64,000 bases of DNA from Octopus vulgaris. Lineage: Eukaryota. The stretch lies in the NCBI GenBank assembly GCA_951406725.2, contig OX597832.1, positions 69,440,001 to 69,504,000 on the forward strand, in the 5' to 3' direction. The position numbers were made by a program, and so were the translations under genes. Positions 1 through 64,000 of the stretch are shown here, piece by piece (positions within the stretch are counted from its first letter, which is position 1; the number at the start of each line of letters is the position of its first letter). The notes below the pieces were generated by a model. It did no database searches. It had not been told where the DNA came from and saw only the letters and a program-made list of their open reading frames with translations.

Positions 1-288
1 CCGAAAGAATAAAAGGCAAATCTGACTTTAGCAGCATTTGACTTCATACCGCAATGCACTCGAACAAATAGAGCAACGCATTTTCTCTGATGCTCTTATA
101 TTTATGCAAGCAAGCGCGCACACACTTCTCGTCTTCTCCGAAGGAACGACAGTCATGGCATCCGTACACGATGTAATAAGATGATAAACGTGAAATGCCC
201 CTCGTCTGTTTGTAACAGTGAGTGCTTTCTTATTGCGGATTATTACGATCATCTCTCCCTCTCACACAGAGAGTGTATGTATATATAC

Positions 289-342
<54 letters not shown>

Positions 343-834
343 AAATTTAATGCACATACGCACAAGAACACACATACACGTCTATACAGACATCTGTATG
401 TGTGTGTGTCTATATATATATATATGTATAAAGAGAGAGAGACCCACCACACATACACACACACACACACACACACGTGTGTATATCCTTCAGTTTTCTT
501 CTTCTCAACATGCAGACGTTGAATAACTTATTCAGCCCAAGGATACTATTTTCTTTGTAGCTCAAGTTTTACTTTTATAACACGTTGCCAACATGTTATA
601 TGCAATTGATTAGATTTTTACTCCTCCCCTTCTCTTCCTCTTCCTTCACCTCCACCCACAATTCCTCCTCTTCTTTCTTCTCTGGTCGTTGTTCATCTTA
701 TTTTCCTTCTTCCTCTTCTTTCTCTTTTCCTTCTTTTCATTCTTCCATATATCTCTTGAAACGAATCAGAAGACCAACATAGTGCTTTATATATCCTCGT
801 CGAAAAAGGCTTAGATAAAAGGTAGAGAGAGAGA

Positions 835-894
<60 letters not shown>

Positions 895-1236
895 CAAGTA
901 TGTATGTATACGTATATACGTGTATATATGTGTGCATATGTTTGCATGTATGTGCGTTTACACCTTGCTAGAGGAGTGCGTATGTGTGTATTTGCTAACG
1001 TCAGGCATACAAACAGATAGGATAGTGAAGGGTAGAAGAACGGGAGATAAAACTGAAGGGGAGAGGGAAAAGACAGATTCCGAATAGAAAAATAAAAGGG
1101 GGAGGTAAATACATGCAGGTATGCATACATATACGCACACTTAGATATAGATATATACACACTATCTCACACACATATACATATACGCATGTATGATATA
1201 TGTATATGTGTATATGCATGTATCACTTTGTATCAG

Positions 1237-1282
<46 letters not shown>

Positions 1283-1624
1283 TTAGAAGTATGTGTGAAT
1301 GCATGTGTGTATGTATGACTGCGTGATCACGATATCACTCGTATTAGAAGGGGAGGCACACTGATTCCCTTTAGAGAAAATACAGCAGATTTTGAAGAAT
1401 GACTTTCAAATGCTAGAAGAATGTATAAATGCATAGGACTCCGTTGCAATGAATACCTAAGTACAGACATATGCGTGTGTGTATGTGCGTATGCATATAT
1501 ATATATATGCACACACGTACAGATATGCACACGCACACACACACACACATATATATATATATACACACACACGTTTGTCATTGCAAGATAAAACATTGCA
1601 TAAAGAGTACGCACACACACACAC

Positions 1625-1628
<4 letters not shown>

Positions 1629-1688
<60 letters not shown>

Positions 1689-1955
1689 ATATATATATAC
1701 ATATGTATATATATTATGTATATATTCATATATATATATATGAGTATATATATATTATATATATATATATATTCATATATATATGTACATATGTATACAT
1801 ATTCATATATTTATATATATATATATATTCATATATATATGTACATATGTATACATATTCATATATTTATATATATATATATATATGTAAATATGTATTA
1901 TATATATTCATATACATGCATAAACTGTATATATATATATATATATATATATACG
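1629..1955. repeat. Compound (TA)n / TATATTCA low-complexity microsatellite
   Basis: Near-continuous TA dinucleotide tract with recurring ATATTCAT and GTACAT interruptions; source of the YIYI artefact ORFs. Confidence 0.95.
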
Positions 1956-2060
1956 CACACACACACACGCGCGTAAGTATGTATTTATTATCCAAGAAGC
2001 TATAGTAATTCAATGGCAAATAGTTCCGTGCCAACGTAATTATTATTCGCACGAAACAAA

Positions 2061-2076
2061 ATCCATCCATCCATCC

Positions 2077-2172
<96 letters not shown>
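2061..2172. repeat. (ATCC)n-(ATCT)n tetranucleotide microsatellite
   Basis: atccatccat... switching to perfect atctatct... repeats. Confidence 0.97.
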
Positions 2173-2173
<1 letters not shown>

Positions 2174-3113
2174 GTTGTCTGCCTACCCATTTTCCTCCTC
2201 CTCTACTACTACTAATGATAACAAGAACAACAACACGAAAGACGACCACGACTGCAATAACAACATCAAGACGAGATATTTTCCAAATTGTCAGAAACAC
2301 ATTTTATGGTGAAATTATAATAAAGAACTCAAAACATTTGCATGGAAACATGTTTTCGTTACATTGAAATGCTTACAACCATTGCAGCTGATATGTCATG
2401 TTTAATGCTTTTATTTAATGTTAAGTTCGGTACTCTAAGCTTTTGCTACCTCCCACCCAAAAGATTTGACATCACAGAGTTTGGTGATATTTTTCGATGT
2501 TACGTTTCGGGTTTATATTAAGCAGCAGATTAATGTTATAAACATTTGTTGAGAAACAGTATAATGTATATGTTACGTGAATATTTAGAAAAATAAAAAA
2601 AATATTTAAGAAATGTAGTTGAGACGCGTGGCAAAACATGTAAATTAGGCCAAAAATTATGGCAAAAATATTTTATTTTACATTAGTTTAATATATATTT
2701 CAGAAAAGATTCTCCTTATGAAATAGACGATAGAAAATCAAGCCAAATCTTCCCACATAAACAATAGATGCGTTAAAGAACCCATATACGTAAATACGAT
2801 ATCTTGTTTTCGATTTATTGGCACCACCTTAAAAGCTTGCCTAACTTGTTTTGCATAAAGCTTGTTATAAAAATATATAATTTTCATATTTCATTGCTTC
2901 AACAAGAATACATAGATACATAAACATATATTTTGAATACGCATATGTATCAAGGAAACACAGACATATCTATATATGCACATACGTACTCATCGATAGA
3001 TGTACACATACATGCGCGAATGCACACACACTCATACACAAACATATATTCATAAAAATAGACGCATACATAAATGCAAATATATATGTATACATATATA
3101 AATATATGCATAC

Positions 3114-3264
3114 GCGTAGGCACAGTATGGCCGTATGGTTAAATTACCTTCGTAACCATGAATTCTACTGCCTGGTATATCGAGCAAATTTCATTTTCCA
3201 AGAGATAAGATCGCCACTGCCTTATGAAAGGGTATTTCGATACATGGAAACTGTGTTGAATCCT
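3114..3264 (+). mobile_element. Degenerate 5' part of SINE family 1
   Basis: gcgtagg..ggccgtatggttaa head and ..ggaaactg.. align loosely with the better-preserved copies at 6075-6524 and 24416-24791. Confidence 0.5.
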
Positions 3265-3365
3265 TTCTTCTGTTAATTCTGCTGTATTTTGTCATTTCTT
3301 ATATAAAGTTATTTAACAGCCTTAATATTATCGCTTACTCTTTACATGTATCCCTTATATTTATT

Positions 3366-3568
3366 AAGGCGGCGAGATGGCAGAATCGTGACACAGTGCT
3401 GAGTCACATTCTTTCCGGTTCTTTACGATCACAGTTCAAATGCCACCGACGTCAATATTGTCATTTAACCTCTCGGGATCGATAAAATATGCACCAGCGA
3501 AATATTAGTACCAGTATCATTCGACACGTCCCTCTTCCAAAGATTTCCGGTTTTGTGTCGACGGTAAA
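3366..3568 (+). mobile_element. Degenerate SINE family 2
   Basis: aaggcggcgagatggcagaatcgt head, gttcaaat B-box-like motif and ctctcgggatcgataaaatatgcaccag body match copies at 38146-38702 and 63041-63378. Confidence 0.7.
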
Positions 3569-3866
3569 GTAACCAATACTTATATATCACTTTGATAATC
3601 ATAGACTTAAGTCCCTTAGTTTTATAACGTTTATATAATCAACATTAACGTTAATGTTTGTAATATTACATTTAATCCTTCCTTCAATTATTTCTTGGTT
3701 GATGTTTTTGGTGACTGAGAACATTGGTCATTGTAGATAGGTCACACTCACACAAGTTGCTCTGGAATGAAGTATGGAGTGAAGTATGTCGAGCCGAAGC
3801 ATGGCGCGTTTTCCTCTTTTTCGTTTGTCCTCCATTTTTGAGCGTAAATATGCATATCTCTTATAT

Positions 3867-4058
3867 TTTACTTGTTTGTCATTAAGCTGCGGCCATGCTG
3901 GGGCACCGTCTTAAAGCGTTTACTCGAACAGGAACTCAGTACTTATTTTAAAGTCTAGCATGTATCATAAGAATATATTCGCCCTAGGTGAGCATTGGAA
4001 CTAGAAACCACATGCTTATCAAACAAGCTTTTTACTCACACAGCCCTACCCGTGCCCA
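3867..4058 (-). mobile_element. Degenerate, internally deleted SINE family 1
   Basis: ttacttgtttgtcattaagctgcggccatgctggggcaccgtc matches the family 3' end; tttactcacacagccctacccgtgccc matches the reverse-complemented head. Confidence 0.7.
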
Positions 4059-4583
4059 TGTGTATATCAAGATTATTTTATTCTTAACATTTAATAAAAA
4101 GACGCAGAGAAAAAATATCTTTTGAGTCAAAGGATAAAAATGTTGGTTGCTTCGGTTTCAGTTTTATAATACACAACCAACGTGTTTAATCCAATTGATT
4201 AGTTTTTAAGCTTTTCCTTTTTTTGCTTTGCTTCTTTTGCTTCGAGTAAATATCATCTGAACGGATTGTGTAGATCAACGTAGTTGCTTATTTATAGAGT
4301 TGCGAAAAATAACAGCTGAATTAGATCGTATATGTACATGTCATGCACACACATACACTCATACATGCGAGAACATGTGCATAGACGCACACACTGAAAA
4401 GGAAATAAAGAGAAAAGGAGGAAGAGGGAAAGAAATCTGGAGAGAAAGAGAAAATGTGTGGGATGACGAAAAACAAATACAGAGAAAATGGAAGAATAAA
4501 ATTAGGAATAGAATATATATATATATATATAAAAATATATATGGCTATGTGTGTGCGTGTGTACACGTTGTAAATATGTATGT

Positions 4584-4626
<43 letters not shown>

Positions 4627-5547
4627 CACATTTATACACACACATGTATATATATGTATGTATACACTTATACACACATGTCTATCTCTCTATATGTATG
4701 TATATATATGTATATATATTTGTATATACATACATGCACATATTTGCCGATGCTAGGTGCTGTAAATCTTGTTCTACACACCTCGCAAACGTTAGAGTGG
4801 ATCACGAAACCAGGAAATCGCTATAAAATACACGAAAGAACTTTCAATCAATACTTAAACACGAGAATAACATTACCTCCAGTCAAACTCTTCGAATTTC
4901 TCTTTTCTTGTTCTTCTTCTTCCTCTCATCCCCTTTGTTCTTTTACTGTTTATCCTTTCCTTCTACGACTCTCCTTTATTCTGTGAGGATTTTCTATTCG
5001 GTATGCTCACATGTAATAACATTTAAATCTGGAATGCCTTCTAAAAGCCCTGCTTGTAGAACCTCAAAAGAGGTACGAGCTTTTAGATAATCATGTGAGA
5101 TAAATTTGTTCTTTCTCCTTCACGTTTGTTGCTGGTTTATCGCAGGTTACGGAAAAAAGAGAGAGAATCGAATAGTGGGTACTTTCTTTTCATTCATTTC
5201 ATTCGCCTTTTACGAAGAAGAGCGTCGTAAGTTTCATATCTACAATGATGTCGATCACTGAATGGTTCACCGCATTTTCAAAGGCAATTCAGGCGTGACG
5301 GTAGATATATTACTAGGAATTTTCTCTACACATAAACACATAGATACATTAACAGATGCAAACACATTAGACACGCAAATACGGCCCCCACTCATTCACA
5401 CACACGTATGTGTGTGTATGTATGCATATATGTGTGTGCGCATAGATAAATGTCACTGTATCACTAGATCGACCAGACAATCAGATGTTATCCCTACCGC
5501 TCGTCAAACTGCGCTTCAAATACTTTCTTGATTGTGCCCTTTTTAAT

Positions 5548-5745
<198 letters not shown>

Positions 5746-5809
5746 GAGACATATCTATAAGCATACACATATATTCACAGATGTATAAGCGTACAGAAAG
5801 ACACACACA

Positions 5810-5971
5810 CGACGGGATTCTTTTAGTTTCTGTGTGCCAGACCACTGATAATGTTTTGGTCAGCCCGAGGCTATAGTACAAGATACCTGCCAACGGTGCG
5901 ACGCAGTGGGATTGGACCCGGAATCATGTGTTTGGTAAGCAAACTTCTTACCACACAGACACGCCTGCGCC
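5810..5971 (-). mobile_element. 5' half of SINE family 1
   Basis: gcccgaggctatagta..gcagtgggattggacccggaatcatgtgtttggtaagc..ttaccacacagacacgcctgcgcc parallels 6365-6524. Confidence 0.85.
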
Positions 5972-6074
5972 TATATATAAGAGTTTTGCTTAATCAGTTA
6001 CAAAATTTAAAAACTACAATACTGTTTAAGACTTCGGTGCATTTTCAAACGCCAGACCCAATTCTCCTACATAT

Positions 6075-6307
6075 CTCTTTTACTCTTTTACTTGTTTTAA
6101 TCATTTGACTGCGGCCATGCTGGAGCACCGTCTTTAGTCGAGCGAATCGACCCCAGGACTTATTCTTTGTAAGTCTAGTACTTATTCTATCAGTCTTTTT
6201 TTGCCGAACCGCTAAGTTACGAGGACGGAAACACACCAGCATCGGTTGTCAAGCGATGTTGGGGAGGCAAACACAGACATACAAACATATACACACACAT
6301 ACATACA

Positions 6308-6363
<56 letters not shown>

Positions 6364-6524
6364 AAGGGCTTCTTTCAGTTTCCGTCTACCAAATCCACTC
6401 ACAAGGCTTTGGTCGGCCCGAGGCTATAGTAGAAGACACTTGCGCAAGGTGCCGCGCAGTGGGAATGAACCCGGAACCATGTGGTTGGTAAGCAAGGTAC
6501 TTACCACACAGCCACTCCTACGCC
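6075..6524 (-). mobile_element. Full-length tRNA-derived SINE family 1 (CORE-like domain, internal (TA)n)
   Basis: The minus strand reads GGCGTAGGAGTGGCTGTGTGGTAAG (A-box-like), GGGTTCATTCCC (B-box-like), GGCACCTTGCGCAAGTGTCTT (CORE-like), an internal microsatellite and ..CCAGCATGGCCGCAGTCAAATGA..GTAAAAGAGTAAAAGAG tail. Several copies occur in the window. Confidence 0.92.
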
Positions 6525-6726
6525 TATATATATATATATGTGTGAGTGTGAATATATGTAAGTATGCATGTAAGTATGTGTGTGTGTTTAGATAATATAT
6601 AAGAGTAAATTGTGCAAACCTTATGTGGTACATGACTCAATTGGTTAAATAGAGTGAGATACACGTGAACAGACCAGCTAGAGGTAAAATTCAGACTTTA
6701 GAGTTTGGCAAAATATAGGGGAGGGA

Positions 6727-7452
6727 GTCAGAGCAGAGAGGGAGGTCGCTCACGAAGAAAGTGACTTACACGTCTTCTGCAGCATTATGAGTGGGTGTTG
6801 AAACAACTAATGAATCACTCAAACATGGATGTGATATGTCTTGGTTTTGGAAAGGCCTTTGATAAGATCTATCATGAGATAATATGTCACAAGCTACGGC
6901 TCCTCGTCATAGTCGGAAAACTGGTAGAGTGGTTAAATGACTTCTGAAAAGACAAATCCTACGCTGTGGCAGCCAATGAGGACTTTTCCAAAGACGGAAT
7001 AATAGCGGGTAGAGTGCCTCAGAGAACTGTCTTGGGGCCGCTGCTGGTTTTGGAGACTCTTTCGGACATAGTATCAGTCAGGCAATCACACTTATTAGCT
7101 ATACCTACGACACAAAAGTAATACCAGCAGGCAAAGCCCCTTCCGATGTTAATCAACAGAAAGACCTAGGCGCTGAAAGAAAATCAACATGCAATATATT
7201 GCAGGGAAATTCCAAGACCTCCTCTGTCAAGTAGCTAGTGTTCACAAGCCGCGCCAACGATACTGAGGACCAAAAGTAGCAGCAACGAACAGAATCAAGT
7301 ACAATGCGTGATGAGAAACAACGCTTCGTTTTAGGTGCATATCACTAAGATGGTGGCATTGAGCAGGCGAATGGCCGGATGAATTCTGAGAACTTTCAAA
7401 GTAAAGGACCAGGAAACTATATTGGTTCTATGGAGGACATATGTCCTCTTCC
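6727..7452 (+). pseudogene. Decayed CR1/Jockey-group LINE reverse transcriptase fragment
   Basis: Manual translation: LLQHYEWVLKQLMNHSNMDVICLGFGKAFDKIYHEIICHKL, RVPQRTVLGPLL (cf. GVPQGTVLGPLLF), SYTYDTKV (cf. YADDTK), G*ILRTFKVKDQETILVLWRTYVL; contains stops and frameshifts. Confidence 0.85.
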
Positions 7453-7680
7453 TCAAAGCAGGTAGCAATGCCAAACTCCGTCCTTCGCCGAAAGACAATC
7501 GCATTAGAATGGCCATTGAAAAGTTGATTGATTACACTGGCAGCCAGCGCACCAGCAAGGCCGCAGCCTTTGAGCTGAAACGCTTATAGAATAAAAAAAT
7601 GTATGTATGTGTGTGGGTGTGTCTGTGCGTGTATATATGTATATATATACTCAGGCACACACACACGCATATGTATCCAC

Positions 7681-7730
<50 letters not shown>

Positions 7731-7733
<3 letters not shown>

Positions 7734-7890
7734 GGAGTAAACACATAAATGTGAAACAAGGTGGAAAAAAGAGTACTCAAATACCAGTGGTAGAGTAATA
7801 TGCTTTATTTTAAGCAGCAGAAAATTCAACAAAATCTGTTACTCTGAGTTTCTCGTTGCCGTTCATCAGACAGTTTTTGCTAGAATGGAA
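7731..7890 (-). mobile_element. Penelope-like element pseudo-LTR remnant
   Basis: Short unique segment abutting a (TA)n tract and carrying a minimal hammerhead motif, as is typical of PLE termini. Confidence 0.6.
7831..7877 (-). ncRNA. Minimal type I hammerhead ribozyme (intact core)
   Basis: Minus strand: aaaactgt CUGAUGA a cg-gcaa-cg a GAAAC ucaga GUA acagauuuu. Stem I cugu/acag plus aaaa/uuuu; helix III ACUC-A-GAGU. Confidence 0.8.
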
Positions 7891-8569
7891 CTTATATATT
7901 AATTCAATCTATACTCTTACAAACGCTACACCTTTAAAAAGAAATGGACTTGTTTGATTGGCCCTTTAGAAAAAACGGTCAATCTTCGAGCGATAAACAA
8001 AAAGATCAAAAATATATGTATATATATATAAAAAAACTTATAAAAATTATAAAATCCGAGGAAAAACCGAGGAAAAAACCTATTGCCGTTAATGAAGACA
8101 GTGCAAATTAATGCATATAAATTAAACCTGTTATAAATACTGCAATACATATTTATATTAAAATCTACATATATATATCAACATACACAAAAGGATGCGC
8201 GTAAACGCCATACATACATATACAGACGTATGAATATGAATCTAAATATACACATAAAAGCATGTGTACATATATTCACGCAAACCGTCTCGCACGCAAG
8301 CTAAAATTCATCTATGTAGCAATTCTCATATACTGAGCAAGGAGGGGGAACGAAAGAAAGGGAGAGAGAGAAAAAGGAACGAAGGAGGGGTGGGGAAAAA
8401 ACTTGTAACGATGTTATTGGCATCTATAGAGACCAGTATACATACACAAGTTTGAATGGATACATATACATACCGTCGTGTATATGTGTGCTTAAGCACA
8501 AGCATACTTTCACTTACACATACACAGATACGCATGCTTACAAATACATATGCTTTGCTATACATATAT

Positions 8570-9360
8570 ATATCTAGTTAAATTGATTCACAAAATCAGT
8601 TCCCTTTAATTTTCCCTCAGATTGCTTTCAATTTCGGTGTATCAATGCAACTCTGAATTTTGATTACGACCAACCAATTACTTTATCTCGTGAATTAAAG
8701 AATCAGACGTTATTTAGAATTAAAGCTGGGAAAATTTGGGTAATTTTAGCCTATCAGCAGACTGCGAGGTATTAACAGCTTGTTACCATGACAACCGCAC
8801 GTTGTGTTGTGGTTCATCTCACCCGCACGTTGTGCTGTGTTGATTCTTCATACCACGAGGTTTACTTCACCACGTGTTTTAATAAAAAATGAAGGACACA
8901 TTAAATAATGTTGCCCTACGTCTTCAATAAAAATATAGAATGGCTCATTCTGGCCTGACCTGGGTTTAAACTGAAAGGTATTCGCTGCAACGAATGTAAA
9001 CACAGATAAACTTCACGAAATATGTATAAAATTTATGAAAAATTTTAAAGACAATTGACGGAAATAAAATTCTAATTGATAAATATGAATTTTTTTATCA
9101 AAGCAAAACATACGGGTGAAGTAAACCTCGTGGTATGAAGAATCAACACAACCCAAGGTGCGGTCATGGTAACAAGCCGTTAATACCTCGCTGTCTGTTG
9201 ATTGGCTAAAATTACCCAACATCAGATCCTTTAATTTACGAGATAAAGTAAATGGTTGATCACAATCAAAATTCAGAGTCGCATCGATTCACTTAAATTC
9301 AAAGCAATCAGAGGAAAAATTAAAGGGGGCTGATTTTGTGAATCAATTTAACCAGATCAG
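8570..9360. mobile_element. Foldback/MITE-like element with ~270-320 bp inverted arms
   Basis: 8570-8890 is the diverged reverse complement of 9090-9358 (e.g. gttaaattgattcacaaaatcag / ctgattttgtgaatcaatttaac; gttgattcttcataccacgaggtttacttcacc / ggtgaagtaaacctcgtggtatgaagaatcaac); TA runs on both flanks. Confidence 0.85.
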
Positions 9361-9447
9361 TGTATATATATCTGTGTGTGTGTGTGTGTGTGTGCGTGCG
9401 TGTATTTCTTTATGTGTGTGTGTGTGAGAGAGAGTGAGAGATGGGGG

Positions 9448-9500
<53 letters not shown>

Positions 9501-9501
<1 letters not shown>

Positions 9502-9897
9502 TAGCAGTATCGCCCGGCGTTGCTCGGGTTTGTAAGGGAAATAACTATATAAGCATTTTTAGAGAGTTATAGGCAAAATATAGCAAAAAAATGCATTAAA
9601 AATGAAAAAAAAATTATGGTAAATTTTTTTTAAAATCGTTGACTCATCGTAGACATTTTTAGAGAGTTACTTCCCTTATATAATAGCAAAAAATGCATTA
9701 AAATGGAAAAAAATTATGGTAAATTTTTTTTTAAATCGTAGACTCATCGTAGACGCGCGCTAATACCCAGAAGGGCTCGATATGAATCACGACTATAAGA
9801 AACCCGCTTTTGGTTAAACTGCACCGCAAAATGTGGGAGTAGTTAGGAATCTAAATCGTAGGAGACAGACACACAACTTGACTTTTATATATAAAGA
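9501..9897 (-). mobile_element. Complete non-autonomous Helitron
   Basis: The minus strand starts TC(TTTATATATAAAAG) and ends with the hairpin CCCGAGCAACGCCGGG followed by CTAG. Inserted between A and T with no TSD; ~100 bp internal tandem duplication (9553-9653 / 9654-9753). Confidence 0.88.
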
Positions 9898-10469
9898 TAT
9901 ATATATATATATATTTATATATTTTTACATACGCACATTTTCTCCATTCTCTCTCTCCCCCATCTCTCTCTCTCTTACACACACACACGAGGAAGTTGAC
10001 AGAATTAGAACCAAACCTGGATCTCACTAAAAATTCACTGGGAAGACAGCAGAAGACAAAGCACCTGCACTCTGGTTGTGTTGTCATCGAACAGATGATA
10101 AATGATAAATAGCTTTGATACATTAATGTGTGTGCGTGTGTGTGTGTGTATGTGTGTGTGTATATGTGTTGTGTGTGTATGCGGGCGTGCACTGTAGAGT
10201 TGAAATTTTTGATATTCATTGAATCAAAGTGTTTGTGTGTATATAACGAGAGAGAGAGAGAGAGAGAAAGTACAACGAAGATAATCAACAACGTCACATA
10301 TCTTGAAGTGTAATTTGTTTTTAAATGATAGTTGTGATTTATCTCGCATCTACCAAACGTTCTCCCAAGTCTGTTTCATTTAAGATAGAGCAGAGCAGTT
10401 TATAAATTATTCTTGAGTCGAATAAACGTTTTCTGTCTTCATGATAAATAACAATTTCTAATATATATA

Positions 10470-10800
10470 TTTGTGAAGCTTGCTTTCCAAGCGAATAACT
10501 TTGGGTTCAATCCCGCTGCGCGACACTTCAGGCAAGTGTTTTCTATTATGGCATCAGGGTAGAAAAGGTTTTAGTGGATATGGTAGAAGGAAACTGAAAG
10601 AAGCTCGTCGTATGTGTGTGTGTGTGTGCGTGCATGTCCTCTCCACCACTGCTTAGTTGTTGAGTGTTTGTGTTCCAGTATTCTTGTGGGTTGGCAAAAG
10701 AAACCGGTAGAATAAGCACAATGAGTAAAACCGTAATTCATTAGGGAGTTACCCCAGCATGGGCGTAGAGCAATGACTAAAGCAAGGAAAAGCTAAAAGA
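10470..10800 (+). mobile_element. Degenerate SINE family 1
   Basis: gggttcaatcccgctgcgcgacacttcaggcaagtgttttcta..ggtagaaggaaactgaaagaagctcgtcg, internal (TG)n, and ccagcatgggcgtagagcaatgactaaagcaag tail. Confidence 0.8.
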
Positions 10801-11335
10801 TTATATTTATAAATATATATATAGAGAGAGAAAGAGCGAGAGAGAGGGGGTGGAGGGAGTGAAAGAGAGAGAGAGAGAGAGAAAGAGAGAGTCAGCAGGT
10901 GATATCCAGAGATGCTCATTATAGAAATTACGTTGTAGTGCTCAAATAATTTGAACTTACGCCTCCGAAATCTTTCTCGAGGAGGTCAATGTCGACGGGG
11001 TGAAGAGTGACCAACAGAAATTCAGGCTGATATAGAAATAGCGATGCAAATAAACAAAAGAACACGCTTGGGCTTATTGTATAAAATATACATTCGTACA
11101 TATATACACGTAAAATTGAAAATATTCAGATGAACATGCAAGTATAAGCATAAATATGTTTATATATTTACAGAAAGGTTTTATAGACAAGCCCATATAC
11201 ATATATATATATACATATATATATACATATATATATATATACATATATATATTCATAATACATACATACATTCACAATGCATCCATCCATCCATCCATCC
11301 ATCCATCCATACATACATACATACATACATACATA

Positions 11336-11960
11336 GGAGGGGAAGTCAAAAATTATCCGCGCACTCGTCATAACATATCTTTATGATTGTCACTCTGCCT
11401 TCTGTACTAGAATGCTGATAGTTGGTCCTATTGTGATCACTTCGTCCTGGCTTTACAGTATAAGCATGGCCGCTCCACCAGCAGCGTGCACTAAACAAGA
11501 ACGAAGTGCGCCGATCCGATCAACAGTGTACGATCAACAACAAAATATAGCGCTTTGCTGCCAGCAATTCGCACCAAACGCCGAAGACTATCGTCGAAGA
11601 ATATTTTGTTGTTGCATGACAATGCAAGCCCACACACGGCTGCCCAGACCATTGAAATACTTAACCAATTAATTTTTGAGGCTCTAGAACACCCGCCTAC
11701 ACTCCAGATCTCGCCTCTTCCGACTATCGTATATTTGGACCGCTCAAAGATGGTTTACGATGTCGTCGATTTCCTACCTGTGAAGATGTGAAAGAAGCGG
11801 TGCATAAATAGTTGGAAGGAATACGCAAGCTCTTGTGGACAGCTGGACCAAATGCATCGAAAATGGAGGAGATTGTACAGAAAAAGGACATACTTGTTTA
11901 TCCCCTGCTTTTGTGTAAACACTGGAAAAACAGGAGCGCGTATAATTTTAGACTCTCTCG
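11336..11960 (+). mobile_element. Internally deleted mariner (DD34D) transposon
   Basis: TIRs ggaggggaagtcaaaaattatccgcgc / gcgcgtataattttagactctctcg flanked by TA. Transposase remnant ILLLHDNASPHTA..LEHPP(Y)TPDLASSDYRIFGPLK. Confidence 0.92.
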
Positions 11961-12244
11961 TATATAGATTGATGCATACACATACGCACATATACATATT
12001 CTTTTACAAGGGAATGGTTGGCACTGATTCCAAAGTTTCGGCTTGAAACAACCTCGAAGCTACAGTTTGTTGGGTTTCTAGAAGTATACATAAAACAAAC
12101 ATATATACATACATATGTATATATGCATGTATGTACGTATGTATGTATGTATTTATGCACTATGTATGTATGTATATGCAGATTTTTATGTTTTATGCTT
12201 GCATTCTCATGCATATAGTTGCATATCTAGACATGCTCATATAT

Positions 12245-13100
12245 ATTTAAATGATAAACTTTTGGGTCCAGTGATGGCTTGGATCTGTAGTCTTCAAATT
12301 AGTTTTCTCCTTTCTGGTCCTGAGATTGGTATTTAGGCAGCGTGTTACATATCCCAGGGCCCCAATAATTACAGGCATAAACCTGAACTTCTAATCTGGA
12401 TAGACTTCTCAACAGTTCAGTATAGGTGTTCTCTTTCTCATTGATCTTCAGATTTAAGTTAACATCCACCTGGCAGCTAATTCCCACAACTGTGCACAGT
12501 ATCTCTTTATCCCAAATCATTATCTTAGGTCCGTTGTGCTTACATTTTATTGAGGTCTTCACTGGGACATTCCACCAGTATTCCTTTTTATTATGAATGG
12601 CTATGGCTTCTACCATATTGTGGATTCTTATTTCTTTGTCCTCGGTATTATCCTTCTGACGGATTTCATTATAGTGTTCGAGCTACAACATCATGTCTCG
12701 TCAGTAGATAATACCATAATGAGATTTTCGGACAACTTCTTATGATGTGGGTAATATCTTCAGTGTGAACTCCACAATGTCTGCATCGGTTGTCACATTT
12801 TACGGCTTTTTCTGCATCTCTATCCCTGTTGTGCATCAGGTATTTGTTTTGATATTTCCTTTTCATGGATTGCAAACGCAACCCCTTCAATGTGGAAAGT
12901 AGGAATCTGGCTATTGATCTATGATAAACTGCTTCTAGTAACATATCTATGCATAGTCTTCTGCCCATATAGGCTCATCCTTTCATCTGATGAAACGTTG
13001 CGGTAGAGTCGTGCGACTTCTTTGGGCATGTATTATAGGTTATCAGACAAGGAATGTTGCTCAAAGTCTTTCCAAGTCTTATGATGTTATCAGCCTCATG
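12245..13100 (-). mobile_element. 3' fragment of an R4/Dong-type (restriction-like endonuclease) LINE
   Basis: CRHCGVHTEDITHIIRSCP (CCHC knuckle), RHDVVA, and KEYWWNVPVKT..HNGPKIMIWD..VGISC..EKENTY (decayed PD-(D/E)xK region). Confidence 0.85.
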
Positions 13101-13405
13101 TATACATACTTAGTGAAGGGATGTGTGTGTATATGTGTGCGCGCGCGTGTACACGGAACACACATGCATGTGTCAGTATATTTCTATGTATGTATATAGA
13201 AAGAGACACAAAGATAGATGTGTGAGTAAACTTTAGCTATTGCATTTACATTATTTATTTCGTAAGTATAGGCAATTAATTATTTTGATTAATTATCTAA
13301 TTTGTCTGAGGAACTACTGTCTGTTTAGCTGCCCACGTTACTGTTACAAGTGATTTATGTGATTGTTGTTATTGTTATCGTCATTATTATTATTATTATT
13401 ATTAT

Positions 13406-16400
13406 TCAGTAGTTTTATTTTTATAGCGTGCTTTCACTTCACTACCGAGCGCAGCTCTGTGTGCCTTACGTATGTGCTGTGATTTGTTGTGATGCTCTGA
13501 TGGTTATTGTATGGAAAGTGTTCTGCGTAGGATGTGTGCAGTGCCTAGTAGTGCAATTTTCTGTGTGTTATATGTGTTTGTAAGTCCTGGTGTTTTTGTT
13601 ATGTATTTGTCTGAATATTTTTTATCATGCCTAATGCACCTACTATGATAGGAATTATTTCTGTTTTTAGATTCCACATTCTGGTTACCTCTATTTCCAG
13701 GTCTTTGTAGTTTGAGAGTTTCTCCATTTCTTTTAGAGACACGTTGCCATCTGCCGGTATTGATACATCAATTAGAAAGCACTTTTTTTTTCATGATTTC
13801 TGACAACTATATCTGGTCTGGTAGCCTTAATTTCTCTATCTGTGTGTATCGGCATATCCCAGAGTATGGTTGCTTTTTCGTTTTCTGTGACATTATCTGG
13901 TGTGTGCATATACCATCTTTTTTCTGTTGTTATTCCATAATGTTGGCGTAGCTTCCAGTGTATGTAGGTTCCAACTCTGTCATGTCTGTGAACGTCCATC
14001 TCCACATATTCTGCAGTTACTTGTTATATTTCTTTTCATTACATGTTTTTGGTAATTTCTGGTGGGGAAGCTTTGATCTTGTGCTGCAATTAAAAATCCC
14101 TCTGTCTCTGCATTGAGTCCTGAGCTTCTCAACCATTGCTGGGATTTTTCTTTGTCTATTTCTTTTGCGCTTAGTTTAGTCCAGTATTTACCATGAAGGG
14201 GCTTTTCTTGCCATCGTTTTATCATGGATCGTTGCTGTTCTATTTTTAGTTTGGATTTCATTTGTTTTATAGCTTTTGTTGTTTCTTCTTCTTCTTCTTC
14301 TTCTTCTTCTTCTTCTTCTTCTTCTTTCTCTCTTCTCTTCTTCTTCTTCTTCTTCTTCTTCTTCTTCTTCTTCTTCTTCTTCTTCTTCTTCTTCTTCTTC
14401 TTCTTCATATTTATTAGGTGGTATGATTTCTTGTTTGTATTTGTCAGCTTCCTTAAATACTGAGAACAGTTTTTTGTTTTGCTCGTGTTTTGCCGCTATT
14501 TGTATCAGTTTTCCTTCCTTCTGAAGTAGATATTTTTGCAGTCCTATGGTGGTTATTTTATAGTAGTTTTCCAGCTGTATAAGGTATCTACCACCTTCTA
14601 TACGTTGTATATATAGTCTTTCTATGTCAGATTTTGGGTGATGCATCCTAGATCCTGTCATTATTTTTCTTGTTTTCCTATCTATTTTGGTCAGTTCATT
14701 TAGTGTCCAGTTAAGGATATTGTAGCTGTAACTTATAACTGGGACAGCTAAAGTGTTAATACCTATTATCTTGTTTTTAGCATTGAGCTCTGTTTTTAGT
14801 ATTGATCTAACTCGTCTATAATATTCTTTTTTATTTTCTCTTTCATTTGTGTGTGTTGTGTCTTATCTAGTTCATGGATTCCTAAGTATTTGTAAGTTTG
14901 GCTTTGGTCTAGTTCTTTTATTTCATTGGTTTTATCTAGTGTGATGTTGCTACTCTTAACTAGTTTTCCTCTTTTCATGGTTACTTTGGCTCATTTTTCT
15001 AATCCAAATTTCATATCTATTTCTTTGGTAAATCCATGAACTGTCTTTAATAGTGTTTCCAGCTGTTTGTCATTTGCAGCGTATAGTTTTAGGTCATCCA
15101 TATATAAAAGGTGGCTGATCGTTTTGCCGTAACATTTATATCCGCATCCTGTTCTATTTAGCATATCAGATAGAGGTGACAGTGTCAAGCAGAAAAGGAG
15201 TGGAGAGAGCGTGTATCCCTGGAATATTCCTCTTCTAATGGGGATGGCTTTGGTTTTCATGAGTCCCGTTTTTGTTTGGAGCTGTAGCACTGTTTGTCAT
15301 TTATTCATAGAGTGCCCGATGAATTTTATAATTGTTGGTGCTACTTTGTTAATGGCTAGTGTTTCGAGGATCCATGTGTGGGGGATGCTATCAAACGCCT
15401 TTTTGTAGTCGATCCAGGCCATACTGAGGCCTTTCTTCTTTCTGTGGCTGTCTTCAGTTATGGCTTTATTAATCATTAGTTGATCTTTACAGCCATATGA
15501 GCCTTTGCGGCATCCTTTCTGCTCTTCTGGAAACAGGTTGTTTTCGTCCAGGTGCTTGTTCAACCTTTGCGATATCACTGCAGTAAATGCCTTGTACATT
15601 GTAGGGAGACATGTTATTGGTCTGTAGTTTTCTGGTTTCGCTGTCTCATTTGATTTGGGAATTAAGATGGTTTTCCCCTTCGTAAGCCATTCAGGCATTG
15701 TCTCTGGCTCTGCTAGTATGTTGTTAAAGTTTTCAGCCAGCTTTTTGTGCATTCCTGTTAGATATTTCAACCAGAAGTTGGGGATCTTGTCATGCCCAGG
15801 TGCCTTCCAGTTGCTTAGTCTTTGCAGTGCCTGGGTGACCTCTTCAGTTGTCATGGGGGTCCAAAGTTGCTCAGATGCTGAGTTTGTTGTTTTAATACTC
15901 CTTTTTTTTTGGTTGTTCGTTCCCCGGCCATATTTCTCTCCAGAATTCTTCCACTTCTTCTGCCGTTGGTGCTGCAGTGATTTCTATTTTATTTTTGCCA
16001 AGTTCTTGTTAGAACTTTTTGGGTTGGAGTTGAACTTTTTGTTTTGTTCAAAAACGCGCTGGCGTTTCTCGTACCGGCGGATCCTTTGTGCTTTGGCAAG
16101 GATATCTTGCTTCAGCTTTTCTTTTATCTCAGGTAAATCTTTTTCTGTGATGTTATATTTACGGAGTATTTTTGTTTTCTTTTTGTTGCTCAGTAGCGTT
16201 GATTGTCTACTGATTTCATTAAGGATCGATAGATCTTTTCTCATTTTTTGTATTTTGTTTTGGATGTTATTTATCCACAGGATTTGTTTGGGTGGTGGTA
16301 CTCCTGTTTGGATGGGTTTGAGTGAGTATCCAGCTTCTTTTGTGGCTACAGTGGCTGCTGCGTATACTGAGTCATTTAGCTCAGTGATATCACTTTTTGT

Positions 16401-17187
16401 TTCAGTGGCAATTAGTTCCGTGACGGCTAAGTTTATGCTGTTTATAATTGGTGTTGTTGTTTCGTCTATTTTGATTTTTGGGAGGTATGGTCGGTGGTCC
16501 ATTTTGAGCTCAGTGGTTTTCAGTTCTTTGATTAATCTACTTTTTATATTATCATAATCATTAGGCTCCCTTTCGTTGTTTCCAGGTTTTAGATTTGTGT
16601 CGCTTTCTTTCTTATTTATATGTTTGTTTGCCGTGTTTTGGCTTGTTGTTTGTCGTGTATTATTATGCATCCTTACGGTCTGGTTTGTTGTTTTTTGTTT
16701 ACATCGTGTTTGTTTAGAATGTTACGTTTGTCTTCGTGTTTTACTGTTTCAGTGTTTATATTATCGGGCATTGTTGTGTGGCTTCTATCTACATTTTCCT
16801 GGTGTATTTTTTTCTTTTAGATGTTCTATTTCTATTTCTGATATTTTTTTTTTGCGTTGAGAATGTATCTTCGTACGTTAGCTAGTTTATTAGGGTTCAT
16901 TGCTGTATCCAAGTCTATAATTATGTTATTTTCCTTCCATATTTTATATGTATGTGTTGTTGTGTTTTCATTTTTTGAGTAGAGCACTGCTGTGAAGTAT
17001 GCGTGTAGGATAGAAATGTATTCCTCACGTGTCCATTTATGTCTTTTGGGTTTTATTTGCGGGACATGAGGAACAACGCCCGCCCCATTATTTTGACGGT
17101 CGTCATTTTCGTAGGGTACCGGTCCGTTTATTTCTGTTGTCACATTGTTTTGTACGTGTAGTTTTTCGTACATTTTGTGTTGTAAGT
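13406..17187 (-). mobile_element. Near full-length R4/Dong LINE (RT + restriction-like endonuclease), disrupted ORF, inserted in (TAA)n
   Basis: ORF pieces: RHKWTREEY at the N-terminus; NWKAPGHD, NYRPITCL, EQKG, WIDYKKAFDSIPH, RGIFQGYTLSPLLF, HLLYMDDLKLY, YKYLG; AAQDQ, CRICG, HRHDRV, ILWD, RPDIV. (TTA)n flanks at 13384-13405 and 17188-17257. Stops and frameshifts are present. Confidence 0.96.
14283..14407 (-). repeat. (GAA)n tract inside the Dong ORF (poly-Glu)
   Basis: (TTC)n on the + strand with one ttctctcttctc interruption that shifts the frame. Confidence 0.95.
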
Positions 17188-17209
17188 TTTATTATTATTA
17201 TTATTATTA

Positions 17210-17250
<41 letters not shown>

Positions 17251-17257
17251 CATTATT

Positions 17258-17406
17258 CGTTTGTAACACAGTGTAGGTAACAGTGCACCGGAGTCTTTAG
17301 TCATCTGTCAAGTTACAACAAAGACCTCAGACAGATAATACTTTCCTTAAGATGTGCGCTTTGTTTAATAAGGCTCCTTTTTGAACGACATCAATCTTGC
17401 ATGGGA
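17258..17406 (-). mobile_element. Short 3' end of a second R4/Dong family
   Basis: Minus strand PCKIDVVQKGALLNKAHILRKVLSV* plus a short 3' UTR ending in (TAA)n. Confidence 0.8.
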
Positions 17407-17441
17407 TTTCAATTGTTAATATTATTATTTATATTATTATT

Positions 17442-17790
17442 CTCACCACTATTCTGTTTCTTCTTTCAATTTTGTTTCCATTTCTTGCCGGGTGTCTTCC
17501 CGACACCTAGGACAAAGAAACCCACTGTTTATATTGGTAGACCACTAAAATCAACACACCAGACTTTCACTTACAATGTCAAGTTATGTGATAGAAAAAT
17601 AAGAAAGAAAGAAAGAAAAAGGTTAAAATGAAAGTAGAAAAAACGAAAATTAAACAGAAAACCAAGAAATTAAAGGGAAGAAAAAGATAGAAAATTCTCG
17701 GCGACAATGTTCTTTTCAATACGTGTGACGTACCAGTTGAAACAATCGTTTGCACTTCACGCATGGATGGTAAGCAAGGGACCAACATCA
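17442..17790 (-). mobile_element. 3' end of a third R4/Dong family
   Basis: LVPCLPSMREVQTIVSTGTSHVLKRTLS C-terminus; 3' UTR with GGTGTC-ttccc-GACACC hairpin; TTA-rich spacer. Confidence 0.75.
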
Positions 17791-17808
17791 TCATCATTAT
17801 TATTATTT

Positions 17809-18790
17809 GATGAAATCTCTCAGTTTATTTTGCTGGTTAAGCGTCAGCTGTCCACAGCCAGCAGACTAAGGTGACATTTGTTTACAGGTCATGCTTCAAG
17901 AGCCCAGCGAAGAATTATTGCAGTTCCAAGCAATGCTGACTTTTGTCGGTGTTCTACCTTTACATAAATATGTATCAATCTTTTGAGAGCCATGTTGGTA
18001 GTCGAAAGCTGATACTTCCAAGTCCACCAATTACTGTTGGTATCTTGTTTCCTCATTGACTACAACCTTCGTATATCCCACTTCAAATCGCCATAGGTGT
18101 TCAGCTTTTCTTCCTTTTTCTTTGATCCTGTTGCCATTGGCACATTCTATGCCGATTATCATGCATGTTTTTCCTTTTTCTGATGTTTCGTCAGGTGATT
18201 GCACTGCATCATTGCATCGCAGAGGATTTTGCAATTTTCATTCTCGGTGACTCCTCCTGGGGCATTCTCATAACGCGATTTGCTCTTTGTAGGCTGTGAT
18301 TTCCACAGAGCTCTCAATGGATCATACTTGCTACATTGCCATGACGTCTTTTGTATACGTGTCGTGCCAATTTCGGGCATTCTCTAATGATGAACCATAC
18401 AGTTTCACACATCTCACCATACATTCTTTATTTGTTGCTGTCGGTAATGTTGTCATTATTTTATTATTATTTACTTTTTATCACAGGTTTTGTTCGAACT
18501 CCTGGACTCTTGCATGCCTAGCGGGTTTGCTGCCTGCAGCCTACAGTACCATACTATCCATTCTTTTCAGCTATCCAGTACATTTTCAGCTATCAGTACA
18601 TAAATGTGCCAAGGAGACAAACCTTTTGTTACAGTTCTACTGGGTACTATTTCAATTTCCTTTATATTCCTCTTGATGCCTTCTTAAAATGTCCTCAAGG
18701 ATTCAATAATAATTGGCACTATCTTCACCTTCTTCATTTATCATAGCCGGGCTATTTCGTACTTAAAAGGGTTATATTTATTTTTCGCCT
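17809..18790 (-). mobile_element. Decayed 3' portion of a fourth R4/Dong family
   Basis: EYKRRHGNVASMIH, ENAPGGVTENENCKILCD, KTCMIIGIEC, VEHRQKSALLGTAIILRWALE. Confidence 0.82.
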
Positions 18791-20191
18791 TCCTTCTTGA
18801 TAATTCGTGGGTCAAAAGGGCACGCAACATATTACTGACTAAGAGTAGTGCATGCAATCAAAATGACACTAAGGTACAAATATACGAAGCCCAATATATG
18901 CATCATGACTACCTATCTGATTAGGGTATAGCAGACGCATGCATCACAACAATTTGTACGCGACATGGTGATCGCATATCAAGATATGGAATTTCATCAG
19001 TGCTCGTTCATCAAAAAAAAAAAAAAATGGTGTCCACATCCGTCTAATTATGCAGTGTTCCTTAAAGAGATGTCAGTAGATATATTCTGTAATATATTGT
19101 GTATATAACACTGAAATAGAACACCCAGAACGAACACTATTTATTAATATAAAGTATTTCTTATCCTAATGGTAAGTCAGTAACAGAATCATAGAGATCC
19201 CTGAGCAGCTACCAAAGATTACTGTTCCTTAAAAAGTCGTTGGACTGAGAACCTCTTCAGTTGTTTCCACAGGTTTAGCCGCGTTTCAACACTAACTGAG
19301 CAGCCCTCTCATGAGTGGTATTTAAATCATGCCCATCATAACTTTTAATAAACAGAGACTACATTATCCAGATTTTACCCCTAATTTTTATTTTTAAATC
19401 GTGATAGAATGGCGGTTGAGAGAAATTCTGTCCGCTATTTCAAGCAGATTAAATGTGCTTCTAAATAGCAGCTCACTTTCTTTCCTCCTCATCTCTACTC
19501 TAACAAAGCAACATTTTCCTGGTAGAGATATTTGTATCTTAAAACTACAGGAGGGTGAGTCTGAACTTAATAAATGTAGATGCACCGCTACATTACTCAT
19601 CACTCTTCATTCTTCACCTAAACAAACAACAAAGATAGTAACGGGTTTGTAGTAATGATAGGATATCGAAACTAAATACCTCGACATAATTCAGTTACAA
19701 ACATTTACCATTTGATCCCACCGTGGGGTTAACATTCACATTAATCACTTTAGTGTCGATAAATACATCTCAGAAATATACTGGATCCTTTCAATTGACT
19801 GTAGTCCTTTCTTGAATAAATTTCCCCAGAGACTCAGTTCAAAGAAGCCATTTGTACGAATATCTCTCACTACTTCCGTCGATAAGTCGTAACTCCGCAG
19901 GGGCAGCCATTTTGTTTTCGTATCAAACACAATTCAAATAATTTGGTAAATATTTCTGGCGTCCTCCTGCTGTTATTAGCTCATTGTATTGTATATAGGA
20001 ATGATAAATAGCATAAATAGCAGTGGGAGTTTCTTCGTTGTTAAAGCAATCTGAATGTAGCCAGTAAAAACACATTTAACACTAAAATGAACTTCACAAG
20101 TCGTGCAGTGTGATTAACTTTTAAATGACGTTTATAAGTTATCTATCCAACAGAATTTCACTTTATCTCATTCGGCAGCGCTACAAATAAA

Positions 20192-20193
<2 letters not shown>

Positions 20194-20280
<87 letters not shown>

Positions 20281-20442
20281 GTATGTATATATATATATGT
20301 ATGTATATATATATGCATATATATGTATACACATATATACACACAATATATTACACACACATATATACACACATATATACACACATATCTATATAAGCAT
20401 GTATGTGTATATGTATGTATGCATCCATGTATGTATATCTTA

Positions 20443-20491
<49 letters not shown>

Positions 20492-20760
20492 CATATACAT
20501 ATATAAGTTTATAAACAAGTAGAATATATATATATATATATATACTTTATATATATATATATATATACTTTATATATATACATATATATATACATATATA
20601 CACATTTTATATATATACGTTTGTATCTAGTGGAATATGATTGGACATGTATGGATGTGTGTGTGTCTATATATGTATATATATATATATATGGGTGTGT
20701 ATATACATGTATATTTGTGTGTGTGTATATATATCTATATACATATATATGCTGTAGATA
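20194..20760. repeat. (TA)n and TA/CA-rich low-complexity block
   Basis: Direct reading. Confidence 0.95.
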
Positions 20761-22259
20761 CATTCATCTCTTCAACAAGCCATTCACCCATCACACATAT
20801 ATACAACCATGCATACATATATCCATACATAAATGCATAGAACTACCAAACCTACAAACAAAGTAAGAAATTTGCTCATTTTGAATGTGCCACAAGGAAT
20901 TAAGTTAAGCTTCCTTCACACAACCGGTTGCACAGTTAAATGTAGAAGGATCACTTGTGAAGTTTTGATTGATTTCACTCTCTGCTAAATCTCCGGCTGA
21001 CGTGTGATGATTCATTTCATAATGCCATCACGGCTTCATATATACATACATACATACATAGTATATATCTACATGTGTGAATAAAATGTACACACACACA
21101 CGTATATATGTGTGTTGTGTATATATATATGCTATTGAGTCTCACACACTCCTGTCTCCTTCACACACACACATTCTCCTAAAGCTCATACTATCCCCTT
21201 CTCTTTCTCATCCTCTCTCTTTCTTTGTCGTTCATTCTCTCTGCCATCTGCCTTGTGTTTATGTGTTTCCTTTTCTCTCTCTCTCTTCTTATTTCCTATT
21301 AACACTTAACACTTTCTAAAAGTAATACCATCAACATCAATAACAAAAACACGAAATCCAGCGCTTGGGTCCCAATTACGGACATCCCCACCACCACGAC
21401 CACGATGAGTTGTCATGTTCCCCAGCTTCTCATCTATTTCGTTCATTATTCGCGCCTCTTTTATTTCCTTATTCTTTCATCTCCCGAGACGTCCTCCTCC
21501 TCCTCCTCTTGCAAGTATCTTTACTCTTAGAGTTCCGCAACAAACTTCTTCTCCACACTCTTCCTCATTTATTAATGAAACGAAAAAAAAACTTTATTCC
21601 ATTGTCATCCGTAGATTTATCTGCAATCATCTTCTTTTTCCTTATTCTAATCGATATCTTCTCTTTATGCTTCCCTCATCGTCGCCTTTATTTCCTTAAT
21701 TGCAAATTGAACACGCTACTTACTCCATCATCATCATCATCATCATCATTATCATCATCATCGCCCCTCTCCCCCGCCACACACTGCCAGTGCATCGCCA
21801 ACGCCAGCAGTACATTCACCATCTCCACCGATGCCATCATAACTACCAACAACCACTACAGGACAGCATTATTGATGACCTCCATACTTGTTGGTAGACC
21901 TGCCAGAAATAGCAGTTAAAATGTCATCAGATGACATGCTGCTTTCATAAAAACAGGACACATCAGATAATGTCATTAATATACACAATAGTTAGGAAGA
22001 ATTTTAAATATCATGATCACGGCTTCATGGCTACAACACGTTTGATCATTAATCTACTGGATCAAGGCTGACCTGGTGTTAAACAACAACTACAATAACG
22101 CTATCTCCGCAACATCTCCATCTCACCATCTCAGCATTGCTGCCCTCTCCAATTCTTCATCTTTTCTCATCCTCTTTGCAACTTCCACATTCTTCCTCTT
22201 CTTATTGCATCCCTCCTGTATATCTTCTAAATATGTCGAATTAGCAGATCCGTTACAGT

Positions 22260-22735
22260 ACTGGATCGAATGGCTTGCGGTATTCGTAATAACCTAGGAT
22301 CGGAAGTAGCTAGGTTCAAATTTCGCCGAACTCATCTTTGTTTTTCATAGTTAAAAGGCGAAATCATGGCAGTTAGAAGATCCTTTTGCAACAACACAAT
22401 TTCGCGGCACCTCGGGCAAGTGTCTCGTTCCATAGTCTCGGGACGATAGATGCCGAGTGAGTGAATCTGGTAGACGGAAAATGCGCGGAAGCCTGTCACA
22501 CATCTATCTGTCTATCTATCTGTGTGTGTATGTGTGTGTGTGTGTGTGCATTTGTACTCCATAACTTGACAATCGGTGTTTGTTTGTTTACGGCCCTGTA
22601 ACCTGTTCCAAAAGAGACAGATTTAATAAGTATCAGACCAGAAAATAAGTACTGGGATCGAAACCCTTTTAGGTTGTGTCCAAGGTTTGTCATAGAGCAA
22701 AAACCGGAACAAGTTGTAAAGGAAACAGAAAACGA
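22260..22735 (+). mobile_element. Degenerate SINE family 2 head followed by SINE family 1
   Basis: ggttcaaatttcgccgaa (family 2), then cggcacctcgggcaagtgtctc..gaatctggtagacggaaa and ttgacaatcggtgtttg..aagtactgggatcga (family 1). Confidence 0.7.
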
Positions 22736-23226
22736 AACATCAACGACTTTTGAGGTCGATAGAAAAGGAAATGTACGAATGGAGGGTGTTTGGTAGATTA
22801 GAGAAAAGTTTAGAACAATTAAGATTGGATTGCTCGTGATATCTGGGTCTACACGTTCTGAGTTTAAATCCTCTCTTGTTACGGAGAAACGGCGAAACCT
22901 CTGTCAGGACTCGCAACCAACAGGTAACATCAACAGTTTGAGAAATAAGCAGAGTATAATAAGAAAAACTTCAAGAATGCAACAGCGACAGTTTCCTTAG
23001 TTCGATCTTTGGATCAAATCTCACCAACATGATGACCAACAACCACCCACAAACCGCCACCACCACCACCACTACTGTGTGGGGGACAACCACACAGCTC
23101 TTTCGTTCCTTAAAAGGCACAGGTAAAACAGTTTTGCTTTGGCTGTTTTGTTATGACTTCTTCCAGAAGTGAGATTCCGTGTGATGTGGCATATTCTTCC
23201 TATATGCTTCCTGATTCGAAAAAATC

Positions 23227-23981
23227 TCCATGTCCAGGATGCGAAATTTTTTCCCACGAGAGTTTCGGGCCCCAGTAATGTACTCATTTGCATAAAGCCA
23301 ATCAGAGCTCACCTTGTCAAGTTAACAAATGTTGGCATTAAAAATGGCGACCTCCGATTATCAGCATACAATTTACAGATGTGTATATCTTTAATATTTT
23401 CCGTGAATTTTTTACGACCCCAGTTAGTTATAATAAGTAGATCTATAATTTACTACTAATAATATAATAGTGCTCAGCGAAATTTTTTAGTATTCACATA
23501 TTTTCTTGACTTTTTTAATTTATATTTTCTGTTTGGTTGCCAGCGTCAATTTTCTGTTCGAATTGATTTCATGGTTAGTGTAATGATACACTTTTATAGG
23601 CTAATTAATGAAGTGAAAGTAAGTTTCTCTATAAATCAATAAATAGTTATTAGTAATTAAAGTTTGAAAATTTGGTAATTTTAGTCAATCGTAAACCACA
23701 GACACATTCAAGTTTTCCTCTTTTAAATTAGCATAAACATTTACATGAAAGAAAATTACAGGAGACATAACACGTATTGTTTACAAATATAGACAACACG
23801 TTCTAGACAGAGAAGTTGCTGTCTGCCAGTAGAGAGGGAAAGAGTAAGGAATGCACAGTGCTGACTAGAAAGGAAGAAAGGATAAAGTTATCTCAGCTCC
23901 GATTGGCTGTATGCAACTGAGTTCATTACTAAGGTCCGGAACTCTTGCGGAAAAAAAAAAATTCGCGTCCAGGACCATAGG
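23227..23981. mobile_element. MITE-like element with ~80 bp imperfect terminal inverted repeats
   Basis: gtccaggatgcgaaattttttcccacgagagtttcgggccccagtaatgtactcatttgcataaagccaatcagagct (23232-23309) is the diverged reverse complement of 23895-23975. Confidence 0.8.
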
Positions 23982-24415
23982 ACAAGAGTAACACTAACGA
24001 TTAAACACCAAAGTTACCCACAATGCTATTTTCATCAATCTCTTACTAAAATTCGCAATGTATGTGGGTTTTTTTCTATTTTTGTGAATTTTCTTGATCT
24101 TGTTCGTGTATAATGTGTGCGAAGGTCTTGTTTTGCATTTTTGTTTCGAGAGCGTGAAACAAAATTTTGCAACTATTTTTTAAAAGTAGAGAACGTGAGA
24201 AGGAAATCTAATTTATTTCAAAAAACGAAAAACCTATTTTTTATTTCTTTGTTTAAAGTATAAATATGAAATGTCAGTTTTTCGAATGTATCTACATGTC
24301 AGTAGATTTAATGGTACACTTTTCTATTTGGTAAAAACCTTTTTCTTCGAGGAACCATTTCAAAACATGTCCGAGCAGGTCAACAATAAACTAAAGTGAC
24401 AACAAATTATCATAA

Positions 24416-24531
24416 TGCAGGAGTAGCTGTGTGGTAAGTAACTTGCTTACTAACCACATGGTTCCGGGTTCAGTCCCACTGCGTGGAAAGTGTCTCCTAC
24501 TATAGCCTCGGGCCCGTCATATATATATATA

Positions 24532-24572
<41 letters not shown>

Positions 24573-24791
24573 ATCTATGTCTATGTTTTTCTTCCCCAAC
24601 ATCACTTGACAACCGATGCTGGTGTGTTTAGGTCCCCGTAACTTAGCGGTTCGGCAAAAGAGACTGATAGAATAAGTACTAGGCTTACAAAGAATAAGTC
24701 CTGGGGTCGATTTGATTCGACTAAAGGCGGTGCTCCAGCATGGCCGCAGTCAAATGACTGAAACAAGTAAAAGAATAAAAGAATAAAAGAA
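24416..24791 (+). mobile_element. SINE family 1 copy with internal (TA)n(TG)n
   Basis: gcaggagtagctgtgtggtaag..ccgggttcagtccc head; ..ccagcatggccgcagtcaaatgactgaaacaagtaaaagaataaaagaataaaagaa tail. Confidence 0.92.
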
Positions 24792-25140
24792 TCTGTATCA
24801 ATAAAACAGTTCGTTCCAATCTACGCAAGACTAGTATAAAGAAATTCCCGTAGGAAAAACGCAGAGGAGGAGAGAAAGTGAGACATATAGAGAGAAAAGA
24901 GAGAGAGAGACAAAGAGATAAGGAGGGAGAGAAAGAGAGGATTCTTAGAATCAAGAAGGCGTGCTGTGTTTTTAAGAGTATATCTGACTTGTGTCTTGAT
25001 AAATAAACTAACAGGATTAGTGTATGGTGTCTTTATGCAATTATATGAGTGTGTGTGTGTGTGCGTGTGTGCGCGCACGTGTGTGTTGTATGTATGTATG
25101 TGTTTGTGTATGTATGAGAGTGAACGCTGGGTTTGATGAG

Positions 25141-25195
<55 letters not shown>

Positions 25196-25454
25196 TATAC
25201 ATATATATGAGAGGGTGAGAAGAAAGGTAGAAGAAAAGAGTTAAAGTAATCATAAGAGAAAGGGTGGGGGTGATGTGGAGCTTTAAGCACGAAAGGGAAG
25301 AATATTAAAACCTAGCAAGCTTGTGACTGCACTGCATCTTTCGTTATCACTTTTTCTCACTCTGTCTGCGTTTGTTTCAAACATTTTATAACTTGGTATT
25401 CCATTAAAAGAAGATCTTCTATATTCATGTGTATAGATGTCAATATACGCATGT

Positions 25455-25640
25455 AATTTCGAGGGAGGGTCTAAGTCAATTACATCGCTCCCTCTGCTCG
25501 ATTAGAATTTATTTTATCGACCTCGAAAGGATGAAATGTAAATTCGACCCCGGCGGAATTTGAAGTCAGAACTTGAAGACGGACGAAATGCCGCTAAACA
25601 TTTTGTCACGCGTGCTGATGGAGCTACCAGCTCGCCTCCC
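25455..25640 (-). mobile_element. SINE family 2
   Basis: atcgacctcgaaaggatgaaatgtaaattcgaccccggcggaatttgaagtcagaac..ccagctcgcc. Confidence 0.85.
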
Positions 25641-25669
25641 TAAAGATCTAAAGAGGAGGAGCGAGAGGA

Positions 25670-26292
25670 AATTGACTTAATTGAGCCGCCAGCTGGCCAA
25701 ATATCCAGTCCGTGCAGGCATTGAATATTGAACAGTCCTAAAAAGACTTGGATGAGCTAGTGCAGTTTTGGACTCGTTGGGCAAGGCTGTTTTGCACCAC
25801 CGACATCTGTAGAGGGGGACAAATGTGTGAGTATTTAGGGCTTTGATCCTCTCTATCTTGTTCTATGGTTGTGAGACTTGGGGACACTGTTCAGGGTACT
25901 TGGGAACCGCTTGAACTCCTAGGGTACCGAGACGCTTTGCAAGATTATAGGTTACTATTGGCTGAATTATTTTCCAAAGAACGACTCTCGTTACTTGTAT
26001 GATTCGGCAGCGCCAACTCAGACTGTTTGGCCATGTTGCTCAATTTTCCGAGTTAGACCTTGCTTATCATGTTCTTTTCACTGAAGATCTGACTGGGTTG
26101 ACAACTCATGTTGGTTGGCCACATGCCACATGACCACGGCAGATGAAGAATCATCTCACGGAGATAGGAACTGAGTGGAACCCTGCTCGATAAGTCGCCC
26201 GGGAGGACTCGGGAATATACAGTCAATTGGTAAATACAGCAATGCTCTGCAATGACACACTCCACCCACCCACCTGACCTAACCTGATCTGA
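25670..26292 (+). mobile_element. Decayed 3' end of an RTE-clade LINE
   Basis: RGTNV*VFRALILSILFYGCETW and RQRQLRLFGHVAQF; short repeated tail ctgacctaacctgatctga. Confidence 0.78.
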
Positions 26293-26779
26293 AAATTTAC
26301 CAAAATATTTATATAGAAGCAGCAAAACGTTTTACATAATGTCCTTCATTCCATATTTAAAATTGTTCAGTTCTTGACGTAAAGTGAAGACTAATAACCC
26401 TGAAGATAAAAGAGATGACAAAAGTGTCCGAAGAAATATAGCTTCCAGAGATGTTGTTTTCCAAGAATTCACATCCAACACTATCTTTTATATTCTTCTT
26501 TCAATTACTGGATTACTTTATGGGGTGGGGTGGGGGTCAATTGAACAAATCGGCCTCAGTACATAATTGTTAAGCCAGGTTATTTATTCTATCGGTTTAT
26601 TTTATTGAATCGCAAATTTATGTGAATGTATACAAACCAACACATGCTGTCAAGTGGTAGATATGTGGTGGGGAGGCAAACACAAACATGAAAACGCACC
26701 CACACATCACATATATATATATACACGGCGGGCTTCTACACAATCACCGTCTATCAAATTCTCTTACATTAAATTGACC

Positions 26780-27290
26780 TCAATTCTGAGACGAAGGTGG
26801 AAGCGGAAGGAAGAGGAGAAGGGGAGAAAAAAAGGGAGCGGAGGAGCGAGAGGAAGAGAAGAAAGGAGGAAGAGGAGTTGATGAAGATGAAGATGAATGA
26901 GGTTCAAGAGACGAAAAAATAGAAAAAGAAAGAATAGGTAGATGAGAAAGACGGGGTGATGAGGAGAGGATGGAGGAAGAGGAGAAGAACAACAACAACA
27001 AACAACAACAAAACAACGATGACGACGAAGGCAACAACGACAAACAGAAATAAATGTATTAAGATTCCGAAGACGGCTTTAGAAGAGAAAAGAAACAAAA
27101 TCCAAAAACTGAAAGAAAAAATGTCAAACACGTACATACAAAAGCGAAGATTTGCTTGGTGGGATGAGACAGATAAAGAAGAAAAAGAAATAAGAGACAA
27201 GAACGAGAAAAAGAAGGAAAAGGAAAAAAACAACAACTCAGAAACAGAAAAAAAAAACACAAAAAAAAACACGGAAATCAAAACGCATAA
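26780..27290. repeat. Purine-rich / (ACA)n low-complexity region
   Basis: GAA/GGA/ACA-rich degenerate simple repeats. Confidence 0.85.
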
Positions 27291-27508
27291 TTGATTGGAA
27301 ATTATTGTAAAGCCGAGATTTAAAAAGTGACAGAGATAAAATCCAGATAAAAATTTTAGAGCAGATGATATGAAGGAACTTTTAACAATTTAGTTTCAAG
27401 ATATTCAAACAGTTCACAGGTCTTTGAGTCGGTCGGTAAAATATTTTCTTTCTTTCCGTATTTCTTTGTGTAAGACTGAGTGAATGTGTGTGTATGTGTG
27501 TGTGTATA

Positions 27509-27554
<46 letters not shown>

Positions 27555-28241
27555 CTTTCAGATTTCCGTATTACACATGTAGAACGTATCACATGAAAGA
27601 CTCACTTATATCACTGCGGTATTAATGTATCAATTAAGACTGATTTTATGACATGATGGTGGAAGGTGGATTTTCAGACTTCTTGCTTTTCTATTCTATC
27701 TATAGTTTTATTTTTGCTGCTTTTTTTCCTTCTTTTCCAATTTGGTTCTAGCGTAAATTTATCAGTTAATTCTTCTGCAGAATATGGTAATATGAAAAAT
27801 GTAATAAATAAAGGAATTACACACGCACACACACACATACTACAAGAGACACACACACACATGCAAACACAAACATGGACTCACACATGCATATGTCGTA
27901 TGAATAAATAAAAACATAAACAAACGCGCAGAAGTGGATTACTCTATGTTTAAAGTTTTGAATGGATTTCATGTTTGCATGGCAATCTGTTTGTGTGTGT
28001 GTTTGTAGTTTGGAATTATATTATCTGTTTAGGTTTTAAGTGTTATTAAGTTGTGAGGTACACACAAGCAGGCGCGCGCACACACACGTAGACACGCGTA
28101 CGCATGCATACACACACTCGTATACACGTTCGCAAGCACACACGTTACTATTCAGATGTTTTCACTAATCGATGAAGCCATATCATGTTGCGGCTTCATC
28201 TATTCATACATGCCTATATTGTAGACATACAGACACAGGAA

Positions 28242-28294
<53 letters not shown>

Positions 28295-28479
28295 GTGTGT
28301 GTTCTCTTCTGTTTTTAATCATATGAATTCTTCCTGTGAGGAAAGAGCTGGCTTCTAACACAGATACAAAGCTCCATCGATGGAATGTATGTAACAAAAA
28401 CAATATCACATTTTAAACTTGAGAAACAACTCGTATATTTCTACTGTTCCCTTTACAGATCGTATTTGTAAAGTGAGTT

Positions 28480-28870
28480 TGTTGGTTGATGTCTTTTTCT
28501 AAAATCCAAGCTCATCTTGAACTGTCAGTTAGGCATTTATTCACAAACCAAAGTGCACCAATTATTATTGGTATAAATGTGGATTTGTAATCTGGATAAA
28601 GAAGTTAGAGGTTTCGAAGCAGTTGTCCATCTCTATCCTTTCTCTCGTTGATTTTCTAAGAGATGAAACAGGATTGGCAAATGTTTGACTGAAATGTTCC
28701 ACCAATATTCCTTGTGTTGATGTTTGTGTACCTCTTCAAGGACAGACTGTTTTCCGTATGGCATTGTATATTGCTTTTTGCGACATCATGATGTTGCATA
28801 GGAAGATAGTACCTTGATATTTTGGGGCAGCTGATAATCACATGTGTGAGATCTTCCAAGAAATATGACA
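28480..28870 (-). mobile_element. Decayed R4/Dong endonuclease-region fragment (related to 12245-13100)
   Basis: EDLTHVIISCPKISRYYLPMQHHDVAK and HKEYWWNISV. Confidence 0.75.
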
Positions 28871-29211
28871 TAATCTACATATACGTACGTATATATCTAT
28901 GTATGTTAGTGCCATATTTCGTCAAGTTCTTTTCGACAGGAGAGGATATGTGTTAAAGAAGACCGGGGTTCTTGCACGCGCGAGCAACAGAGGAAATAAG
29001 TGAGTCGAGTGCGTTTATTGTGACCGCTCATGCGGCATCCACAAGAGTGAGTCCGCGCCTGCGTGTGTGGGAGTGCATATGTTTGTTTGCTTTCAGTACT
29101 GTACGTTTCTTTTCGTATTGATGTATCCATTTTTGATTTTTAAATATTATTCCAACTGATTTTCAATAGTATTAAGAGGCAGTCCAAAAAATTACATTTC
29201 GTATACAAATA

Positions 29212-30417
29212 CGAGATGGAATCAAAAGATTCCCGGAATAGTTCTGTAGCGCGTTAACAGATGACAGCACACGGTTGCGTGCGCAGGGAAATCTAGGAGT
29301 ATCCTCCATGAGACTGTGTGCTGAGTGACATCACCGTGTTTATTTTGCATGTTGTGAAATTTGTGCTTTTGTGATCATGTGTATGCTTGTAGTCTGTGAT
29401 TTTGTCATTGACAGGAAACTGGAACAAAGAGCCAACGTGATATTTTGCGTTAGACTTGGGAATTCTGCTAGAGGGACGTTGAGGAAGCTTCGGCAAGCAT
29501 ACAGGGATGAGGTAACGGGTCGTAGGCAATATCTCGAGTGGTAGGAGCGCTTCAAAGGCGGAAGAATGTCCCTAGAAGACGATGAGCGATCTGGAAGACC
29601 CGCGACGAGCGTCAGCCTCGGAAATGTGGAAAATTCATTAGCTTGTGCATGTGGAACGTCGGAAGACAATCAACGACATTGATGTTGATCTGCCTAATTG
29701 GGGTCCGTGCAGGCAATCCTTACGTCTGAAACAAGCTTCGTGTGTCTGCCAAGTTCGTCTCCTGTCTGCTGACCACTGAGACGAACGAACACCGCGTCGA
29801 AGTCGGTGAAGATCTCCATCAGAATGCCGCTGAAGACCCATCCTTCATGTCGAGGCTCGTCACCAGTGAGTAAGTTTGGGTTTATGGGTACGACCCTGAG
29901 ACGAAGTCGTCACAATGGAAGAACCGTTCATCTTCATGACCGAAGAAGGCATAACAGAGTCACAGCTCATTCAAGAACATGCTCATCGTTTTTTCCGACA
30001 TATGCTGTGTAGTGCCGCCTCAAGAATTCTTTCCTCAGGGTCAGACCATCAATCGAGTTCTTCTGCGACGTTTTGAAGTGTCTGAGGAAGGACATTCGAC
30101 GACGACAATATACCGAGATCTCCTCACACCTGAGTTTCTTGCCAAAAACAACATGGCATCGCTTCCTCACCCAACCCATACGAACTTCCACCTCTTCCCC
30201 AAGAGGAAAAGGCAAATATCAAGAGCGAAACGCAGAAAGTCCTCGTTTCGCTCACGGAAAACAACTTCCAGGTCGGCTTCCAAAAGCAGTAGAAAAGCTG
30301 AGACCGGTTTTATACTGCGCAATGTGATTACTTCGAAAGATAGGATGTTAAAACTTATTAACCTAAGTTATTTTTTATTAAACATACAAAGTTCGTGAAC
30401 TTTTTGATACCACCTCT
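29212..30417 (+). mobile_element. Near full-length decayed mariner transposon
   Basis: TIRs cgagatggaatcaaaagattcccgga / tcgtgaactttttgataccacctc with TA flanks. Transposase: LEQRANVIFCVRLGNSA..LRQAYRDE..EW*ERFKGGRMSLEDDERSGRP and VTSE*VWVYGYDPETKSSQWK. Confidence 0.93.
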
Positions 30418-30433
30418 TACGCCTATGTAAATA

Positions 30434-30634
30434 CAGTAATCCCTTGACTATCACGGCCGTTACGTTCCAAACCCCGCGATAGGGGAAAACCTGCAAAGTA
30501 GAAACAGTGCTGTACTGTAAGTATTTTTTTAATTTTTATAATTTGTATATATTTATTTTATAAATGCAAAGCAGCAACACGGAGGAATTGATGTAAGCTT
30601 AAATAATAAACCACGATATGGCGAGGGATTACTG
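30434..30634. mobile_element. Tigger/pogo-type MITE
   Basis: TIRs cagtaatcccttgactatcacgg / ccacgatatggcgagggattactg, preceded by TA. Confidence 0.82.
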
Positions 30635-31144
30635 CGTAGACATAGACAGACGTATCCGTATACGATACGTTGTAACTTTCAGGGTTGCCTCTGAATTCTA
30701 GAGAGAATTTGTAGAGATAAACTTTAAAACGAGAACATCGCACTGCTAACACAAATTTAATGCACAATATTGATTTGTAAACCTTTAAAACACTCGGTGG
30801 CATATGGTTGCCAAACTGAATAGTGGGTCCTTGCTAGCAATCATTTTGAGTGTAATTGTGTGTGTGTGTGTGTGAAAATGTGAGTGCGTATGTTGTGTAA
30901 ATGTATCAGTACATGGATTAAACTGGATACTTTGTTCTTCATTCTCTTTCTCTCTCCAACTCCCTTTCTTTTTCCTTATCTCTCTTTCTCTCTCTCTCTG
31001 TTGGCACACCGAGTTAACAATATTACTTAGATTAGTGAAGAACTCCGTGTAATCTTTTGGTAGGATTCCAAGTTATGGTTCATCACAATTGTATTTTGTA
31101 AATCCGTGGATGGGATTCAGATTAATTGGTTTCTATTCAGAATG

Positions 31145-31522
31145 ATATATAAGAGACAAGTTAAAATAATGGTCATTACATGTGATTCCGTTATTGTAAC
31201 AAATTTGGTTTACAGCTGTTTCCAGTAGTAATTAGAGATAGGTTTACTCAATCGGTCTGTTTATCAATCGAAGTAAATTGAAAAACCATAGAAAATCAAT
31301 GATACCTTCGTCAGAGCCATTGCTGGAAATGATAAACAGAGCACTTGAAGAATGGCTATTGTGTACAATAGGCATCATTTATTCTCTTAGGCCTTAGATA
31401 TTTACCTCAACTGATTAATAGACCAATTGCGTAAGCCTATCTATAATGATTATCGGAAACAACTGTAAGACAGATTTGCTAGAATAAAACAATTATATAC
31501 AATGACCATTATTTTAACTTGT

Positions 31523-31530
<8 letters not shown>
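31145..31530. mobile_element. Inverted pair of Penelope-like pseudo-LTR fragments
   Basis: 31145-31305 is the diverged reverse complement of ~31371-31530 (agacaagttaaaataatggtcatt / aatgaccattattttaacttgtct). Both arms carry GAAAC-N4-GTA; (TA)n flank. Confidence 0.72.
31205..31320 (-). ncRNA. Hammerhead ribozyme motif with ~85 nt stem-II region
   Basis: Minus strand: uggcu CUGACGA a ggua..uacug GAAAC agcu GUA aacca; palindromic helix III ACAGCUGU. Confidence 0.6.
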
Positions 31531-31564
<34 letters not shown>

Positions 31565-33052
31565 TCGGTGGATCATATAGCCTTTGTTTACATATTAATT
31601 GACCGTAAAGGTTTTCTATCTCGAATTTCAAGAGGGATATGCGTCCGCTATTGAGGCTGAGGAGCCGTCTGTTAGGACTAGCGCGTTATGGACACAAAAT
31701 CATTGGCCACTCTATGACCGGACATATTTTTAACTGCTTAAACACATGCATAATACTTGAAATGAAGAGTTGATAGACAGCCGACAACTGATGAAGGGTC
31801 GTTCTTTGTGTTATTTGTCCTGTTTTCCATTTGTTTCTCTCGTTGTTTGCGTATTGAACTGATTTGTTTTCGTATTTCATGTTTACTGTTGGGGACGTCT
31901 TGTACCCATATATGCATATATATATTATTTATATTATTTGAACGAACGCCAATCATCCATTTCCAAGAACACACACACACACGCACACACACACACACAT
32001 ATATGGAAGTGTTAGGATGGAATGGATGCGTCTTCGTATTTCTTCCCAATAAAAATGTGCTTTAGAATAATTATCAAATCCAAAATACTGGGTATAAATT
32101 TTCTCAGAAGATTTATGAGTTTACCTTTTTGTATTTAACAATAGTCTTTTGTTAATGAAATATTCCTTTGATCTGGTGTAACAACATATCTTGTAAACTG
32201 TCAATCATTTTTTGTTTGTTTGCGCACATACATATATACATATTTGTGTGTATGAAAAAGTTAACTTGCAAATAAATATATATATAATAGCCCATGATAT
32301 AGTTTCCTTAGATGGAATAAAAAAAGTGCAGTAGCTCAGACTGGAACTGAACCACATATATATTATAGGACATACAGTCGCAATTAAGCACTATTCTGAA
32401 GATTTTCATAAGTTATACATTTATAGCTTCATTTGTATTTGGGCTTCGTAACATGATTTGCTTGTTATTTTCTCCCAAAAGTTACTAATACTCAGCGAAA
32501 ATCAAACTTATTCTTTTTCCACTTGTACAAATAAAAATTAAAGCTTATAACTTGATCCAGTCGAAGAATGGAGGCCACGACATTATTATCAAACGAACAC
32601 TAACTATTAGGCCACTCAATTTTCAAGAAGAACAGAAATAAATACGCAGTATAAGCACTTGTGGTGGAGTTGTCTGAATTTTCGAATTCTGCAGTTTTTG
32701 AAATATATGTTATTTTAGACGATTATTACCACAATTTAAACGAAAAAAGATTTTATAACTTATAAAGACAACAATTTATAGAACTGTTTATATCAAGAGT
32801 AACCAAAAGAAAATAGTTCCACAGAAAACAACAAAATACAAAACAAAAATTAAAAAAATTAAACCAAACTTAAAGAATTTTTAAAAGCCAGAATATTATT
32901 TTCTGAATCTTGTTTTCTTTCATACTTTTTTTCCTTATTTGTTTATTATTGCTGTTACCCTAAAGGTAGATGTTGAGCATTTTATTGACCTTTCGATAAA
33001 CGATCCCCAGCTGACATTAGAAGACATTTAGAAAACGTAAAAGAGCAGGAAG

Positions 33053-33055
<3 letters not shown>

Positions 33056-33116
<61 letters not shown>

Positions 33117-33132
33117 GTTGTTGTTGTTGTTG

Positions 33133-33203
<71 letters not shown>

Positions 33204-33212
33204 GATATTATT
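33056..33212. repeat. (TTA)n-(TTG)n-(TTA)n microsatellite
   Basis: Direct reading. Confidence 0.97.
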
Positions 33213-33616
33213 ATTTGTTTAGATAACTGGATGTAAGTAGAGATTAAAATATGAAAAAAAGGGGATGGGGTTAGGTGAAAATCCCTCAGTATTTTTAACG
33301 CTTGTCAAACATTATAAGAAATATGTTGCATGCAAATAATGAATATTCAAGAAAATGAAGTATATTGTATTGGAAATAGCTACAACTCTAACCGTAATGA
33401 CTACAACAACGATAATAAAAATAATAACACAAATAGCCCACATCCTACGCAAGACACTATCAATTCAATAATACAACTCAAACAAAACAAGCTGGCGCAA
33501 TACAATAGCGGTAAGAGTTTCCACTCCTATAGCAACACACAATGCCGCACACACTCCAGCAACACGGTGGTGTAGCAGGTGATACTGTAGAAATTTGCCT
33601 GAAACTACCAAATGGT

Positions 33617-33751
<135 letters not shown>

Positions 33752-35899
33752 TTAAAACCTATTACAAAGTTGGCAGCAATACACACTCTCCCCAAAATAA
33801 CTCTGCTAAGAACAGCTCACGTCTTGCTGAAGACAACCAATTTAAGAGAATAACTCAAACAGAACAATCTTTACACGCCACTCTATTGAGCAAGAGACTT
33901 ATAATCTAAAGCCACAAATCTCGTATCATACATATTCTATGTAAGATTAAGGCGTGATATAAAGTATAAACTAACACTACATACGCTAATATCATAAGAA
34001 ACATAAAAAACTAAACTTCCTAACAAAATAAACTGGCGTAGTAAACCAACAGGAGGATCTATACCAAGCCAATGCTCACAAAAATAAGAACACAATGCTG
34101 CACATACGTTAGGAGCACGGAGGTGCAACAGCTGGTGCTGCAGAAACTCGCATGTAATTACAGAAGGAACATATTTCAAAATAATTATAATATTGATGAT
34201 AATGACGAGGACGATGATGATGATGAAGAGGAGGGGTGGAATAGGAAGAAAATTTCGCTTAAACGCCATCAAAAAGACAGGTTATAATCTGCTGTATGAA
34301 GAGGAATAATGATGGAGGTTTAAAAATGAGATGAAATGAATACGTACAATACAAATATATGAGTAAATGGATGATATATAAACATCCGGATATAGGAGAA
34401 CCTTTAGGCCAACGAAGGAACCTGAAAATTCACATTGGCCTCAAAAATTAAGGATTCAAACAAATGATATTCTCCAATCAACAGGGATGCCCTTAGGTTC
34501 GTTTTATTCACCTGAAAAATTTACTTCATATTCATCCACCATTTGATTAATTCCCTGGTGGAGACATTCGCCATTCCAGCATCACGTACATTTCCAACTG
34601 GAATCTGAAAAACTCGATCGACTTTTGACTGAAGAGGAGAGTATCTATCCTCAATCCATTCAACCGCGTCCAGTACGCATGCACATTCGCCATAGACACT
34701 GGATAGAGGAAAACTGGTTTCTCTTTTAATGAAAGGCAGCGAAGTAGTTTTCACGATTGAATCTATTCAGAAGATCACCTTACAGTTCTCCTTCAGTCTT
34801 CTGAGATATATAAAATAATTCACCAATCAAGTACTGGAGTCAATGTATTCGACCAACCCTCACTCTTCAAAAATATTTGCTGCAAGCCTACAGTTGTAAT
34901 CAGTAGTATCATCATAATACACTATTACATCACGTGTTGTGCTTATGCTTCAGTTGATGGATTACATTTTGTCCTATTTTAAAGCAGAATTAATATTTAT
35001 GTGTCGCATTGCGCGGAATTTGTGTAAAAAGTGGTGAGGATCTTGTGTGAATGTCTATTTCGTTTTTGCTGTTACATATACATACAAACACATTTTGGAT
35101 AAATTTCACCAATCTAGCTAGCTTTCAGTAAGCCATGTCGGACACGGAAACTCACAAGAGAGATAAAAACCTGATTGTTTTCCTTCTAATGTAAAGTAAA
35201 AACATACGAAGAGAAAACATTGCTTAAAACAAAATACTAAATCGTTTAAAAAATAATGAAAGTTCTTGCCGTAAAAGTAATCTAAGTGTTATTAATGACT
35301 TGGTTATTGACAGCAGCAAAAGCATTAACAGAAAAAACACAACGACAAAATTCGCACATTCACAGACACAAACGCAAGCGAATGTGTTTCGAATCTAAGT
35401 TAAACACAATTTTCCGTGAATATTCTCCAGATTAACAAAAAAAATCGCGTGAGACATTTTGATAAAAGGACATCAATAAGTTTGGACGCCCCTCAGCTAA
35501 ATCAAATTACAGAGTATCAATAACAAACTATATTACTAGAGCCAGGGTTCACTTATAGCCACATCCATCACTGAGATAATGACCGAAAGAAATCTGTCCT
35601 CGGAAGTGAGTGGTGATATGGTGCAGAATGCATTATGATCAGAACTGACGTGGAGAAGGTAATGCGGAACCTAACCTATTCCTACGGAATATACATGCAT
35701 TTTTGAAAGGGGAAATGTTGGTATTAATAGGGAATAATGCCAGCGATATTTTTGGAAGACATGAACAAAATGCCCTTTACACATTTACACTTTGTCAAAT
35801 TTGGATGTAAGGCTAGTTTCATCATATTTTGTAGTCATAACTTACAAAAGAAAACTTTGGACACGAAACATTGAAACGAAAGAACATCAACTATATAGC

Positions 35900-36560
35900 A
35901 CGTGGTGCACCTTGTCGACCACCACTAGGTCCGGTCTGTTATGCTCCAGCATCTCATCTGTTTTGATTAGGAAATCCCAGAGGATTGTGTTAGCCTCCGA
36001 CTCCGCCACTCAGCGATTTGTGCTCATACCACTTCTTGCCTCTCTCTATCCCCCACTTTTCGCACAATTTCCAATGTAGCATCTCGCTATCTGATCGTAT
36101 CGACATAACTTGTAGTGGTTTTGGGCAATTCTAGGGCATTCATTTGTGATATGGGCAATGGTTTCATCCACTATTACATATGTGACACAGCAGAGACACT
36201 TGCTCATTCCAAAGGTTGACCCTCCAGTTCATGGCCAAAGCTTGGTCTTACGCTGCCAGTATAGTGTTCTCGGTCTCACTTTTTAGAGTTCCTTTCTTCA
36301 CCCAATGCCACCTATTTTTTCCAGCAACTTCTCTTTTGGCAACATGGAATTGTTCCTTGTCGAGTAATTCTTCTTTGTGTCCTTTTAGTACTTTTGCCTT
36401 CGTTTTTCCTTTTTTTTATTTGCTTTAAAAACTATCTCCTTCATAACTGACATAAGCAAGGTTCCTCTCTTGATTTTCACCTCCACTAATACTTGATCCA
36501 CTGCTGTAAATTCCATACTCCACTATTTCATACTGTGCCATGCAAGGCTTTTCATTATTA
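35900..36560 (-). mobile_element. Decayed R4/Dong fragment (zinc knuckle + endonuclease region)
   Basis: DETIAHITNECPRIAQNHYKLCRYDQ, KKWYEH, ILWDFLIKTDEMLEHNRPDLVVVDK. Confidence 0.85.
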
Positions 36561-36879
36561 TTATGTTTTTCTTTTAATCTGCGTGTTTGTTAGAATCACA
36601 TGCCGAGACACACCCAGCGTCCTAGGGCGAGTAAAGGGTAAGAGATGTTACAGTATGATTGAAAGCTTGCGGAGGGGAAGTGGCAGGAGCAGTCGTGAAT
36701 TATTTTTATGTAATACAACACAGACATCTAAATGGATAGGGTTTTTCTAAGGATGTCAGCACAAACTTTTGGATTTCTCTTAGTCATGGTTCTCATGGGA
36801 TATTATCTAGATGTTTCTGACATCCCTTTCTTATACCTAGGACACCAACAATAGCAGGAATAGTTCTCGCTTGAAGGTG

Positions 36880-37228
36880 TCACATATTTCTGCCGAGGTC
36901 AACTTTGCCTTTCATTCTTTCGGGGTCGATAAATTAAGTACCAGTGAAAAGACTGGGGTCGTTGTAATCGACTAGTGCCCTCCCTCAAAATTTGAAGCCT
37001 TCTGCCCCCAGTAGAAAGGATTTTTATTATTGTTATCATTAAAATTATTAAGTGGGTGAACTGGCAAAATCGTTATCCCGTCGCTACGTTCTGAGTTCAA
37101 ATTCCCCCGATGTCGACTTTGCTTTTTATTCTTTCGAGGTCGATCAAATAAATACCAGTTGAGTACTTGGTTCGATGTAATTGATACACCCCTCCTCCAA
37201 ATTTCAGTCCTTGTGCCTATAGTAGAAT
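36880..37228 (+). mobile_element. Two tandem partial SINE family 2 copies ending in (ATT)n
   Basis: gaggtcaactttgcctttcattctttcggggtcgataaattaagtaccag occurs twice, each copy ending ..agtagaa followed by ATT repeats. Confidence 0.85.
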
Positions 37229-37298
<70 letters not shown>

Positions 37299-38145
37299 GA
37301 TCATTATCTTTATTACCGCCACCAACGTCATCTCTGTTCTTATCTCCTCAACCGCCATCATCATCATCATCATCATCATCGTCATCATTCTTCCGCACAG
37401 CCTTATGTACCTGAGGCACAAATAGAAATCGCATGAAAAGCCATTAATTTTTCAATCTTCCCTGAATCTATTTCACATTAAACGTAGTAATTTAGTTACT
37501 GAGCACCCCACCAACACCATCACTGCCCTCCTCCCATATCGTTCACTGCTGTCATCACAACCACCAGCACCGCTGCCACCCCACCAAAAAATAACACAAT
37601 AGCACCACCAACATTAGCAGAACCATCACCTTCATCACGATTATCCACCACCATTACCACCACCACCAATGCGATATTTCTACTACTCTCAATTGCACCG
37701 TCATCATTATCATCATCTTTATCAACGCTTTCCGTCACCATCAGATGATGATCATCATAATCATCACTGCACTCTCCAGCATCACATTTGCAGTCGCTAT
37801 GTCCTTCAACCCTCGCTATCACTATTATCCCCATCACTGACATACTCACCATCACTATTAGTCCTACCACCACCATGGCCTTTTTTACAGATCACTACGC
37901 CTCCTCCACGCTAATCCCATCTGCATCATTTCTCCCTTTTCCATTCTCTTCTTAGCCCCACCTCATTTATTTCTCCACCTTTCTTACCCCCCCTCTTACT
38001 TTCCCATCTAATCATTGCCCAATTTCTTCTCCTGACTTCATTTCTCGTCCATCTTCTTCACTTATGTTTTGTTTTCTCTTCCTTTCCATTCACTTCTTTC
38101 CTTTCCCATGTCTCCCTTTTCTCTCCCCTCACTTCTCTAACCCGC

Positions 38146-38698
38146 CTGGTACTTAATTTATCGACCCCGATAGGATGAAAGGCAAAGTCGACATCGGTAT
38201 GATTTGAACTCAGAACGTAATGACAGACGAAATACCGATAAGCATTTCGCCTGCCACGCTCATGATTCTGCCAGCTCGACGCCTTCTCAATAATAATAAT
38301 AATGATAATGGTCTCAAATTTTGCCTCAAGACAGTAATTTTAAGGGAAGGGATGAGTCGATTACATCAACCTCAGTGTTCAACTGGTACTTATTTTGTCG
38401 ACCCCGAAAGGATGAAAGGCAAGTCGATCTCGGCAAAATTTGAACTCAGAACTTAGGGACGAAATACCTATTTCTTTACTACCCACAAGGGGCTAAACAC
38501 AGAGCGGACAAACAAGGACAGACAAACGGATTAACTCGAATGTATCAACCCCAGTGCGTAACTGGTACTTATTTAATCGACCCCGAAAGGATGAAAGGCA
38601 AAGTCGACCTCGGTGAAATTTGAATTCAGAACGTAGCGCCAGACAAAATACCACTAAGCTTTTCGTCCGACGCGCAAACGATTCTACCAGCTCGTCAC

Positions 38699-38702
<4 letters not shown>
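38146..38702 (-). mobile_element. Tandem SINE family 2 copies (one dimeric)
   Basis: Three occurrences of tcgaccccgaaaggatgaaaggcaaagtcgac..tttgaactcagaac; heads at ~38285 and ~38700. Confidence 0.9.
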
Positions 38703-38734
<32 letters not shown>

Positions 38735-38820
38735 ATAATAATAATAATATATAATATATACATATATATATATATGTATGTGTGTATATATGTGTGTAGG
38801 TATGTATATATGTTTGCAGG

Positions 38821-38895
<75 letters not shown>

Positions 38896-39968
38896 CCTTG
38901 TAGGTCTTTGCTTTCTGAACAAGGCACATGTAGGTTATTATGTGCAAATGCTAAAGTTGAAAGTTGTATTCCAAAATATACGCGCACAAACACACATGTA
39001 TATACATAAATACTTGCGTAAGAATAGATATGCATCTACATACGCACGTATACATACATATTTACACACACTCACATACCCATGTATATAATGCATGTAT
39101 ATATGTGTACATGTGCTTTTCACATGAATTGTGCCAGACAACGCAATCGAATAATTATAACATATATTAAGTGTGGATTACCGTGCGTCATTTTGTATAC
39201 ATACACGAGTGTATATGTGTATATGTATGTGCGTGAGAAAGAAAGAGAGAGACAAATAGAGAGGAAGAGAGAGTGCGTGTGCGTGAATGTGTGAATGTGT
39301 GAGTGTGTATTTGCGAGTGCCTGTGAGTCTGTGTTGAAAGGAATCTACGTAAGTATGCAACTCTTTGATTTTTACGAGGACTTTTCGATGGAAATTGACT
39401 TTGTTAAGTCCTAAGCAATTGGAAGCAGACTCACGAAAGAATTAAATTTGAAGTTGCATCTCTGGAGACTTTCTAGTTAGGAAGTAGACACAGAGAATAT
39501 CGGAATAGCGTGTGAAGACTTAATTGTGGAGATAATCCGTTGGCTATATTAAGCTGGAACAACGGACTTGCTATAACATTACACTTAATATCAACACGCC
39601 TATACATAAATGCTTGTACAAAGACATACCTCCATACATACATACGCATTTATGTGTATGAATGTGTGTGTGTGTGTGTGTGTTAAGGTACGTATGCATA
39701 TTTGTATGCATTTATATATTCATATGTGCATGTATAAGTACACACATATATCTATATGCGTATATTAACATACTTTTATACACACAATATTTTATGCATA
39801 CACACACACACACACATATAGATATACACCTATCAATAAATGCATAGCTACATAAGTATATAACTGCACACATATTATACAATGATGCAGAATGTATTTA
39901 CTATGAATATATACGTATGCATGTGTGTATGTGTGTGTTTACATGTACAGATGTATATACATATACAG

Positions 39969-40013
<45 letters not shown>

Positions 40014-40020
40014 CATACTG

Positions 40021-40053
<33 letters not shown>

Positions 40054-40055
40054 CA

Positions 40056-40094
<39 letters not shown>

Positions 40095-40598
40095 CTGTAT
40101 ATATATATATATACACACACACACGTACGTACACACACACACACACGTACGTACACACACACACACGTACACTGAAACCTACATCACTATGTGCGTGCGT
40201 GCTGCCATCTATTTAGATTCATTGCTGTCTTGCTATGCTGTATATTTATCTATAAAAAACACACGTGTTAATGGGAGACGAATCAATTATGTTTTAAAAG
40301 AACTGATAACATCTCCCCATGTGATGATAATACTACATTAACTGGGGCACTGCATCTACAGTCGAGCCAGCCACGTTACTCGACACACACATTCAGGTGA
40401 GCTTTCAACACTAAAACGTTTACATACGCACATGCACACATATATACATACATGCATATTCACACGCATACTTTCATATACGTATCTATGAACTATAAAA
40501 TTTCAATTTCATTACGTGGATATATCTCAGGCACTATATATATATATCGCATTGTGACCAGCGATGTGTAGCAACCTCTGATAGCTTGGTCGGTCACG

Positions 40599-40644
<46 letters not shown>

Positions 40645-40649
40645 CATAC

Positions 40650-41003
40650 ATACAGGTTTTATGTCGGAATTAACCCAGTTACCTGAGTTACCTTCTCCTA
40701 GAAGGATGCCCTAATAAAGGCTAGGAGTCCTTTACTCTCAATGGTTTAAACGTGCGATCGGGTATTCAGTCCGATTATTTCTATGTGCCCGCGCATGATA
40801 CAGCCTTAAGCCTTAAAAAAAAAAAATTACACATTTGTTGGATGGACGTTGACTCTCAAGAGTTCCTCCGTCCTTTGACGGGTTTTGTTTTTCATCCCGC
40901 AGGGTGTCCAATAAACACCCTTCTCACCAAGCAAGCTTGGTGGGGTTGTTGGTTTAGTCGCCGACGACCCGACCATGCAACGGTTTGTACTGGGTTACAT
41001 GAC
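40650..41003 (-). mobile_element. Unclassified interspersed repeat, possibly a LINE 5' region or SINE
   Basis: GC-richer non-coding block bounded by microsatellites. Resembles structured RTE-type 5' regions from memory only. Confidence 0.35.
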
Positions 41004-41212
41004 ATATATACATGACATATATACGTGACATATATGACATATATACATATATACATACATACATACATACATATGCATACACATATACCAACAAACACAT
41101 ACATACATACATGCACACATGCATACATGCACGCATACAAACACGCACACACACATACACACATGCACGCATACACACACACTCACACACATACACACAC
41201 ACACACACGCAT

Positions 41213-41245
<33 letters not shown>

Positions 41246-41261
41246 CATACAACTATATATA

Positions 41262-41710
41262 CATTGTCGTCAACTTACGAACTTACGTTAACAGTTGGTT
41301 CCGATTGACTGGTCGTGAGTCGATTCAGTCGTAAATTGGCCTTTAGGCCTACATTGCTTTGTTTTACATTTTTACATTCTTAAGGTGTATTCTCAGATAA
41401 ATAGCACAGACTCACAATTCTGTATTATACTATTATACTGGTGTTAGTCAAAAATTTCGAAGTCTCAAGCAGTTGTCTTATAAAGAAATGCTAGGTTGTC
41501 TAGATGTCTCAGCGAGAGGATAGTTTTCCAACATAGTGGCGATCGATAACCAAACCCGGGGGAAGTGTTTGTTAGTTGACATCATCCGTAGACGGGTTAA
41601 TTTCAAGAAATTAAACCAACTAGATTTCAACTGAGCTATTTATTATTGCTGCCGGGAGCTGGCGCGCCACTCGCCGTAAAGTCGATTGGTCGTAAGCCGA
41701 CGATGACCTG
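41262..41710. mobile_element. Tigger/pogo-type MITE
   Basis: Ends cattgtcgtcaacttacga / tcgtaagccgacgatgacctg with TA flanks and subterminal gtcgtaa repeats. Confidence 0.72.
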
Positions 41711-41734
41711 TATGTATATATGTATATATATATA

Positions 41735-42912
41735 AATCAAGAGTCAGTTGAGGTAGGTATCTAAGTCGAAGCACCAAGCTTGTCCGGTATAGTTCGCACA
41801 GCTCGAAGTAGGTGAACAAAAAGCAAACAAGTAAATAAGACGTCCAGGTATCAGTGCATTACGACCGTTCCAAGCGATTCCATTTAATCGATCAATGAAA
41901 ACATTACATCAATTTGAATATGACTGCACTCCTCGCAGCATACAAGCATATAGATTTCCAACATACAAGATACACCATTACAATTTTTTAGCAAGTTTTC
42001 ATCAGTACTAGAGACTAAAATAATTAGTGTTTCTCTTTGCGATTTTTGTGGCAGAATGAATTTCAGGAAAAATCCTTAAAGCTTACTATAATCTAGAGTG
42101 GCAGAAGAAAAATACCGGGGGTCAAGAAGGAGGAAGTGTGATATAGTTGCATTCGCCTTTATCACATTCAAAAGACTCAATGCAGCATGTAGCCTACAAC
42201 CTCTGAGAACTAAGTCATTGGGAATTGACAGTTAAGTTCATGTTGGTGGTGATAAATTAATTAATGTCAGATACTATTTTACTGCGGCCGTAAAAAGCAG
42301 GCATATCTACATAAAAGAATATGTCTCAGAAGATGCTACTAAGATAAAGACATATAGAGAAGGTGATGACCAGACAGAGGAAGGAAAGGGGGGATTTAAC
42401 ATATTATGATTATCAAATAAAGGGGCCAAAAATGGAAAACTATAGAGGTCATAAGATCTAAGTGTGGGAATTAAAGGTACGGCAAAAGATATGTATCCAA
42501 ACTTAGCAAAATTTATGTATTAAAATATTAAAGTATTTAAGAACCAAGTAAGTGAAAGAGGATAAATAAACCAATCTAAGCCATAAAGATGGTGTAATTT
42601 TGTATATAAGAGAGTCCTCATAACGCTTCTTATTAGCATAATGCTAAGGTGGTCATGCTAAAACTATTCAACAATGAACTTATAATTCAAATATCATCCG
42701 AGAAAGGGTACACGTTTTCTATTGAATCAAACCAAAGTTTAACGGCTAAGGAAATAAGATAAATATTTCTATATGGGGTAAACTTAGTTAAAAACTTTGA
42801 AAAAAGTATATTTATATATTAAAAAATTATCAGCAATATGAAAAAATCGGGAAAAGGTATAAGAATACCACATATATCTATGTAGAAATATCATATGTAC
42901 ATATATACCTAT

Positions 42913-42947
<35 letters not shown>

Positions 42948-44112
42948 CATATATCCATATATGTACATACACACACATACATATACATATATCCATATAT
43001 GTACATAAAAGCATATATACATATGTACATAAAATGATATAGTACAATTATAAATATAAACGTAAATAAATATAAACACCATATTGTACTATATTATAAC
43101 ATGATTATTATGGAAGTTAGAAACCCCTTCACAATCCATGATTACACCAGTACATATGAGGGTACGCAGAGGTATAAAATGCAATAATATAAGATAAAAG
43201 GATAAATAAAATAAAGTAAAAAATACATAAAAGGTAAAATAGTTTTGTATAAAATTCCAATAAAGAATGAATTGATAAAATGAAAAAATCGTAAAATGTA
43301 TACCGGATATAAAAATTAAAGGTAAAAGATAAGAATAAGTTAAGGTAGTCATCACGAAAAGTAATTGAAAATTAAGATGAAATAAAATAGAGATAGCATT
43401 GTAAATGGTTTTAAAAAATATTTAAAAGATATATTACAGACACAGATATGTGTAAAATCATAACAGTTCATAAGGAGTATTTAATATACTTAAGTGAAGA
43501 TTAAGATCTGGTAATCCACTTTAGATATACGTCTTTTGACAGGTAAGGGAAGAAAGTATTTGAACCAAAAGTGGAAATAGGGAAGTATAAGTATAGGAAG
43601 AATGCAGATTAAACAGGTAGGGGCTATAAGAGGGCAACATTATGTACTATTCCATACAATAGAAGTCATGTTATGAAAGATATGACACCCCAGGTACTTT
43701 CTGCCACGAAATCATAGTATTTTATTTGTTTCTGAAGGTTCGGGTGATCCTATGTACAGAAGACACTCTAAGGTCCAATTTATTATTAATTAGGTTTTTC
43801 TTATATATATACTTGAAAATTTTGAAAATTTCCATACAACATAGTTCGCATCCATATCTTTGTATGGCTGAGTTCCACGATATATATTCCATTTAAGTCT
43901 AAATTTGGTATTGTTATTCTTAAGTTCCAGATTTTACCAGGTAATGATGTACTGTTGGCTTTATGTCTAAGTATAAGAGATGAAAAATGGTTATTAAGGC
44001 ACTTCTGCATATTTATCGAGCACCCGATGTAAATAAAATTTCAATCATTACTGTACCTTTGTAAACAACGATCTAATAACGGGCATTGGGATCTTACCCT
44101 ACAATTGCAGCT
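41735..44112 (-). mobile_element. 3' remnant of a Penelope-like element (GIY-YIG endonuclease + long AT-rich 3' region)
   Basis: Minus strand 44112-43800: SCNCRVRSQCPLLDRCL, then FIYIGCSINMQKCLNNHFSSL..KANSTSLPGKIWNL..WNIY..PY. A degenerate hammerhead lies at 41855-41944 and the element ends at (TA)n. The extent of the UTR is inferred. Confidence 0.7.
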
Positions 44113-44139
44113 GCGGATATTATTGCTATTATCACCATC

Positions 44140-44750
44140 ATATTGTCTTTCCATAGCTTCTAACGTTGGAGATGTACTACGGTGTCAACTGTTCATCACC
44201 AGCAACGCCTATTATTTTTCGAGCACCATCCGGAGTATTCGAGCGGTTCCAAGCAGTGCTGTTTTCTGCAAGTACTCCACACTTATTGCAGCCCCTATTT
44301 GCTCTGTCAAGTCCATACTTGTTGCTAAGTCTCCAATAGACAATCTTTGCTATATTGTCGTGACGTCTCTTATATATTTTGGGGGGCTAGTGGCGTACAT
44401 TCACTGGTAATATGCCATACGGTTTCACCATTTTGTTCACAAATTCTGCACTTATCACTTTCTGATGTGTTGTCTATTCTGAATTTGATGTAATTCGTTC
44501 TTAACGTTTGCTCTAGGGCAGCACAGATTAGAGTCCCCGTTTCCGGTTTTAAAACACTTTTAGTCCTCCATAGCCATCTTTTCTACCTGTCTTACCTTCA
44601 ATATCCCTATGAAATTGTCCATGCGTTCTTTACTTTATCCACCTATTTTAAGTTTCATTCATTCTCAAGTGCTTGTACAGTGCTTTATCTTTGCAATTTT
44701 CCATCCTACACAAGCCTGATCTTCTTACTTCCAATAATAGCGTTTTTTGT
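44140..44750 (-). mobile_element. Decayed 3' end of an R4/Dong LINE
   Basis: QIGAAISVEYLQKTALLGTARILRMVLEK*; upstream CAALEQTLRTNYIKFRID. Confidence 0.82.
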
Positions 44751-44769
44751 GGCATAGGGTTTTCCAGCA

Positions 44770-44995
44770 TCTACGAGCTTGAGCCAGGGTAGCACTACCT
44801 ACTCCAGGTACTTGAGCCAGGGTAGCACTACCTACTCCAGGTACTTGATGCACGCTCCCATGTTGAGTTTGAAGCGGTGTGTGAAAATGAATGGAGGCAT
44901 AAAGTCGCCATCACTAGTGATCCCTCCAAACACAGTTATGTTGACTGGAGGTTTGATTTTTATCCCTTTCGGTGCATGTCTTCAGATTGACACCC
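44770..44995 (-). mobile_element. Tc1/mariner (maT DD37D-like) transposase fragment with a 33 bp tandem duplication
   Basis: IKPPVNITVFGGITSDGDFMPPFIFTHRFKLNMGACIKYLE*VVLPWLK; 44778-44810 is duplicated exactly at 44811-44843. Confidence 0.75.
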
Positions 44996-45248
44996 AAATA
45001 CTCCGAAATGTTCCTTCTGGAGCGTCCGGCGCGAATGTCAAGCAGTACAGCATGTCGTTTCCAAATTTTCGGCAGAGTGAATAGTATAATGGTGCTGTTT
45101 TTATCACACGACGCCTAACTGACCCTACTATATTGTGTAGTCGACAAAATCAAAAACAAACAATGCACATGGGTAAAATTAGAAATATAAAATGGTAACA
45201 ATTTACACATCGCACCTATGTATGTCTGTGTGTGTATATATATATAAA

Positions 45249-45650
45249 CTAGCAGAGATACCCAGTGTTGCCCGTGTAACATCGAATTGAAGAATTTCTT
45301 TTATATCTTTACTAATGAACTGGAAATCAACGATTCGAATTTCAAAATTAGTGGTTAAGAATTTCAATAGGGGTTCTTTCCCTCTTTACACAAAAATCCT
45401 AATCATAACATATTTATCCCATACTATTCTTTATGCCCGGATTCCAAAATCCAAATCTTGTAAAACCCATTTAAAGGTGAAAAATGGAGCACAGGGAGCT
45501 CTAAAAGTGGGAGTTAAGGCTCCTATTAGGGGGTCTTTAAGTCAACCAGAGAAGCTGAATTGATGGGAATCTTTTGACTTGTGTCTTATACCTATTGCTG
45601 AAATTTCTTTGAAATCGAAAATATATGAATGTTCACTGGGCTTGTAAAAG
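45249..45650 (-). mobile_element. Degenerate Helitron-like element (3' end visible)
   Basis: ctagcagagatacccagtgttgcccgtg parallels the CTAG + hairpin end at 9501; the far boundary is uncertain. Confidence 0.5.
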
Positions 45651-45817
45651 AGAGCAAAGTTAGGGGAAACCAAAAGACCAATGTAGGATTCTTCACTAAA
45701 CAGGTGACGGGTACAGCTGTAAGGTGCATTACGGATCTATAGCAATTGAAAGCGCGTGACCCAGGTCAAATAAACATTAACGAAAGTGTGATGTGAGGGC
45801 TAAGGAGGAATGAAAGA

Positions 45818-45870
45818 ATGAGCCGATTACATGACCCCAGTTGAATACTGGGGTCATGTAATCGGCTCAT
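45818..45870. repeat. Perfect 24 bp inverted repeat with 5 nt loop
   Basis: atgagccgattacatgaccccagt-tgaat-actggggtcatgtaatcggctcat; the arm sequence matches the SINE family 2 3' segment. Confidence 0.95.
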
Positions 45871-46423
45871 CCACTCGCCCAAAACTACTGCCCTTGTAAC
45901 AAAATTTGGAACCATTATTATTATAACCATATGAGAATTATAACACGTTATAACCAAGTGCACACGCACACGCAAACACAATAATCCATTGAGAAACTTG
46001 GTACATTTCCCACATTCCGGTAAGATTTTTCAAAATCCAGTTTTGTATTTCTAATTGCTTAGGTCCCTAGCAACGAAAAATATGCCTGGCATTGTCGAGT
46101 AGAATTGAATTTAAGTGCTTTCATTTTCTCTGTCCTCGATGATGTCACACAGTACATGTTATGTACTGTGTGTGCGTATCTCCAGTTGTTTGTACATAAA
46201 GAAAGGAGAATATACCGTATGAGGAAGTTGCTGCCCCCACACTCACGAGTTTTCTTCAGTCATTATTCTCCGATGGTTTTGGAATTGTGTCCAAATTTTT
46301 GGTAAGGATTTGAGAAATTACGTAGTTGTTTCAGGCAAGACAAGGTTTGATGCCAACAGTAGCTTCTGAATTGTCCATTGTGTAGATGTTTTTGTTTGTA
46401 TGTGTACGCGTGCGTGCGTATAT

Positions 46424-46457
<34 letters not shown>

Positions 46458-46690
46458 ATATATATATATATGTGTGTGTGTGTGTATGTGTGTGTATGTG
46501 TATGTGTGTGTGTGTGTGTGTGCAATAATCAAAATATCTCCTCTTCTCAACAAAACAAAGTATTTTCTGTTTATATAAAATGCGGAAGTAATTTACTGTG
46601 TATTACCTTGATGAGTTCGATTGAACGAAAGAAAGCGCTAATTGACTGTCTCCTCCTTCTTAATGTACAATATCTGTACACCACTTTAAA

Positions 46691-46730
<40 letters not shown>

Positions 46731-47071
46731 CTATATAAGAACGTGTTAGAGTACAGTATAGAGCTCGTCCACCTTCAGAACAGACCAGTATAGGAAATAT
46801 TCCTATATGCTTCAAACGATAAAATTGGGCTTTATATTATATTTACACACACACGATATATTTATACAAACAGAAACATAGATACATACATATAAGTACA
46901 TATATATATACTCATATACACATACATATATGAACGCATACACATACATATCTCTATACTTGCATACATATATATATATATATGCATAATTCAGGGTAGC
47001 ATTACACAAGTTCATCATCAACAACAGCAGGAGATGTCTTCAAAATTCTCAATTGTGTCTGTTTCTGTACA

Positions 47072-47666
47072 TGATGGCTGCCCCCTCGTTATCGAGTATG
47101 GCCATTGCACGAGGTGCTAAGACCTTTACTGGCAATAGTCAGCTGAGCTGTAGTTGCAACTGGGCTTCATATACTTTTGGTATATTGTTTAAGTTCTCCT
47201 GCTGAATCACACTCCCTTCCACATGTCTGACAGATATGATTAGCTTGGTGTGTAGCACCACCACCAAGAGCGGCCTGGTAGTCAATCACCGGTCTCGCTT
47301 TATGGCTACGAAGATGACTCTTGAGTCCAGCTTTACTGAGGCAGGGTCTTGCACAGACACTGCTTGTCACCGTCATAGGAAGACTTTTACCATCTGGAAG
47401 TGCAACAGCGATGCCCTTCCTAACATCCCTCTTTACTTTCTCATGCGCAACTCGAGATTTCTCAAAAATAGCTGTCCCCTCATGTACAATCCTTCTCCAC
47501 CTGCTCTGGTCAATAGCTATGCCCTCCCATGTGTCAGGAGAGATACTAGCATCTTTCAAGGCAGCCTTCAGCAAGTCATTAGACCACTTTTTAGGTTAAT
47601 GTGGAAGGTCTTTCTCCTTTAGCTAACTCTCCATAAAAGAGTTATTTTGGCATCCTTGTCTTTCAT
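47072..47666 (-). mobile_element. 3' end of an RTE-clade LINE with C-terminal C2H2-like fingers
   Basis: LKAALKDASISPDTWEGIAIDQSRWRRIVHEG..CARPCLSKAGLKSHLRSH..CQTCGRECDSAGELK; 3' UTR tcgataacgaggggcagccatcat. Confidence 0.85.
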
Positions 47667-47746
47667 ATACGCGTGTTTCGGAATTAGATCGGTATAAAGA
47701 ATATAGAATTATACTTTACCCAATCATTTTCGTTCATCAGCATGGG
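47664..47746 (-). ncRNA. Type I hammerhead ribozyme with extended stem II
   Basis: Minus strand: cccaug CUGAUGA ac gaa aau gauugg g uaaag uaua auuc uaua uu cuuua ua ccgauc uaa uuc c GAAAC acgc GUA uaug. The sister arm reads GAAAC gcgc GUA cauggg. Confidence 0.75.
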
Positions 47747-48322
47747 ATTCCAACAATATTAAATAATAAATATTAAATTCGAAGGCACTGGAAAAATTGA
47801 ATATATCTCTCCACCTAACGGTATGAGACATATCATATTCAGTGTTAGTGCCGCCGAATTCAAAATACGAATGAGGTTCATCACCTTCCCCTGCCCATCA
47901 GCGCGTGTCGTCAAGTAAGATACTACAGAAAAAAAACTGTAGTTTGTTATCAGGGAGAAAAGTCCCATTATCAATAATAACAAAGGGTAAAATTAATTAA
48001 TTAAGAAGTAATCAATAATTTCACCAAGTAGAACTCGGCATGAAAAAAGACCATTTCACGGTAAACTTAAGTAATGGTTGGGTAAAGTATAATTCTATAT
48101 TCTTTATACCGATCTAATTCCGAAACGCGCGTACATGGGTAACCAGATATGGATTGATTTTCGTTATTTTTCCTCTCTGCCTGTGTAGATTGTTTTCAAG
48201 TATTTTGTTTTTTCTGGGAGTCCCTTTTTAAAGTAGAAGAAATAACTAAGGTTTTTTGACTGCTATTTCTAAACTTCGGTATGTGGTAAAGCAAATCTTT
48301 GCTGAACCCTAATTATAAAGTA
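47664..48322. mobile_element. Inverted Penelope-like pseudo-LTR pair
   Basis: 47664-47727 is an almost exact reverse complement of 48073-48137; both arms carry hammerhead elements. Confidence 0.75.
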
Positions 48323-48323
48323 T

Positions 48324-48695
48324 ACTCTCTCTTTTACTCTTTTACTTGTTTCAGTCATTTGACTGCGGCCATGCTGGAGCACCGCCTTTGGTCAAGCAAA
48401 TCGACCCCGGGACTTATTCTGTGTAAGCCCAGTACTTATTCTATCGGTCTCTTTTGCCGAACCGCTAGGTGACGGGGACGTAAACACACCAGCATCGGTT
48501 GTCAAGCAATGCTAGAGGGACAAACACAGACACACAAACATATACACACACATACATATATATATATACATATACACGACAGGCTTCTTTCAGTTTCCGT
48601 CTATAGCAAAAGACACTTGCCCAAGATGCCACGCAGTGGGACTGAACCCGGAACCATGTGGTTGGTTAGCAAGCTATTTACCACACAGCCACTTC
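48324..48695 (-). mobile_element. SINE family 1 with internal deletion
   Basis: tttactcttttacttgtttcagtcatttgactgcggccatgctggagcaccgcc..gcagtgggactgaacccggaaccatgtggttgg..ccacacagccac. Confidence 0.92.
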
Positions 48696-49551
48696 TATAT
48701 ATATATATAAATGTATAGCTTTATGCATATATACTTGATTCCGTACCCACATACGCGCACACACATGCGTATAGATAGATAAACTGATAGTGAGTTAGAT
48801 TGATCACTGTACCACGAATATACCTATATATGCACAAATATCAACTTGGCTGTCAGTCCAACTATCTTCATGTATATGTATCTCAGTGTGTAAAGATGTG
48901 TATGTTTGATTAGCTGTACGAATGAGACACATATGGGATTTAAGAGTTTTTATTTAAAGATTATTATGCAGAGTTCATCAAGAGAAAATACACAATGTGT
49001 AAACAGAAACAGAAAAAAGCTGACGCCACACAAAAAAAAAACAAGTAATGTAAAATTAATTTTAAATTAAAACTTCTGAAATTGCTATTCTCAGTTGTGA
49101 GTTTTCCATTTCTGAATCAACGAGAACGGAACCAACCAAACTCTTATTTAAGTATGAACACATGATGATGCATACATAGTGTTCATATCCTCTATGTAGT
49201 GTCCACCAACATAAAGAATATTCTTTATGCACCACAGATGATCCGCCATCAAGACTGGTCAGCGAAATATCTTAGAATGCTGAGACGAAAGACTAACTGC
49301 ACATCATATAGATTCACGATAGCATTACTTATCTTGGTTGGTGTTACACAATAACTCGAGGTTGTTTGGAGTTATTCCAGAAGGTATTTTGAAACATTTC
49401 AACAAACGTTCCCATGTATGATTGCAAAACAATTCGTTGAATGTAAAATCCAGGTCAACAGAAGAAAAGCGTTATGTCTTGACTGGATCTTGAAACCGTT
49501 AACTCTGAAGGTGTCCGGCTTTAAACTTTAACAAATTTTTAAGCATTTCCA

Positions 49552-49552
49552 A

Positions 49553-49601
<49 letters not shown>

Positions 49602-49622
49602 TAGAGAGAGAGAGAAAGAGAG
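49552..49622. repeat. (GA)n microsatellite
   Basis: Direct reading. Confidence 0.95.
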
Positions 49623-51258
49623 TGATGCTCACACGTCTCCAGTCGTTTTTGTTCTACTTCGATCTGAAGAGGATCGTCTCTTGGCCTGGGTAGGCACCTC
49701 TACCCAACTAACGATTCATCTCTAGACATCCGTAAACAGGAATTATTCTCTTCTTATTTTCTATGACTTTCGCAGTGCATTTCTAGGAAGACTCTTCTGT
49801 CCTCCCCCACCCACCAGTTTCCGAACGAAATTTCTTGTCAGTTTCCTTTTACTCCTCTGTTCTCGCCAATGACAAGTTCCAACGATTTGTTGTTCTGCCA
49901 GATGAGTCACATATCTTACTTAGTGGTAATGCGTGATGGCGACTTCACAAAGTTGTAGAATCGGATAAAATGTTTTGTGTTATTTGTTACAGCTCATTTT
50001 GAGCAGAGTTCAAATCCGGTTTAGTTAACTTCGAGATTTATTCTTTCATAGTCGATAAATATAATTTAATTTCGTACTATCTCAGGGAGGTGGATTTGAG
50101 GAATTATTAAAGCATTGGTTAAGAGGAATTATTAAAGCGTTGGTTAAGATACTTTACTCTATTTCTCTGGCGCTTTACATTCTGAATTCAAAATTGTCTC
50201 AAGACCCTGATACCTAGGGCTATGCAGCCAACCACAGGAGTACACACTCAACTCACAATCAGCCATCGCAAATAGGCAATAGCATGATGATGCTTCATTC
50301 GTCAACAAGTTGTTGTTTTTGTTGCAACTGTTTATGGCTGCGTAGTTGATGTTTGGTTGTTGATGATAGTGATTTTAGGTGAGGTGGTGACGGAGGTGAA
50401 AAAGGTATAGTTACCAAGCTGTTCTGGTTGCCTTCTTGCATCACCTCCGATGCTTACACTGACGGAAGTGACATATTATCTTTTGTAGCGGTTGTTACTG
50501 GCGCTAACTGTGATATTGGTTGTTGTAGTGCGGTTGGTGTCGTTGGTGTCGGTAGTGGAAGTGACATTACCTGTTGCTGAAGACACGCATCTAATGGAAG
50601 CGCTAAATGCTTCGCTGAGAGTGTAAAAGTTATGGTGCTGTCACCGACTCCGTCTCCACCGTGAAAAGCATTGATTCTGTTATTCATGTCATTGATGTTG
50701 TTGCTGGTTTCGTCCGCATCTTCACCGCCATCAACGATGTCGATGGTGGTGGTGTTGCTATGGTGATGCGGCTGCTGCCATCATCATGGTAATGTTGTTA
50801 GTGTTACCGGTGGGGATGGCGGCAATCATCGGGGGAGTGAGTGGTGGTAGGAACGATGTTGTTTAAGCTTCCTATGACTCGGACCACCTCACCTCTCAAC
50901 ACTGTTTCCACCATTGATGCCATTATTGATTTTTAGAATTTTCAAAGCAAACCGCTTTTAGTTAATTTTCTCTTTTATTTTATCCTTTGAAACGGTGTAA
51001 AAGAGGTACTGTCAACCTCTCCCAGCACTCGCTGTCAGTTCCGCCAAATAAATAAATAACAACGAGAGAGTTAACAATGAATTCCCTATTCAACCAAAAG
51101 ATGACAATTCTAACAAAACTAGTGGAATGGCAAAAGTACATGGCAAATTCTCCAGAAAAAACAGCAACAATAACAATAGTAATAGCTCCTCTCTTATTTT
51201 GCCACTGGGACCAATTTATACATGCAACAAAGTGCAGGGCTATAAAGACATGTGGCAA

Positions 51259-51308
<50 letters not shown>

Positions 51309-54300
51309 GTATGTGTGTGTAATATTTTACTTGTTTCAGTTATTAACCTGCGGCCTCTCACCTACCTTAAATTCACCCCTACGCACTATCCTTCCACACA
51401 TCCTTCACACCAACTGCATTTCATGTCACACTTGTTCTAAGCTTATCTCAGTACAGAGATACCTTCCTATACATACACTCTCTTTACCACATTCCAACCC
51501 GGCCTTTAGTTATTTTTTTTACTTCCTACTTTTTCCCCTTCTTTCCTTTATTTTCTTTTTCTGTTGAAGGACTAGCGTTATCAAGAGTTATATTAACAAT
51601 TTTGTTTAAAACTTGTCTATCAATTCTAGCTTTACTAGTTTTTGCGCATTATATTATATACAAAGGAATATAGATAAAACAAAACAAAGGTCAATAAACC
51701 CATGAATGAGAAACCGCCAGCAAGATTATAGTACAGCATTCCACGCCGCAGACGATATATATTTTATATATTTATTTAGGATTTATATATTTTATTTAGG
51801 AAGTACCGATGTTTCTTCACAAAACTTCCAACAGTTCTGAAGGTGAGTAGGAAGAAAGTTCCCTCAGAAGGATATCTGGTCTGGATACTTGCAATAGAGT
51901 GAAATGGACAAAAGACAACCACGACGGCCAGATGATGGACATAGGAGCCGGAAAGGCCTTTGAGAACAGCAGTAACAGTAACACCAGCTCCAGTTTCCAC
52001 AACCTGTTTGTCGTATATGAAACACAGAGCACTTTTTCAGGAAAGATAAATTCATGACCAACGGACAAACATTTAGACTCTTTCATGTCCACAGATATAA
52101 GACTTCATGAATCGAAGTCCCCTGTAAAAGGATTTTTTTTTTAAATGTGACTTTTCCATCTTGTAAAACGCGTTTGTGTATGCGTGCGCAAATGAAACAA
52201 AGATATTCTTTATAAAAATTATGTTTTTTGAAAGTCTGATATGTATCTTCGAAGCAGTAATTATTTTTGTTTCAACACACAGTCTTATAAATTAATCACT
52301 TGCCAGTTGAGTATACCTCAGAAAATCTTTTGATCCATTTGTACCTTTTTTCTTTGATATTCTTTATATTTCCCTTTTCATTGAAGTGAACCGGCGGTTT
52401 GGTTTTTTTTATAAATAAAATTAGATATCATGCTATCAGCTTCCACACTTCTTTTGTTATATTTTATACTAGGCTCATTGCAATTATACTTCCATCATTC
52501 GTACTAAAGGTTATGATTTACTTTCATATAAGTTTTGTAGAAATTCTATGACAAATACATCTTCATTTTATTTATTTTCCCCACATTCATATTCTAAGAT
52601 AAACTATCAGTAGGGAACATCATTTATCCTTATTGCACTTCACGTGTCTTTTCTTTTTTTTCTGGTTAGTGCATTTTGTTTGCTTCTCAAAATACCATTT
52701 TTCATCACTCTCTTACATCTATATCACAATAAAGTAAACATTTTTTTTCCCTTTTCATCGACTGTTCACTGATACAATTAACTCTTATTATACGTTGTGG
52801 TACAGACTTGTGTTTTTCTATACATTTTCATGGATAAAGAAAAACCATTGGAAAGACAAGGTTAACACTAACACAACTAAAAACAGTGACGGAGATGAGA
52901 GAAATGTTGCCTGCCTTCAAAGCGCTGCGTACGTCTTTATCATAAGATGTTTTATGAATTTGCGGGAGATATAGAAAACGTGCAATGTTTTCTAAAGACT
53001 TTGTTATTTTTAACCCAAATTGTTTCACAAATCAGTACATTCTCCTTTCAGATGTTGGGAACGGCAATGGAAACTGCTGTTCCAAGTATTCATAGAATTA
53101 CCGTTAGATATTAACTAATCGTATCTTATGTTGAATTTAAATAGACACCGAAACGACGCCAGCGGATTTTGAAGCGTTTCTTCTCATAAATTTCAAGACG
53201 TGATTTCGAAATCATACATAATTTTGGATTCTTTCAAAATTACAATTTCTCTCCGGCGGACGATTATCGATTGCTTAATTTTAAGAAATGTTTGTAATTT
53301 AGAGAACAGTTTCTCACCAGTGACGTCACAGGGGTTACTGTCAGAATAGCAACAGATAAAACAGTGATTTATTCGATGCTCTAACAGTTCTGCCAATTCA
53401 GAGACAAACCTCCATGAATATCCTAGACACGTTTGTAGAAGCATAACCATATGAAAATGTTTGAAGGCCTCATCAGAAAATATATAAGAGCTTTGTTTTA
53501 ACAAAGGCATACATACATAGATACATACATAGGGATTCATTATTATTATTATTGAAGCTACAACAATCGTACCTTCTGAGCTGGAGCCAAGTATTTGGTT
53601 TCTTGATGAGAGAATAAAATTCCTTAAACCATACGCTACAAATGATCACGATATCCGAGATAATAATTATCTATAAGACCTTTTTTAGCATCTAAACGAT
53701 GATGAAAATAAATAAATAAAAGTTACTTATCCACAACTTTGGTGCCAAGCAGGTGGCCTATCAAAATTAGCACAAAATTAAAAAGAGTAAAACAAATCAT
53801 AGATATAAACATACATCTATGCATACAAATATCAGACGGAAACTTGAGGTGTAGGTGCAGAAAGTTTTGTGAAAGGTCGAGGCATTACCAAGTGCATGAA
53901 ACATAAGTACCTAAATAACAAAACAGAACACACAGACGAATAGCTTATAGTATCTATGTGTGTGTGTGTGTGATTGTGTGTGTGTGCTTATATTGATGGG
54001 CAGAATTTGTATTTGTATGCATGTGAGTAACGTGAATGTATACATACGCATGAAGATTATCTAGTCATATGTATATATTTATACATGCGAATATGTGTGT
54101 ATATGTGTGTGTGTCTTTGTATGTGCGTGTGTCTGTGTATATATGTTTATGCGAGTCTCTTATACGAAACTTGAGTATATTTTGTTATAGATTTTATAAG
54201 ACTCTTGGAACTGCGCAGAAATTATATCTTGGTCTTTGAACAGAAAAATACAAAGTACAAATCGCAGGTGTTAATAAACATCTAGTTTATACACACACAC

Positions 54301-55839
54301 ACAAACACATACACACGTGTGTGTATGGATACAAATACATATGTGCACATACATATACATTTCTGTGAAGTATTTATTTTTATGTGTGTGTGTGTGAGTA
54401 TGTATGAGTCTGTGTGTGCATGGTTTGATTTAGGTGTGTGAGGCAGTATGAGTTTAAAAATAAGAAAAAAATATGTAATACTCGCTTATTTGTTGTAATG
54501 ATGCTGTTACTCTCCGGTTAGTAAACTTAATTTAGTACAAGAGCACGACGTAGTGAGAGTTGATATAACGATGATTGCATTTGTTTTTCATGCACTCCTG
54601 TCAACAAGAACGTAAAAGACATTCTCTGTGGGAGTTTGTGTCGGACACCATTATTTCTTCAGTTGATTTTGCTCTGACAGCAGTAGACTACCAAATACTG
54701 TATACATTTATTGCTGTGAACTGAGGCTTTTGAAGCTGGAATTACTTTAATACAAGTATGCAAAGCAGAGACAATCACTCCAAGTATCTACACATGTATT
54801 TTTGACAAGCTAATTTTTCACATAAGAAATTCTCCAAAGAGAGTTTGTTTGCAGATCAAAGTAAAATTCTGCAGCAAATGCTTTTCACTTAGCAGTTTTT
54901 AGAAGCGTGTTAAAAGTAGATGAAAGGACATATACCCCAAGTACAACTCAGTTTAACTCTTCAGGCAAATTTGCATGAATATTCTTGCGTTATTATCGAG
55001 GGTTCCTTAATTCCTTATGGCGCACTAAACATTTATTTAGGATAATTTGAATGTAAGTCATACCTGTCTTCATAAAATGTTTCCGCCTCGATCACATAAT
55101 TTACGTGTTCATACAAAGTAGATGAACAGGTTTATCTGATTTCGTGTTTTTTGTAAATTGGCAGTGTCTATGGAAATAGTGAATTGGTAACAATATTAGA
55201 GCGTTGGATACGAAGCATCACGGTATTTGTTCCAAATGTCTGCGCTATGGGATCAAATCCCGCCGAGGTCAACTTTGTCATTACCCTTTCGCTGAGGACA
55301 AATACTTCACTAAGTGATTCGTTGGAACAACGAAAAGCACACTGTTCCGGATTTTTTAATACTGATTTCAAATCTAACGACGGCCTACGTGGATGGTAGA
55401 CTTAACCGTTCGTACGGTTTGCTTGGGTGACTTTAACTGAGTCCTCTATTGGAAACATTCGGACCGTTAAGTCCATGGCTTCAGGATATTTCCTTCCATT
55501 AGTCTAACCTACCATCTAAAGGGTCGTGGACACTGCCTTCCGTAACAATTAAAATGGCCACCACGTGTAATTGTCTGCGTTAATAAAACATAGCCGTTCT
55601 ATCTGAGGGGAAGTTCTAAGAAGGCAAGAAAACAATGAGAACATTACCCTCTTTACTACCCACGGAAATGTCGACAATGTGAGTTGATCAAGTCATTTAG
55701 TTTTGAAGCGTTTCAAATTATCGTAATAGGCATCAGAATGCACTTTAAGTAAATGAAGTGAATCACGTTGTTAGCACATGCACTCCAATGTGCTTTCTCC
55801 CCTTCTCTCTCTCTCTCTCACTGAATCTTTATTTCTGTC

Positions 55840-55904
55840 TATATACACATGTACATAATATACATATATTTATATATTTGTGTATACATATACATACGCA
55901 TTTA

Positions 55905-55965
<61 letters not shown>

Positions 55966-56390
55966 CATATATATATACATACACACACATATATATAGAT
56001 TCATATATACACATACATATATATATATATGTACATATAAATACACACATATATAAATATATATGTATTTATGAATATATGCATATATACATATATACAC
56101 AAATATGTATATATATATATATATATAAAAGTGTATAAGTTTGTATATATGTACATATATATTTGTGCTCATACATGCATACATACACAAACATGCATAT
56201 ATATACACATACATATGCATACATATATTTATATATACACAAAAATATATATCTACATATATACAAATGTATCTATACACATGTATATATATATGTGTGT
56301 GTCACAATGTGTGTGTGTATATATATATATATATATACATACATATATGTACTTATATATATATATGTTTTATATACACCTACATATAAA
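55840..56390. repeat. TA/CA-rich low-complexity block
   Basis: Direct reading. Confidence 0.95.
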
Positions 56391-57699
56391 CTTATAAAAC
56401 TGTATGCAAGTGTTTATTTATTTGCATGTGTTTGTGTTGTTTTAATGGATATTATCGCGTGTTGCCAAAAAGTAAAAGTTCTAAAAAGTGAACAATCAAA
56501 AATAGAAAAGAAACAAAAAAAAAAAACGCAAACCCAGAAATTGCAAATTTGTAAAATGTTAGTGCAGTAACTCGTGGTCTGTTCAACCTGGGAATAACGG
56601 GGAATATTTACACACGCATACAACTAAAACGCCTTATTTGAATTGAAACAGCGCAGTTCCACATTCGTGAATACTCGAAGACTCCCATATACACAGAACC
56701 ACACAGGCACGCCTATACGCATCATACATGCAACATAAAAACATGCAGCGACTTTCTCACATACGCTTCGGTACAAACATACAAATACACAGGTTCTTTC
56801 TCTCCCTCTTTCACATACTTACGCACATAAACACATGCACCAAAAACAAAAAAAAATAATATTAAATAAATAAAGCGAGTGGGGGCGGAATATCTTCAAA
56901 CGTTCAAGCACAGTTCAATATAAATTCCATTATGATCAAAACCATCAGTTTTATTATCATCATCAGCACAATTATCGTGTTCATCATCATAACTCTCACC
57001 GCCATAATTATTTCTATCGTCGCTGTCGTTGCCACCATCACTACAACCAGCACTACCACCCCCAACACCATCGCCGCCGCTTCAGCCGCCGTCATCGACA
57101 TCAGAATTATTTCCGTTATTATCTTGGCTAACACTAACATTATCGTCAGTATCTATCTACTGCCGCCACCACCACCACAACGGTAGATCACATACGTCGT
57201 TGTAATCATTTCCTTCATCATCAACATCATTACTTCCACCACCATGTTATTATCTCCACTATGATGTCGATGATGCTAGTGGTGGCGATAATACTCGCCA
57301 TCATCATCACTTCACACACTTCCACCCCTACACTACCATCACATTCAACATCCTCATCGTCGTTGTTGTTATTTGCATCTTTTATACTAACATCAGCATC
57401 ATGTTAGCCCCATCCACAACGCGATCACCGCTTTCATCACCATCACCCCCCCCCTACACACACTACCAGAAAAATATGTGGTGTGAATATGACACCACTG
57501 GGACCCGAAATAACATCAGTCATTCCTTCTCTTCTTCAAAAGCCCACCTCTTGCCCTACTCAATTATTAAATCATTGGCTTCTTTCTGAACAGACAGAAT
57601 GGCTTAATATTCCAAAGAGAAATTTCACTGGAAGTGTGTTTCTGTGTATCAGAAGTACATTGCGTGTAATCTGAGTGCATTGCTCCACTTTCTATTGTA

Positions 57700-58420
57700 A
57701 ATAGCTTTCCAAGAATTGGAAAAGCATTTTTCTTAGTCTTTTTCGGGGATTCAGGTATGGAAAGCAGGAAGTTTTACTCAAACAGTGAAGGCCTCACACC
57801 ATTGCTTGCAATTGAGTAGTCCTCGGACAAAGCCATTCAAATGTCAGATGGTGACGTTAAACCTGTCTGCCAGCGTATTTGTTAACTTGCTGTCAGACAA
57901 AGCCTTTCGTTTTGCGCTCTGTGTACTAAAAGCCTTCTGAAGAGCTTGTGCTCAAATGCTTGGATTCTTCACTACCTGTCAACTGTAAATGTTCAGCTGT
58001 CATACCCATACAGAGGGATCGAACTCACCAGGCTCTGTTACACTCTGAGTCTTGTCGGAAAAACACTAATGGAATTGCCTTTTCGTATTTTGCTCAGCTT
58101 CGTCATGGCAGAAGAGGTTGAACTGAGTCTTATTACCTCCATTTGAGATCTGCCGTCCTTGCGCAGGTAAAATGACGAAAGGTTGCCTATTACGGTCATG
58201 TATCCCGCCACAACTCCCTGCTCTAAATCATTCTTCAGGTTATAGCTGAGTTGGGGCGAAAGTTAGACTGACAGAAAAAATCCTGGTCTGACAGCATCAA
58301 GGATGAAACAGGTCACTACAGAGAGCTTGATTCGCATGACAAACAACAGAGGCCAGAAATGACGGCTGACTATGAAAGTGCCAAGAGTGGCATCGCAATG
58401 ACTAACTGCATCAGTTAAGG
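57700..58420 (-). mobile_element. Decayed RTE-clade LINE RT C-terminal fragment
   Basis: SAMTKLSKIRKGNSISVFPTRLRV*QSLVSSIPLYGYDS*TFTVDR**RIQAFEHKLFRRLL (cf. LLYGCESWTL..RIQAFE). Confidence 0.75.
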
Positions 58421-59964
58421 GGTCTTGATGATGATGATGATGGCGGTGGCGGTGGTGGTGGTGGTGGTGATGAGGATTTTAAACCACTTGACAAATTAAA
58501 TCTACGAAATAAGATCTTGAAACAGTGCCTCCAAAAGGCTTCTAAACAGTTTTCATCTACAAATTGTCGTTCCTATTTCGTAGGAGCATACATTTGTCTA
58601 TGTGCTGCTGAGTAGAACCGAACTTAAACCAAGCTAGTTATATGAATTTGTTAACCACGCACATATAACTGTCTTTTTAGTGAAGAAAAGGGACAGTGAC
58701 TTTGATTCACGCTAGAGTCTCCAAGATATTCAAGGAACGAGGCAGGAAAGTATCCTCAACCTCAAAATCTAGCCCGGACTTTTGCGACAGAATCGACATG
58801 ACTAAAGTCAGTGGTGTGAAATAACTTGCAGCATAAATGAAATGAGCCCGCTACAGTCATCCCAAATCACGGAGCTGAAGATCTAACTTATTAACTCCAC
58901 AGCGACGTTTGCAGTTTCAGGGAAAGCTTAGAGATATAATGGAAAAGAATTCAGTTTGACTGAGGATTGAATCGGTGGTCGTGCTCTCTGCTTGTCGAGT
59001 ATGGTGCTTAAATCTTGCTTTTCGGCGATTTCCACACTCAAATCAGATATTAATCGATTTTGTTTGATCAGAATAAAATGTCGTCAGGAATAACCATCAA
59101 TTATCTACATTGTCTTTACATCTCGATCATAAATCAAATGTTCATTCTAAATTAATTGATTTCGTTTGTACAGTCGGGACTGAACTCTTGGTTTCAGCGT
59201 TAATTATACACATTAATAATTAGTGATATGGGATATTATCTCGGCTAACCTAAGTACACGGCAAAGTGAGAAACATAGTTGATTCTGAGGCGCTTCTCGT
59301 AACTAAAACGGTGATTATTATATCATCATTATATTATCGTGATCAGATAGATGAAACGTTAATGTCGACGAATGTGGAATGAAAAATAAATAAATAAAGC
59401 CACAGGAAATCTCTGCTCAAGACTGACTCTTGAACTATATTATATAGTCTTGTTCAAAAGGAATCAGTTTGGCCAGAAATCTGAGAGTGTTAGAGATAGA
59501 ACCACGGAAATCAAATAGAATTCGAAATTACTCAAACTACAACCATGCTGATTAGAAGTGAAATCAATTAAAAGCAAACATCAATCAAATTCTAAGACCT
59601 CCTGTTCGAAATCTAATTTTCGTGTCACGTAAGAAGAGGCGAAGCTTATGCCAGATAGAATGGACTGAAATCAAAATTCTAAAAGATTCCAGAGAATTAT
59701 ATCAAGTAAACTCTAGGTCAACAATAAGTTTAAGGTTAATGATATGAAGAAAAGAACATGGGCTTTTATTGCCTGTTTTTTTTTTTTTACTGTGGGTGCC
59801 ACGTGGATGGGGATACACTGCTCGATGACTACTTATTTTGTAAGAAAGAGGCTGAGAGAATCAAAGCTTCTTTGATGCGAGGGGACTGTAAATTTCAGTT
59901 CGACCAAGTGATAAAAATATTGCATGATTAGTCGATAGAAGATGGCTACGGAAATTCTCTTTTA

Positions 59965-60153
<189 letters not shown>

Positions 60154-62249
60154 CTTCAGCAAAAAAGAATGGGCTGAGCTGAACAATATAAAACAAGACA
60201 AAACAATAACAATCAAAGAGGCCGATAAAGGGAGTGCAGTTGTCTTAATGGACACGACATTTTACATAACTTTAGTACTATCTATGTTGGAAGACACACC
60301 ATATTATGAAAAGGCACAAAACTACAGTCAACAAAAAATAATGAGGGAACTAAAATCCATGTTAAACCCATACAAAGAAGGGCTCACCGACAAAGAATAT
60401 GACTATATGACCAATTTCACAAGTAAAACCAGCCAATTCTACGGTATTCCTAAGATACACAAAAGTGAGAAAATAAGTAACGCATTCAAGATAGCCACAG
60501 ACAAAATAATTAAAGTCCCTAATCCTAATGACCTCAAATTGAGACCCATAATAGCAGGTCCCGCATGCGAAACCCACCGCCTCAGTAACTTTTTAGACAC
60601 CCTGTTAAAACCACTCCTTAAACATGTCAAAAGCTATATAAGGGACGGCTTGGATATGCTCAATCACCTGCCTAATACTATAAACAAAAACACCCTACTA
60701 GTAGCCTTCGATGTAGTCAACCTCTATTCCAATATCCCCCACAACCTAGGAATAGAGGCAATTCAATTCTGGCTAGAGAATCACGCCAACGAATTCCCAC
60801 ATCGCATAAAAAAGAATTCGTGATAGAAGGGGTTAAATTCATCCTGGAAAATAACTTCTTGGCCTTCAAAGACAACTTCTACCGACAAAAATCGGGGACG
60901 CGAATGGCCCCCTCCTTTGCCAACCTCGTCATGGGATATCTAGAAATCAGTCTGTATCGTAAGGTTCTAGAAATATATGGCAGTCCTTTCTGCCTCTACA
61001 TAGAAAACAACTGGAAGAGATACCTAGATGACTGTTTCATTCTTTGGCATGAAAATATAGAGAAACTCAAAGAATTCCAAGCAATTTTAAATGGGCTGGA
61101 CGTAAACATCCAATTCACGATGGAATATAGCCAGCAACAACTCCCCTTCCTCGATATCCTCATTAAGAAATCTAATAATATAATAGAAACAGATTTATAC
61201 TATAAGCCTACAGATTCTAAGCAATATCTTCCATTCAATTCATGCCACCCCAGACACACCAGAATGAATATCCCCTTCAATCTAGCAAAAAGGATATGTA
61301 CTATAGTTTCTAATGCAAACGCTAGAGACACACGACTACAAGAACTAAAAGATACCCTCATCACCAGGAACTACCCACCTTCACTTATTGACATATGCAT
61401 TCAACGTGCCCTTCAACTCAACATCCAGGAACTCAGACATCCCAAATCAAAGAAAAATTTACAACCAAAAGCCTTACCATACATCTCCACACACAACCCT
61501 CTCAACAATGAAGCCTTCGACACCATCCTCCAAAACATACCCCTGCTAAAAAAAAAGACCACAGAACGAACACAATCCTCCAAACACACACGATCATAAA
61601 AAGCAAGAGACGGCCTAAATCTATGAAAAGTCTCCTAACACAAGCCCGAATACGCTCTTCAACACAGAAACCGACAGTAAAAAAATGTAGAAGACCCAGT
61701 TGCGGGATATGCGATTATCTAATTGAGGGATCAGAATTCTCCTTCAAGCAGGGTCAACGGTTTACTGTGAAAAGCAACTTCACATGTGCTTCGGAGAACC
61801 TGATATACACACTAACATGCTCTGGGTGTCAAGAGCAATACATAGGCCAAACAAAAAATAGTTTGCGTAAAAGAATGGCCCTGCACAGATCCCAGATAAA
61901 AATTCCCCAAAACAGAAAAATAGCATTCAGCCAGCACATAGATATTTGCGCCAACAACAAAACACCAAGCTTCAGGATTTTCCTCCTCTACCAATCCAGG
62001 GACGATACAACCTCGAGCCAACGAATAAGTAAAGAAACTCTCTTTATTAAAAAATAGAGGCCCTTTCTGAACGGGTCTATAACAAACGATATATCCACCT
62101 CGGCTTTAGAATAACACAAATACACACGCAAAATTACATTCCTAAGAATCCATTAAAAATCAGCCCCAATCACAGCTATAACCCATAACGTGCCAACTTT
62201 AAGCCATACAACACCTCACTACTTCCACTCATTCACATTCCCCCTTCTC

Positions 62250-62299
62250 TTTCTTCTTCTTCTTCTTCATCATCATCATTATCATCATCATCGTCGTCG

Positions 62300-62388
<89 letters not shown>

Positions 62389-62510
62389 TTCTTCTTCTTC
62401 TTCTTCTTCTTCTTCTTCTTCTTCTTCATCATCATCATCATCATCATCATCATCTTCTTCTTTTTCTTCTTCGTCTTCTTCTTCTTCTTCTTCTTCTTCT
62501 TCTTCTTCTT
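62250..62510. repeat. (CAT)n/(CTT)n compound microsatellite in the PLE 3' region
   Basis: Direct reading. Confidence 0.95.
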
Positions 62511-62872
62511 CTCCTCCCCCTTCTACTTCCTAACTTTATCACTAATGCTTTTTAGTATAACACCTACGCAAATTCTATAAACAAACCTTTCAATAGAAAT
62601 ATTCTCATGAATTGAACAGCAACTGCTAGCCGCCACTGGCCACTCAAAATACGACAATCAAGGCACTCCCAAATTTATTTCCCCCCCCTTCTCCTCATCC
62701 TTCTTCTTCTTCTTCCTTACCAAGAATTCACAACAACCTCGAACCCTCAGGTGTGAACAAGAGAGACAGAGAAAGGCAGAAACAAGGAAAATGCCACTTA
62801 TATTTGAACACTATACAAATATTATTTAAAAAAACTTTTCTTTTAATTTTTCTAAATTTAATTATTTAATCG

Positions 62873-62916
62873 TTACAGTTGAAAAGGTCTCAAAATGACT
62901 GAAACCGGTACTGAAA
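62873..62916 (+). ncRNA. Degenerate minimal hammerhead ribozyme in the PLE terminus
   Basis: cag UUGAAAA g guc-ucaaaau-gac u GAAAC cg GUA cug: two core substitutions relative to CUGAAGA; helix III ACCGGU is palindromic. Confidence 0.65.
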
Positions 62917-62961
62917 TGTTCTTTATAAAATTATTTTAGCATTTTCTATCTTGACTTGTTT

Positions 62962-63007
<46 letters not shown>

Positions 63008-63040
63008 GTATAAAGATGTGAGTGTGTGTGTGTACATATA

Positions 63041-63378
63041 TTCTTTTCTACTCTAGGCACAAGGCCCGAAATTTTTGGGGAGGGGGCCAGTCGATTAGAT
63101 CGACCCCAGTACGGAATTTGAACTCAGAAAGACAGGTGAAATACCTATTTCTTTACTACCCACAAGGGGCTAAACACAGAGAGGACAAACGAGGGCAGAC
63201 AATCGTATTAAGTCGATTTTATCGACCCCAGTGCGTAACTGGTATTTATTTAATCGACTCCGGAAGGATGAAAGGCAAAGTCGACCTCGACGGAATTTGA
63301 ACTCAGAACGTAGCGGCAAATGAAATACCGCTAAGCACTTTGCCCGGCGTGCTAACGTTTTTGACAGCTCGACGCCTT
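63041..63378 (-). mobile_element. SINE family 2 (dimeric form)
   Basis: Minus strand AAGGCG.CGAGCTG.CA head, GAGTTCAAATTCC B-box-like motif present twice, tail GCCTAGAGTAGAAAAGAAT. Confidence 0.9.
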
Positions 63379-63591
63379 ATTCAGGTGCGTATATTACTTG
63401 CTTCAGTCATGGATTGCAGTCTAGGAGGTAAGATGGAGGACAGGGGAACGTGTTACTAGTTAAGAATATACATATATAAAAGGGAAATAAATAAATAGCA
63501 TATAATTGTATTTATATTTATCTATTTACATATATCTACTTATTTAGATACAAACATAGTGAAGGAGAGGTTGTGTGGTAAGAAGCTTACT

Positions 63592-64000
63592 TCCGGTATA
63601 GCGTTTGTCAGTTGGATTGTTGGTTTTGTGTGTTGAACACGTGTCTTGTTTTGGCTGTCTTGGCGGTGCGACGTTTTTCTTCTTGTGTGATGGAGGGGCG
63701 TCGTGTAAAGAGATTAATTCTTCTTCTTCAGAGAGAACAATTGTCTACAGAACGTATCTTGAGGGACGTACTTCCAGGGTTAGGGTACAAGACATATCAC
63801 CAGAAGTAAATGTGGCCTGACTGCTGGCTGCGATACTGGTAGGCATGGAAAAGGTGGTGATCTTACAGGACACAGAATACCCTATAGGAACTGGTAGGGA
63901 CAAAATCCTTGAAATGATGGTACACGTTGCGGAGAAGCCATAGAAAAGCTGGTAGAGAAAATCACAGTTGAAGAGACAATGTTGAAAGTTAGACTGTAGG
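63592..64000 (+). mobile_element. Possible decayed 5' region / ORF1 of an L1/Tx1-like LINE (runs off the window)
   Basis: Reading frame ERTIVYRTYLEGRTSRVRVQDISPEVNVA*LLAAILVG is coding-like. The family assignment is from memory only. Confidence 0.3.

Follow-up and report, generated by a model that had tools for sequence, protein, structure and literature searches.

The paired hammerhead motifs near 48 kb in a 64,000-nt stretch of Octopus vulgaris DNA (the window, which reads as animal DNA rich in AT and laden with microsatellites) very probably belong to a single dead insertion, inverted head-to-head, of a Penelope-type element that is non-coding, ~596 nt long and either pLTR-derived or retrozyme-like; its arms would be two successive hammerhead copies, each clipped at a different end. 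The first-pass annotation had seen a split ribozyme whose arms retain complementary halves. That reading is not supported, since truncation explains each loss, other loci have the same geometry with other break points, and the catalytic arm bears changes of the decay type. 5' truncation accounts for the absence of CUGAUGA in the plus arm, and the end of the minus arm at the RTE/TA target accounts for that of CAUGGG (see below). The bounds first assigned (47664..48139) placed the motifs correctly but stopped short of the element, which extends to ~48323. The features are collected in Table 1.

Table 1. Features of the inverted insertion and its flanks (positions in the window)
Feature	Position	Strand	Basis
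LINE fragment, 5'-truncated, decayed, C-terminal, with two C2H2-type fingers; target DNA	47030..47666 (left edge approximate)	-	ORF 47167-47595; weak zf-C2H2 matches
Outer left junction	47664..47669		TATA 47666-47669 and ATG 47666-47664 (minus) fit element and target alike
Minus arm, type I hammerhead	47664..47753	-	motifs and helix I pairing
Minus arm, UAUG past the cut site	47667-47664	-	motif reading
Minus arm, GAAAC-ACGC-GUA (helix III, loop ACGC)	47679-47668	-	GUA triplet at 47670-47668
Minus arm, 54-nt helix II region without the 10.1-11.1 pair	47733-47680	-	folding
Minus arm, core CUGAUGA	47740-47734	-	motif reading
Minus arm, helix I 5' strand	47753-47741	-	includes CCCAUG 47746-47741
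X', low-depth, hairpin-rich, 5' of the hammerhead in element orientation	47754..47966	-	depth 2-16 thousand in X1/X3
Tail-like piece, ~108 nt, between two preferred 3' ends	47967..48075	-	joints 48073/48323 and 48075/48321; loose ends 47967, 48075, 48323
Inner inversion junction	48073..48075		3 nt common to X start and plus arm
Plus arm, 5'-truncated hammerhead copy	48076..48146	+	distal helix II, GAAAC-GCGC-GUA, CAUGGG, internal loop, CCAG
Plus arm, GAAAC-GCGC-GUA	48122-48133	+	cut site after 48133
Plus arm, palindrome ACGCGCGU	48125-48132	+	motif reading
Plus arm, CAUGGG	48134-48139	+	partner of CCCAUG
Y, U-rich, 3' of the hammerhead, to the main 3' end	48147..48323	+	depth rise; (TA)n loose ends
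SINE-like interspersed repeat, then (TA)n; right flank	48328..48697	+	copies at 6074-6520 and 24419-24782

Evidence on the family comes from contigs of four public runs (X1, X3, X5 and X14, from three organisms) placed on 47580-48335 at a likeness setting of 82. The sides of a joint are just 20-44 letters long, and repeats can generate such joints; contig depth is not copy number. All contig-based figures are given among the matches listed (15 of 37 joints, 32 pieces and a small share of the loose ends, beside 582 others), and the family variant counts are lower bounds, with 59 variant rows outside those counted. The family sequence is present in X14, a run only guessed to be RNA, and contigs give no RNA ends, strand or level.

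The arms form an inverted repeat (47664-47728 and 48073-48137) identical at 62 of 65 sites (E 5e-24), with 344 nt between them. With the plus arm as reference, the minus arm has a G>A or C>T at all three differing sites (47724, 47674 and 47667), a divergence of 4.6% (95% interval 1-13%); at 47724 the plus-arm letter accounted for 70-100% of depth in the four runs. The likeness of the arms agrees with the earlier description of the insertion as young, but its youth is only moderate: it departs from most of the remaining family copies at a minimum of 12 of 660 sites.

The motifs reported for the minus arm (CCCAUG, CUGAUGA, stem II and GAAAC-ACGC-GUA) and for the plus arm (GAAAC-GCGC-GUA, CAUGGG and the palindrome) were found where they had been claimed, and CUGAUGA was absent from the plus arm. 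The minus arm has the hammerhead core elements CUGANGA, GAAA and an NUH triplet in order (47740-47668), and in a type I hammerhead descriptor search of the 64 kb it was the sole match. Judged by sequence, the arms are type I hammerhead parts with a palindromic, dimer-type helix III. CCCAUG and CAUGGG are true pairing partners, as had been proposed, and the pairing even continues past an AAU/UAA internal loop into four more pairs (47753-47750 with 48143-48146). Helix I with its loop and outer stem arose only when one arm paired with the other. Among 3550 control windows, 23, self-complementary ones included, were as stable, and the outer part alone was no better than chance (39%). The variants 48143 C>T and 48146 G>A preserve outer helix I pairs, and 48145 A>T (17-43%) would break one, barring a compensating change. 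Internal loops of 3x3 nt, AAU facing UAA, occur in both helix I (47746-47753 / 48140-48146) and helix II, where hammerhead loop-loop contacts are expected.

The minus arm had been taken for a mere half of a ribozyme. Its UAUG still allows a 4-bp helix I (G-U, U-A, A-U, C-G), but this helix was seldom formed on folding (P<0.01); the helices of the minus arm folded alone seldom form. The claim that stem II folds well stands for the distal part, a modest fold (z -2.14; 5 of 200 shuffles equally good), but not next to the core, where the 10.1-11.1 pair is missing and A and C lie opposite one C. The G10.1-C11.1 pair is described as highly conserved in the available text of PMC4209133. A 1-nt deletion at 47732 occurs in other family copies (contigs). 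Helix III is a perfect palindrome in the plus arm (self-duplex -13.3 kcal/mol) and has one mismatch in the minus arm (-8.1 kcal/mol); a 2-nt deletion at 48126, in the helix III loop, was present at ~8-18% of depth in other copies and, by eye, would leave a shorter palindrome. At the cut site of other copies C replaces A at 48133 (GUC, not GUA) in 19-57% of depth, and only A or C was found there among the listed variants; both GUA and GUC are cleavable triplets under established hammerhead rules. An Rfam scan of 47550-48300 gave no hammerhead match at E<=10, and the long helix II, which the Rfam models miss, would amount to a minor variation in structure; over the whole window, the 150 of 265 Rfam rows listed included microsatellite-driven miRNA matches. 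The ribozyme at the locus is probably weak or inactive; for the family, the prediction is a type I hammerhead that depends on dimers.

In other copies the two blocks of the insertion are joined differently. The opposite-strand joint 48073/48323 was found in seven contigs of X1 and three of X3, and the joint 48075/48321 in four contigs each of X1 and X3 and two each of X5 and X14. Loose ends behind 48323 carry, in all four runs, the start of the minus-strand spacer, and behind 48075, those of X5 and X14 show how the plus block ends. These joints and the matching loose ends mean that elsewhere Y (48134-48321, plus) runs into X (48075 downward, minus), so that the tail-like piece lies directly 3' of 48321 in other copies. 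The family order read from these sequences is likely hammerhead-Y-X-hammerhead, ~596 nt from cut site to cut site, and the locus is one unit plus ~58 nt of the preceding unit, flipped at 48075/48076; a tandem of complete hammerheads is absent from it. The 596-nt unit has a GC content of 0.34, 57 TA dinucleotides and no ORF of 80 aa or more, i.e., it is non-coding, and a blast search found no second copy in the 64-kb window.

Both sides of the hammerhead are multi-copy in context: depth was 2212, 6391, 812 and 52 in the four runs for the bin 47736-47761 on the CUGAUGA side, and 6600-24800 in X1 and X3 for 48141-48151 on the CAUGGG side. At 48079, just within the start of the plus arm, depth was 46 in X1, 355 in X3 and 240 in X5, and the X1 value is comparable to that of single joints (30-61). 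The simplest reading of these depths is that the family hammerhead is contiguous. We infer an intact contiguous hammerhead in the family, assembled from such contexts rather than read letter by letter in any listed contig; none of the 15 joints listed out of 37 links the core side to the CAUGGG side.

The 596-nt unit might alternatively be local, if the locus were a three-piece Penelope insertion in which X' and the hammerhead are the 5'-truncated 3' end of an autonomous element placed after the tail of a preceding copy; the arms would still be clipped pLTR hammerheads. Partial tandems are standard for Penelope-like elements in the available parts of PMC8557442, and the boundary between X' and the tail coincides with the preferred 3' end 47967. 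We consider this unlikely. Variants at 47962-47966 appear in contigs of multi-copy depth (~240-270 each) and lie 31-39 letters from the contig ends; X1 and X3 both have a deletion joint (47934/47976); and no ORF-like reading was found in X' or Y. From those variant rows and that one joint we infer that X' and the tail are continuous across 47967 in other copies.

Two further candidates in this region were rejected. X (47747-48075, minus) folds far better than shuffles, with several hairpins (z -4.96, against -3.15 for the other strand and 0.33 for Y), but conservation of its structure is unsupported: the 22 listed variants do not spare the fold, and 151 of 300 random sets were as mild in a single-site test. 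An intron 3' of the plus arm (GT at 48139 and AG at 48187-8, by eye) was dismissed, as more than 90% of depth is without that AG.

The distribution of depth and of copy ends in the family is of the kind seen in Penelope-type mobility. Depth climbs ~100-300-fold from the core to 48256-48281, and in 47970-47995 it is 30-190-fold that of the bin 47736-47761. The main 3' end is at 48323/48324, where 34 contigs of X1 and 25 of X3 continue past 48324 as loose (TA)n ends; a second preferred 3' end at 47967 has AT-rich, mutually unrelated flanks (agreement 0.50-0.54). These two frequent ends are ~108 nt apart, and further ends occur at 48047 and 48296-48310; the cut site is not among the frequent ends listed. 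The family thus shows heavy 5' truncation, and its targets are AT-rich or (TA)n. Head-to-head junctions elsewhere account for 10 of the 13 same-strand joints listed, each at a depth of 30-61; two of them start at 48075, as here, and one at 47731, right after the core. A contig of run X3, ~85% alike, crosses the inner junction (47978-48126), so another locus may have a fold-back junction of this sort.

No ORF with RT and GIY-YIG was found in 46900-50200, so that the locus holds at most a non-autonomous derivative or a pLTR fragment, and by its behaviour we file the element as a non-autonomous, Penelope-type hammerhead element with a pLTR- or retrozyme-like module. It is of a known kind, and the family member is probably not yet catalogued. 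A decayed Penelope-type ORF in three frames lies at 60150-62057 (plus), with a DKG motif, a CxxxxCxxC linker, a GIY-YIG match (E 1.6e-4) and weak RVT_1 matches (E 0.04-0.05); it is Neptune-like by its linker. A TA/CA microsatellite precedes its start and a long (CAT/CTT)n tract follows its end; the hammerhead descriptor had no match near it. As a partner element it was rejected, having no DNA likeness to the unit (best E 0.13). An open stretch near 15104 (minus) has a reverse-transcriptase-like YMDD motif and is probably another LINE fragment.

The insertion lies against a LINE fragment which, by its motif, is presumably RTE-like. Look-alikes of the LINE peptide (Atlas) are eukaryotic, most commonly from Mollusca, and unnamed. 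The 3' flank of the LINE is a (TA)n run near 46968-46984, and loose ends behind 47658 show that other LINE copies go on with different, in-frame LINE sequence. On the right, a SINE-like repeat, which looks octopus-like, belongs to an abundant family and sits between the 3' end of the element and the (TA)n run. TATA is present at both outer ends of the insertion, and there is otherwise no clear TSD.

Because TATA and ATG overlap at the left junction, two end points fit the minus arm, the cut site itself (after 47668) and a position 4 nt further on. If T47667 is target DNA, the arm ends at the cut site and the arms differ at 2 of 61 sites; if it is a decayed C, the end is 4 nt past. An arm end at the cut site is moreover a post hoc choice, the locus having come to attention owing to an arm ending there. 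In a possible but less probable course, the LINE arrived later, or a later deletion took place, and the minus arm was thereby shortened to an end 4 nt beyond the cut site via ATG microhomology, with T47667 as a decayed C. The ATG at 47666-47664 is, by eye, the LINE's own codon and also matches the next bases of the element, a C>T here would match the other two arm differences in type, and the right flank is, by eye, without the upstream LINE part. Such later clipping is, however, harder to reconcile with the blast result, which found no remainder of the element beyond the LINE 3' end, and with TATA at both outer ends and (TA)n in the LINE's other flank, by which the T may be target DNA.

The favoured origin, a single inverted insertion of truncated copies, would begin with a template longer than one unit (a tandem transcript or a circle) and a break in TA-rich DNA next to a truncated LINE; copying would have started at either end of the break, putatively by a Penelope RT/GIY-YIG protein acting in trans. 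The first cDNA would start at the main internal start (48321-48324), pass through an uncut or re-ligated hammerhead and stop in helix II; the second would start at or just past the cut site of the next hammerhead and run up to the first priming point. The two cDNAs would then be joined over the 3 nt of microhomology, as in twin priming (PMC2837659), and later decay would have left two or three G>A/C>T changes in the minus arm. On this view both blocks share the motif because the template exceeded one unit; the upstream copy loses its 5' part and the downstream copy its 3' part, which yields "complementary halves" without selection.

The inversion could also have arisen by fold-back self-priming, or by dual priming on two RNAs, instead of twin priming on one template. 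Self-priming has been proposed for head-to-head structures in the text available of PMC3846280, an 8-nt palindrome stands at 48065-48072, and the left arms of several family joints begin below 48075. These routes appear rather unlikely here, given that the left block begins exactly at the end of the right block in family order (48075 after 48321), also at two other loci, and that the palindrome belongs to the family sequence, as loose ends show, and was not made by the junction. Under either route, and equally under a three-piece insertion, the verdict on the arms would stand.

That the arms might work together was also suggested in the earlier reading, in which sense and antisense RNAs could assemble the ribozyme in trans. 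The arm RNAs do pair in silico. The arms lie head-to-head, however, so that RNAs made from each would diverge from the spacer and would not be overlapping sense and antisense RNAs. In the cofold model the minimum-free-energy structure of the two arm RNAs would have the topology of a trans hammerhead (-39.0 kcal/mol; helix I P 0.95-1.0, helix III P 0.59-0.70), a result that follows from the arms being copies of a dimer-type ribozyme. Bidirectional pLTR promoters have been suggested for rotifer elements, according to the available part of PMC3846280, and the occurrence of the family sequence in the guessed RNA run would suit transcription. Yet a functional split ribozyme, with divergent spacer transcripts assembling in trans and cutting the plus-arm RNA after 48133, is very improbable. 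It would require divergent transcription; the CUGAUGA arm is without the conserved 10.1-11.1 pair, and the minus-arm G>A yields an A-C mismatch in the shared helix III and damages the palindrome. The plus-arm homodimer binds nearly equally well (-11.3 against -11.8 kcal/mol), the same strands would be available from any intact family copy, and truncation points differ freely between loci. A read-through RNA would fold, as had been foreseen, into dsRNA, with a computed duplex of 63-66 bp.

Several described systems come close to the locus; statements on published work refer to the parts of the cited papers that were available. In Penelope-like insertions copies form partial tandems or have an inverted, 5'-truncated copy next to them, with a tail and TA targets as further traits (PMC8557442); head-to-head is the commonest inverted form (PMC3846280), and in vitro there are two internal RT starts, both DNA strands are extended and cleavage is not required (PMC11167929). 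With the EN+ Penelope-like complex insertions of these three papers the locus shares head-to-head truncated copies, a hammerhead near the 3' end, two preferred 3' ends, a strong 5'-truncation gradient and TA-rich targets. Unlike them, it has no ORF, one of its arms stops at the cut site or close to it instead of at a standard end, and the tail-like piece is ~108 nt long, against 30-40 bp published for the tail between two 3' ends. Truncated Penelope hammerheads of Schistosoma likewise occur in pairs on opposite strands, 100-700 bp apart, with palindromic helix III and dimers, and an unpaired base after A9 (PMC4209133). The octopus form differs in a helix I of 6 bp plus internal loop, a helix II region of 54 nt and a helix III of 2 bp plus tetraloop, of canonical rather than minimal type. 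Like metazoan non-LTR retrozymes, as defined in PMC7229834 and bioRxiv 10.64898/2026.07.22.740005, the unit is non-coding, low in GC, a few hundred nt long and has a type I hammerhead; its 596 nt falls in the 51-972 bp range of the latter source but exceeds the 150-450 bp of the former, the locus has no intact tandem array, and most family copies appear as short 3' stubs. With L1 twin-priming inversions (PMC2837659) the locus shares opposite-facing blocks contiguous in the template and junction microhomology, and it differs in the absence of poly(A), in the enzyme and in the same motif being present in both blocks.

Giant squid has 235 Rfam hammerhead-1 matches in the accessible text of PMC6962438. 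The literature searched was mostly outside subscription papers and outside the supplements of PMC4209133 and PMC8557442 (these list hammerheads and might include the family); in it we found no octopus Penelope hammerhead family and no natural split retroelement hammerhead. Pattern scans found no family copies in viral_contigs or genome_contigs; a metagenome contig (L001) was discarded as a chance match, its likeness being confined to the 20-nt search pattern.

The insertion illustrates how partial-tandem inversions can mimic a split ribozyme, and the relic 12 kb away shows that Penelope-type enzymes existed in the genome, with no sequence link to the unit. On the role of hammerheads in Penelope elements, the available parts of two papers state that cleavage is dispensable in vitro (PMC11167929) and propose cleavage together with circularisation (PMC4209133). 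If arm ends in the family cluster at the cut site, a genome-wide count would inform that role. More speculatively, and with a low probability in our estimate, the insertion could be the fossil of a self-cleaved RNA template, reverse-transcribed from its hammerhead-cut 3' end (after 47668) and from the family's internal start on the same RNA, longer than a unit or circular; the family would then be an undescribed 596-nt retrozyme-like element of molluscs, with a ~40-nt helix II extension beyond an internal loop that faces a matching helix I loop. Were this true, a cut-site-primed insertion would be in vivo evidence on the role of Penelope hammerheads.
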